63,999 nt of DNA, filler included, from Perkinsus olseni (GCA_013115125.1; 5 parts of 5 records of this genome joined end to end with filler, not necessarily neighbours in it); one strand, 5' to 3'; shown: positions 1 to 63,999, counted from the first letter of the whole stretch. Numbers and translations are program-made. The notes: generated from the letters alone by a model not told the origin.

Positions 1-923
1 CACGCACCGACCATCTGAGCTAACCAATACAAGGCCGAGTTCAACCCGCGAGTTCTGACTGTGAATAGTACACCGTTGACGCCGTTGAAGACATAAGTGT
101 AGAAATAAGTCGAACCAAAGAATAAGATGAATAACATGAGCATGTTCTTATCGAGAATAACCGATGCCGCTCCGGTGAACTCCTCCTTAACTCCTTTCAG
201 TGGAACGATCACCGCACGACTTCCATTCTCCAAAACAACCTTTGACGGATCGCGTAACAAAAGGAAGGCAGCCACGGACCCCATAATCATAACCGCTATG
301 AATACGAAATACGAAGCAGGACTAGCCGTATCAGTTTCTGTGTCGAAGTTGAGCGCTAGCTGCAGTATTCCACCAACGAAGCCCCCCAAATTGAAGATCA
401 CCCAAAATACCGCGATGTAATGCCCTCTACGATCCTGTGGAGCATAGGCCAGTATTAGCGCCCCTTGCGCTGTCCAAAGCCATCCCGCACCGAAGCCTAG
501 AATAGCACCAGCCAAGATGAACAGCCACCCAGTATTGGCTATATGACCAGAGATGTACGCAGCAGCAGCGTAGAAGGCGTAAGTTAAGCCCCCGGCGCCC
601 ATTAAGAGTCGCGGGCCGAGCAGGTTGAAGAAGAATCCACCGAAATAGCCGAAGACAGCGAAGCAGGCATAAAGGGCGATGTTGGCAGGGTCGTTTGCCG
701 AAGGGTTAGCGTTGCCAGCTCCACCGAGACCTTGTAGAGCATTGAAGAATCCCGAGCAACAAAAGCATATCCATCCCGTGATGAGGACTTGCGTGTACCC
801 TTTATTAAGAAAAGGGATGCGCAGAGGAATTGGACTAGACTGCATGTGTCCCCTCGTTGAGCTTCCACTGGCCGCCTCGTTGCCTTCGGGAGGAGGGTTA
901 GGGACTCCTAAACGTGTTACCAT
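1..923 (-). CDS. UNC-93-like MFS transporter, copy 1 (3' end runs off the window)
   Basis: ATG at 923 is in frame with ...GYTQVLITGWICFCCSGFFNALQGLGGAG...FFNLLGPRLLMGAGG...LWTAQGALILAY; intronless; paralogue at 2389-3809. Confidence 0.85.
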   Translation of the reverse strand, partial: MVTRLGVPNPPPEGNEAASGSSTRGHMQSSPIPLRIPFLNKGYTQVLITGWICFCCSGFFNALQGLGGAGNANPSANDPANIALYACFAVFGYFGGFFFNLLGPRLLMGAGGLTYAFYAAAAYISGHIANTGWLFILAGAILGFGAGWLWTAQGALILAYAPQDRRGHYIAVFWVIFNLGGFVGGILQLALNFDTETDTASPASYFVFIAVMIMGSVAAFLLLRDPSKVVLENGSRAVIVPLKGVKEEFTGAASVILDKNMLMLFILFFGSTYFYTYVFNGVNGVLFTVRTRGLNSALYWLAQMVGA

Positions 924-2388
924 GAGTTTCCGGAGCGAAACAATTACCCAAAAGAGACTGTCACCGTCACTAACATGATGAGAACCTCCCTTGATGATTG
1001 AACTGATTGATAAGGGCCCCCAGATAGACCGGCGCAGCCTTCACAACCACGAGGATAACGACTCAATAATTTCTCGGGCTCGTCAGAACAGGATCTCAGG
1101 GAATCCGGACTACTAATCGTCGTCTGATATGCATTCTTGAGCATTTCCAACGCAACATGGAATGTTCCGACAGCACGCACAATGTGCGGTGCAGGTTAGT
1201 ATAGGACTGGGCGTTACGGGCAAACCGAGAAGAAAGGGGTATTTCAGTCGGCCAGGTGATGAGAATCGGTAGGAGCCAAGCTATATGAGACAGGTAACTT
1301 TGCCGGCATGAATACTCTGCAGCTTCGTTCTGCACGCTGCCGGGGTCATGTTCATACACCGAACAATAGCTGGTCGGCCTCGGCTGCACAATGGACTTAC
1401 GTCGGCAAAACGAGACTAACGCGATCTCTCTTGGTACAGTCTGAGACCAGTCCGATCAACGCCAGCACCACGTCACATCAGCGATCCACTCTTACGCTTC
1501 CCATCAAGCAGTGCAGCAGGCATGCGGAGAACTCGAAACGACTGAGCATGGAGGGGTGGATGCCACCCCCAACACAAGGAGAATGACCTTCCAGCCTGCC
1601 GTATCATAATGAGTCTGCCTGCATAGCAGAAGCTCATCTCGTGGAAGCCATAGGCAAGACATCCCAATCCACGGTTCCCTGAGTTCTACGCTGGACCACC
1701 GACCCGAGTAGTCCAGGATATATATTTACTTTCCGCTCCATCTCTCGAGAGACGCCTGCACCATCCTGCAAATATCCTCTACCAAGCTAATTATTTCACC
1801 GGACAACGGTTGAGGTGCCGAGCGCTCTGATAGGAACACGGCCTACAACTGTCGACAAGCTTCCGACTACTGGAAACGACGGGCGGTTATGCAACTGAGG
1901 AAAAAACTGAGCTAAGCCCGAGCAGTCGTAGGACGAAATCGATGCAGACTCCACCCAGAGAGAGGATAGACGCTGGTAAGCAATCCTAAAATCCACCCCA
2001 CTACACTTTGGTGATGTATATACAAGCCACAAGCACGATGTCTTCAATCTGAAGCTAACTTCGGGCAACGCAGAACAGTTACAGACGTGGGAAACATATT
2101 ACCGAAGCGGAAGCCTCAAGCTGAGATATATGAGATACCTATGCGACTGGGAAATGAAATTGCATTACGGGTGAGCAACCCCCCTCTGGTGAATGACTCC
2201 CGAGGAAGTACCGAGCTGATGAGTTGTGCGATCTACATCCACCCCTCATACACGATATACGACGCGGACTCCAGCGGGGCTACCACAAAAGCTGAATGAG
2301 CAGAATAAATGAATGATAGGCGAGGAAAAGTACTGACAATATCTACACTAGGGCCGCGGTTACGGGCCCGTACCTCGAGTTTGTGCAG

Positions 2389-3809
2389 CTACCTGACTGC
2401 AGAGGACACCACATCTCCGTCAAGAGAAACCTCCACTGACTTTGTTCCAATCTTCCTCGTAACGAGCCATGTGGTCGGCATGCTGATGAGGAAGATTCCC
2501 CAACATATCCAAAATTGAGTCGTATAGGCTACCCTCAACTCAGGGAGATCGACGATGAAGGATGACGTAGCTCCGATGCATTCAACAGCCTTGTAAAAGC
2601 CGGTATACCTAGCAGCCAATGTGGCATTAGCGGCGGAAAGGGTACCCAGTATCCAGTAGGTATAAATTTGTATAACTGAATCTCCAAAACCATAAAGAAT
2701 AATGACAATACACGGGTACCAGTAGGTGGTATCGGTTAGATCAATCCTGTCAGCGTCTGCGACTATATTAGTATAACGATCATACCCACCTCGGTAACCA
2801 TATTGGAGGTAACATCCCAACGCGTAAACAATGTTGAATGATATGAAGACGAACCAGAAGCCCATTACACCGCGAGCCCTGAGTGTCCTCCTTGGGTAAT
2901 CGAGCAACAGTCCACACGTCCACGCACCGACCATCTGAGCTAACCAATACAAGGCCGAGTTCAACCCGCGAGTTCTGACTGTGAATAGTACACCATTGAC
3001 GCCGTTGAATACATAAGTGTAGAAATAATTCGAACCAAAGAATAAAATCAATAACATAAGCATGTTCTTATCAAGAGTAACCGATGCCGCTCCGTTGAAC
3101 TCCTCCTTAACTCCTTTCAGTGGAACGATCACCGCACGACTTCCATTCTCCAAAACAATCTTTGACGGATCGCGTAACAAAAGGAAGGCAGCCACGGACC
3201 CCATAATCATAACCGCTATGAATACGAAATACGAAGCAGGACTAGCCGTATCAGTTTCTGTGTCGAAGTTGAGCGCTAGCTGCAGTATTCCACCAACGAA
3301 GCCACCGAGATTGAAGATCACCCAAAATACCGCGATGTAATGCCCTTTACGATCCTGTGGAGCATAGGCCAGTATTAGCGCCCCTTGCGCTGTCCAAAGC
3401 CATCCCGCACCGAAGCCTAGAATAGCACCAGCCAAGATGAAGAGCCAACCAGTATTGGCTATATGACCAGAGATGTACGCAGCAGCAGCGTAGAAGGCGT
3501 AAGTTAAGCCCCCGGCGCCCATTAAGAGTCGCGGCCGAGCAGGTCGAAAAAAAATCCGCCGAAATAACTGAAAGTAGCAGCGGACACGCCAAGCGCGATG
3601 CTTGCCGGGTCGGCAGCAGAAGGGTTAGCATTGCCAGCTCCACCGAGACCTGCAAGGGCGTTGAAGAAGCCGGGGAGGCAGAAAAAGATGAGCCCGATAA
3701 TGATAACCTGAGTGTATCCCCTGCTGAGTACGGGGACTGGTGAAGGCTGCTTTGAGAAGTTATCTTCCACCAGGAAAGAGTCATCATCTCCAGACGACGA
3801 CGATGTCAT
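2389..3809 (-). pseudogene. UNC-93-like MFS transporter, copy 2, with a 1-nt frameshift (pseudogene or sequencing error)
   Basis: ORFs 3522-3809 and 2389-3522 join into a full multi-TM MFS protein if one G is restored near 3533 (gcggccgag here versus gcgggccgag in copy 1). Confidence 0.8.
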
Positions 3810-3899
3810 TCACTAGTCGCGAACTGATGACCCAGAGATCCTGCGAAGAACGTGCAACTCAGTGGTTGCTAGTCGAGGACTCCAACCAACTGATGGCCA

Positions 3900-4469
3900 A
3901 CGTGATAGGCGAACCCCAACAACGATCAGCGAAACTGAAACTAATTTCGGAAACGACGGCACATGATAATCACCACGGGGCTCAATCCGTCGTATTTGCT
4001 GGCAGGGCACTCTTCAGGCCTTCCAATCCCGGAAAGCACGACAAGGGTGGTAACGTCCGTAGCGCCTGGGAGAGAGAGGTTCAACACCTTCTCCATTATC
4101 AACAACGATACCCCTACTGACCTCCCTGTGGTCAGCAGTGAGCTCTGACATAAGCCTTGGGTCTTTCACAAAATGACGACATATCTCTCTGATGAGCTCG
4201 GTGGTCTCGGGACCCGGATTAGTCTGTTGGCCTTCCGCCTCTGAAAAAAACGAAGATAATTAATACATGCTGCGAGAGGGCATACCCATAATGTTACGGA
4301 ACAATGCCAGTATGATAGATACCCCATATCGCGCATGGTAAACCCAAGTTGCATTGCCCCTATGCCGAAGTTGCTGAGCGATATCCTCTAAATCAGAAGG
4401 GTGAATGGAGGCGCAACCCTGAAAACGAACAACGACGAACAAGTCATTCTCATCAATACGAGTAGTCAC
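3900..4469 (-). CDS. Hypothetical multi-exon protein
   Basis: ORF MTTRIDENDLFVVVRF... followed by GT-AG-bounded segments; no recognised domain; ends approximate. Confidence 0.3.
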
Positions 4470-4699
4470 CGAAGAAAACTTTTAGCTGCTTCAAAGCCGA
4501 AACGCAACGCGGAAGCTCGAGGTCAAGGCTCCTCGGAATGGACGAAGCCCTCAGATTGGTATCGTGACAGCTCCTATCACTCATTCGCTTGCTGCCAAGC
4601 GCACGAGCTCGGGTAAGTCGACGATTCCAAGCATTCAATCGTAGTGGTGACATCTCTCTGAGATTCACGCTGATTTCAGACTATTGTGCTAGCCAGATG

Positions 4700-6964
4700 A
4701 GATATTCGGCGTCGACACAAGTCGGACACGCATGACATTCACCAACGATCAGGATACTCTTCACTACCACACCTCTGCATATTCTCTGTTAATTTCTTGG
4801 ATCGTACACACGAGTATACTTACCTGTATGAGTATACCCACTGGAAGCAGTGGAGCCCTCTTAGCGAATGCTCTTCCCGCGGAGCGATACAATCGACCAC
4901 AACTCACATTTGATCCCTCAGAAGAGTCCTGCCCTGGGCCGCTGAGGCGTCTGCAGGAATCATCAAGGACCACTAAAGCCAACAGATTAGCATGGTGATC
5001 CACTCACCGACACGCCGGCAATATAAGGAGAAGCTGGTTTCCATCAAGAAGATCGACAGCAGGCAACAGTATAGCCGCCACCATATTCGAAAACTCAGGG
5101 CACTCTAAGCCAAGTCGATGCATGGCATATAACTGACAAACAAAAAGTACAGCTATACTCACTGCTGTGATAGCCTTAAGGGGAGCGAATGATGAATCAT
5201 ATTTAAGTTAATCTTCGGGGCACAGCAGTAATTACGTAGGAGAAATTCAAGAGATGACCGCGTCCATCAGGAACGCGTCGGGCTCAGACTAGAGCGAGTA
5301 TTCACCTCTCGAATACTACCAAGCTGCATGCTGTAGGTAGATGCTTGGATAGAGATTCCTCTTCATCAGCCACTCTCTCGGCGATATGTCCAAACATAGC
5401 GAACACAGCATCGGAGGACTCGATATGGAGCTTACCGAAGGCGAACGAAATCTGATTCAACCTTATACATTCGCAACCTAGTGTCATGGCTAAGAACGAA
5501 CCATAACCTTCGAGAGAAGTAATCGTGTTAGAGCGTGCGGCCACTACCTGCCCGATGTCAATCAACGATAACCTCTCCACTGAGTCTCCTACTATATCAG
5601 CTAGAATATTCATGAACGCTGCATCTTCAAAACGTAATTTAGCCAGAGCCATGGCCACGTTGGCGAGGCCCTGTCCGAAGGCTTCTTCGCCCAGCTTAGC
5701 CGAGCTGGACTGAGGTCATCATGATATCTCTGACGCTGACGAGAAGTAGGATAGGCGGTTACCACAAGAGATCGGTTGCGATGCCCTTCTTTGATACAGG
5801 CCAATATATGAGCGATTATATCCTTGGTGATCTCGTTGTTGCGCAGTGGTTCGATCGAAACTATCGAACTTAGCGTCATGCCGAATCTGAATCGTAGTCA
5901 TGGTCATTCACGGTGAAGAAAACCAGGGTTGTAGATGTGCCTTACTCTCGGAGAGGGGTCCTGTACGATAGCTTTCCCCGCAAGCTCGACAGGATATTGG
6001 AACAAGCTTCTATCGAGTGGTCCTGTGGTAAGACTGGCGATGACTCCGACGACCTGAAGCAGTAAGGGTTCCTCGCCTCACGAACCGCTCCCTTCTTATA
6101 GACAAATGGTCATATAGAAGCTCAAATCCCGGTCGAGTGAATCTCTTCGGCACTGCCAACACTACATCCTGTGCTCCTTCCTACGTTGCCGATGTGACCT
6201 CTCCTTCATAAACCGTTCTATCGCCTTCAACGTGAGAACCTGTAAGAGTTATCGGTTTGGAAGTGGCATCAATGAAGAGACAGGGAGATCTACCCAATCG
6301 ACGTGCTCATTACCAAGTCTTGAGAATTGAACTTTTGTAGATTTGCTGGTACTACGAGGCACGCAGCAACTGCCGAGAACGCCTTGTCCACAGTAGGCCA
6401 TCCACTCTGAGACCGGAAATACCTGCCAACAAAGAAACGTAAAGCTACCTATTGATGATGGTTATTACATCATTACTGGGACCTGGTACATGATTGAAGA
6501 GTTAGACTCAGCTTCATCGGTCCAAGCTCTGCCAAAGCATTCTCGGAGACAACTATGGCAGCCAATGTACTAGCCCAGTCCTCGGGTGTATCGTCCTTTG
6601 GTGTGGAAGTGGAAACACAGTACCTGGTGTCGCACGAAGTATGAGGCAGAAGCTAGAAGATTATCGATGTCGATACTACCTGCTCTGCTGCCCATCGTGT
6701 GGCTGCCGTGCATAACGCCCCTGACAAGAGGGTTGGAGTACCAAGCTGGAATGCTGAGTTGCAGCCCTCGCTCCAAGTACTGAGAGTCTGGTGGAGGGCA
6801 TGATAAAGCGGCGGGGAATATCCACAAACGGCAGTACTGCAGACTGTGCAAACCGTTAACTACGATTTCAGTCAAGGGAATCATGCCAAACACAAGTACG
6901 TGTTACAGGCACGAGATGGACGCAATAATACGCTATGGAAGCGGACGAGAGGGCAGTATACCAT
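4700..6964 (-). CDS. Helical-repeat protein (RAP/HPR/FASTK-like), possibly mitochondrial
   Basis: Repeated helical motifs GLANVAMALAKLRFED, ISFAFGKLHIE, LYAMHRLGLE; Arg/Ser-rich N-terminus from a candidate ATG at 6964; boundaries approximate. Confidence 0.45.
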
Positions 6965-7264
6965 TTGATAGAGGAAGTGCCGAGGAGGGCTGAACAGTGT
7001 ATGATGAGAGAAACTACTTACTATTATTACGGCAACTTAGGCAGCAACAATGATACAGGAATTGAAGCACTAGGTACTGCAGATACTAGAACTGATGAAC
7101 GGGCATGATAATCACTTTTTCTCCTCGCTATTGCTGCTTGGGTCGGCGCTCGTCGCCGGTGATGACACTGGATTCGGCTCTTGGAGGGGGAACAATTTCA
7201 TTCCAGGGAAGAATACCTGTAATGGTCTTGACCCAACGACCAACACCTCCCAAGCCGGAGACGA

Positions 7265-8508
7265 TCACGATTGCCGATCTACTATTGAGCTTACCGATCC
7301 TCTGAAGAGGAGTGGAATCAATGGGCGCTGCGGTTGCGACTTCGGTCGAGGTGGCGTGGTCCCATCGTGCGTTGTAGAACACTCAGGCTTGGATCTAGGC
7401 TGCGAACGCTGCAGCAAAGTCGCTACCGGTACTTGCTGCTGTGGTGACTCATCCGTAGTAGCGGGAGAGGACGGTTGTGGCGACGAGAGCGTCACACACT
7501 CAGGTATGGACGGTAAAGGAGAGGGGACTGGTATCGATACGATCTTAGTGGGATCGCCGCCAGGGCGCATACTCTGACGAAGGACCAATGAAAAGAAGCG
7601 AAGAATTTGCCAAATAGCCAAATATTACTCCCTGTCCGCTAGCAGCACGAGAAGGTAGCTTGCCTCGAGCCCTGGCTACCATGTCAGGTGGACAGGAGCC
7701 TCCAATCACCGGACCGAGGCGTGCCTAGAGAGTCGGCAAAGCAGCTTCTTCGAGACTACTCGAGAGAAAGTACACAGATGTAGTATTGCTCCAGAAGCGA
7801 GGGAGCCGGGTTTCCTTTCGTGACGAATCCTCCATCCCACCAAGCTATGTTCCTTATTACATTGCGCAATATAGCCTCTTCACTAACCCATGGATGATAG
7901 ACATTGAACAACTCGGTGCAGTCCTTCCCAGCACCTTGTAGTAGTTCCCCTCGGCCACCAGGATGGTAATCCAAATACGATGTTACGTCATATCTGATGA
8001 ATATCATAACCATGTGTGCGGACCAAGGTACGGATAAGAAGAGGGCTTACACGACACCATTGATGACCGTCCAGCAGTCATGCTTCGAATTATGCTGGGC
8101 AACCTCTTCCCAGGTGAGCTTATCTGGAGGGAATGATAGAGGCTTGTTATCGGCCATGATCCTCATGTATGCGAACTGAAAACCAGAGCAGTGTTTGAAA
8201 CCCGAAACCCGAACAAAACGGCCTGCCGAGATGTCTTCAACGGCATTTTGAGCTCTTCACGTGAGTTCTCTCACCTGGTTTTTGCTCTTAACCTTCCTTC
8301 GAGGTGGAAGAGTAGGAGTTGATGGCGTCTGCAGCCTTTTAGGCTCAGGTGCAGTAGAAGACTGGACGCTGCTCCTCTGACTACGATCTATCTCCTCCTT
8401 CACACGATCAGCAAAAGACACATGACCAGAGTGGGAATGCCGAGTCTGGTCTGGTCGCTCGTCAGGTGGGACGCGAATGCCCTCAGGAGCCTTTGGTGGA
8501 TCGCTCAT
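7265..8508 (-). CDS. Cytochrome b5-like heme-binding domain protein
   Basis: Exons give LTWEEVAQHNSKHDCWTVINGVV and YDVTSYLDYHPGGRGELLQGAGKDCTELFNVYHPWV; Pro/Ser-rich flanks; 3' end approximate. Confidence 0.8.
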
Positions 8509-8775
8509 AGTAGATGATAAAAAGAGAGGCTGATGGTGGACTGAGGTGATACGTTGGCCCACAGGCAGCTCAACTTATCCTACATAGGCCGAGGTCCTTG
8601 AAATGATTTCCACTCCCACCCGAATGATCACTTGCAACGCTTCTCAATCGTGGGGCACATCGAAAAATAACCAATGAGCTGGTATCAACACACAGTGAAT
8701 GATGATGAGTTTGTTGTCGGGTATATTGTAATCACTAATAAATAGTGCAAATAGTCCTGTGCACCCCTTCTAGTT

Positions 8776-9354
8776 TTACCACACTTCTCCCTCCTTAACA
8801 ACGACCTCCTGCTTATTCTGCGACTCGTAATTAGGGGAGTTAGTAGTTGAACTGCCATTGCTCGATCTATTTTCATTCTTGCTCCCTTCACTTGCATGAT
8901 TTTTCCGTCCAGCAATCTGTTCCTCGGGAGCATCGCCAAGAATCTTGCCAACGTGGTCCTGATGAAACCATCCATCAAATCTCCTCTCCACGAGCGCCGA
9001 ATGCTGCGTCTCAGACGACATAGAGACGTATTATTACTACCTTGAAGAGCAGGATCTCCGGCTTCACTTTGGGGTGTACATGGTCGAATACTTCTGTGCA
9101 GTCCTTCCCGCATGCCATGTATATTGTCCGTGGGCCACCAGGATGATGATTAGCAAACTTCGTTACATCATACCTAACCATGACACGGAAGAACAAGTAA
9201 GTTAAGGGACTTCGACGCGATGATCACGAGAGCCTTGCTACTACACCTGCTGTCGAACAGCTGTCCAGCAGTGATCTGCTTCATCGTGCTGAGATAACTC
9301 TTCCCAAGTGACTTCTCGTTTAGAACTCGATGATGAAGAGAGTACTCCACCCAT
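8776..9354 (-). CDS. Cytochrome b5-like protein with a candidate N-myristoylation start
   Basis: MGGVLSSSSSSKREVTWEELSQHDEADHCWTAVRQQV / YDVTKFANHHPGGPRTIYMACGKDCTEVFDHVHPKV / DHVGKI. Confidence 0.8.
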
Positions 9355-9577
9355 TATATGAGGAAAACGATTCACAACAACTGCAATCTACCAATCGGCA
9401 CAAGAACAAGGCCTGGTCATGCTTTAGCCTCACGATCCCGAAAGTGACGGTTCCTGAAATTCCATCCTCGGACGCCTTCCGCCTCACCGGGAAACACGAC
9501 CCTACAGGAGTCTAGTTCGAGAAGCTCATGATGGCATGCAGAAGGAGGACATATTGAGACGACCTCGATGGCACGCC

Positions 9578-10650
9578 TTACTCTTCAGTTGCTGCCACCG
9601 CGGGGCTTCTACCAAGAACATTACACATCCGGCTTCGATACATCCCAGCAGCAGCAGCAGTCAAGGCCGACCCTCGAAGCTGCAAATCCTGACCATGCAT
9701 CGCTGTGGATATCATATCGTTACGGAAGGCCTCGAAGTCAACCAACGATAGGAGAAAGTCAAACCTGACGTAGTTGCTGTTGATGAGAAAGCTGCAGGGC
9801 GAAATGACGATAGTCGGAATATGAACGGTTATCCACTCCCTAATCGCTACACTTCTTCAGCCTGCATGTCACAATAACCGCAGTTGTCGTTGTTGTTGCC
9901 ATCCACGTGACCTTTCAACACGTCACGGCATTCCTCAACAAACTGCGCCAGGTTGAAGTTAGGATGCTGGTGTATGGAAGAGGAACAGAATAGTTATTGA
10001 ATCGCATGTAGCATACCCACCTGCTCTTGGACTCGCGATACGAGCAAATCTTCGATATCATCGCAGTACCTTCGAGAATGCGGAGTAGGTAGCTAGCTAG
10101 GCGAGAGTACACACTTTTTGAAAAGTACGTAATGCTCATGCTTGTATTCTGGAGGGCTGCTGTCCGACGTGGAGATCGCCTCGCTCTTGAAATCATCACA
10201 GTGTTCGTGCATGAACTGTTCAACTCTCTCTTGGAGAGGTCCAGAGCATACCACCTGGGCATCACTACTGGTGGTGCTTTAGACTAGTTTTTATGCTTGG
10301 AGTACATTTCTTTACCTCGAAGACGCTTGCCAGGACCTCCACGAAACAGCTCCTATCGAGGCTGGTGGGATGGGTGACATCTTCTGGGGAGAAGATATCA
10401 CGTCTAGACCGATGGCATACATAAGCATCTCTGTAACCCACCATCAACGACAAGTATCTCATCCTCTGGCTCTCGAGGAGGGGATGGAGCATCCAGTGGA
10501 CCTCCCGCACAGCCCGAGCCATCCTTTCGACAATCCTGCAAATCCAACAAACCCAATTAGCCATCGAAGCCGTGTTCGTCTGTCACGAATGCAGCATGCT
10601 TCCCTTACTTGATCATGGGTCGGGTTGCTGGTCTTCGCAGGTTGTGTCAT
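9578..10650 (-). CDS. BART (ARL2-binding) domain protein, ARL2BP/CFAP36-like
   Basis: Spliced segments LQERVEQFMHEHCDDF...EYKHEHY, YCDDIEDLLVSRVQEQ, HPNFNLAQFVEEC and LVDFEAFRNDMI fit the BART pattern; ends approximate. Confidence 0.6.
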
Positions 10651-10783
10651 TGAGGTAAAGCGAAAATGGTACTCCACTGACAAAGAAAGCCATATGACAA
10701 CGGTCCTAGAAGATTAATCCCACAGCCAGGAAACGAGGTCACACAACACTGAGCGAAGACGTTGAAGCTTCCAAAACCGATCA

Positions 10784-11766
10784 TCACGGTGTACCGCTGG
10801 TATGACTGTGACTCCGACTCTCACTGCTACCATCATTAGCACTCTTCGTCGAGTCTTCTTTCGATAGGTCGACAACACCATCCGTGGGCAGTGCTACCTT
10901 CGCACCCAGCCCCACATGGCCTTCTCGTCGCTCAGTGAAAATAGGCTGTTGGACTGAAAAGGGACACCACAGCCATGCCGAGATGGACACCGCTCCTCGG
11001 AGAACTCAAACCATTGATCCAGGTAGTACCATGTCTATCCTTATCAAATCCCATCCCTCGAAGCATAGCCATACCGAATTCTTCAATCGGAATCTCTCTA
11101 GTGTCTTTAGATTCATCAAAGTCTTCATCGTGTCCCTTCGTTTTTCGTCGTTTATTGACTTGGCACAAAATAGGTTCCACTCCGTCCACTGCCTGGCCGA
11201 ACTCCTCCGCAGTGGTAAGATCAGAGCTCCGCGCCCGAGCATCATTGAAAAGCTCTCGGATGGCTTGGGCGTCCTCCGAATCTGCTCCATCAATTTCAAT
11301 AGGAGACGTGGACGAGGAGGAGGGCCTGATGATGAACATCTTAGAATACCTGATCTCATCAAAGTTCAGGAATACTCGTACGATTCTGAGGGAGGGGTTG
11401 ATCGGGCCCCTGGATTAATCGTGGTAGCCTCGGTAGGGGCATTGAGGATAGTGTGCTTGCCCTGCTTCGGCTCAAGTCGGTGGAGACCTATCATGAATTA
11501 ATCGCCCCGGCCATGTCGCACATCACACGTACATGGTATTATGAATTCTTTATTCTCTGGAGTCGGTGGTTTATCCGTCTTCATTACGCCAGATGCTGAC
11601 ATACTGACGAGGCGAGTCCCTGAAAGAATATTTCGACACATATGCATCGCTCCTTATGTGCCACACCGGGCAACTCGCTCTTACGCTGCTCCGTAGCTGA
11701 TACCGGCCTATGCTTCTGTTTAGCAGCCTTCTTCGGCTTAGTCTTGATAGAGAACGATAGTTTCAT
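10784..11766 (-). CDS. G-patch domain splicing factor (Spp2/MOS2/GPKOW-like)
   Basis: Starts MKLSFSIK; EIPIEEFGMAMLRGMGF ... RREGHVGLGA is the G-patch_2 pattern. Confidence 0.75.
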
Positions 11767-11913
11767 TTCAACACGTACAGGATACCATGCAAAAGACTGT
11801 AACCGAAGGCACTTACACTTGGTCCGGCATATCGGTACCGGACGACTCAACCAGACGCTGGCAGTGTGCGGGGTTAGGAAACGTATTAGCTTTTGAGGTA
11901 CACTACGAGTAGT

Positions 11914-12925
<1,012 letters not shown>

Positions 12926-13093
12926 GGCGTAAACCAGTAAAACTCCTATGGACATGTTAGTCACCGATGGAGATCTTAATCATACACTTTTAAGTGTCAC
13001 GCATCGTGACAGGGCGGAATGGATGCCCGTGAAACCAGCACTAAATCCGTGAACTGAGAACTACATGCAATTGCACGAAAATAAATGCAGAGA

Positions 13094-13193
13094 NNNNNNN
13101 NNNNNNNNNNNNNNNNNNNNNNNNNNNNNNNNNNNNNTTAATTAATTAANNNNNNNNNNNNNNNNNNNNNNNNNNNNNNNNNNNNNNNNNNNN
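13094..13193. other. Artificial contig linker
   Basis: N44 + TTAATTAATTAA (stops in all six frames) + N44. Confidence 0.97.
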
Positions 13194-13660
13194 TACTGAG
13201 ACCTACGACTATGTACGATGGCTTGCGTTAACTATAAGGGTCACATCAAGCACTCATTACTCAACATGGACGACAGACAGCACAACACCACGAACTCACC
13301 TTACCCTCTTCACAGGACAGGAACCTTCGAGTTCTCTACAAACCTGGTCTCAGTTCTATACTGCAAAGCCTGCGTTGCCCTTCGACAGGCGTAGTGCACT
13401 CGCTAACAAGACACATACCGTAGATTTTCGATGCTGATCCCGCATCGCGGAACACTCGGGAGCACGTGCGCATGCGTGCAAAGGGCGGCGTCACGGCCCC
13501 CTTCTTTCGAACGGGAGTCCGAGTGATCGAACGATCGTAATCTGGACAGTGGACATCCATACAGCCCGGCTGAATCTTCGCCCTGGTGACTTTCTCTGGT
13601 GCTTCAGGTTTGGTTGACAAGTTTCCTGACAGTTGTTCTCGTCACAGCTGCCTCAGGGAA

Positions 13661-14983
13661 ATGACCGATACCAACGGGGCAATGAGCGACTCTGATTCAA
13701 ACAGTAAAGTCTCTCCGGTGGAGGACGACGACGATCGTGATATTCTGCTAAAGAAACGCTTTTGGTGGGAAGCCCTGAAGTGCTGCTCCTTCACCTTCTT
13801 ACTCACTTTCAAGCCATCCGAGCCCCACATCTCAACCTACCTCCGTGAAGTCAAGTCTTTTACCGACGTTGAAATCTATACACAGATTTACCCTTGGTGG
13901 ACCTATTCTACCCTGGTGCTTGTATTCGTCTCAGCCTTTCTGGCCGAGTTTGTCGGCTACAAGCTGTCCCTTGTACTCGGTGCCTGTGGGAGAGTGGCGA
14001 CTCGGTTTCTGTTACTCTTCGGGACAAGGCTGTGGCACATGCAGTTGATGCAGGTGTGCTACGCCTTCGGTACGACGGCTGAGATCGTATTTTACGCCTA
14101 CATTTTTCACATAGTTACGCGAGATGACTATCAGAAACTAACATCCATGGCGTTAGCAGCGCATGTCATTTCAAATGCTCTCTCCGGATTCCTCGGTGAT
14201 ATCCTGCTCAACGTCTTCCACCAGAGTTACACAACCCTTATGTGGTGGTCGGCCGTATTCGTTTGTTGTGCTGCTCTGGTAACTCTCACATTCACTTCCG
14301 TGAGGAGACCTAAAAGTCCGACCCCCGCTCAAGTATGGACCACCATCAAGCTGGCGTATCGTAACGTGACTTTCTTGCTCATCATTTTATGGTGGATATT
14401 CGCTAACAGCGCCTACGGAATCGTTTACGGCTATGAGTCCTCCTTATACGATATCATCATGACAAGAGACAACCTGGACAACTACAATGGCACAGTGTTC
14501 GCCATGGGCCAAATTTTAGCGACCCTAGCATCACTCTCTGTTGCTGTGCCGATAGTCCTGAAATTCACTTCTAATAACCAACACTTGACTGTTGGTTTCG
14601 TGGGGTGGCTGTGCACAGCAGCCCTCGGACTGATGGCTTGGTGGTCGGACTTGGCCCCTATGTGCACTGGTTTTGTATTCTACTACGGTTCCTATCATTT
14701 CGTTAATGCCTTCGTGTCTGCAGAGACCGGACGAGTCGTTAACGGCAACACGAAGGGATCAGGCGACACGGGGGATCCCGGCCGAGACTGCTACGCTATG
14801 GTCGTACTCTGTAACAACGTCGTAGCCCTGTGCCTTTCAGTGCTGCTCCAGTTGATCTTTTTTTCCTGGTACGCAATGGACCTAATCCTGGTCTATAGGA
14901 TCTTATGGACCTATCAGGCCGTTTTCACAGCAATTTTTTCTCTTTGCGCTGTTGGCTTGTACAGCTGGCATCGTCTGAGATAA
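13661..14983 (+). CDS. SLC19-family (reduced folate/thiamine) transporter
   Basis: KPSEPHISTYL...EIYTQIYPWWTYS...AEFVGYK motif; many TM segments; intronless; first ATG at 13661. Confidence 0.85.
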   Translation: MTDTNGAMSDSDSNSKVSPVEDDDDRDILLKKRFWWEALKCCSFTFLLTFKPSEPHISTYLREVKSFTDVEIYTQIYPWWTYSTLVLVFVSAFLAEFVGYKLSLVLGACGRVATRFLLLFGTRLWHMQLMQVCYAFGTTAEIVFYAYIFHIVTRDDYQKLTSMALAAHVISNALSGFLGDILLNVFHQSYTTLMWWSAVFVCCAALVTLTFTSVRRPKSPTPAQVWTTIKLAYRNVTFLLIILWWIFANSAYGIVYGYESSLYDIIMTRDNLDNYNGTVFAMGQILATLASLSVAVPIVLKFTSNNQHLTVGFVGWLCTAALGLMAWWSDLAPMCTGFVFYYGSYHFVNAFVSAETGRVVNGNTKGSGDTGDPGRDCYAMVVLCNNVVALCLSVLLQLIFFSWYAMDLILVYRILWTYQAVFTAIFSLCAVGLYSWHRLR

Positions 14984-15225
14984 TTTCGTTTCCCATCGAC
15001 CCTTCCGGGGCCCCGTTGACTTGTGTTGTAGGTGGTTGGGAGCAACAGCACCCTGGACCATCGTTCATCTTCTTTCCGGCGACAGCCCACTACCTATAGT
15101 AGCACTACGGAGACCGAGAGGCTAAGGATGCAGAGTCTGGCCTGGAAGCTCTGGCTCATTGACATAGCGCATTGACTACACCTTATCAGCTGAAGGCAAC
15201 TTCGCGATCGCATCGTAGGCGTGTT

Positions 15226-15706
15226 ATGTCTCGTCCCATCCTTGTTACACTTTATCGCTCGTCCAACTGTTGTTTGTGCAACACGGCACGGTTCATTGTG
15301 GATCGTGTAGTCACCGCTGGGCACTACCCAACAGGGACAGTAAAAGTGCAGGAAGTGAATATCGAAGATGATCCGGATTTTAAAGGTGAGACATGCTGAA
15401 AACCGGCTGAGGGTAGCTACTCGGGGCAGCCCAGCTGGAGGCTGTGTAGTAGCTACACTGTAGTTGTGCCTGTGAATGTCAGACGAGTTCGAGTTTGAAG
15501 TTCCGGTCATAGCTGTGAACGGTAATGTGATGTCTGCACAAAAAATCCAATCTCGTCTAATACGGGAAGGTAGGTTGCGGAAAGCTGCTAGCATGGATCA
15601 TGGGTACTTCACCATTGTCATGCCACTGTCGGTCGTTCTGATACCTGCTACTCAACGTTCAGCGATATCGGCGGCCTTCGCAGAAGCAACACGCCTACCA
15701 CAGTAG
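15226..15706 (+). CDS. Glutaredoxin-like protein (DUF836-type), 3 exons
   Basis: VTLYRSSNCCLCNTAR (CxxC), QEVNIEDDP, EFEVPVIAVNG; phase-consistent GT-AG introns 15386-15482 and ~15570-15662. Confidence 0.75.
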
Positions 15707-15865
15707 CTCCACAGAATGAGATTAGTGTTTCAACCAGTTCCTTGTATTAGTGTTAACCCTAGTTGGGACACGAATGGAAACTATTGCTGAAGCTGAGGCT
15801 ACGACGGAGACTTCAAGTACAAGTCTGAACTTCGAAATCTCAATTTGCATAAAAGCGGATCAGCT

Positions 15866-15938
15866 TACCAGGAGCGGAGATCGAACCCGCGACCTTCTGC
15901 GTGTAAGGCAGACGTCATAACCGCTAGACTATCCCGGC
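15866..15938 (-). tRNA. trnV: tRNA-Val(TAC)
   Basis: 73 nt GCCGGGATAGTCTAGCGGTTATGACGTCTGCCTTACACGCAGAAGGTCGCGGGTTCGATCTCCGCTCCTGGTA; anticodon stem TCTGC/GCAGA, loop CTTACAC; TTTT downstream; G53:U61 wobble. Confidence 0.92.
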
Positions 15939-16228
15939 ATATCGTTTTTGAAGACCAGCCCGGGTACGTCGACGGATGTTTCCATCACATACCGAAGGGA
16001 TATCGTCGGTACGTTAGCGTGCGAACGAGGCCAATCATGGGGCAATACGATGGGATCCACCACTTCTGGTGGACCACCGGTTGCCAACCAGCATGTGGAA
16101 CCAGCATCAGGAACTCCGCCATATAACAGATTCATCCGCGATGCAGTGCCCCCCACAATGGACCCGAGGCCGGGCAACACTCCCGACCCCCTATCAACCG
16201 TTATTTACTAACTCAGGTGCATCACGTG

Positions 16229-19200
16229 TTAACAAGTTGGTATCAACATCAGTAACGAATCAATTTGGTCATGCCAGTTATTGCTGTTTATTTGTTGAAT
16301 TCCAGTTCGACCTGAAGCCACACCACAGCGCTGCTCTCCCATAATCCATCCACATGATTCGCTAGGATCCCCTTCTACACCATCACACCAAGATCCTTCT
16401 ACTTTCTCCAAGATGCGCGACTCTATTCTCATGCATTTTCTATCAATGGTTACCACAACTCCATGCGTTAATCGGCCCAATCAACGACCTACCAGGACTT
16501 CTTCGTCGAAGGAATAGGATCGGACCCCCTGACCGTCTCGAGTCTGCTCGGACACAAAGATTCCCTGGATCGAGCATGCTCATACTCACGTGATCGGATA
16601 CTTTGTGCAGCTCCTCGGCAACCATGCCCGTGCGGGGCAGCTCTTCAGGGTCTACTGCTTGCATGCCATCCACTCGGCGAAAGTTTACCTCTTCTGGATC
16701 CGGTAATGCTGAAAGCAACTTCCTTTCAGCACGCGAGTGGACGGGACCCAGATTTCTCGCTCGCTTGAATACCATATGGTCCTGCTTGTTGAACTCCCGA
16801 AATCTCTCGAGCTGCCTCTTGGGGAGGGTGCGACACAGGCTGAACAGCGAAATCATTCAGCAGTTGAACGGGACGACGGCATGATATGGGCAAGGCGACC
16901 CGAATTAAATGAGCCCCAGTAGTCCCGCGACTTGGCACCCGAGTAACTTCGCCTAATGCTACCAGGCTAGTCCGTCAGCGATACGCACATCGAAAATGCC
17001 GAAAACCTTACATCTCTGTGCTTCGACGCGAATAACCTATTGAGAGCGCTCCGGACGGCAGCGGCTGAAACAAAGAAGGCCTAGGGGATGCGTCGTCACT
17101 CCGTTAAGCCTACCTCCATAGGCGCTCTGGAGGACAGCTTTCGTTGGATGGGCTGCTGCTTCGGTAACCTAGGCAGCCCTCGAAAGTGCATTTCGAAGCA
17201 TATTGGCGTCCCGCGGCTTCTACCTCGCTCTCCTCTTTGTGATGGTAGTGAAAGACCGTAGGGGGACTGGAGGACTCCTTAGGTTGGTGATACGCGTCCA
17301 AAGTGACCTCCTCCAGGTGGGGTCTCTGCTGCACCCCTGATGCACGCAACGATCCGTCGACTCACGAAGGCTGACAGCCCAACCTCCATTCATCTCCTCC
17401 GCGGGTAGTACAGCAAACGCTCGCCCTTGAAGCTGAGGCGTTAACGGCCGAGGCCCCGCCTGAGTGTGAAGGTCAAATAGCCATATGTTGGGAAGACCAG
17501 AAAACAGGCTTACCATCGGTCCGTCCACCCACCGCTTCTCCTGAGGGCCTACACATGGTCGTGGCCCTCCCTGAAATAGATCCATCGACCACTGCTCTGC
17601 TGGTCCTCCCCGCCCCCGACGAAGACCCTTCAACGACGCTCAACAAGAACTCGACCCACTTACCTGGCTCGGTGACCTAGCCCGTGCCTTCTGACTCAGC
17701 GACCTGGCCCGAGCGTTCTGGAAGGGACGCCGACACCCTCACCCTCCTCGGCAACAGCAGCCATCGCTCACCTCATCCTTCTTTCCCGCATCCTTGTGGA
17801 CGTGATGCTTCACAAACCCTTGAGTTGATTCTCCCATACTCAGCAGGGACCACTTCCGGCGCGTAGGCCTCCTCGCATACACAGGCCGCCCTACCATAGC
17901 CGGCTCCAGGGTCTCTACGACGGCCTCCGTACTAGGTCGGACACTTGGCCTGTACTCGGCCCCTGGCTGAGCGGCGGGCTCTGGCACATACTCCTCCACA
18001 GGGATGTGTCTCCGCTCGAATCGCTCGACCTCCTGATAGTGCTCCTCTAGGGCCACAAACGCGTCGTCCATGACGAAGGCCTCCTGCAAGTTCCCTCGCT
18101 TCGACTTCCGACGCCCCTCATCCCTCCCTTCCATCTGCGCCACATCCAGCAGTGACTTTCGAGAATGCCCTCCCCGGTCGGAGACTCGACGATCCCCGTC
18201 CAGTCTTTGCTCCACCACGCCCACCTGGCTCGACTCTCCACTGTCCTCCTCGCAACGGGGTTGCTGTTCCTTCGCCTGCTGCTCCCTTTCGAGGCTATCA
18301 TCCAACCTCGTCGCCCGTTCACAATCGACTTCCGCGCTGCGGCCTCGAGTAAAGTCACAATGGGCGAGATCGCATACAGCCCTCTGACGTAAGCCTAAGG
18401 CAAGGATCGTGAAGGGCTCTAAGAACCCGGACTCATCGCTTCCCTCACCTTCAATGTCCTCGTTGGCCCTCCAGTCCACCCTGCCGAGTGTAGTAAGTGC
18501 GCCGTCGGTCGGGTCCACCGTCACCAAAGCGATGATGGGTCGAGGTACGAACCTCTGCATCAACAAAAGGCTCCCCATCCGAACCATACCGCACCACTAT
18601 CGACTACCTCTCTCTGTGCCCCCTCTTCGCGGGACGGCTCGCCGCCCAAGTCCTTCCGCTTCTGCCACTGCTGCTGCTCACTAACGTCCCTCGGGTCGAT
18701 CCTCTCCGGCTCCGTCCGAACTTCCCCACCCGAGTGCGGCCAATGATGGTGCTCAGAGTTCATCCAATCACAGTCATGGTGGCATGCCCCCTTCACCTCC
18801 CCCTGAGTTGACCACCCTGCCGACAGCAAGTCCCATTTCTGCGGCGCAGACGACGGCGTCGTCCTAGCTCCACCGCGGCACTGTACGGACGGCGGCCGGC
18901 CGAAACCTCGAGTAGGTTTATACGTATCTTGCCGATTCATCTCCGCTGACTTTGGGGCGCGCGGTTTCCGAGGACCCATCGCCCTGACAGGTTGCAGCCC
19001 CTGACAAGAACGACATACAATTCGGACCCGGGGATTACCGCGATACACGGTAATCGGGATGTAAGAGCGATCGACCTACCTCATCACTGCCAACGCCAAC
19101 AGATTTCCTCGCCGGGGAGTTCACTCTCGCTCCTCTCAGCACTTGGGTCTCCAGTACCCTCCCTGGGCTCCTGCCCCTCCGCATCACCTTACCCGATGTG

Positions 19201-19796
19201 CGCTCATCTCTCCCGCCTCTTGGCTCAACCCTCGCATGTCTTTTCACCGAAGTTTTCACTATGATGGCCTCGGACGAAGTACTGCTGGCCCAGCTAGCTA
19301 CATCGTCATCGTCCTGGTCCCCTCCAAATGATGGTGTTGAGCCGGAGTCCGCGAAGTGCCAAGATTCGCTCAGTCTCGACTTCCGACCTCCTCCCGAGCT
19401 CTCCCGGGAACCCTTGTCCCCGCTGCCACCACCTCCCTTTCCCGAAGCGAAAGTCTCCCAGGACCCACCCCAGGAGGAAAAATCTCTCCGCGATACAGTA
19501 GATTCCGTGGTGGATTTCTCAACTGCAGCAGCGCCCCATCCTCGGCCAGAATGCTTCTTCTGAGAACTATACCCCGCCCAAGACTCCCCCGGAGGGCTCG
19601 TCTGACGCCGACCGGATGCCTGGTTTCTTGACTTCTCCGACTTCCATGAGTCGGTCCAATCGGAGATCGCCGATTTGCTCTTCACAGACCCGTCCCAATT
19701 CCATGACCCGTCCGTGGCGCTAGATGCCGAGCTCTCTCTCCTAGACCCCAGACGAAATCCCGAACCTCCTTCGTCATCGTCCGAGGAGGACTCCAT
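16229..19796 (-). CDS. Hypothetical multi-exon protein(s) with a Ser/Gly-rich N-terminus
   Basis: Chain of minus-strand ORFs (19035-19796, 17739-18587, 16443-16856) with GT-AG-bounded gaps; no domain recognised. Confidence 0.4.
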
Positions 19797-20569
19797 CCAA
19801 CCACCACTGCTCCTGATTGACGCTTTCTGAGAGATGACAGCACGCGCGTGTTGTGCCCCAACCTTCAGTCGCTGCTCACCTTAGTTGATGCTCGCTTGGC
19901 TGGCGTAACGGGGCCTGAGTAGACAGGACGGAGGGTATCCCTTACCATATCTCGATCGACGTGCAGGAGAGGATCCAACTCACTGAAGGCCACCGTGCTC
20001 CTCTTAGCCGAGCTCTGAAAAACAGACCGAGGTGAATGGCATTAGATGCCAAAAGCCTGAACACTAGAAAAGCGCCTCGAACCCCCTAGTAGCGATTCCA
20101 AGACAGACCACCCACTGGCAAGAATGACTCTCCCCGTTATTACCTTCCTCAGTCTTCCCTTGTCAGTGACGCCTGAGCGGAGAGATACATCCGAGGAGGT
20201 CTATCGAACGCCAGCGCCACTACTATTCTGCCGTGAGTGTTCGCCACCTGCGGCCTTGGGTAAGGTTTTAGACGTTGTCGTCTGTGTTTTAATAGACTGA
20301 GGGCACACACAGAATCTACAGCCTGGCCATCCAGCACGCTGCTGCTCACCGGCGTGGAGAGGCTTCGCGCTCTGGCTGGAGACGTGGCGTATGCTAAGTG
20401 GAGTAAGAGAGTGATGCCAGCGCGAGAAACCCTATCCTATTTCGAAATATTCTGTCCGATTCGAGGACGCACAACAGACCACTGCGGCCCGAGAAACCGA
20501 GGTCGATCTATGGCAAACACGCGCTTGCTACATTCTGCCTGTTCGCTATCCGCCTCACTGAGTCCCCAT

Positions 20570-20890
20570 GAATCGTCATCATCATCGTCAGTCTTCTTAG
20601 CAGCCTGCATCAGCACATCCCCCTCCTAGAGATCAGTAAGACACACCTTGATGCCTCGAAGGAGATCCGCCGCATTCATCTTCTTCACTCCTGGAACGCC
20701 CGCCTGAGGTTCACAAACACCAGTGAGGGCAAAAACATCCTCCTCGAATGCCGGGAGACGACAACGAACTTTTACACTGTGACAAGATGAGTGACGGAGG
20801 TGGGCCCGGCTGCTGGCGCCCAAACTGGCTTTACTACATTTTTCCCGGCTCGGTTGGCCGTTGTAGGCTGTTTAACAGGTGGCATCCTCT
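20570..20890 (-). CDS. Small hypothetical protein
   Basis: MPPVKQPTT... and RLPAFEEDVFALTGV... segments with plausible splice sites; ends approximate. Confidence 0.25.
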
Positions 20891-21473
20891 TTGTCGTCTC
20901 GGTTGTAAGGTGATAAAGGATATGACAACATACTGAAAAGAAGCATTCAACACCGGCTCCCCGATAGGGTGGCAGGCCCGCCGATAGACGAATCACGGCG
21001 AGAACGGTTCTAATGCAGTAGCAGCTAACGCCCCATCCCGTGGCGTGGGAGGCTCCGTTGCTTCACCGAGGAAAATGGCAACGCGCAGCAGCTCTATTTT
21101 AGGGCGAGCGCTGTTCATCATGCGCTGTGTTGCCAGACACTGCCGGTAAGGACCAAATTGACACACTTAAGAACTCGGAATGAATACCACTCCACGAGAA
21201 ACACTAGCAGTAAATAGTACTACTTTGTAGCAACTTGCGTACGAATCGAGGCAACTGTTGCATAGGGCCAGTGGAGAGATGAGAAGACCAACGAGAACGA
21301 TGACGACAGAGGGAGGCGAAGGAGGAGGAACGAATTCATTCATTGGCACTTGACTACTGGTTGATATCACACAAAGCAACAAACTCTAATTGAACGACTT
21401 CAAACGATGAGGATGAAGGCAATCACAGGCAGTGCGGCCTGCTAGGAAGGGGCGGTTGAATCCCGTTGGTGGG

Positions 21474-23500
21474 TCATGCAGCCCTTAAGGTGAGGGCCTC
21501 CTTTATGGCATCGTTAACACTGAGGCTCACTGCTACTGCGATTGGGCCCTTCACCCAGTTAACACTGAGGCCCTTGTAGAGCCCTTTACGGACGCCCTCG
21601 GTGCGTGCAACATCCACTAAAGAACGTATGACGCCTTTACCAGGGAAGGCTCGGCCTCCGTGTACCTAACATAACGGGGACTGCCACTCTGTCCCAATGC
21701 CCCCCGCTGCCAGCGATCGACCGCCAAGTTTCTGTGTTACTGTGCTAAGGTGAATGCATTACGGAGAGCGACTGGCTCGGCTGGCAGAAGACAGAACTAT
21801 AGAGAACGAGAGAGTCCCACCTGCTGGCGTCTCCGGATGATGTCGAAGGGGTAAGTTGCACTCTGGGCTACCAGTCCCGAGAAGCCGCCGCAAATCAAAC
21901 GATCGAATGCTGTCCATCTGACAGGGGACGGTCTACCAAGATTCAGCAAGGCCTTTGCAGTAGCTACTCAAACGGATATCGGCATCACCGTGAGAGGGCT
22001 GCCGCCAAGTTTTACGTTGCCCCAATACTCATCACGGCTAGGACAGTGTTTCACACTAATACTAGGCCGGTTGCTCGGGATACTGTAGACCGCGAAATGA
22101 ATGCGTGTGGCGGGTTTGCAGAGACCGATGATCCGACTCGGATCATCCGACATGTCTTCTCGCAAAGGCTGGTGTACATTGTGTGATGTGTAGTATCCGC
22201 ACAAACTACATGAACTGGTGCCGATCCGCGGTGCTCAAATAACGACAATCGAACAAGTAAGGCTCCTTAGCTATTCCCTGCTATTTATCCATTCCCGAGA
22301 GACAGTGGCTGCCCATCCACGTTCGCTCACTTCCCGCTCATCTCCCTCCGTTTGGCCTTTAAAGTCTCGAAACACATAAAAGAAGTCCCGGCGTACGGGA
22401 TGATTCCACACAGTGTCGGATACATGCCACCGTAGATGCCGCGGATGCCACGGCTCGCTGAAAAAAGAAGAGCTGTCGGAGAGTCAACACTCCGGGTCGA
22501 TCCCACGGCCTCTTGGAAGAATGAGAAGTGCTCCACCACTACACCACGCCTCTCGGAATCCGGGCGTGCCCCCGAACACGACCTCTCGCCATATTACCAT
22601 AGATCTTCCGCACAGCATCCTTGTAAGAACTAAACTCCCCACGAGTATCCGAGGCTAGCCGCGACCGCAACATCTGCCAAAATGAAGGAGGGCTCCGACT
22701 AGCATCTTCTGAAAACCCTACTTACGTCCAACGGATATGTTGCAACGACGGCCGAGGCCCCGGCACAGTTGCCAGAGAGGAAGCGAATGAGCTCTGCCGG
22801 GCAGTGTTGTCTCAAGGCGGAATCTGGAAGTGGCAGAAATTTCTCGCCGCAAACGCGGAGTCTCCGGTTGCAGTTCTCGCAAGTTCAATAAACCACAGCG
22901 CATCGCTGGAGCTTCCCGTGCATCTAGCGAAGTTCCTGTGCGCAGGAACATCAACTGATGTGGGCGTGCAACGAAGCAGAGTGTAAAACAGAAACATCGA
23001 ACTCTCGTATTACTCTGCAAATAAGTGTTGACCCTGTCGAAGACAGTGTAGTTGGTTGCTGAATATGGCACTATTCTAGTGAGGACCATAAGGTACCCTT
23101 TCCAAAGACCTAACATACAGGCTAGCTACTGCTGCTTTCCCAACCGTAAACAGTTCGGCGGCACACAGCAGATTCGTGTTGGGAACTGGTCCGAAAGGTC
23201 CCTACTGTACCGAGTTGGTGGATTTATGGTACCTACCTCGCATGCCATGCGTAGATACTATACCCTGCATTGTACGGTATGCGCTGCCCCAAGAGAACCT
23301 CATCGCCGGATTAGTCTGGTACCTAGAAGGTCGAGCATCAGAGGTCGATTCCCGAGTGTGATACCTACAGAATCTTCACACGCTCCAGAGGGGCCACTAC
23401 AAACTTGGCCGTTGCTCCGGCTGTGGAGCCACATGCCGCTACGGTCAGGGCTGACAGCCTTACGGGCTCCTCGGCTCCTTCAACCGAGACGCCTTGCGAT
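21474..23500 (-). CDS. Mitochondrial carrier (SLC25, CoA-carrier-like SLC25A42/A16 group)
   Basis: GLWKGYLMVLTRIVPYSATNY; GIYGGMYPTLCGIIPYAGTSF; QSATYPFDIIRRRQQV; LSVNWVKGPIAVAVSL; 5' end approximate. Confidence 0.85.
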
Positions 23501-24643
23501 GGCTCGTTGCTAAGATGGGCACACAGACAGTTTGGAACGCTCAAAGCTTCCAGAAGTTCCCACTGTGAGTGAGCTCTTTCACCCCAACCGAACGGAGTTC
23601 CATGTAAAGGAACTCACTATGCCGATGCCGCAATAGAACTCGGCAAGATCGAAGCAACCCTCCTCCAATCACAGATCGGAGAATGCAGATTTTCCGGCTC
23701 GTCGTGAGACATCCTGTACTGACATTTTACACCCGTTATCGGAAGCGGCATCAGTCCAGTGACTCCCATATACCCCAGTACTACCCTTTCATCCCGTCTC
23801 CGCGTCCCTCCCTTTCTATCGACGTTGTTGCCGTAACATCATGCTCCGTATATGGTGTTGTCTCATAGGTCTCCTCATAGCCCAGCAAGTCATGGTCGTT
23901 GCTCCTCGTAGTACTCGTAGAGGTATCTCCATTTGGACGAGGTAGCCACCGCCGAGATAACGAAGGGCCGCCATCCGACGCCGAAAATGCGTTGGCTGGC
24001 ATCCGGGCAACAAATCGTGGCTTCTGAAATCGTCATCTCCACTCAGATTACGTGTGCAGGCAAGGGGAGAATGCATCATGCAAAAGTGAGGCCACTATGC
24101 CACCTGGCCCGAGAACAGCCGTCAAACTATTGTACCACGCGGGCAGCACCCCCGGCGACTGCGATGTGGCATAGCTGTCTAATTTTCGCATGACGCACAA
24201 TGCTCTCATTTTTGCGTGTGACATGTGTTCAATTCTTACTGTATAACTCGACCACCGCTCGGCACACCGAGGAACTCCGAGGGGCACGTTCGAAACTACT
24301 CTGATACTTCAACGCGAGCCGCCAACCCAAGCCGAGCTCGCTCACAACCAAGAGCCATCGCGGAATCTTCTCTTCCTCACTCTGAGACCCATCTCTCCAA
24401 CACCTTGCGACCCCCTCCCTTAACCGTGGGGCATGCTAATCGGTCATCACCGAGGCTCCAGTGGAGTCAACTATATGATCCTCCGACAATTCGTAAATAC
24501 CAGCTAATAGTATTGTTCTCGTGCAACTCTCAGCACCGCAGCTGGCGAACACTCACGCTCGACTCGCTAACGCAACACTGTGCAACGAGGCCAGGCGAAA
24601 CGACGGCACGAACGAAAACGGCAACTACGTTGCCCAACAGTCG

Positions 24644-25570
24644 TCAATCTCTGCCTATCATAACAAAGAAGCCCATCATACCCAATAACACGTACCTAAG
24701 CTCGGCAACGTGGTGTCTCAGCGAGGGGAGAACTCAAATGAGGAGTTTTCACTCCAACTCCGATGGGCATTCCGTACGGACAGGCATTCGACGGCGAAGG
24801 AATCCATCCAAAAAGCAAGGAGAAGCATCGCTAAGACGGAGGCGCCACGGCGAGCCCAGTACTACTTGAGCCACGGGTAGTCGTTTAGCCATATGGTCAC
24901 CATCCCCGCATAGGGCAGAAAACTAAGAAAAGATCCGTAAGGAAAATGACAAGTACACAGTACTACCCTTGAGCTCGACCCATGATGTTCTTCCGCTCGA
25001 TAAAAAGTTGGCCATAGTTATACAGCCCGCGGTCATCCACCTAGTGGGGAGGGAAGAATAATCAATCTGAGATCACTACCGCCGTTGCCTTTAGTACCAT
25101 ATTATTATCCCCCTTGGTCAATATACGGACACGACCGCTCTCCTCTTCATGAACCTGTCGCGGAGGGATAGTCTTCTGACTGATCACCATCAACTCCTTA
25201 CATTGACGATTCGGTGGACGATGGGTATATCGCGGCCCTCGATCGAGAAGACGGACACGTCACCTGCAAGTACCAGTCGACAGACCGGATAGTGATGAGA
25301 CGACTCTACCTGGTTCGAAAGGGTCCTGCTCCTTCAGTGTTAAAAAAAGTATATCGCCTCTGTGGAAGCCAGGTTCCATGGAGCCACTGAAGCACGGGTG
25401 CTATGGCCGAGAAGCACTAGGAATGGCCTTACCTCAATACCACGACAATAGGGCTCTCAGAGCCAGTGTAGAGCATGAGGCCCTTCCAAAGCATGAGGGC
25501 TGAGAACACCACACAGGCCAGGTTGAGGGTGGATGTCAGAAACTGAACGGGAAGGGGACTTTTCCTCATA
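24644..25570 (-). CDS. SEC11: Signal peptidase complex catalytic subunit
   Basis: [73 protein letters not shown]; first exon not resolved. Confidence 0.92.
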
Positions 25571-26237
25571 CCGCATCTCGACCAAATCCTCGCGGATCCC
25601 GCTGTACTGGGAGGCCCACCACCCAACTTGATCAATAATTCTGTTAAGAGCCGATGAGAACCTCTATGCTCTCATTCCACGAGGACAGAACGGAATTCGA
25701 CCTCCTATCCAACAACAGTACTGATACTATTCAAGAGCAGCCAGGTAGCCACACGCTAGTTACGTATATATAAAGAAAAATACGATCGGCAGGCGGTAAT
25801 GACAGCCAGGGAAAGGAAACTAGGCGGCGACGCAAAGCTAATGGTGCTTCTCGTGGTAGAATGCCGGGCGTTTAAGGCGATAGAAGTCATGCCAATCCTC
25901 AATTCCCTCCCCCCGAGGACAGTACGAGGTTCCAATAGCATTCAGTAGACACCGCGCTCCAAACAACACCTACCCTTCTCGGATTATGCAGCACTGACTT
26001 GAACTCTTCAGCGTATACTCCCAACATGACGTCCAAAGTTGATCTGCGGGTACCTGACAAAAAAATATTCTTTCGGAAACGCGCGCGCCATTCTAATCGA
26101 CCGACTTCGCGCATTTTGTGGTTCGCTCGGGATGGGGAGTCTCATCCCGAGACTTCATTGCTACCCCTCACAGGTCTCTACGCGTCAACGTCGCGTGAGG
26201 GTGGCCGGGTTTTCCCGGTACGAAGTAGAGATCGGAC

Positions 26238-26337
26238 NNNNNNNNNNNNNNNNNNNNNNNNNNNNNNNNNNNNNNNNNNNNTTAATTAATTAANNNNNNN
26301 NNNNNNNNNNNNNNNNNNNNNNNNNNNNNNNNNNNNN
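26238..26337. other. Artificial contig linker
   Basis: N44-TTAATTAATTAA-N44. Confidence 0.97.
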
Positions 26338-26634
26338 CCGTACTCGTCCAGGTGACAGTGCACGAGTCGAAAAACCGGATATGCTAAGAATTTGTGGAGG
26401 GGTGTAGATAGTTCAGTTCACGGTTACACATTAATATATGCTCTTCAAGCTATGATAGAGTGTCGGTGAGGTGTCATCCCTTCAGGTGGTGAGCAGCGTG
26501 AAAAAGACGCAAGAGAAGGACTTGGGAAGCAGCTTTGAAGAGGTAGTACGGGTGGGCGTCGCGGAGTTTGGGTGGGTGATGATTTTTTCCGCAGAAATTT
26601 CCCGATCTTTATTTCTTTCCGAGTCGACAACAGC

Positions 26635-29600
26635 ATGATTTCGTGTTTTACACGCCTGAGGAGGTGACGGTCATCGGCAGCTATTCGAAGAAGGCGTGCG
26701 CCAAGCCGAGGTTGGCCGTGGACGTGGGGGTGAGATTTGGGGAAGGAGTGGTATTGGCGCGCATGTTCATGGCTGGATTATACAGGTTGTGATTCCGGCA
26801 AAGTGCTTGCAGAGTAAGGATTATCTGAATGGTCGCTATCTGAACAAACGTAGGAATCTTGCAGTCTCGAAGGATCTTGGAATTCCTCAACGCTATAGGT
26901 AATGCATATGTGGGAGAGTTGTTGAGGCAGCTGAAGGAGATCATGGATGGCTCGAAAATTGAGCTGAAGATTGGGTACCTTTGTGGGGATCACGCCAAGC
27001 CTATTGTCGAGGTAGTATCCGATGTTGAAGCGCGTAGGATACAAAGTAGGTTGAGCTGTGGTCGTGCCAGGTATGCCCGATTGGGTCTACATGGGTGATA
27101 AGGCTTCTCCCGTGCATTGGCGATGGTACCGATCCCACAGCGATCTCCGGCCCCGAGTTCAGCTGGCTGGCGAGACTTGGTTTGGAGCGCAACTGTTATC
27201 GTATTGATGGTCATGATGGCGAGGAGCCAACTCCACTGTAATAGCGGAGTAGAGTGGTCACTCTACCGCACAGCGAAGGTTTCCCCGGAGTATCTTTCAG
27301 ATATAACTCAGAGGTTGCGGAGGATATTTGGATACGCTCGAGTTCCTCTGCGAGCGAGAGTGGCGAGGGTCATCCGGGTTATGCGAAGGCTGTGACGTTG
27401 TTGAAGATTTGGGCATATCAAAGGGGATTCCTTTATAGGAGAGACGGGGAGGAGAATGCTGGTTTGGCGGGGTAGTAGTGGGAGAATGGTCTGATGGTTG
27501 TATTGATTGGTTATCACGCAGAAGGCGTGAGTTCGATCCATGCATCTTGCACTTAGGTACCATCTTGCTGTTATTATCGATCACGTCATATCATCTTCGA
27601 GTTTGCCGCAGTCCACTAGTGCGTATCAGATATTCAAGCTCGCACTTGTAATAGGGGCTGGAACGTATCTTACATGCTTGCAAGATACATGTTAGGTCAA
27701 CTTTACGTAAATTTCGATAAATCTGTCAGGTGCTTTTATCTTCGACCGATTGGAATTCGAATGCTCTAGTCGTGGGCTCCCAGGAGAAGGAGGAGCGTTC
27801 GATCCCTGATCGTTCCGACTCGGTAATTCCCCTCACGCTATACTACATTATCAACAGTCGCCGTTCGAAGTTGAACGTGTCGTCATCCGTGGGGTTCGAA
27901 CCCGGGACCTTCATCATCATGAAAGCACTCCAGCGTCTTCTTGCCGGTAGCAACGTCGTTATTTTGCATCGTTCCTTCACGCGTGCGTGACCACCTAGCT
28001 CTTGAGTGTCGGCCCAACCCTCGGCCATTATCGAATCTAGGATGAGAGGCCGAGTCGGAGTAGAGCTTCCTTGTTGTCGTGCCTGCTGGTACCGTAGATG
28101 CGTCGTTATGAACCATATCCGCGATGGCTTCTTACTTCCAAATTTTACTGCAAAAACGAGTCGCATTTCCGGAACCATTTTATCGTTTGTTCAGGCTCAA
28201 CTTTTCTCTGGCTTTGATCGGGCCTACAATATCTTTTGGCGTATGAGCTTGGTGACCATCGGTGAGGTTGGTCTCGCTGCTAAGCATTCTCTGGAGGTAG
28301 TTAGATACCTCGTAGCGTATCTTTATCGATTGCCGACGATCATGTTAGTTACTTGATGATCCTAAAGAGGCTGACCCTTTCATGGAAGTGTTCGGCGAGA
28401 AGTAGTATGGGAATTTCGTGGCGCAGTGGTCAAACGAAAGATTTTTTTCCCGCAAGATTTCTTTATTTTTCAGCTCGAGCAAAAGCCTCAGACTACGCTG
28501 GGATTTCGCGGTAACATTGCCTATGGACGGAACCTTCCTGGAAAGTCGCCGCATGGAGGAGAGAGTGAATCGATTACTCGGGCGCGCGCTTAATGACCGG
28601 TTGAAGTCATTGGCTGTGAGAAGGTCATTTGGGAAGCGAACGGTCACAATAGGAGGTAGGAGGATAAAACTCCAGCTTCTTTGTTGTTTCGATGAACATA
28701 TCGAGGCATTTTCGCAATCGATCACGAGGGCGAGCGCTTTATTCTTCTCAGGCATATTGAACAGCGAGCGTACTGGTCGGCTGTTGGATAAGGGTCCATC
28801 GCCCAAGGCAGAGGAGGCGGGAGCATGGCGTAAGACGTATCTGGCGCACAGCGAAGATTGTAGGGTTAATGCTGTTAGGCGAGCTGTGGGGTCCGAAGTC
28901 TGAGCTGAGACGGTTCAAGGATGGCACGATGCTTGAATGCTGTGTTTGGAATGGAGCGGATGATGAATCTGTCGAGGGGCAGATCATTGTAAGATACTTC
29001 TTGTCATGCAGGGGTCGGATAGGTTAACCTTTCAGAGGCATATCTTGGAGCATCATGAGATATCTTATGATGATATTTATGTGACACCGTTGGGTCACAT
29101 TTCGGGATTGAGGCCAGCTGACAGGTCGGAGCTTCAACCTATGATGTGTGATGATGCTTTGGGTATCATATTAGGGATCTTTGGCGTAACTTTGAGCTCT
29201 TACGCAGCGCTCTGCAAGGGATGGAAGATATTCCCTTAGCGATCAAGGATGTGCGTCCCAGTAAGTGGGGTATGGGAATCGAACCCGGGTCGTTCGGACG
29301 AGAGTGATGGATACTTCCCAGGTGATCCAGCGTTCAGCTACACTTCCATCAGCCAAGAAAGTTCGAGCATTTCTGGTCTGCTGGAGGTCGTCATTGAGGT
29401 CGAGTCCAATTCCGCGTGGCCGTCGAAGGTAAAGAGGATATCCTCACCACTCTACTCGTCAGCCGAGCATTCGAAACTGTATAACGATCGTTTCGCTACC
29501 TGAGGAATAAACTGTCGAAGATATAACGATCAAAGTTGATCAACTCTTGCCATCTTGCAATCTTGCTATTTCTCAATCCTTGTTACTCTCTTTTCAGCCC

Positions 29601-31088
29601 CAGGCGATTATTGATACTAAGTCAGCCTTGCTCCTGAAGCTCCGGGAGGGGTTGTTAGTAACGGAGGAGTTCTCTGATGTAAATATATCGGCTACGGAGA
29701 ACCCCTTCCTGGACGTGCACGTCGGTGGTCGACGGGTGACCTATCGATGCAGGATGTGGCACAGAGAAGAGGTGGGTTTAGGAGAAGGGTGCGGGGATGG
29801 AACCAGGGTCTCTTGGATGATGGGTTGACAGGTTGTCCAGTTGGCTACAGCAGCGACTACAACCAGTCCAAATAAGCAGAGAATGGGTGGGAGATATCTG
29901 GTTCGAATCTCGCTGGAGTCGTTTATCGAATTCAGATTGGGAGCATTTCTCTCCATTGCGAACTCTGTGGTACGAGCCGACTCACAGGAATTGGATTCAC
30001 TCCATGACCGCATTATATCCGGTAAATGGCGGAAAAATGTCGCCTGTGGGGTTCGAACCGGCGGCCTCACCGCCATCTTGTTCAGTGTCTAGCGCCGGCT
30101 ATTCGAGCAGCGAAGCGATGGCTGGATAAGCGCCTGCTCTTGACGGGAGTTGATCTCGACAACTTTGCCGAGCTGAGCATGATGTAGTTTGAGGAAATGC
30201 AAGTGATGCTAAGGGCAGCAAGATTTATGTCAGGCATGTGGTCGTCAATCAGAATCCTCAGTCTCCGCACACGGCAGTGCTACTCTGGTTGAAGTTGATC
30301 GAGGCTTGGCATGCCAGTCAGCGACCGATGTAAGGTCCCGGGTTCGAACCGACCCAGCTCTTTTTTTCGTCATTTATGTTCTCAGTTACCTGCTCCAGTC
30401 GTTGACCCCTGGCGAGGAGGAAGAGGAGGGGTCCGAAGAATCCCAACGGCTACTAGAAAAGTTGCAAACTTGTTACGAGGCTGTTCCCATCTCGACGCGA
30501 CCTAGGATGTGGATTAGTAGTCGCCTCGACCCCCACTGTCTTTTGGTACGTTTAAATGCCTTCACCGGGGTTCGAACTGGGGATCTCCCTCGTCAGGTCC
30601 GTACTCCAAGCAATGCTCTATGTCAGCGAATGGCTTCTCTTGCGTCAGCTTCACTCAAGCATGCGTTGACCGCTAGTTGGAAACGGATACTCCGACCTCT
30701 TCCGTCGGAGAATCTTTCCTCCTTGGACGTGGTCATCACGCTGGTTAAGAATAAGGTGGATGCATCGCTACTGCAGCAGCAGTGCGCTCGACACTTCGGT
30801 TCGGTCGGAGTGTTCCTGTGCGGCGCTCGCGGCTCCATCATGGGTATCAAGTGGAGGCCTGCAGCTAGCGTGGCGACGAGGAAACAGTTGGCAGGGGGGA
30901 TGCAGCATTTGGCGGTCAGCGAGGATTTGGTCGTGCCCAATTATGCTTGGGTGTTGAAGAACGTTGTCAGCGGCATGTGTGGCGGAGTGGTGAAAGATGT
31001 CAAGATGCATGGGGTACTCGGCAAGCACGCGAGTTCAAATCCTGGTCCCATCGTTTTTCCTGCTCAGGTCGGCACTAATCTCCTCTAA
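26635..31088 (+). CDS. NOL6: Nrap-family nucleolar protein (NOL6/Utp22), many exons
   Basis: PEEVTVIGSY, KDYLNGRYLNKR, LLKIWAYQRG, LLDKGPSP...LWGPKSELRRFKDG..ECCVW, IPLAIKDVRP, PAIRAAKRWL, GIKWRP; 5' end approximate. Confidence 0.9.
27878..31058. repeat. Eight dispersed intronic tRNA-3'-end-like elements (B-box RGTTCRA) in NOL6
   Basis: 27881-27911(-), 29265-29292(-), 29787-29812(-), 29891-29921(+), 30038-30068(-), 30332-30360(+), 30557-30587(-), 31023-31053(+); each lies inside a phase-consistent predicted intron. Confidence 0.75.
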
Positions 31089-31213
31089 CGTAAACTACTA
31101 CTACTAACCCTACCAACGTAAATGGTTTCTCTTCTACACCAGTTTTCGAGTTGAGGGAGCATGGCGGCATTGACCCTTCTTCGTAGGTTTTTTGATTGTG
31201 TAATTACTTCCTA

Positions 31214-32359
31214 ATGCTATCTGTGCATGCTTGCTGGGTGTTATTGCTATGCATACCAACTTTTGCCGAAATCGTGACCACCACGACTCCTAGTCCTGCA
31301 GAATTAGACGTTGAAGTCTCTACCCAACTCTCCTTTGATAACCCTCCCCTCGACCGACTATACTTCTGTCCGCGAGGCAAAATAGAGGCGGCCCGAGTGG
31401 GCACCAGCTGGCCGGCATATCCGGTCACGCTCAACACTTCGGAGTGTCTGAACTATGACCAAATTATGGGGCTTCCCAATCGACAACAAAATCTGGAGTG
31501 CATCGCAAGTGCTACCGAGGCGTTAACCTCTGCTCTCGACAGAGTCGGGTTGAGTGAGAGCTTCCTCGTTTGGGGCAGCCTGCTGGGGTGGTATCGTCAT
31601 GAAGGCGGTATTATACCCTGGGACTTTGATGGTGACGTCGCCGTTATGAAGGAGTCGTGCAATGCAACCTTCGATGCTCTTCGTGCGAAGGGTAGTGGTG
31701 TTAAGAACATCGCCCAGGCCGTGGACGCGGAACTCCCTCGAGGCTTTCACATCGTCACCGTCACTGATGGTGGTGTTAGTCGAGATTTGGATACCTTCTC
31801 GGGTTGTGAGGCCCAGGAGTTGAGAATTGAAGGCTACTGGCCGGGGACTGAGGATCGTATGTGCTACACCGATTTGTGGTTCCTCGACCATGAGTCCAGT
31901 GAAGGCGCCGATTGTCATTGCGATTCCATCGTTCCTTCACCTCGGGCGTGCATTGAGAATAAGTATTACTCGCGTGGATGTATCTCCGAGGCTGATTTGT
32001 TCCCCCTTGCTGATTCCACACTGCTCGGTAAAGTATCTGTGAAGGTCCCCAACGACCCCTTAGGAGTGCTAAGACGTCTCTATCCCGCTGGCATCGACAT
32101 CAAGAACATGGCCCCTGTACCGAAGAACCCCCTCTTCGAGGATGACTGGTCCATTGTGGTCGCTAGCAGCCCAACAGCGATGCAGCAGCCTAGGGGACAC
32201 ACAACTCTATGGTGGTTCGTTGCAGTGGTGATCGTCGCGATCTTAGCCTGTTTGTGCATCCCAAAATTGTACCGATGTTTCGTTAAACGCCGCCGGGCTG
32301 GGTACGCGCTGCCCAAGCGAACTGATGATTCCACTCAAGAGTTTGTCATCATCGGATAG
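31214..32359 (+). CDS. LicD/fukutin-family phosphotransferase, copy 1
   Basis: GSLLGWYRHEGGIIPWDFDGDV motif; signal-peptide-like N-terminus; C-terminal TM followed by KRRR; intronless. Confidence 0.85.
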   Translation: MLSVHACWVLLLCIPTFAEIVTTTTPSPAELDVEVSTQLSFDNPPLDRLYFCPRGKIEAARVGTSWPAYPVTLNTSECLNYDQIMGLPNRQQNLECIASATEALTSALDRVGLSESFLVWGSLLGWYRHEGGIIPWDFDGDVAVMKESCNATFDALRAKGSGVKNIAQAVDAELPRGFHIVTVTDGGVSRDLDTFSGCEAQELRIEGYWPGTEDRMCYTDLWFLDHESSEGADCHCDSIVPSPRACIENKYYSRGCISEADLFPLADSTLLGKVSVKVPNDPLGVLRRLYPAGIDIKNMAPVPKNPLFEDDWSIVVASSPTAMQQPRGHTTLWWFVAVVIVAILACLCIPKLYRCFVKRRRAGYALPKRTDDSTQEFVIIG

Positions 32360-34009
32360 TAACACTGCTCCACAAGGCGATCGATCCCCTTGCAGCAGTT
32401 CCTCCAGTCACTGACAGTGTTTTACCGAGTCTTGCTGCTTATGTTCTCAGTTTACGCTACTTGTCGTTTGTTTTGGTGTTGTGTTTTGCAAGTCCACTCC
32501 GATGGTGGGTGGTGCCCGCAGCTGAACGGATGTGCTAAGGAGGGGGGACTACCGAGCAGAAACTAAATGCGGTCGAAGGTTGTGCGCGGTGAACGCTGTG
32601 ATCAAGCTCGCGGTGCTTCAATGGAGCCCACTGCTAAAGCTAGCTACGCTCCGCTGGTGTTTATGCGTGCAGGGTAGTCTGGGCACTAGCTATATCTTTA
32701 GGATGGATCTCACAAGCTCCTCTTCCCCTTCGTGTTACACGTGTGTGTGAGAGTAATACAGCAGATAAGAACTTCTGATTGAGAAGGGCTCTAGTAGAGG
32801 GGAGATCTATGACACGTTGTAGCCGTGATGACGGCGGTCACGAGCTCGACCCAGTCCTCCGGTCCCTGAATGTGGAGGTAGGATACTAGGGACTGCTGAC
32901 TCGATCCAGGCCGGGCATGAAGTCGGGCAGTTCCATCCTGGCCTACCGAGCAGTCGTGGCCACTAACTAGTAGTTGGCAGCAAGCGCATGCATCCGCCCA
33001 CCGGGCGGTGACACTGATGAGTATCGAGCAGATCAGAACAGAACCACACACTGTCCACACCACCACCCTTTGGAACGTTGAAGTTTAACTGCAGCCATTC
33101 GGTTTCCTTAAGCTCGAAGTTCGATCTTCGGGTCCGATCTTCAAGCTCGATGATCGGGCCCTATTATTATACCTCACAGGGGATGCTAATTCTACTAGCC
33201 TAGTGGTATCCACTGTGTCACTCACTGACAGACACCACCCACTCGCAAGGAGGGGCCATCGCCTCAATCTAGAATCCGCACCAACTTGATGCTATCGGGA
33301 CTGTGGCGGATGGCACACGGAGCCGGACTGGAGTGTTGCTTTTGTTCTCAGATGGTCGTTGAGACTCGCTGTTCTCACGTCTCCCTCTTCTCAAGGGGCT
33401 CGCCTGCCATTAGCCGATGGAATGATTCTCTCTTGTTGTCCGCCCCGGAAGCTCAACCTGTTGGCATAGCCAAGTAAAGTTCGGCGGGCAGTGTGCCGTG
33501 GGTCGAGAGTGACAGTTGTGGCGCAGCTCGGGAAACAGATCCCCCATCTTGTTCAAACAAGCAGTCACAGATCGCTATATCAGCTCTCGCTTGAGATGCC
33601 ATCTCGTATACCCACTGCAATGGTGTTTTCGAGTCGCGGCAATTGCATCGAGGAAGAAGTCTGACGTCACCCGCATGGGATAGCAGTGCCCCGCGCACGG
33701 AAAGACTAGCTTTCATTCAAGGAAGCAGAGAGTCTCGGTCAGACTCCAGTCGCGCCTTTTCGACTGGCGAAGGCTCGGCGGGAGGAGTGTACAGAGTGAA
33801 TGTCCCGGCGTTGGTGTGACCCAGTGTCCTGCTGGAAAACCCAGTGGTGCAGCTCGCACGATGCAAACTTATGTTGCCACTCCACTCCCCCAAACTTTTG
33901 GAACTTACTTCGTGATTATGGACGGGTTCTCTCTATGGTAGCTCTATCGACGTTAGTTCGCCGTCGGAATTCACCCTTGATCACAGTTCCTTTGCTTGTC
34001 TAGTAAGTG

Positions 34010-35110
34010 ATGCCTCCTCTGCACGTCTTCACGTTATTCCTGCTTTCGCTGTCAACTTCCACTGCAGTCGAAATATCCACTCAACTCGCCTTCGACCAGC
34101 CTCCTCTCGATCGGCTTTTCTTCTGCCCGCGAGGCAAAATAGAAGAGGCTCGAGTCAGCAGCGGCTGGCCGGCGTATCCGGTCACTCTGAACACTTCGGA
34201 GTGTCTGAACTATGACCAAATTATGGGGCTTCCCAATCGACAACAAAATCTTGAGTGCATCGCGAGTGCCACCGAGGCGTTAACCTCTGCTCTCGACAGA
34301 GTCGGGTTGAGTGAGAGCTTCCTCGTTTGGGGCAGCCTGCTGGGGTGGTATCGTCATGAAGGCGGTATTATACCCTGGGACTTTGATGGTGACGTCGCCG
34401 TTATGAAGGAGTCGTGCAATGCAACCTTCGATGCTCTTCGTGCGAAGGGTAGTGGTGTTAAGAACATCGCCCAGGCCGTGGACGCGGAACTCCCTCGAGG
34501 CTTTCACATCGTCACCGTCACTGATGGTGGTGTTAGTCGAGATTTGGATACATTCTGGGGCTGCGAGGTCCTGGAGCTGCGGCTTGAGCGCGATTGGCCG
34601 TGGTTTGGCGGTCGTATGTGCTACACCGATATATGGTTCCTCGACCACGAGTCCAGTGAAGGCGCTGCCTGCCAGTGTGACTCCGACGTCCCTTCCCCTC
34701 GAGTGTGTTTCGAGAATAAATACTATTCTTGCGGCTGTATCGCCGAGACTGATTTGTTTCCCCTTACTGATTCCAGGCTGCTCGGTAAAGTCTCTGTGAG
34801 GGTCCCACACAACCCTTCAGGAGTGCTGAGGCGCCTCTATCCCACTGGCATCGACATCAAGAACATGGCCCCTGTACCCGAGAACCCCCTCTTCGAGGAT
34901 GACTGGTCCATTGTTATCGCTAACACCCCAGCAGCTCATGAGCTGCTTAGTGAGCACAATACTCTTTACTGGTCCATTGTAGCAATTATTGTCGTGATCT
35001 TGGCATGTGCCGGTATCATGCTGCTTTACCGATATGCCGGTAAACGACGTGGAAGATATGGGCCAGCTCAGCCAGCCGACGATGCAACCCCAATGTTTGC
35101 CGTTGAGTGA
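34010..35110 (+). CDS. LicD/fukutin-family phosphotransferase, copy 2
   Basis: Same motif and architecture as 31214-32359. Confidence 0.85.
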   Translation: MPPLHVFTLFLLSLSTSTAVEISTQLAFDQPPLDRLFFCPRGKIEEARVSSGWPAYPVTLNTSECLNYDQIMGLPNRQQNLECIASATEALTSALDRVGLSESFLVWGSLLGWYRHEGGIIPWDFDGDVAVMKESCNATFDALRAKGSGVKNIAQAVDAELPRGFHIVTVTDGGVSRDLDTFWGCEVLELRLERDWPWFGGRMCYTDIWFLDHESSEGAACQCDSDVPSPRVCFENKYYSCGCIAETDLFPLTDSRLLGKVSVRVPHNPSGVLRRLYPTGIDIKNMAPVPENPLFEDDWSIVIANTPAAHELLSEHNTLYWSIVAIIVVILACAGIMLLYRYAGKRRGRYGPAQPADDATPMFAVE

Positions 35111-35595
35111 AGACTCTTCTCCGGAGAGTAAACACCTTATCGTTCGAAATTCTGGCTCCCTCGGGTCAATCTCGACCAACCTGCCCACGAGAGTGCATAA
35201 ACTTGAGTTGCCCTATACCGATTCCCTCTGTGACACAGCTCTTCATCGGTCCTTCACTGAAGGACCTTCAGTTGCTCTCGTTCATCTCTCTTTTTATACA
35301 TCTACCGTTCCCAATATGCGTTGAGTTGCCGTACGAGAGTTGATCTTGTGGTTAGTTTTCGATGGACGGTTTATCATTCGCCAGGGACATGTTCATGAAT
35401 AGCGAGACCATGTCGTGGTCAGTGACCACTGGTCACCATGATGGGCTTGCTGTATGGCACACAGTTCATTGGAACAGTTCGCTTATGCCAGGTCAAACAA
35501 CGTGTTCGCTAAATGGGTATGGGAGCCCCTACGCATTCGCAATTTGATTCGGCATGCGCTCGGAGGTCATATGGCGGTGTATTGCCTGTCGCCAC

Positions 35596-35660
35596 GCTCT
35601 GCCGAATTTGGTTCCTTGGTGTCACGCCGCGTGACACCAAGGAACCAAATTCGGCAGAGC
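35596..35660. repeat. Perfect inverted repeat, 32-bp arms, 1-nt spacer
   Basis: gctctgccgaatttggttccttggtgtcacgc-c-gcgtgacaccaaggaaccaaattcggcagagc. Confidence 0.95.
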
Positions 35661-35966
35661 CAAATTCGCGTGACTCACGCGCCCTTTCATACTGAGGTAA
35701 ATCCCGCAGGGTTTTATCGACGGTGAAACCGGTGCGAAAGGGGACAATATTTGTGTGCTAGCAGCATTGGCTAGAGCGCTAGCCAGGTCGGATTCACCTT
35801 CTCGTGATACTGATCGTGGTCAGGGTGTAATATTCTAGTACTGTCGCGGTACTACCGCGGTATATCTTCCTCGACGAAAGGGAGGCGGTTCTGCTAAACG
35901 CGTGAACCCGAGCCACCTTTCGTCTGTCAGTTTGTCTTCATGTTTTCTCGGTAACGATTTGATCGA

Positions 35967-36261
35967 CTCTGCAGCCTCTGCGCGAGTCGATCAATTTGTC
36001 TTGAAGATAGTGCGGTCATAGCCGCAGGACTCCCGGTGGCTTGTCTGCGCCTCGCCATAGAGGACGACGTGACTAGCCCCTAGTCCTCTCTCTTTCCTTC
36101 TAGTACCTCAATCTGAGCGGCTCTGCAGCCTTTGCGTGAGCCGATCAATGTGTCTTAAGACATGGCGGTCATAGCCGCGCGACTCGGTATGCAGTGGCTG
36201 GTCTGCGCCTCAGCATAGAGGACGAAGTGACTAGCCCCGGGTCTCCTCCTCTCTTCTAGTA
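35967..36261. repeat. Diverged tandem duplication, ~140-nt unit
   Basis: ctctgcagcc...gatcaat...gcggtcatagccgc...gtctgcgcctc...catagaggacga.gtgactagcccc...ttctagtac occurs at ~35967 and ~36121. Confidence 0.85.
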
Positions 36262-38940
36262 CAAGAAGTACTCTTCATAACGCCCTTTGAGTTGCGTCAG
36301 GGCCAAGTCCAATTTTCCTTGCTAGCCAGCATTGGATACCCGAGCAGAGGTCTGGATCTCGTTGGCTCCGCGTTCGTCTGCTAAGCTTATGCGCAACGGA
36401 CAACCACTTTGTGCCATGCACTTACTATTGAACAGCGACCCCTCGTTATCGACAGCTTATCTTGTCAACATGGAGTCATGTTCCTCCTGAGAACAGTAGC
36501 GCTACTTCGTATCGATGAGTTGGCTCGTCTCGGGAAAATTCGCGGACAATTTGAGAGCCATTTAGTGGCTCTCCGCAAACAGCCTGGTATGAGAATCATC
36601 TATTCCACTGTTCACCATCACAAACCACGAGTGCCTTCCCCGGCAGCTTCCGTATGGCCTTTGCAACACTCCTTCAAACGTTGCACGCTGCGCTTTACAT
36701 ACAGTGCGTAGATCGGGTGCTCCCATGCAATGAGGCTCATTGTCCTCCGTCAGGGTTTGCCAGTTCAAAAGATTGCCCTCGGGCGACGGAGTGGAACTAA
36801 GGTTGAGAAGTATCTTCGAGACGCATGGTGCGTCACGCATCTAGTCTAATTCCACGACTTGCACAGCAAGTTTCCAAGGTAGAAGCAGCACCCGCGAACG
36901 GGTAAGCCGGGAGTTTGGGACTCCTCTGGTACGTCCGGCTTCGTTGCGTTTGTCTTCGCACGGACGCTCCCGCCTTGCCACAGAACTTCCTGACGGAACC
37001 CGGTTCGACGGGACTTGGGTTGTGTACCCGCTGTGCGCAGCCAAACGCAGGAACTGTTGGCGCAAGGCCACAGGAAGGGCATTCGGCGTAGCTCCTTGTC
37101 GCCCTCACCGCCTGCAGGTCCGTCGTGGCCACCGCCCCGACTCCCAGTCCCCGTAGTTAGAGGTTTCACCTCCTGTTGAGCTGCTCAACAGGAGCAACTT
37201 GACCATTCATCGCACAAAATGACGAATTTTTCAATCACTCACTCGTGTCAAAAAGTTCCAAAGTTTCAACCGCAAAATGTGGAATCTTCTTAACATAGGT
37301 GAAAAGTTTTCACTGAAAACTTATACAAGGCGTATACTCGAGAAAAGGCCCACCCATGGTAACTTCGTATTGCGAACGAGTTACGGCTTCCAGTGGGCCC
37401 TCGACAGGAAGCTCTCATCGTGCCCCAAAGGGTGGTGTGCTGACTTACAGCCGCTTTTTCTTCCGTGTTATTCAAGCGACAAACGAACCATCCGAACGCT
37501 AGAAACCCCTCGAAAGATGCTTTACAAAGTCGAAAAACGTAGGACGGGTCCTGCAGACAAATGAGGAGTCCTCATTTGATGTGGCCGTCACGCCACATGG
37601 CCAATCCTCTTCGTTTACCCACGAAAACGACTCTCACATCTACCCCTTATAGTTTACCGTTGGGTCCTTAAGTACTGCGATCATCACTCCCCCATCCTAC
37701 CTCATTCTTCCTTACGAGTGTAGTTCATAGTCGACGAGCTAGCGGCCCTCCAGACGACCCTTGCGCCGACGCGCACAGCGCATTCCACCGAACGTGCGGC
37801 AGGAGGCGTTCCAAGACCTGACACCGTGCACCGGTCGTGAGCTACAAGCTGTATGAAGCTTGTTGTCTAGCGGTATTCTCTTCGAACGCGGAACCTCCAC
37901 AAAGCGCAGGAAGCCCTGAACGTACGCGTGCAACTGCGCAAGAGGCTTACGCGCGCCTACGGCGAGACAGCAGCGTAACCCTTCTCACGCTTGTACCGCA
38001 GAAAACTGAGGTCGCACGGGATCCCTTGAGATGCCGTATTAACAACTCGGCCCGAGAAGGGGATACCGTCCCCACTACAGCCTGTAACAGGGTGAGCGAT
38101 ATAAACCCATTGCGCGTCACACTTCCCACTGTACATTCTTCTTCAACTCACATCGCCCATCCTAGTATTGTCGAGCCCATCCAGGCCGGCGATGGAGGGT
38201 TGGCAACCAGAGGACCTCTACCGGAGACTCACCTACCTGCTCACGGGTTCCAGTGTCACTGAATGATGCCAAGCGGAAACTCAAGGCTCGGGTTCCTGCA
38301 GGTCTCGGAGACCTGTCTCCTCAGACTTGTACCGCGTGCACTATAACTCAGTACAGTGTGGCTATTTGAGACGGGGCTCAAAGAGAGGTAAGACCGGACT
38401 CGAGAGGAGTTCGGGAAACTGATCTAGTTGTTGGATTTATGATGAACGTATGTTCCATAACATGACGAGGAACGCACGTGTTCACTGGGACGAACGTACG
38501 TACTACGAGCAAGGACGCACAAAGAGCAAGGCGGGTACGTAGCAGCAATGAAGTTAGTTGTCACTATACTGCACGCGGATGGCGGGGAAGGGTGTGATGG
38601 AGCGTGGTACGCCAGCAGGAGGTGCCTCGCTGCTAGAGGCTCATCCTCGAGCGGTTCAGGACGCCTCGGATCAACGCGGCACGGATACTACTTGACGACA
38701 ATGTGAGAGCTTTGACAGAGTTTTTCTTGCAGCCCCCTAGGGGGGTGACAGAGATAGCGAAGGGCGCCCTGCTCACAGCACCGAGACATTTTCGAGCGTC
38801 TCCAATGAAGACTCTTCATGTTCGTCTCGAATTGATCCTTATTGCAACTGGTTGTTATGATCTGTGTCCTTTCGAGTGATAGTCAAATTGCCTGGGGGAG
38901 GGGAGGTGAAGCGGCAGGTTTGTCTCGCACGCCTCCCGGA

Positions 38941-39379
38941 ATGATGATCCGTGGTATCGTCATTATCATCATGACCATCACTGAGGCCTCTGCTCACAGT
39001 TGGGTGTTTAATCTGAAGGGAGACATTAAGAGTGGGGTCCCGAGGATGGGGCCAACAACCCACAACCACCCCGACCAGTATTATGCGGTGAGTAGCTCCT
39101 TCTCGACTCATACCGGTGATGCTTCCCTTCAGCGCCCAATGTGTCCCAAGCCGTCCTTAAGTCAGTGCGAGGGTTTACCCCCGCCTTACAAGCCCTTGGA
39201 CGAGACCTCTCTGAGGCCTTGCAGGCGTGCTGGCTCTGACGGGGCTCCTAACATGCTAAGTCGCGCGGAGGTTACTCGAGGTCCCCTCGAAGGTCTTCTC
39301 TCGACTTCTGATGTATCCTCTTCAGGTGGGAAGCTTCATATCTCTTGGATGGGCAATGGTCACACTAACTCGGTCTCTG
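38941..39379 (+). CDS. Secreted protein with predicted mature N-terminal His (LPMO-like His-brace candidate), truncated by the contig end
   Basis: MMIRGIVIIIMTITEASA|HSWVFNLKGDIKSGVPRMG...GGKLHISWMGNGHTN; 45-nt introns 39088-39132 and 39281-39325. Confidence 0.65.
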
Positions 39380-39479
39380 NNNNNNNNNNNNNNNNNNNNN
39401 NNNNNNNNNNNNNNNNNNNNNNNTTAATTAATTAANNNNNNNNNNNNNNNNNNNNNNNNNNNNNNNNNNNNNNNNNNNN
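39380..39479. other. Artificial contig linker
   Basis: N44-TTAATTAATTAA-N44. Confidence 0.97.
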
Positions 39480-39524
39480 GCCTCAAACACGTAGTATGTG
39501 CTGAATTAGACTGATTTTTGTGAT

Positions 39525-39842
39525 TTGCATATCGAATTGGAACACCCTGTATCGGTCATGGCAGACGGATCCTGTTATGTGACGCTCCGTTGCAACAACA
39601 GGCAGACTATGACCTACCACTTGAAGCTCGCAGGGATGGGCCTTGGTAAAGCTTACAAGATAAAATCAACGGAGCTGCATACTTTGGAACAGCTCGTCAG
39701 CGACCTCAGGGTGACCTGTCCTAATCTACCGAGTGCATATTACACAGTAAAGAAGTGGGATACTGTGAGGTTTGCCTCCCCCGATGCGGTCTTCGTTACA
39801 GGCAACTACATATACGATCGTGCTTATCGCACATCTGATTAG
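39525..39842 (+). CDS. Hypothetical protein, possibly a C-terminal fragment
   Basis: Protein-like 105-aa ORF at the contig start; no domain recognised. Confidence 0.3.
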   Translation: MHIELEHPVSVMADGSCYVTLRCNNRQTMTYHLKLAGMGLGKAYKIKSTELHTLEQLVSDLRVTCPNLPSAYYTVKKWDTVRFASPDAVFVTGNYIYDRAYRTSD

Positions 39843-40699
39843 TGAAGCTGTTGGTACTGTATCTGTTTTAGGTTGACGCCAACTCATCAAGTTGAACTCA
39901 ACCTGGATCTATTTTTTTTGCAGAAACCGTTAATCTGCGGACACACTTTGGTGGCAAAGCTCGTTTTTCAAGATTCTTTCAAACGGTGAACACCATCTAC
40001 TAAGATAGACTTCGATATACTGATATCAGTCATGAGCAAAACCAGTGTTGGTCGATAAATCATTCGGTAGACCCGCTTTTTCCTGCTCATCATCACGGTT
40101 GCCGTTTTTGTGTTGCCAGTAATTGATTCAAGGTGTCCCCACTAGACACTAGTCTAGGGTGTATCTCATCTTATACACCTTTTAAAGGCATATTTCGCGA
40201 TTAGTAGTATGACATCAGTCATATCAGCAGTTAGTATCATCTCGCCCTGCGAAATTGATCTTACTAATCGCGAAATAGGCCTTTAAAAGGTGTAGAGACG
40301 ATTCCGCTTCTCGAATTCGAATTGTATCATTGAACATTCTCTCTAGAAAGTTAACCACTTCTTCGGAGCATCCTCTGCACATGTCCCAGATGCCACACAC
40401 GCTTGTATTGACACGCTTTAGTGAGCCGCTTCTTGACCAGTTAGATGGATGAAAAACACCCGGGCAAAGAACGAAGCGGGTGAAATCTGAATTTGTATTT
40501 TTGGGCGTTTTGCAACAACAAGACAACAGCAGTGTCCAGTGGTTACAGTAAATCGTAACGAACTTGATTGCTGAAGTCCGTTGCAGTTGAATTGACCAAC
40601 AACACAACACTCACTCAAAAAACTGCTAAGAATTGCCTGGTGTGATTGGAGCCATACTAACACAGTCTGTTAGATGGCACAGATATGATTCGAATTCAT

Positions 40700-41452
40700 C
40701 TAATCCCGCTGTTCAATAGCTGAGATCTTGTCCACCCTCCTTTGATGACGACCACCGCAGAAGTCGGTGTCGATGAATGTGGCGAGGATCTCCTTCGCGA
40801 TCTCAACGCCGGTCGTACGACCGCCCATTGCAAGCACCTGAATACAGCCGTTCATCACCCTTCGCGCGAACCAACACGACTTACGTTGCCGTTGTTGTGC
40901 ATACGCAAATAGCGTGCATCGTAGTTGCCATGACAAAGACCACAACGAATTCCCTTTACCTTGTTGGCCGATATTGACATGCCAAGGCCACTGCCGCAGA
41001 TAGCAACACCGAGACACTCTGAGGAGAACGATGAGAGTGTCAGGAAAAGTTGCTTCATTGTGTTGCCTTACTCGTTGTGTCGTCAATCTCCATTACCTTC
41101 CGGCCGAGTTTTTCGGCATAGTCAGGATAATCGACCTGCAGAAAGGAAAAGAATAGAGCAAACAAGATCGATTGAATTCATCTGTTGCGGGCGGAGGAGT
41201 CCACTTACGGAATCGTGGCTGAAGCAGCCGACGTCAATGACGCAGTCCTCAGGAGCTTTGAGGTCAGTTTGGACGAACTGAAGAGAAACGGTGACAATTG
41301 CATCATAACAAGCGTGATATGAAACTCACATTGATCATCTCATTCTTGAGATCGATACCGGCGTGATCAGAGCAGAATACGAGCTTCAAACCCTTCTGCA
41401 GACGAGCGGCGGCAGGCTGGAAAAGAAGCTTATCAGGCTCACTGGATTGCAT
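40700..41452 (-). CDS. rpiB: Ribose-5-phosphate isomerase B, copy 1
   Basis: SDHAGIDLK, VDYPDYA, ICGSGLGMSISANKVKGIRC, RMHNNGNVLAMGGR, TDFCGGRHQRRVDKI. Confidence 0.93.
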
Positions 41453-41891
41453 GATGTTCAAGTACGAAGTTTGAAAATAACAGTGATAACAACTGCAAAA
41501 CCGCGAACATATGAATCGACATCTATCAACGATCACGAGCACACGAGGAGTACCATCCCCCAGCATGACGCTAGTGTTCTCAAAGTCTAGCGACGACCGT
41601 GTTACTGCTGAAGGGACAGGAAGACCGTATTGTGTTAATGTCCAAATCTTTTCGTGGGAGCAGGACTAACCGAGACTCGGAAGTTCGCGTGGGCGGCTTT
41701 GCTGCTCTTGTCGCTGTCCCTCCGTAGAGCAACCGTCGACCGATGGAATTTACTCGCCTTTTGTTGTCTGATAAGTTCGCCCATTTCACAACTTATTTGA
41801 CACAACGATCATATCGCGTGGAGAGACATTGGGAGGGAACATTAGGAAGATATTCATCAATATTTCGCAAGTAGAGAAATTCAACAGAAAG

Positions 41892-42789
41892 TTAGTTCTT
41901 GTTCTCGAGAGCCATCATCTTGTCAATTCTCCTCTGATGACGACCGCCTTCGAAGTCGGTGTTGATGTATCTGGACATGATTGCAATCATCATGGCCGAA
42001 AAGACCACGAAGAAACAAGCCTACGTGGCGAGAATCTCTCGTGCAACTTCGACGCCCGTGGTGCGGCCTCCCATGGCGAGAACCTGAGCAAGAGGGGACG
42101 ATGAGTCAGAATAGTGGGAGGGTTGATCCCTTTACGTTGGCATTATTGTGGAGACGGCTGTAGCGGGCATCGTAGTTGCTGGAACACAAGGCACACCTGA
42201 GGGAGGGACGTTCAAAGAAGGACCGACAAAGGCGAGTGAGAGCCTTTCTCATGTACTACCTGATTCCCTTGCACTTGTTAGCCGACATCGAAATGCCGAG
42301 GCCCGATCCGCACATAACGACGCCTAACGCCTCTGAAAACAGCGCAGTCAGTGACCACCGAACACCATTTCAATTCTTTTGGAATTCTGCATGCTTGAGC
42401 CCAAGATACTACGGCCTAGACAGCAGCCCCTTACTACTGGTAGTGTCATCGGAAATGCTGAGGAGAGTCTTGCAGGCCTTCTCGGCGAAATCAGGGTAGT
42501 CGATCTACCAACAGAAGCAACGTCAGCAACACCAACAACTGCCCACTGCCATTACCGATTCGTGAGTGAAAGTGCCGACATCCGTGATGCAGTCCTCAGG
42601 GGCCTTCAACGTATTCTTCACGAACTGAGAGAGGGCTATTGGAGGGACTGCTCAGAATCACTGAGAAAGTACATCTATCATCTCATTCTTGAGATCGATG
42701 CCGGCGTGATCAGAGCCGAAGACCAGCTTCAAACCGTTCTGCAAACGGGCGGTGGCGGGCTCGAAGAGAAGCTTCTGAGGTGTCGACAT
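41892..42789 (-). CDS. rpiB: Ribose-5-phosphate isomerase B, copy 2
   Basis: GSDHAGIDLK, IDYPDFA, MCGSGLGISMSANKCKGI, HNNANV, TDFEGGRHQRRIDK. Confidence 0.93.
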
Positions 42790-44104
42790 GGCAGATGAAG
42801 GAGAGGGCTAAACACTATAAACTGACCCAAACGGTAATAGACTCCTAGACGACGGCGTCTAACTTCACATCAACATAAGCTGTGGTAGAGCCGTCGCCAA
42901 GAATGCGACAGTCGCGCGCGCCCGGAAATTCGATAGACACAAGCGAGTCCCCAGGAACTTTCCTCAAGATATCGTGTTCTCAAATCACATTCCCGGAACG
43001 CCACGGAGACGATCCTAGGAAAGCATTTCAGCAACGCCCAGCAATAACTTTCCCGAAGAACGTGCCTGGAGCGTGCATCGGGCTCTGCTTCGCTCGCGAC
43101 GAGCAAGCTGCGGAGAGCTTTGAACCTCGCGCGCAGCCAGTGAATTCAGCTTAGTACGCAGAGCGGCTGACTGCTATGCTCGTGACCCAGGTTCGACCCA
43201 AGAGAGAGGCAGTTTCTAATGACTACAAGAATGATGTCGCGCTAGGACTACTGTCTAACTGAGCTGGAACCGGCGTTGGACTATAAACTCACACACATTG
43301 TACATAGTCGTACAGGACAGTGGTCGCTGGCGAGTCTCGCTGGCACCGTCCCGAGGGTCGAACTAAATTACTCTGCGAAGAAGAAATCCTTGAGAGTGTC
43401 ACGTGACGTGACGCAGGTAAGTCCGGCTTTTTACGCAATAGAATTTTCCTCCCAACACAACTTTCCTCGCGTCATGGCTACTGAAGGCGAATACGACTCA
43501 GACGTGGATCTCAAGTCAGATACAGACGGCAGACGGGTTGTACGTGCGGGTTTACTGAATTCAATGCCCCTGCTAAGGTCACAATATAGCTTCACTTGTG
43601 GGCGGGTATGAGATCGTCGCAACGAACTCGACCGACCCTTGTTGCGAGAGAATATCTCTGACGTGTTCTGTGGGTGCCGCCAATGGTATGAGTGCGCCGT
43701 GATGGCCTGTGATGAACAAGTCATAGGCACGGGGGAGGCTGAGAATGACGTCGTAGCACGAGGAGAGAACCTGTTCAAGGAGGGTCCACTCAATCCTACG
43801 ATAACTGATAATACCTTGAAGGAATTGGTGTTCACCATGATCAACTTGATGCCATCAGTATGCGAGAGGGTCCGCAGCGCTCCGCGGAGAACGGCGTCTT
43901 CTCCTGCGGCACAGAACAGGGTCAGCCTGCTTTGTGTGGGCTGGACTCGCGGGGAGCGTCAAGCTATCGAAATATCAGTTGCACCGCCTCGCATTCAAAG
44001 TTATCTCGCAACAGTTGTATGGCATTCGACCTCCGTTCGTGTGTATCTTGAGCGCTCCCGCAGCGCGGCCTTCGGGGAGCATCTGTCTCCATGCTTCCGA
44101 TGAC

Positions 44105-44826
44105 TCAACCAACGAGTCGATCGTCTTGACCTGATGAGATTCTTACCACCACGTCCATCTCAATCTCCGCTCTCACCACTGCGCGCCCCCAGATGTATTC
44201 AATGGGCTCTTCCGCACCTCCAACCACAGGCCCATCCTTGTCCGAAACTGCCACCTCAAAGACTGTCAAGGACGAGGAGTTGAAGCCGTTTGTGTCTGAA
44301 AATGACGGTGGAAATAATATGTAATATATAATTTGTTGTAACAATACTGAAAAACATGTAGAGAATATTACGCGGCAGCGCCACGTAATTATCACGATAA
44401 TATAGGGCATTGCGGTCCGCAATTTGCGGACTTCGACTTAGGACTACAACCCCTCTCCGAGTTCTTACCACGTGAAGCCCTAATCATTTCGGCAAGCTGC
44501 TTCAGGGGTTCAGCAGCCATGCCGATAGCTCCCGTCACCGCGACAGCCCAGAGGACACAATCGCCCAGATGCGGTCCAACCTCAATAACGGAGGTCAACT
44601 GCATAGCCACGAATAGATCCATGAATGGACGGGTGCAGTAGGGAAGCCGCTCCGCCCTGACGCGATTGGAAATCAGGCCATCAGATCCCGCTCTGTGCGG
44701 GAAAACCATCTGGGTGTAGTGGACTGGCTCCTCTGTCCAGGGGCTGCGAGCCTCGATGGTCACTCGTGGGTGTAGCGTGAGGAGATCTAAGGCCTCTAGT
44801 AGGGGTGCTCGGCTCGACAATGTCAC
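44105..44826 (-). CDS. FkbM-like class I SAM methyltransferase domain (3' exons; gene probably extends upstream)
   Basis: VIEVGPHLGDCVLWA...AAEPLKQLAEMIRAS...NGF...VFEVAVSD. Confidence 0.55.
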
Positions 44827-47800
44827 GGTAAAATTGTGGGTAGCAAACTAATGGAAAGCAGTCGATGGTCATTCTGGATGATTGGGTACCTCAGTTATGA
44901 TACTCTGGGCGCTTTGAAGTTGCGGGACATGGTCCACGGCTCCAGAGGCATTCCAGGACGGTCCCAATGCGTCTTCGATGAAAGCCTCCTGGTCTTCCGC
45001 ACGAATGTGAGAGTACCGGAAGATATCCTCGAGCAGACTAGTCTCCAGTAGTCGCTCCGCCCGGTGATAGTGGACGGTCAGAGTCGCGCGGCTGACGAGA
45101 AGAGAAATGAGCGGCCCTCGGAGAGCTGCGGTACATTCGGGAACGCTTCAGCAGGGGCTCGGTCGTATCTTACAGTATCCCACAATCTCGCCGGCTTTCA
45201 AGGCTGACCAGATGCCGCACTATGTAGGGAATAGGAAGCACAACTCCGACTTCGGTCATGCGTTCGATTGCGGCACTAATAGGCCCCTGGAACCGAGGCA
45301 TTCGATGGGAAGCGAACTCCGCTCAGCGGAGGGCTCAGCTTTGTCTAATATGATGATAATGATGGCGCTCCGCGTCCATTTCCATGTTAGATAGTCCGAG
45401 GCCGCTGATCTCGCTTAACACCGAGAGATCAGAATAGTGAGACGGGTCACAGAAATAGGCTTTTTGTCACCCACCTCGAAGGGGCAGTCGCCCTCCGTTC
45501 GGTCCTGCAGTACGATCCTGTGAACAGTGGAGAGCAACGACAGTAGAGGCCACTCGGTCTCTAAGAGCTGAGAGAGCAGGGACGCTTTGCTTACCCACAG
45601 GTCTTGAGGCTGAGCGCTCGATCAGGCAGCATGTTGCATTTGCATTGCAGGCAGCATTCGGCTATCCGTGTATACTCACAGCTCCAGCATCCTCAAGTCC
45701 TTTCATGAGTGGCTCGGTAGCTTGAGGGAGTTCCGGCGGTGGGAGTGTGTAGAGCGTGATTAGGAGAGATAGTGAAGTGACGCCGGCTCGGCAGTCTACA
45801 CTGTTCGATAGTACAGCCGGGTCTATGTTCCCTCCGAACTGGAGAACCGGCGCTATGAGATCCAGCCGGTCGAGGTATCTGACACGTCCGCGTATCCTTT
45901 GGGGTCGGCCGAACGTTTCTCGAGTCGGTTTGTTATCAAAGGAACGCCAAATGACCAACTTGACCAATGCCAATGCCGAGATGAGACTGGCCTAGTCGCA
46001 CCAGGTTCAGAAATACACGCCGGATGAAGCCGATCGGTTAGACCGTAGGTTACGCTCTTCCTTCTCTCACTCTTTGTAGTGAGATGGGAGAAAAAGGCGT
46101 AGGGAGTGAAGGCGTTGCGGCGATGATATCCGAGCCATCATAACGCCGTTATAAAGTCCCTCTCCTCACTTTCCAGCATATCTCGTGAGTTCCTGTCTGG
46201 CCCATACCCACTCTGAGTCTTTGTCACAGTCCACAGCGGCGTGAGTGCTACTGATTAGGAAAGTGATGAGAACGTTGATGACGCCCATTTTTCGTACGAG
46301 AAAAACCACCCGAACTGACTGATAGGGCTGGCGATGATGCTTAGACCTTGTTCGCTATATTTCGCCGATAATCCTATCCAGAAAACGTGGTCTGATGAGA
46401 CGCTACGCCGAAGCTGAGCTGAGTCGTTGGCGACAATGAGACGGCAGATCAATGCCGAGTCTCTGCATATCTGCTCTGCGGCCACACTCGCCGGAGGGGT
46501 GGGGAATTTTCTGCTGGTTTTATACTGCTTCTCATTACATACTGGTGACCAGTATGCAACTCGCTAAGCCCCGGGGAGTTCTGAGTCGGCTCGGAGTCTC
46601 CGAGTCGAGAACCTAGCTCTTGCTCGCGCTCAAGCACTCATGGCGCGCGCTCAGGCACAAGCCTGGTGGCTCAATCCGCATGAGCTACGCAAGCACATAC
46701 AAGCCTCGCTTAAGCTGAGCGCAGCTTATATGCACATGCGTCAAAGGATCTCGAGGTATAAGGACCAGCTTTTTCAACTGCAAGTTGCTCAAAGAAGTCG
46801 ACATAGTCAAGTGTCGGGTCTGTAGCAGCCGACAGGCTCCGCCAAGCCAGGTCAAACGGAGCGTAGAGATTGCTACCAAGAGTTTACGAATTTTTCCCCA
46901 CTGGGACACTCTCAGCGCAGGCGTGAGTCTCGTGACACGCCGCGGTTGTACCTTCCTGAGAGGAAGTTCCTGCGGGAAATCTCCCAGGAGTTCTCGAACT
47001 CGCTCCCGAGGCAGATCCATCAAAAATATATCTCCCATGATCGCCCGATCTGTCATGGGTCGGAAATTTCATGAAATTTCGTGGGTTCTGTTGAAAAGAC
47101 GAAATCGAACACCCCGGGCGATAACGCGCTCCCCCGCGCAGTTATCCAGTGCGCTTAACCAGGCCGAGTGCGCCTGGCTTGAAACCATGATTCCAGGATC
47201 CACCATCATCATGGAAGTACCATGGTGTTAGAGCCGGGTGAAATACCATTAGTACTGCTAGATGATCAACTTGATCAGATCGGGGCTTGTATCTCGTCGG
47301 CTCAGAGTTGGGTTCCATATCCCGGAGTTATTATTCCGTGGACCCACATTCTCGTTGCGTTATTCTGGGTCGTCTAGTTATGGTGGTTGTCACTCGAACA
47401 GTTCTAATCGAACTTCAGAGTAACCCAACAAGATCCAGCAAATTGAACCTTCATATCACAAATCAGGCGACGAATTAGCACTGGTCGAAGCACAGATTAA
47501 TTAAGACTTCACAATGTGGACGAGGATGGACTGTCCATCATGGACACACAGTGTGCCCACATTTATGCAACCGGCAAAACTGTTGAGACACGACGCAAGA
47601 CCGATGGTGAGCGAAATTTTCCACGCGCGGAGTGCATTCAAGATTTGATGGCCCAAGCGTGCGTTTCATGAAATTTCATGAAGTTTCGCTTTCATAATAT
47701 GAAATATCATTTCATATTAATTCGCGCGTGCTCTCCGGTTTTGGCGCATGCTAACCAGGACCCTTCGGCGAAGGGCCTTCGGCGGTGTAATCGGGAGCAC

Positions 47801-47888
47801 AACCTTCGCCTCTATCTGTCCTCGTGTGGCCAGTCCTCCTTCAGTGGTGGTCTAGTAGACCAGGTCTACTTGAGGAGGTGATCCTTTC

Positions 47889-48092
47889 TTGTATGAACAT
47901 CCACTCCAGGTTGTTGAGTTCACTGAAAGCTCACTCGGCGAGTATTTCGTTGATCTTGGTACTCTGCAAGTGGGTGGTGCGCATTTAACTATCGGCATCA
48001 ACGAGGTCCTCCTCTTTGATACTGGTACCGATTTTTTATATGTCTCGCAGCTCTACTATGATGTACTACGGTACTCAACCTACTTCAAGTAA
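47889..48092 (+). pseudogene. Aspartic protease fragment (C-lobe DTG region)
   Basis: EYFVDLGTLQVGG...LLFDTGTDFLYV; no intact N-lobe seen. Confidence 0.55.
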
Positions 48093-48641
48093 ATCGCCTA
48101 AGCTTACTCTCCGGAAGAAAATTAGGCTAATAATCTCCATTAGTTAGCTTTGAATTCATAAACAGTGCGATGTGCGAATAATGGGTAGCAAACTCCTAGC
48201 CTGGGCTTTAGGTGGTTTTTGGCAAGATAGACTGAGGAATTCGAAACTCCGTTCGAAAGAATAGGTTTGTCCGTTCAGAGGTGTGGTTGAACCACACCTC
48301 TGTGGGAACCACAGTGGTTCCCACGCGTGCGAGAATCTAGTCTCGATTCTGAGGGGTAAAATCTCTGAGACATCCCAATCAATTCAAGTTCTAAATTGTC
48401 CCGCTAAAACGTGTCAAGCTGAATCAGCTTGAAACACTCGGAGCCCACTTTCAGGCCAGCATTGACGAACAATACTATCCAATAGGGTTAAACTCGAAAT
48501 ACGTTCAACGAGGTGAGCAAGATATATCATATTACCATCGAGTGGGCCTAAGAAGAGGGACTATGACGAAATCTTGATGAATGAGACATCATGATAGCTC
48601 TGCATAACTCTATGAGCCGAGCTTCACCAAGAAAAATAACA

Positions 48642-49742
48642 TCATCTCACCTTGGCAACACCAATGCGAGATTTGTCCCAATCGTATAGATGGTAGTTGC
48701 CAATGAGTGTGGGCAACCCCAGAAGCCACGTTCCTGCGAATTCGATAGCCAGGGTGCAGGAGGAGTCCACGTCTGCAGTCACATAGCTGGCTGGCGGTAT
48801 CTCGAGCGGCACCTTCTTAGGGAGTAGGGAGTCTTCTTTCAGGAAGAAGGTTATCGAAGGTAAGTTCTCAATGTCTCCGCAAGAGAGCTCGTAGAAACCA
48901 GCGCTCTCTGTGATTGTTACAGGTTTCTTGCCAGCGGTTCGGAGCAACTGGAGAACTGGCGTTTTCAGCTTATCGGGCATCTCGATGACATTAGTTCCCG
49001 TGTCAAAATACCCCGCTTGCGAAACTTTGATACGGTTCTTAGAGGCATCACCGATGCCCAAGTCCGTAACCATAATAGACTGCTCCTCCTTGTTCACAAC
49101 TTTCACATATTTCAGAGGACCGGTATATTTGCTCTTGTCTTCGCCACCCAGTATGAGCTCACCGCTGGGATCCTTTCCAGCTTTGAGGTACACCGAAAAG
49201 ACACTTTTTTCAATAAGCCGTCGACTCTTGGGCTTGGCGAGCAGCTGATAGATAAGAGGGACATACGGCTTAGATTTCGCACTCGGACGCGACAGTCCGA
49301 GGGCGGCGAAAGGGCTTTCGTTACAGCCAACAACCAGCCCGAAATCGATGCCATCCGCACTAGCGGTGCCGAAGTCAACTGTCCCAGAATGTTGGAAGAC
49401 CGTCACTTGCGAACCACCGAAGAATTCGTGCGTCTTGGTGGGGCCTTCGTGACACGACGATGGGTCACAATCATAACACTTGAACTTGAGTTCGGCGCAG
49501 CCTCCTGGATGAGTCCTCTCATACCACTGCTTCTCTACGAAAAAGGTGTACGGACTTCCGGTGTCCACCAGGACGGTGATGTCTTGACCGTCGACCTTAA
49601 GATCAGCCATCAGTTCAGCCGAGGTCGCACTGGCTTTAGTCTTCTGAGGGGATATAGTCATCCTCACAAGCTTCTCTCTGCATGACCCAACTAGAAGGCT
49701 GAGGAAGCCAAAGGCAACAGAAAGCTCGGGCTTGAGAATCAT
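48642..49742 (-). CDS. Secreted pepsin-like (A1) aspartic protease
   Basis: Signal peptide; VLVDTGS and FDTGT catalytic motifs; GELILGG; WLLG; YDWDKSRIGVA; intronless. Confidence 0.93.
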   Translation of the reverse strand: MILKPELSVAFGFLSLLVGSCREKLVRMTISPQKTKASATSAELMADLKVDGQDITVLVDTGSPYTFFVEKQWYERTHPGGCAELKFKCYDCDPSSCHEGPTKTHEFFGGSQVTVFQHSGTVDFGTASADGIDFGLVVGCNESPFAALGLSRPSAKSKPYVPLIYQLLAKPKSRRLIEKSVFSVYLKAGKDPSGELILGGEDKSKYTGPLKYVKVVNKEEQSIMVTDLGIGDASKNRIKVSQAGYFDTGTNVIEMPDKLKTPVLQLLRTAGKKPVTITESAGFYELSCGDIENLPSITFFLKEDSLLPKKVPLEIPPASYVTADVDSSCTLAIEFAGTWLLGLPTLIGNYHLYDWDKSRIGVAKVR

Positions 49743-51475
49743 AGACGGGCTGGCCTAATGTCGGATATGATTCGAGAAGACCCTCGTAGCCGTCAGACTT
49801 AGAAGGAGGGGGAACTGGATATGGAGGATACTCGGGCTGGCTAAGTCCATAGCGTGACGAGGAAATTCCTCGGAGGAATGCACGCGGGTGCATCATGCAC
49901 CGTGCATGAACTGCGAGGTTGTCGTCTGCTCCTAAATCAGGTGACCTGATGATCAGGTTGGACCTGACTGGTCCTGATCCCTCTATGATAAGTATGGGCC
50001 CTGTTCGCTGGTTTGCCAGGAAACTCACTTTCCAACAGCAGAAGTTCTGATTAGAGTTGAACCCGTCAGCGTTGAGCAGGCTCGAAATTTTCGAGTCGAA
50101 AAAACGCGAGCACACACGCACGTAAGTTCGCGGATCAGTGATTCCTCCGTGACGACTGTCTCGTCCCGAACAGCATCTGCCTCCTTTAGACAGCGCCTGT
50201 CTATTCGTCCCCACTTGCTCGTAGTGAGAGTATAAATGCATGCAGAGAGTCACTTGATTCAGTCCTCTCACTTGAGGAGAGGATAGCTAGCTGCTAGCTA
50301 TCAAATGGCGAGTTCTTGGAGAGGTACCCGAGAAAAGATTCTCATTTCCGTATACTCTTCTGGCCTCTCACAATAGGAACGGCGTCACGAGTATCCCACA
50401 CGATGACGATATTCATCTGAATACTGGTTCGATTGACCGAATAACAACTTCCGCGAAGGGAGTTTCAGCTCCACGTCCATTGTTGCAGCTAGCGCTGTAG
50501 CTGCAGGGACGTAGAGCACGCGCGTATACGTATGCACTAATAGTAACGACTATACGCTATGCGACAGCCACAACCCACTTCAGTACTGCTAAGCTGTTTG
50601 CCTATCCTCGCTGCAATCGCCCTTTACTGCTACCGCAAGTCATTAGCCTCAGATAGCCATCTGACATCATCATGCGTCTTTCACTCGCGTAGACGACTCG
50701 TGCAGCACGAGCCTATGATTATTAGCTCTGATTATCGGCGATCCGCATGCGATTTATGGCGGCTATGCGAAGTACCTGCCCCTTCCCTCGTACGGCGGGA
50801 GTCCACCGGTTGATTTCACTCGTTGATAGGCATTCACCGACCAAGGCTCGTCGGACGAGCCTTATCGGGTTCCACAACTGACCAGACCTGCCATGGCGTG
50901 GACGTCGTGTCCTGAGAATAGCCATGCTGTCTCGACGAGATTGGCCAGTAATCTGCCCTCGAGCGAGATGCCTGGTGACAGTGAGACTCCCACTAAGATG
51001 ATAGCGGGGGAGAGCATCCTCATGGGGTCCAGCAAGCCATCACCCACTTCGTGCGCGCTGCACACTGCGCAGCGATAGCAATACTTTCGACTTCGCATGC
51101 ATACGCTTACAGCCTCTGAGAGCCACAAAGATACCGTCGCTGTTGGAAGGGTGAAGGATGCTAGCTCACTGAAGCCAAAAGTGAGCTATGTCCAGCTCTG
51201 TTACCTAAAGTCTCTAGGTAACGTGCTAGCTCAAGCTCACAACGTTGCAGCAGGTGGGTGCTGTAATGAGCTTGGGAGCCTCTCGGGTTGTGCTCGCCGC
51301 TTTCATGTTTCTTAATGTTAAACATTTCTGGTAGTGGTTTAATGTTTGCCAAAATCAAGTTCGGTAGGCAGGTGGCCTGTGTGGCACGGTTCCTGGCACG
51401 AGTGTTAAGGAAACCGGAATTCTCAGGGCGCGCTGCGTAAGTGTTGTTGAAAACTCCCAAAGGAGTGCCCTTTCC

Positions 51476-51659
51476 ATGATGACCCAGCTGATCATCTCGT
51501 TGAATATACTGCTCGCCGTCATTCTCCTAGCTGCGAATGGGCAGGTCATGAAGCTAGAGACGACTTACGAAGAATCACCTCCCTACGGCTTCGGATTCTT
51601 CCACACTCTGACAGACGGCCGTGGGCAGCCCACGACCGCTCTTGTCGACACTGGCCCAG
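51476..51659 (+). pseudogene. Aspartic protease 5' fragment interrupted by an insertion
   Basis: Signal peptide, then GQPTTALVDTG; similarity is lost directly afterwards. Confidence 0.65.
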
Positions 51660-52378
51660 TGTCACTGGGTCCGACTGTGATGAGATTGTGTTAACGTCTA
51701 CTTTGTGTATTTTGTCTCCAGTATCTTAGCGTAAGCTAGTACTGGTCTGAGTTACTGTTCTTTTAATCGTACGGTTAAGTTAAGTCTTCAACAACTCTGT
51801 GTGAGTTGAGTTGTAGTGGTATCAACAACATTCACTACAAATTGGTACTGGGACCGAGAGCCTCCTCTTAGTGCAGATATTGTAACTCCGTGAACGTTCC
51901 CTTTGGTGAAGAATAATGTCGATTGCGCTTTCTGAGTTAGAAGGTGTGATAAATGGTCTCCGTGACATTTAATCAGCTCAACAGCAACTTGCTACCACTC
52001 GTTCCCAATCCGTTGGTGTTAAGCTTACTGACAGTCTGCAGCTTCCCTCATTTAACCCTGATGATAGTGATGACTGGCAGTTCTTCATCAAAAGCTGGGA
52101 GCGCGTTGTTGGTTTGGCTGGTAATATTAATGAAGGCACTAAGTTGGAGCTGTTACATCAAAGTATGAAGGGCTCTGGTAAAAAGATCGCTGATGCGTAC
52201 GTCAATGGTGTTGAAACGTCTTACGCTGGTCTCAAGAAATATCTCCAAGCTACTTACGAACTTTCCCCTCAATGCCGACGTGTGAGAGTTCTGAAGCGTT
52301 ATAACTCATTAAGGCTTGCTAATCAGCCGTCTTTGACTGACTTTAAGAAGTTTCAGGCTCAATGGGTGCTACTCTGTC
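51660..52378 (+). mobile_element. LTR retrotransposon 5' end: putative LTR (~51660-51839), PBS (51843-51858) and gag-like ORF
   Basis: TGT...ACA segment followed by aat-TGGTACTGGGACCGAG; gag-like LPSFNPDDSDDWQFFIKSWERVV...KLELLHQSMKG...YAGLKKYLQATY from an ATG at ~51916, with one in-frame TAA; cut by the contig end. Confidence 0.7.
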
Positions 52379-52478
52379 NNNNNNNNNNNNNNNNNNNNNN
52401 NNNNNNNNNNNNNNNNNNNNNNTTAATTAATTAANNNNNNNNNNNNNNNNNNNNNNNNNNNNNNNNNNNNNNNNNNNN
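52379..52478. other. Artificial contig linker
   Basis: N44-TTAATTAATTAA-N44. Confidence 0.97.
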
Positions 52479-52709
52479 CTCCTTCTTCGCACTCGACGTG
52501 GACGAAGGTGTCCCCAATAGAACCACGGTGCCGTTGTAAAGCTTCTCGGCACTGGGTGGCTCCAGAAGCACCATTTCCGTCTGTGATAGATATCCAAATT
52601 CGAGAGTGCTTCCAAGCGCCTTACACACTGTGGAAGCTCTCTAGCCGCGCCTCTCCTCAGTTGTTTCAACATTGTGCTTTACGTTCCATAGCTGGCACGG
52701 CCCTCAGTA

Positions 52710-55073
52710 ATGATAGCATCTATTCTTCTGTATTGTTCCCTCGCGGCCACAGTGTACGCACCCGCCGACAACAAAATGCGAACCGATGGGTCATATGTTG
52801 AGCCTGCAAGCCTCCCCGCGGGGAAGTACACCGCGGTTATACAGGATGGGAACGTCATATGCCCCGAGCTCCCAAGGCTTACTGCCTTCGAGATGGTGGT
52901 CACCGACGGTCTGTTTGGACAGGCAGCCAAGTTCTATGCGGAAGGCCTAGACCATGGGCCTTCAAGCACGCCATGGTCAATTCATAGTCGCCTAGATGCT
53001 GATTTGGTATGGTACGACTCCGGCACCGTGATGACTTTGAAGCGATTCGGGTCTCTGACAATCGAGAGGCCCCCCATGTGTTTCCATAGCTCTCCTAGAT
53101 CACTCCTCTCGAGTTTTGGTAATGAGCTCTACGCCAGGCTTCACTTAGAGCCTCCAACGTCTACGAAAGATCATACGCAGATCATCGTCTGCGATACTGA
53201 GCTAGGGCTCATCGTTGGTATCAAAGGAAATGCACCGAAACGTTGGACCTCCACTGGCTACGGTGTTCTGCTGGAGCGACAACAATCGGTGGATACAGCG
53301 GCCGTGTCTGCGGCATCAGGGGCGACTGAGAGCACGGACGATCACATCCATACTACACCCCTCGATAAAGCCGACCACCGAATCTGGAAGGATGATGGTA
53401 TAAAACTTCTATGTCGTGCGATCATCCCTGCGGGGACGTACAAGGCGATTGAAGTGTACGGAAGCGTCGTGAGCCCTCCATTCCCTAACCTCACGGACTT
53501 CGAGATGCTCGTCACTACGGCTGGCAGCGGTTCGCGAGCTAGGTTCACTGCTCGAGGGTTAGATCCTGCGTCACCGGACGGCCAGTGGTCTAGCAGTAGT
53601 CACGAGGTGGACCTGGTCTGGTATAGCGGTGACGTTGTCCGTATGTTGGGGAAATTGGGCTTACTGGAAGTCGATAAGGCCCGGCGATGCTTACACGGCC
53701 AACCTGAGGGTGCGGTCAATGACTTCTTCAAGGACTTGACCGTGTTTCTGCGCCCGGGTAGACCACCACCTGGTAAATTGTTTACGAAGCTCATCGTTTG
53801 CCTAACAGCCGGAGGTTTCGTGGTTGGTATCGGGAGGAATGGACTCAAGCATTGGTACTCTTCTGAGTACGGCTTTCTATTGGCTCCTAATCCTATGCTG
53901 CAGCCATCATGGTATGATGAACGACAAGTGGTGGAGCCTTCGAAAGGGGCTATTCCAGTGAGCAAAAGGAAGCGTCCTCCCGCCCCAACGGCGTCATTGA
54001 GTAAACGGCCTAAGAGAGATGAGAGAACTTCGGCGAGGAGCCTGAAGGACAATCCCGCTCACCTTGGGATGTCTAATATAACACGACCTGAACAAGTTTC
54101 ACGCTCTGCTGGAGGTTCGTCCATTCTGCTAATGGCGTCATCGAGCGTCGCGCATTCACCATTACCTCAAGTAGGAGTGGACGGTAGAGTAGCCGTACAT
54201 GAAAATAATAATACGGACGAGAACAAGGGACTGTCTATTCCGCCTGTGGTCCATGAAGTGAGGGCAAAAGAGTTTGATGATGATCATGATGGCGATGGTG
54301 GCCTCGAGAGTATCGACGACGAGGATTCGAGCTCCCACGAGGATTGGTTGGAATCTTTATTCGGCTCACCAGGAGCTGTCTTCACATCATTGCCTGCTGA
54401 AGTAATGGACGTGACACCAGGCTTTGATGGGCATCATCGCGAGACAGGCGACATGCCCTCCACAGCTGACTTGGATGAGCATGAACTCACTGGAGTGTTC
54501 GACATCGGAGCTCATCAGAATACAGTCCCTATTATGCCTTCAGTCGACTCACGACCACCCGCCACCCACTCGCCTCTTCCAATAGACCCCACAGGAGTTG
54601 ATGGGAGGCATCCTCGTATGGGGGATAATACGCCATCTGTCTCAAGTGCGATACACGAAGGTGCTTATGAGACAGACGACACTGGGCTCGACAGCGTGAA
54701 GGAAGTTGTCATGTACGTCGAAACTGAGCCCGACACCGATCGCCTTTGGGTGAAGCTCATTTTCAGCCTGTGTAATTATGAGGAACCATTGTACTTCCAC
54801 GACGCGACGGCGGTGCAGGACGACGACCACGGCGGCTGCCTTCAGCTAGATCTCTCTGGCGAAGGCCATTCATTCACTCGATATCCCCGTCCTTCAAGCA
54901 TGTACAGTATCAGAGCCCAGTCCATCCCCCTAACATCTTTCCGTATTTGTGGTACCGCACGGGGTAGCAGTTGTTTTCTAATGTTCAACAGAACAGACTC
55001 GATTGGACAGGCTGGAGGGCTCACTACGTCGACCACCATTAAGATGCAACTACACAGAGTCTCGCATAGCTGA
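52710..55073 (+). CDS. Hypothetical secreted protein with an internal domain duplication and basic NLS-like motifs
   Basis: 787-aa intronless ORF; hydrophobic N-terminus; LPAGKYTA..LTAFEMVVT and IPAGTYKA..LTDFEMLVT repeats; KRKRPP...KRPKR. Confidence 0.75.
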   Translation: MIASILLYCSLAATVYAPADNKMRTDGSYVEPASLPAGKYTAVIQDGNVICPELPRLTAFEMVVTDGLFGQAAKFYAEGLDHGPSSTPWSIHSRLDADLVWYDSGTVMTLKRFGSLTIERPPMCFHSSPRSLLSSFGNELYARLHLEPPTSTKDHTQIIVCDTELGLIVGIKGNAPKRWTSTGYGVLLERQQSVDTAAVSAASGATESTDDHIHTTPLDKADHRIWKDDGIKLLCRAIIPAGTYKAIEVYGSVVSPPFPNLTDFEMLVTTAGSGSRARFTARGLDPASPDGQWSSSSHEVDLVWYSGDVVRMLGKLGLLEVDKARRCLHGQPEGAVNDFFKDLTVFLRPGRPPPGKLFTKLIVCLTAGGFVVGIGRNGLKHWYSSEYGFLLAPNPMLQPSWYDERQVVEPSKGAIPVSKRKRPPAPTASLSKRPKRDERTSARSLKDNPAHLGMSNITRPEQVSRSAGGSSILLMASSSVAHSPLPQVGVDGRVAVHENNNTDENKGLSIPPVVHEVRAKEFDDDHDGDGGLESIDDEDSSSHEDWLESLFGSPGAVFTSLPAEVMDVTPGFDGHHRETGDMPSTADLDEHELTGVFDIGAHQNTVPIMPSVDSRPPATHSPLPIDPTGVDGRHPRMGDNTPSVSSAIHEGAYETDDTGLDSVKEVVMYVETEPDTDRLWVKLIFSLCNYEEPLYFHDATAVQDDDHGGCLQLDLSGEGHSFTRYPRPSSMYSIRAQSIPLTSFRICGTARGSSCFLMFNRTDSIGQAGGLTTSTTIKMQLHRVSHS

Positions 55074-56227
55074 GGTAAGCCAATCATATAGTAGGCTATG
55101 CAACCAATAGATGATGTTACGCTGTTGATGGCCAATGACGGTGATGTGTTCAGTGCGAAGCCTCTCGGGGTTCCCTCTGGCTCGCTCTTTCATTGAGTTA
55201 TGAATCCGGATAGACAATCCTCTATGCGACCAAATGTCAGCTGGGATGGGGTGAACGAGTTTTGAGATGATCAACCTCTTCGGGACCCCTCAGGATCGTG
55301 TGACAGCCGAACACTGCGGCAAACGACTCCATTGGTGCGATCCACCCATCGAAAAGCCGCCACGGCCTCCCTCTGCGATCGCTGTTGACCTTCCGAGTGT
55401 CATTTGATCACTCCGCACAGTCCAAATGGCATTTAGTAAATGACTGCGCTCCCGGCTGAATACCACAAACAATGAGTATCATGTCGCAGCGGTAGGTCAT
55501 CCGACCCTGTCGAGCTTGTGACTGAGTTGGGACACTGGTTTTCGAGAACTAGCTTCATTTCATCCGATTCAGCCGCCGCCATCCCAATGAACACTCATTT
55601 GTCGCGCTCGGCGCCACGGAACAACTGTCCCATCACCTGCCCCGTACAAAGAGAGAGAAAAAAAGAGAGAAAAAAATCGGTGTGTTGGGCACACACGCCA
55701 CGGTAACTGGTCTGAGCGTCACAGCATACGTGGAACTAGTGGTCAAAGCGCGCACAAGAGTCCTGCAATGGGCTGACACCTGCCGCTAGCTGAGACCGAC
55801 CGAGTTGTGTGCCAAACACGACATAGGGAACGAGCAAGGTGAGGTAACGAGTCCGGCTCGAACTGTACCTTCAAGCACACGTGCTTTCCAATTCACGACG
55901 AGCGACCTCAATACTCGAGCTATCATGACAAAGCAGGCTACAGCATGCTACTCTCAAACTCATACTCTCGTCTGGGTTCGATTCCCGCGTGGGATATTTT
56001 CCCATAAAACACCTCGACAGTTGTTTCCCAAGGACGCACGAATGGATCCGCATCGGTCCAGTCGAAGACTCTCACTTTCCTTCACACAGCTCCTGGCTAA
56101 CCATAGGGAGCGGGGCTGTGTGACAGTCTTAAGTGCTCTACCCTGTGTAACAATACTCTTATGAGCGGCAAGCCCATGGTGACAACCGTGGACGGGAAAC
56201 GCGAGCAGCATTACTCTAATATGATGT

Positions 56228-58338
56228 TCAAAGTTTGACTTCAGCCCTTTGTATAGCCCTACGATCGAGTTTAGTCTGAGCTGCTTCGGCGGCGGCGGCG
56301 GCGACGTGCGGCGTCCCAAGGCAACCGCTGCTGTAAAGAGCAAGGAGTATGTACGGCCGGCTCAGCCACCTTACCACTGTTAGTTTATCGTGTGTTTCAC
56401 GTATTACTAACGACGACTGATGTGTTTCCAATTGAATACGTTTTCGCTTGAGTGAGAATACTGCGCTCGGGATCTTCACCCTGCTGCCCCCGACTTTTGA
56501 AACGACAGACCACTAAAGAAAGAAAATTAAATAATGGTTGCAGCAGCGGTGACGATGAGCTATGATGATAGATCAATATTCACGACATAAATATCCTCAC
56601 GAGTGCCGATCTGACAGGACGATCTAAGTAGACCAGCGAATTCGAACAGCCAACGCTCACTGGTTCCTTCTGGATCGTCTTCTCCGGCTCAGTCATCTCG
56701 AATGTTATCGGTCCATCTGAATATTTCTCCGCGATTTCAGCCGCTACCTGGACGAGAAAACAAGTTACACACGAGGATGGAGATCCGCGGACTACCGGGA
56801 AGGTCCTCGAAGCCAATAATTGGGCGTATCGCTGCTTTCGCGAGGTAACTTCATCGGCTAAACGAACGAATCACGAGGACACGGCGCCCTACCGCGACCC
56901 ACCATCAATCAGGGAGGGCTGTGCGCTCAAGTCGAAGTAGTTCTGCCGGGCTCGGTCGACTATACCGTACACGTCGAGCTGGTTGGCCGCCTCCGGACCT
57001 TCAACGACGAGGTGAGAGCAATTTTGCAGTACCATCCTCTCACCGAGTTGTTGAAGTATTGGTATTATCGAGGTGAACGGGACAGGGGTCTCAGGTAGCT
57101 GAACGACGGCGTTGGTGTCTGCACAAGTAGAGCATGATACCCTTACTTCCTCCACAGCGGGCGTTCCTGGCTCGGACGAAGGCCCGCGATAAGGGGGACC
57201 GCTGGAAGCCACTATCGGTGCTGGCGACGGCACACTCGGCTGAGCAGACAGGATGCGGGAGCCCATTGTGTCGGATCTCCCAACCTTGGCCGGTATTGGC
57301 GATGAGGATTGTTGCTCAGGCTGTTGGACCGCTACAGGCGGCCCCTGAGGAGGTATTCCCAGGGGTTGTGCCCCAGGCTCGACTGCTGCTACTGTTGGTG
57401 ACGGCGCTCGCATAGCTGCAGCTTGCCGGGACTGAAAGCTTCAGGCGATCATCGTCCTTGGTGATACGGTCTCATATCATCACTAAGTCTCCCCGAAGGT
57501 GAGGCACGAGGAAACAGCGGCGCTATTTTGAAGAATTCTCAACCGCCGTAGTACCCCATTTAGTTCCGAGGTGGTAGTAGCGGGAGTTGAGGGACAATAA
57601 CAATAACACCAACGATTGGCGTCGTTGGGATGATAAGCCCTTACATCAACTCCGAGGAACTTCTGCAGTACTCTGGTGCGGACATCAGGCTCGATAGCCA
57701 ACACGCCGTCCATGTACCTGTCATTGGTAATGGCGTGGGGGTGGTGGTGGAGGATGCACTCACGCCTGGAGACCTCTCTGGCGCTCCTCGATAAAATGAG
57801 GATCCATAGTACCCCACAACTTCTTACCAGGGATCTGGAGGAAATGCAAGATAGCAAGATTGACTACAACACCCGTAAGTCCCGATGACACATCCCCATT
57901 ATTGCTAAACGCGATACCAAATTATCCACAACTCACCTTGGGGATACGGTCCGGGTATTTCAGCTTGAGATGATCATGCAGTTCTCTGATCTCACGATAC
58001 CTTCGACTAACCGTCCACTTGTCCCCATTAGAAAGATTACTGACCTCGATGAAGTACTCAGTATAACTGAGGACAAAAAATGCAAACAACAAGCGAAAAC
58101 CGTTTTGATGAGCGGAGCGAAGCACGCTGGTGACGAAAGGGAGGACTGCATAATGATCAGCAACGGTAATGCCATTCTGAAAACTGACGACATCCCCCTT
58201 CACCATCTTAGGAGCAGAGACCACCACATCAAAGCAAAAATTTCGTTGGGAAGTTATGGGCCATTCGAGGGGTTGAAAGGGTGGCGGATCTCTCTCGACA
58301 GACTCTGTTTCAAGTGGGTCCACTAGGCAACTGTGCAA
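56228..58338 (-). CDS. PX (phox) domain protein
   Basis: YTEYFIEV...KWTVSRRYREIRELHDHLKLKYP / IPGKKLWGTMDPHFIEERQRGLQ / YMDGVL...LQKFLG; ends approximate. Confidence 0.85.
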
Positions 58339-58513
58339 CTGCAGTTAATACTAAATAGCGCCCTCCGCTACCACATCTTGGGTGATTAACGAACGATTTG
58401 TGAAAAATGTGGTATTCCGAGATTCGAGAATTTAACGACATACTTCCGTAACGGCGACAAGCAAGAGGGAATGGGTACTTCGACTGGTGCCGGCGTTAGT
58501 TTATTCTCGCGAC

Positions 58514-61178
58514 TTACCCGTCCTGGGAGTTATTCCCGACGAATTTGGCCTTGAACCTCGGCAGCTGATAGGAAGCTCCAGGAGGAGGAGGAGGGTACAT
58601 AATATGGACAAAACTGAGAAATGCCGAGAGCCGGGATCGAACCAACGCCCTTTGAGACTACACAACAGCAGAGCTTTCCTAGAGACAATCGTACATGGTG
58701 ATGGCGAATGACAAGACCATCATCGCCGAGTGACATGCCGCCTCCCCAATACAGCACTACTGGAAGGGGACTGCCGTGCAGGACCCGAGACTAAAATAGA
58801 CGGAACGATCCCGAGGGCATGAGGGAAGGGCAGTTATACCAAGGTTGAAGGCCTTCACAGTTCCTTCGAGGGAATCAATCTTACGGCCTAGTGAATCTAC
58901 TTTCTTGCTCGAGTTTTCCACCAGCATCGACAACTGCACTATGTCTCGATGACCCATTTGGCTGTTACCTATCAACAGCAGCAGCGTCGGCAGACGATAC
59001 GGACGTTTCACAGAAGTCTTGGGGCAGATGCGTCCGAAGCGCAGCTTTATACACGACCATTGAGTATTCATACATCAGCCACAGATGCCCGTGCCATAGA
59101 AGAATAAACGACACTGCGTAGGTGATGGGGGGAATGTTTACTAACGAGCTGCATGCAGGAGGCGAGGAACTCAGTGAGTTTGATCTCTCCCGTGCCATCA
59201 GGGTCCATCAATCTGAACAGCTGCTCAGCATCCTTCATCGGAATCCCGAGAGTCTCGAACTTCTCTTGGACCTAGTCACAGCGCTGTGCCCTCATGCAGG
59301 TCACCGTCGTAGTCATCGCCCCACTTCCCGCATCTTCCACGCAGCTCGGAACTCGGCCTGGCTGAGCGTTCCCGACTGGTCAACATCAGAGAGCTCGAAG
59401 ATTCTCCTCAACGAGTTCGCAGCGGACTTCTTCTCCTCTTCCTTTTCTTGCTCGACCTGTTCTTGGGTACCTAGTCATCTTGCAATCTCGAACTTCCTTA
59501 ACGCTGCCCGTTCATCGTGATAACCAGCTTTACGTGTTGCAGTGCCCAGAGTGTTCTCCACAATAACCCCAACAACAATATTAAGTAGTCCATAGGTAGT
59601 TGACAGGATAAGCAGAATGAATAGGAAGCCCATCAGTGGCTGCTGATGGATCACCTGAGCACGCCGCCTCAGCCATCTCCAGTCGGGCTCGATTTTGAAC
59701 TCGAGCACGGTGCTCCGTGGCTCAAGTGTTGGGGTTGGATGAAAAAAAACGAAAATTCAGAGACCGCCAATCATCGGCAGTTGTAATCGAAGCCCTTTCT
59801 TCAATCCCCTCATCCCGCCGTTGCTGTTAGTCCCACATGCCTCACTATACCGTCCGCCCAGTTATCCAGTGTAATGACTTGCCACAGCGTCAGCATCGAC
59901 CTCGGCACAGTACCGAAGTAGGTTGAATACGCCCATTCCGTGCCTGCAGGCTGCATAGGAATGGTGGTAGTGATGGTGATGGTAGTACCATCATAAGAGA
60001 GGGCTCCGAGGTAAGCTTCATGGTTGTGGCCGACCTGCATGGTTAGGAATATGGCGCAGACGTAGATGAGGCATACCAAAAACACGGCTACCCAGGCGAG
60101 AGTGCGTACCTTCCGAGGAGGGGCTGGTCTCGTGGCCAGGAAGGGTCTTACACTGTGGACCAGCCCTTCAACGATGAGCCACAGCTCTTTGAACATCCTC
60201 AATAATCGTACGAAACGAACAAGCCTTAGCATCCGAACGACGCGTAGGGCGGTCTGATGATGATGATGATGATAAGTTATTGAGATGATGCTGGCATGAC
60301 CCTTACCAGCGCCCGGACGTCGGACGCAGCACACTCGCTGACTAGGGGCAGTATCCAGGTATCAACCACAGCCAGCCAGACCTGGGATGGGACCACCCGG
60401 ACAGAGGGGAGATGATTATGATGATGATGATGATGACCAGTGCGAAGTCCATGAGGTTCCACCCATCCATAAAGTAGGATAGTCGGTGAGTTTTTAGGCG
60501 TAATATCATTTCGAGTAGGAAGACCACTGTGAATATATTCTCACTGATAAACCAGAAGAGCCGTTCCTGAAAGATAACAGGGTCGTAGGAGTCCACTGCT
60601 GCCGTCGTGAGGTAAACCTTCGAGAAGGGCATGCCCCGATAGGGGCTGGCAGGGCAGCGATAAGCAACAAAGGGAGAGCAAGAGCAGCTGCAGCCCCAAG
60701 GAGGGGGGAGGTCTTCGACAGAGAATATTAAGGCTTCGTGGTTTGGGAACAATGATCCAACCAGGGTAGTGCATCGTCACAGTGCATATGTTAATAGCAT
60801 GACTGCCTTTTAACCGATCGCCCAGTCAACTAGACTCTTCATCCTAATTTTCACGACGATCGATACACAACCCATAGATATTATTACATTAAGACAACCC
60901 TCTTTATATCAAACTACATAAAACAGTGAATATTTATACCTATTCATGTTATATCATTTCCTGGTAATAGCTGATAAAATAATAATACGAAAATATAAGT
61001 AATACAAACCTATTTTATTACTTAAGATGAATATTCACCAATTTGTAATTTTCCAGACCGATCTCAGCTGGGAGTGCCGATCGACTGCTCACCTTGATCT
61101 CTTCTGCGGGGCTCTTGCACTGAACACCATTGTTGGCGGTGGCATCTTCAAGGAGTTGCTCTGATGAGCATGGGCATT

Positions 61179-61212
<34 letters not shown>

Positions 61213-61884
61213 CGACCCTACCCGACATGATATTCCTACCCGTCGGGCTAGCATCAGCCTCGAGGCCTATGAAGAGCATGTTGAGTATCTATCAAAAACA
61301 CTCACGAAGACCACGAAGGAAAGGTAACGATCCATTTACACCCGACCGACGCAGCGAGTCCAGGAATCCAGTACAGCCTTCCCGAGAGGCTACTGTCCCG
61401 TACGGCGAGTGGCAGAATGGCTGATGGTCACGAGGGAAGTCCTTGTGATGCTTCGATAACGCGGCGGCGACCGCGGCTTGGTCCGATGGCACCAACCTTA
61501 AACTTGTTTATGCTGTTGAATTGCTGATCATTGCCAAAGTACTGTATGTAACAATGAGGCAAACAAACCTCATCATGCAAGAACGAGACCTCGTCTTGAG
61601 GAGGACTTCTTCACATTCATTACTACAGACTGTCTTACAGGCGTAGGGGGAGACGAGTAGATCTCGAAGTGGCGGAATTCACGACGGCAGATGCGTCCGA
61701 GTAGCCAGTGAGATGTCGAGCCTTCCAACGCCGCTCTACGCTGGATTGGCAGTAAACCCGGTACGATGATCCCGATAGGAAGGTACCTCTTCCCCAGCCC
61801 TCAGCCTACAATAAAAAGTCCTATAACCGCGTTGAACTTGACAGTATCGACGAACGGCGTTCTAGTAGGCTCATCTGAGGCCAT
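58514..61884 (-). CDS. Single-domain (6TM) voltage-gated cation channel with two C-terminal EF-hands
   Basis: S1 FNAVIGLFI/ILNMLFIGLE; S2 ENIFTVVFLLEMILR; S3 WNLMDF; S4 LRVVRMLRLVRFVR; pore TLWQVITLDNWADGIVR; S6 LLNIVVGVIVEN; EF loops DVDQSGTLSQAEF and DPDGTGEIKLTEF. Confidence 0.88.
61178..61212. repeat. (ATC)n microsatellite in a channel intron (similar tracts near 60255 and 60411)
   Basis: Direct sequence. Confidence 0.9.
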
Positions 61885-62318
61885 TTATCAGCGATACGGG
61901 AGAGCTCCTGCTGCTGCTGCTGCACTACCAATAATATCACCATCATCCTCATCGATCATAGAATAGACTTTGGACGCTCCTGCTGTCATCGTAGCTGGCT
62001 GCTTATTCAAGACAAAACTACACTAACGCACCCGATAATGAGCGTCGATGGACTACCAGTGATCACCCTAAACCCGACAAGAGTGATACTGATAGGAGCT
62101 CGATCTGTATGAATACAGAAGGAACAAATACTAATAGCGGTTAAGGACAAGTCGATCGAGCTGCTACCCCTGACCCACCTGAGTATCACCAACTTGAACA
62201 CAACAATAGCTGCAATAACAATAACATCATCTTCAGCACCATCATGGAATTAATTTCCTTCTCACATAACAAATTTAGATCATTTTCAAGTAATTAAATT
62301 GATTATTCATTTTAATCA

Positions 62319-63425
62319 TTATTTTTTACCATTATTCTTGTTGCTGTTCTTGGCAGCTTCTTTTCTAGCCTTTCTCTCAGCCTTCTTAGCAGCCCTCTTC
62401 ATCTGCCTTTTACTCGTCGGGTCGGCTTGCTGTCGTCCACTCGTCTCCATCTTCGCCCTTTTCTCCTCTTCCCTAGTCGGTTGGGGCTCCCCAGGAGTTC
62501 TGTTCCCCTTCTCTCCCTGTACCTTTGCCTTAGTAGCTGTAACCTTCTGAGCTCTCCTAGCTGCCTTCTTCATCTGTCTCTTACTCGTTGGATCGGGCTG
62601 CTGCTGCTGCTGCTGCTGTTGTTGTCCCTTCTTGCCCTTGTTGGTCCTCTTGCCGACATCATTCCCCTCGTCAGCACCACCACCCTGTTGTCCTCCTGCC
62701 ACTCTCCTCTCCCCTCTGGACTTCACCTTCGTCTCTGGTAGTTTATCCCTAGCACGATCGAACGTCCCAGCCACCTTCCCCTCCTCTCCCTCCGAGGAAC
62801 CACCGCCAATATTAGCCGATCTATCGAAGGGTCCAGCCTCCTCGGACTCCCTTCCTTGCGTATCGGGCACAACACTGCCCTCAGAAATCCTATCAGCTGA
62901 CTTATCGAAGGGTCCGGGCATCTCCCGGGCGACTTCTTCATCTCCTTCCTTCCTCTGTTCTACAGCACCCCCATCAACATCATCGGCACCTTCTCGGCCC
63001 TCACTTAACGCCTCTCTACCTCTGGCTACCTCCTTATTCTCATAACCGCGTCGAGTGAGCCCACCGTCACCATCGGGCTGGGCATATCCTTGTTTCCTTT
63101 TGTTATTGCCATACTCACTCGAGCCCTTATGCTGAGCCTCTGCCTTCCAGTCATCCCCTCGGTCAACTATATGGCCATCATCATCACATTCAGTACACCT
63201 GGTTAAGAGGTGAGTGTGCTTGACGTAGAACTCAGCCTTGGTGATGCAGCACGCCTTCTCGTCCAGATGCTTAGCCTTCCAATCGCTGAGCAAGACCAAA
63301 TCTTCGACATCGATAATGACGGTAGCATCATTACATCTTAGAGCTATAGACAAGGGAATCATCCGCGCCCCTGAGACTTGCCGTCCCATGAGGGTCCGTG
63401 CACCCCTTGCCTCCACACAGCTCAT
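62319..63425 (-). CDS. Hypothetical low-complexity protein with short internal repeats
   Basis: 368-aa ORF; (A/P)G(P/T)FD(R/K) x3, DPTSKRQMK x2, polyQ, Lys-rich tail. Confidence 0.5.
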   Translation of the reverse strand: MSCVEARGARTLMGRQVSGARMIPLSIALRCNDATVIIDVEDLVLLSDWKAKHLDEKACCITKAEFYVKHTHLLTRCTECDDDGHIVDRGDDWKAEAQHKGSSEYGNNKRKQGYAQPDGDGGLTRRGYENKEVARGREALSEGREGADDVDGGAVEQRKEGDEEVAREMPGPFDKSADRISEGSVVPDTQGRESEEAGPFDRSANIGGGSSEGEEGKVAGTFDRARDKLPETKVKSRGERRVAGGQQGGGADEGNDVGKRTNKGKKGQQQQQQQQQPDPTSKRQMKKAARRAQKVTATKAKVQGEKGNRTPGEPQPTREEEKRAKMETSGRQQADPTSKRQMKRAAKKAERKARKEAAKNSNKNNGKK

Positions 63426-63928
63426 CTTCTAATAGCCACTCACCAGCATCAGGGTCCGAATGAGCGCTGTCCATCTGGGTGATGAGGCTCGACCTGCCCC
63501 AGGTTACATTTTCAGCATCGCCACCGTGATGACTGAGGTACTACTGTAAGTGTTTGGCCTGCTCTTTCAAGGTCTTCCTCTGATGATTCTTGAAGCGTCC
63601 AGTGGTGAAGGCTGGGATATCCTTACTGAGATGAGCGATACCATGACGACAGAGGCATCCAAAGGTGAAGCTTACACAGCAGGGTCATCTGGCTCGGGGA
63701 CGTCGGTTGGCATGAACCTGATGGGGTGAGGACGGTAGTGCTGGTAGGGATAATGACGCGTCATACAGGTGATCGTCTTGTCCAACATCATCTTCATCGG
63801 CACTTCCCCTCCTACTGCCAAGCCCATCACTACTGCTGTACCGCGGCGACCTTTATGATACCACCATAGACAACTTTCGATACGTCTGAGAGAATCACCT
63901 TTCGTTGGTTGGTCGACCTTCTCCTGGC

Positions 63929-63998
<70 letters not shown>

Positions 63999-63999
63999 G
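63929..63999. repeat. (GTT)n microsatellite
   Basis: Uninterrupted run to the window end. Confidence 0.97.

Follow-up and report, generated by a model that had tools for sequence, protein, structure and literature searches.

Nine of the 23 short introns of the ribosome-assembly gene NOL6 in the clam parasite Perkinsus olseni appear to be largely worn pieces of tRNA genes, an unusual intron material. In this single conserved gene, about one intron in three would be made up of pieces of the genes of several tRNA species. Judged by their sequences, these elements descend from tRNA genes, sit in introns in mixed orientation, lack tRNA structure and are present in P. marinus as well. The origin of new spliceosomal introns is a long-standing question, and good support exists so far for transposon families (introners) and for the rare capture of stray DNA as sources. 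A literature search, with subscription journals and supplementary files outside its scope, found no paper on tRNA-derived introners or tRNA-like Perkinsus introns. The features of the window, i.e. the whole stretch of 63,999 nucleotides that was analysed, are given below; R2 is a sequence-only model trained on the eight elements of the initial annotation and scanned against both strands of the window.

15865..15939, minus strand: genuine tRNA-Val(UAC) gene, the sole tRNA of the window (ARAGORN; Rfam RF00005, 61.4 bits), used as yardstick
26338..31088, plus strand: NOL6/Nrap (Utp22 homologue), the stretch beyond masked block 26238-26337, with 31088 as the last base of the stop codon
27472..27556, plus strand: intron 6, 85 nt, near full-length decayed tRNA-Val copy, sense; 3'-half core 27521-27551; RNA joint 27470>27556
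27823..28194, plus strand: intron 8, 372 nt, core 27881-27911, antisense; RNA joint; R1 30.2 bits, R2 25.0 bits
29261..29321, plus strand: intron 15, 61 nt, core 29264-29294, antisense; acceptor end 4 nt from the 5' splice site
29772..29831, plus strand: intron 17, 60 nt, core 29783-29813, antisense; mutated T loop TTCCATC
29887..29935, plus strand: intron 18, 49 nt, core 29891-29921, sense; begins 4 nt past the intron's first base
30022..30085, plus strand: intron 19, 64 nt, core 30038-30068, antisense, then a T5 run (A run on the gene strand)
30330..30385, plus strand: intron 21, 56 nt, core 30332-30362, sense; begins 2 nt past the intron's first base
30546..30596, plus strand: intron 22, 51 nt, core 30557-30587, antisense; an RNA-contig exon piece starts at 30596
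31014..31067, plus strand: intron 23, 54 nt, core 31023-31053, sense, loop TTCAAAT, then a T5 run
55960-56002, plus strand: eleventh element; R1 24.3 bits, out-of-sample R2 9.0 bits, E 0.14
58616-58658, minus strand: tenth element, the best preserved, core 58622-58652, in a candidate 81-nt intron 58614..58694 (GTAC...CAG) of a minus-strand gene

The identity of the host gene is indicated by a Pfam match to Nrap_D3, by 99% identity of its product to 'Nucleolar protein 6 [Perkinsus olseni]' among the best protein matches, and by collinearity of the spliced model's product with P0001, P0002 and P0003, which are annotated NOL6 proteins of Perkinsus; its first ~78 residues lie upstream of the masked block. 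The eight coordinate pairs in the initial annotation are all GT..AG introns of this plus-strand gene, on the evidence of RNA contigs, the open reading frame and collinearity with orthologues, but they are part of a larger set: RNA contigs and three annotated orthologues back 23 such introns between 26543 and 31067, and a loose end of the contigs at 26484 points to at least one more upstream. Intron 8 is an RNA-contig joint in four of four runs, while the other seven introns of that list are placed not by listed RNA joints but by continuity of the reading frame, exon-length arithmetic and orthologue collinearity. Exon lengths agree with the coordinates of the contig records (340/340, 472/470 and 497/496) if letters assignable to either side of a joint are taken into account. 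For intron 23, an exon piece stops at 31012, beyond which 65 more letters of the contig follow.

Each of the eight introns holds the element ascribed to it, and for all eight elements an ungapped alignment with the 3' portion of the real tRNA-Val is obtained; intron 6, a ninth carrier with a leave-one-out matrix score of 17.6 bits, had been missed. The accompanying impression that most other genes lack such elements is borne out, as only the tenth and eleventh lie outside NOL6 in 64 kb. The tenth scores 38 bits with R1 and, out of sample, 13.9 bits with R2 (E 0.0036); all five pairs of its T stem form, including G-U, and TTT follows the discriminator, while the stretch that contains it is in frame without a stop and is a candidate intron only. 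The eleventh falls within a possible 51-nt GT..AG stretch (55970-56020) and has no assigned gene context. Nine of the 11 elements are in confirmed introns and a tenth in a candidate one, none being clearly intergenic in the window. Five of the nine NOL6 elements are antisense to the gene. They occupy eight short introns of 49-85 nt and one of 372 nt, at distances of 2 to 58 nt from the splice sites, and their host introns are neither longer nor more stably folded than neighbouring ones. In intron 21, the T run after the core lies within the pyrimidine-rich 3' part of the intron.

The motif on which these elements were recognised is strongly overrepresented. Counted over both strands of the window, GGTTCRANYC matches 12 times where 2.41 matches are expected, and none of 100 shuffles reaches 12, although the strand count is inflated by GGTTCGAACC, which is its own reverse complement, and the distinct sites number 9. 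Among the 23 NOL6 introns, GTTCRANNC occurs in eight, compared to a mean of 0.50 and a largest value of 4 in 1000 dinucleotide shuffles of the introns, and GGTTCRANYC in five, compared to 0.068 in intron shuffles. The initial annotation had staked its claim on motif density being higher than in shuffled sequence; with eight introns against 0.50, density is far above this level and the claim stands. The distribution is also uneven: nine sites lie within 3.6 kb of NOL6, a gene that covers 7.5% of the window and contains 9/11 elements (binomial 3e-9), and elements are found in 7/9 of its last introns but in 2/14 of its first (p = 0.0066). A search for faded remnants by matrix score in the 14 other NOL6 introns found none (their median score is -1.3 and that of exon controls about -1.7, p = 0.24), the pattern being all-or-none with no continuum of decay.

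The earlier proposal that these are inserted elements derived from tRNA is supported, as regards origin, by three comparisons. The top match of R2 outside its training set is the 3' half of the real tRNA-Val (16.3 bits, E 5.7e-4), the one genuine tRNA available as a test, and the next matches are the elements at 58.6 kb and 55.97 kb. In the leave-one-out matrix the real tRNA scores 27.9 bits, the highest value outside the aligned set being 15.2. Local alignment of intron 6 with positions 7-61 of tRNA-Val, from the D arm to the T loop, gives a score of 37 (z = 10.1); the match covers positions 14-67 of the intron's 85, and the element extends to position 80. When the 11 elements and the real tRNA are aligned without gaps, all of them share G53, T54, T55, C56 and A58, and at least 90% have C61; these nucleotides of the T-loop/B-box lie at the same distances from the variable loop, the acceptor strand and the discriminator as in a tRNA. 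Similarity extends to the 20 flank columns, in which identity among the 11 elements is 39.5%, against 26.3% (largest 30.3%) in 500 shuffles, and in 7/11 elements TTT directly follows the discriminator. The 5' part is absent from sense and antisense copies alike, hence the truncation follows the element and not its host. As was first remarked, the copies differ from each other: identity is 15-65% between elements and 35-65% between elements and the real tRNA-Val, while acceptor strands, at 32%, are near chance, which argues for several source tRNAs and not one family. Hundreds of near-identical copies of some tRNA genes have been described in P. marinus, e.g. 349 of tRNA-Leu and 116 of tRNA-Gly (PMC3706591).

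The P. marinus introns were seen as protein read-through, in which synonymous positions are invisible. The exon parts of the open reading frames P0004 and P0058 are 100% identical to the annotated P. marinus protein, and these frames read through the orthologues of introns 17, 18, 19, 22 and 23, so that all five comparable introns are present. A B-box can be encoded at the matching place in three of them. In P0058, the orthologue of intron 17 reads RGSNL, which can encode an intact antisense B-box, and that of intron 19 reads WDSNL, which is B-box-compatible; the orthologue of intron 22 is likewise 51 nt (a 17-residue gap relative to the annotated protein) and reads RIRTG, again compatible. 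The read-through of intron 18 contains no B-box-compatible site, nor do the 18 extra, diverged residues at the place of intron 23. In P. olseni it is the loop of intron 17 that is damaged; the two species have lost B-box cores from different introns. To judge from these read-throughs, the elements are old enough to be common to two Perkinsus species.

On balance, it is somewhat more likely than not that old, decaying and mostly 5'-truncated copies of several tRNA transcription units built or took over introns of NOL6. The copies would have inserted, in either orientation, into the gene of a Perkinsus ancestor, their sources being several tRNA species represented mostly by truncated pieces and in one case by a nearly complete tRNA-Val; the typical relic extends from variable loop to discriminator, T loop (B-box) and 3' acceptor strand included, and is often followed directly by the T run that terminates Pol III transcription. 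Such inserts fill most of the introns of 49-85 nt, close to the minimum intron size of the gene, which argues for creation by insertion. On the simplest view, each insert would thus itself have turned into the intron, with splice sites at or beside its ends and, in sense copies, the terminator T run at the position of the polypyrimidine tract. Alternatively, the insert may have entered an older intron that later shrank around it. Subsequent decay would then have removed the RNA stem and, in different introns of P. olseni and P. marinus, the B-box core. We infer insertion as the origin of the introns, truncation of the 5' part at insertion (e.g. through incomplete copying from the 3' end) and the absence of a present function.

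Some observations do not sit easily with an explanation by tRNA relics. There is no target-site duplication or insertion scar at the intron ends, where the repeated letters number 0-5 and are of the ordinary AG|GT type, and no poly(A) or LINE-like tail on the elements, leaving no scar or tail to indicate the route of insertion. Random insertion does not predict clustering in one gene, and the 14 other introns are without faded remnants. Furthermore, the invariant positions are those of the B-box core, and selection is possible, though discovery by motif biases towards constancy.

In a more extended and doubtful version, Perkinsus tRNA units would serve as raw material for introns: a burst of 5'-truncated copies of several tRNA species, ending in a Pol III terminator, would have entered the 3' part of NOL6 and been spliced from the start, the T run of sense copies serving as polypyrimidine tract, with the B-boxes then kept as a putative TFIIIC array. 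Such retention would explain both the core outlasting the stem and the presence of nine elements in one gene. If true, this would constitute a new class of intron source and link Pol III promoter elements to the structure of a Pol II gene. Were the elements to extend beyond NOL6, it could be tested whether Pol III units seed introns, how the copies arose and whether B-boxes gain a TFIIIC-dependent role, for which public genomes and RNA-seq of the genus exist; were they confined to NOL6, they would be the curiosity of one locus.

Whatever their origin, the elements might instead form an intragenic array of extra-TFIIIC sites, whose B-boxes are kept for putative TFIIIC binding on DNA in either orientation, and which might have a role in chromatin organisation or make NOL6 transcription responsive to the status of Pol III/TFIIIC. 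This is rather unlikely, and the TFIIIC chromatin-anchoring array of the initial annotation is, on the sequence evidence, neither supported nor excluded. Orphan B-boxes bind TFIIIC in yeasts, whose ETC sites have a B-box without an A-box or Pol III gene and in which orientation is irrelevant. The NOL6 elements are similar in carrying the B-box consensus in both orientations with no A-box or associated Pol III gene (GGTTCRANYC in five introns, GTTCRANNC in eight). What is constant in the nine of them is the B-box core (G53, T54, T55, C56, A58 and C61), while the surrounding stem pairs at chance; GGTTCRANYC is exact in five elements, the density of nine sites in 3.6 kb of one gene is unusual, and the box is still encodable in three of the five comparable P. 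marinus introns. However, the elements were found by this same motif, and the constancy of the core is therefore partly built in. The core is broken in intron 17 of P. olseni and not encodable in introns 18 and 23 of P. marinus, and two fully retained cores out of five, at about 20% visible intron divergence, are by rough estimate not clearly above drift. Unlike ETC sites, the NOL6 boxes are partly lost between sister species, lie nine in a row inside introns of a Pol II gene, and carry tRNA-like flanks and terminators, which would be needless for such sites and indicate origin, not function.

An improbable alternative is that a single mobile, intron-generating family, either an introner or a SINE with a tRNA-related head, gave rise to copies that have since diverged. 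Introners are transposon-derived families that generate introns in Micromonas, Aureococcus, dinoflagellates and fungi, and the resemblance is that short spliceosomal introns consist mostly of a recognisable foreign element, in either orientation and in several introns of one genome, here in at least one and possibly three genes. Introns 8 and 21 have 19 identical bases in common, and the antisense copies of introns 8, 15 and 19 have the same non-pairing stem letters. By contrast with introners, there are no near-identical copies in 64 kb, the best pair being these 19 nt and similarity being confined to the tRNA-like core, and the ends are neither fixed nor marked by inverted terminal repeats or target duplications; identity between acceptor strands is near chance, folding stability is not unusual (z above -2 in 22/23 introns), and the NOL6 elements resemble several different tRNAs and are concentrated in one gene. 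Unlike the fungal ILEs as outlined in PMC3609843, the introns that carry them exceed neighbouring introns neither in length nor in folding stability. The terms 'tRNA' and 'SINE' are absent from the main text of a 2024 survey covering 1093 introner families. With tRNA-derived SINEs and retropseudogenes, the elements share a region resembling a tRNA in which the B-box is intact and the cloverleaf decayed, as well as truncation to varying extents at the 5' end and constancy at the 3' end, but they have no A-box, LINE-related tail or poly(A), and their 3' end is the tRNA's own discriminator and, in 7/11, the T run of a Pol III terminator. Their distribution, mostly in introns and with no clearly intergenic copy in the window, is also unlike that of SINEs.

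Two further systems invite comparison. Introns made of captured DNA are known from Bigelowiella, where one derives from mitochondrial DNA, and from Daphnia, where gains are linked to the repair of double-strand breaks; each of these is a single event that has a clear donor or is flanked by short direct repeats. The NOL6 introns would be alike in that a coding sequence acquired unrelated cellular DNA, which is removed by splicing as a new intron, but they comprise nine inserts of one class in one gene, with flanking repeats of at most 5 nt. Dada DNA transposons (4.7-11 kb) target tRNA genes in P. marinus, inserting in the tRNA A-box and encoding a transposase; this is a member of the same genus, in which tRNA genes are numerous and a focus of mobile-DNA activity (PMC3706591). 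Nothing of the Dada kind is found in or beside the NOL6 introns.

Very unlikely, and disfavoured, is the suggestion that the elements act in the pre-mRNA as mimics of tRNA 3' ends, bound by tRNA-handling proteins that regulate splicing. One candidate would be Utp22 itself, which has a CCA-adding-enzyme-like fold: structural homology to the tRNA CCA-adding enzyme is noted in PMC3794860, and PMC5311497, with reference to Eswara et al. 2012, mentions a role in tRNA export. That the host gene is the Utp22 homologue speaks for this, as does clustering in one gene, which is otherwise unexplained. However, five of the nine elements are antisense in the transcript, the arm does not form in predicted folds of the introns, and the cores are lost lineage by lineage. 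T-stem pairing in the nine amounts to 26/45 cells (57.8%), no better than the shuffle mean of 61.4% and equalled or exceeded in 450/500 shuffles, with only the G53-C61 pair constant. Thus, the 'orphan T-arm' of the initial annotation holds as a sequence motif but not as a stem. ARAGORN at default settings and Rfam at the gathering score find only the tRNA-Val gene in the window; with RF00005 at E up to 10 there is no match in 26500-32000, in intron 6 alone or in 58595-58705, and no other Rfam family matches at the NOL6 elements. The 5' acceptor strand is absent. Matches to the A-box TRGCNNAGTGG with at most one mismatch number 25 against 24.3 expected, and none lies upstream of the eight elements, in keeping with the reported lack of a D arm and anticodon arm, which nevertheless fails for intron 6, similar to tRNA-Val in both arms. 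Taken together, these results argue against both a structural mimic of a tRNA 3' end and intronic mimics that would affect splicing at the RNA level.

That the matches are due to chance, or that a palindromic, GC-rich motif has been over-read, is hardly credible: the self-complementary site does raise strand counts, and the exon position 27787-27817 reaches 15.2 bits by chance, but this explanation is rejected by the shuffle tests of GGTTCRANYC and GTTCRANNC, the out-of-sample retrieval of the real tRNA, the similarity of the flanks beyond the motif, the z = 10 alignment of intron 6 to tRNA-Val and the orthologous signals in P. marinus.

The B-box motif is far commoner in the introns of NOL6 than in shuffled sequence of matching composition. 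An initial annotation had proposed tRNA 3'-end mimics in eight of these introns (8, 15, 17, 18, 19, 21, 22 and 23). Since the intron counts exceed those of dinucleotide shuffles, a density due to base composition, the outcome that would have counted against that proposal, can be set aside. Over the two strands of the window, GGTTCRANYC gives 12 strand matches against 2.41 expected; these correspond to nine distinct sites, three of which are palindromic, and five of the nine lie inside NOL6 introns. When each intron was shuffled 1000 times with its dinucleotides kept, GTTCRANNC, which is present in 8 of the 23 introns, was found in a mean of 0.50 (largest value 4), and GGTTCRANYC, present in five of 23, in 0.068. 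NOL6 exons, 2745 nt in total, contain a single GTTCRANNC and no GGTTCRANYC.

Twelve 43-nt segments form a gap-free alignment: those of the eight introns, the one in intron 6 (27472-27556), two similar segments elsewhere in the window, and that of the real tRNA-Val(UAC) gene at 15865-15939(-). In the window, a covariance model of these twelve retrieves its own members only, at 24-38 bits; the next match, at 15.7 bits, is the palindromic reverse reading of a member, and all others fall below 10 bits. The window hence holds 11 elements besides the real tRNA, nine of them in NOL6 introns, with intron 6 as a ninth that had been overlooked. The earlier impression that most other genes lack them is borne out by this model, which places only two outside NOL6:

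55960-56002, plus strand, element
58616-58658, minus strand, element within an 81-nt GTAC...CAG stretch (58614-58694) of a minus-strand gene

This 81-nt stretch may be an intron of that gene. For the one window covered, the presence of intronic elements is a solid and unusual observation.

The introns themselves are supported by several lines of evidence. The region 26338-31088(+) of this eukaryotic sequence (G+C about 50%) encodes an Nrap/NOL6 protein, to which the Pfam Nrap_D3 match is weak; in protein searches, exon 30597-31013 shows 99% identity with 'Nucleolar protein 6 [Perkinsus olseni]', compared with 86-90% for its P. marinus and P. chesapeaki counterparts, and on these source names the window is assigned to P. 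olseni. RNA contigs from four public runs, one of them recorded as metatranscriptomic RNA-seq, were mapped on 26338-39379, and GT..AG segments were skipped identically by contigs in all four. Thirteen NOL6 joints are among those listed, including 27823-28194, and 11 further joints were counted. The other ten introns were obtained by enumerating GT..AG candidates that keep one open frame, by comparing exon lengths with contig coordinates, which agree once joint-ambiguous letters are allowed, and by aligning the translated spliced model to three annotated orthologues from Perkinsus, with which it is collinear throughout. The resulting 23 introns within 26543-31067 include all eight coordinate pairs first proposed, and a loose contig end at 26484 indicates at least one additional intron upstream. 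The gene is thus intron-rich by comparison with the sample of 104 Perkinsus genes in PMC3101222, of which 72 contained introns, one to ten each and mostly shorter than 100 bp. Part of the 5' region of NOL6 is missing at the N pair at 26238-26337, one of four pairs of 44-N blocks (the others at 13094-13193, 39380-39479 and 52379-52478) spaced by approximately 13.0-13.1 kb.

Descent of the elements from tRNA genes, one of the origins originally suggested, is well supported by sequence comparison, because a real tRNA is retrieved out of sample, because the similarity extends into the flanks of the B-box and because intron 6 aligns to much of a tRNA. A sequence-only model trained on the eight finds as its best non-training match in 128 kb the 3' half of the real tRNA-Val (16.3 bits, E 5.7e-4), followed by the elements at 58.6 kb (13.9 bits) and 55.97 kb (9.0 bits). 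With a leave-one-out weight matrix the real tRNA scores 27.9 bits, and the best match outside the aligned set, 15.2 bits, is exonic. Across the 20 columns outside the 11-nt B-box, inter-element identity is 39.5%, against 26.3% when shuffled (largest 30.3%), with the largest contributions from the variable loop (45%) and trailer (43%). Intron 6 aligns with tRNA-Val over positions 7-61, a span that takes in the D and anticodon arms and the T loop (z = 10.1). On these three grounds a convergent origin of bare B-boxes is unsupported. Directly after the discriminator, seven of the 11 elements have TTT, as expected of a Pol III terminator (in the real tRNA-Val the T run lies about 11 nt further downstream), and the tRNA 5' part is absent in either element orientation; both are features of the elements and not of the host introns. 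Three sense copies, those in introns 18, 21 and 23, have their tRNA-like part beginning 2-9 nt past the first base of the intron and their T run in the pyrimidine-rich tract that precedes the 3' splice site.

The exonic match of 15.2 bits, at 27787-27817(+) just before intron 8, is read as chance, since the residues encoded there are conserved in P. chesapeaki, and it serves as the noise level for matrix scores. Two matches at 22482-22512 and 23333-23363 (14.4 and 13.4 bits) were left uncounted as their scores are close to this best chance match. They lie in putative introns, 22458-22542(-) and 23323-23368(-), of a mitochondrial-carrier gene (Pfam Mito_carr, three ORFs), and may be older relics with scores within the noise. 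The first of these putative introns further contains an A-box-like word and was called by ARAGORN under relaxed settings, which are unspecific (43 calls at 80% of thresholds, 266 at 70%).

The age of the elements was approached through P. marinus, where a search with window ORFs reading through introns and a profile-free full-protein search recovered two read-through ORFs, P0004 and P0058 respectively, from the same 6211-nt contig. In their exon portions both match the annotated protein of P. marinus ATCC 50983 without a difference (192/192 and 33/33 aligned residues). P0058 reads through the orthologues of introns 17, 18 and 19, and P0004 through those of introns 22 and 23; a separate search for ORFs reading across introns 18 and 19 found none. 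Intron 22 is of equal length in the two species, as judged from a 17-residue gap against the annotated protein, and so is intron 23 by a count of aligned residues. Exhaustive back-translation, a protein-level comparison to which synonymous positions and compensating frameshifts are invisible, found that the peptides RGSNL, WDSNL and RIRTG can encode the 11-nt antisense B-box exactly at the places of the P. olseni elements in introns 17, 19 and 22, against a background of 0.175 compatible sites per 100 residues across other proteins (12,000 residues). No B-box can be encoded by the P. marinus read-throughs of introns 18 and 23, and the loop of intron 17, broken in P. olseni, could still be intact in the P. 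marinus peptide. On this protein-level evidence, the elements predate the divergence of P. olseni and P. marinus, and have been eroding independently since. A metagenome scan for NOL6 relatives found none. The annotated P. marinus NOL6 protein (P0002) lacks 38 residues corresponding to window 29598-29771 that are present in P. olseni, P. chesapeaki and P0058, probably through a gene-model error in that record.

The reading favoured here, with modest confidence, is that an ancestor of Perkinsus acquired, within NOL6, copies of several tRNA transcription units. The copies would mostly have been 5'-truncated and have ended at their own terminators; they would have become introns directly, or taken over small introns, and would now be decaying. 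Among the element-bearing introns, the eight short ones measure 49-85 nt, and the tRNA-Val-like stretch of intron 6 occupies positions 14-80 of 85; creation of introns by the inserts is suggested by the lack of space beside them for an earlier intron. In P. marinus, PMC3706591 describes some tRNA genes in hundreds of near-identical copies and transposons aimed at tRNA genes, which shows such genes to be unusually dynamic in the genus.

The distribution of the elements is uneven. Nine of 11 lie in a gene spanning 7.5% of the window (binomial 3e-9), and the per-intron excess over an estimated 52-80 other introns remains strong, with Fisher values of 2e-4 to 1e-5, which are rough because the ab initio finder was trained on NOL6, over- or under-predicts elsewhere and was used only for the 52-80 range. 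Within NOL6, elements occupy seven of the last nine introns against two of the first 14 (p = 0.0066). The 14 other introns are not faded elements: their median score is -1.3, compared with roughly -1.7 for 161 exon windows (p = 0.24); the pattern is all-or-none. Neither the clustering in NOL6 nor the bias to its 3' part would be expected if insertion were random and decay neutral. A local burst, a mechanism copying from the 3' end of transcripts, the attraction of further inserts to putative TFIIIC-bound sites, and selection for B-boxes are all possible causes. A DNA-level role of the surviving B-boxes through TFIIIC, putative and on balance unlikely, is the main rival to tRNA-gene copying, or an addition to it.

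A single mobile family as the source is less likely still, and is judged improbable. BLAST detected a single 19-nt stretch identical between the oppositely oriented elements of introns 8 and 21, and otherwise nothing common to the elements beyond the core. The 3' acceptor strands are only 32% identical between elements, near chance; distances to the splice sites vary; and there are no target-site duplications at NOL6 intron ends, where common letters number five at most and are of the usual AG|GT kind. The elements thus look like copies of several tRNA species and not like a single introner or SINE family. Identity between the real tRNA-Val and the elements is 35-65%, and among the elements themselves 15-65%, in keeping with the first description of the copies as divergent.

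The elements are not structural tRNA mimics. The Rfam tRNA model, which gives the real gene 61 bits, finds no match with E up to 10 when run on 26500-32000, on intron 6 by itself or on the 58.6-kb element. In the T stem of the nine NOL6 elements, 57.8% of cells are paired, against 61.4% with partners shuffled among sequences; 450 of 500 shuffles reach at least the observed pairing, 47-49% of cells still pair when the partner is slid by one column, and G53-C61 is the only constant pair. Fold stability relative to shuffles shows no excess among the 23 introns except in intron 6, the only one with z below -2, which also dismisses fungal-ILE-like stable intron folds. The A-box is at chance level (25 matches, 24.3 expected), so that other NOL6 introns, such as intron 10 with its A-box-like word, are rejected as carriers of tRNA 5' halves. 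No A-box precedes any of the eight, consistent with the reported lack of D and anticodon arms, but intron 6 aligns to both arms. Elements occur in either orientation as claimed, four sense (introns 6, 18, 21 and 23) and five antisense (8, 15, 17, 19 and 22). Orientation and structure thus contradict the otherwise attractive idea of an RNA mimic tied to the CCA-enzyme-like fold of Utp22 (PMC3794860) and its reported role in tRNA export (as cited in PMC5311497), which is very improbable. A sub-threshold match to the sR28 C/D-box snoRNA (13.7 bits, E 4.4) at 27849-27921(-), opposite the gene strand over the intron 8 element, is probably chance.

The nearest known systems are introners, tRNA-derived SINEs or retropseudogenes, and ETC sites, but the NOL6 locus fails the defining features of each. 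No paper in the literature searched combines 'introner' with 'tRNA-derived', and the sole paper found for intron gain, tRNA-like sequences and spliceosomal introns concerns permuted tRNA genes. In the main text of a 2024 survey of introner families, tRNA and SINE are unmentioned, and a 2024 review mentions tRNA in other senses only. The Perkinsus literature searched contained nothing on tRNA-derived introners or tRNA-like introns.

Other features of the window were also recorded. NOL6 donors commonly start GTAGT or GTAAT instead of GTAAGT (GTAGT or GTAGG in 8 of 23), and the exon after the intron starts with GT in 10 of 23; as PMC3101222 gives the Perkinsus spliced-leader donor as 'Gguag', GTAG may be the usual donor in the genus. 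Outside NOL6 the introns are putative, since RNA contigs do not cover most genes. Next to NOL6, contigs run without interruption over its neighbours at 31.2-35.3 kb. Two adjacent long ORFs there, at 31196-32359 and 34007-35110 (+), both matching the LicD family, are covered, the first in parts and the second whole (33985-35306), in contrast to the adjoining 23-intron gene. A very highly covered gene at approximately 38.0-39.4 kb has two 45-nt GT..AG introns (39086-39132 and 39278-39324) in RNA contigs, among the shortest seen in the window. Finally, positions 1-300 and 2921-3220 form a direct repeat (97% identity, 2920 nt apart) beside an UNC-93/MFS-type ORF at 2389-3624(-), which is probably a tandem gene duplication cut by the window start.
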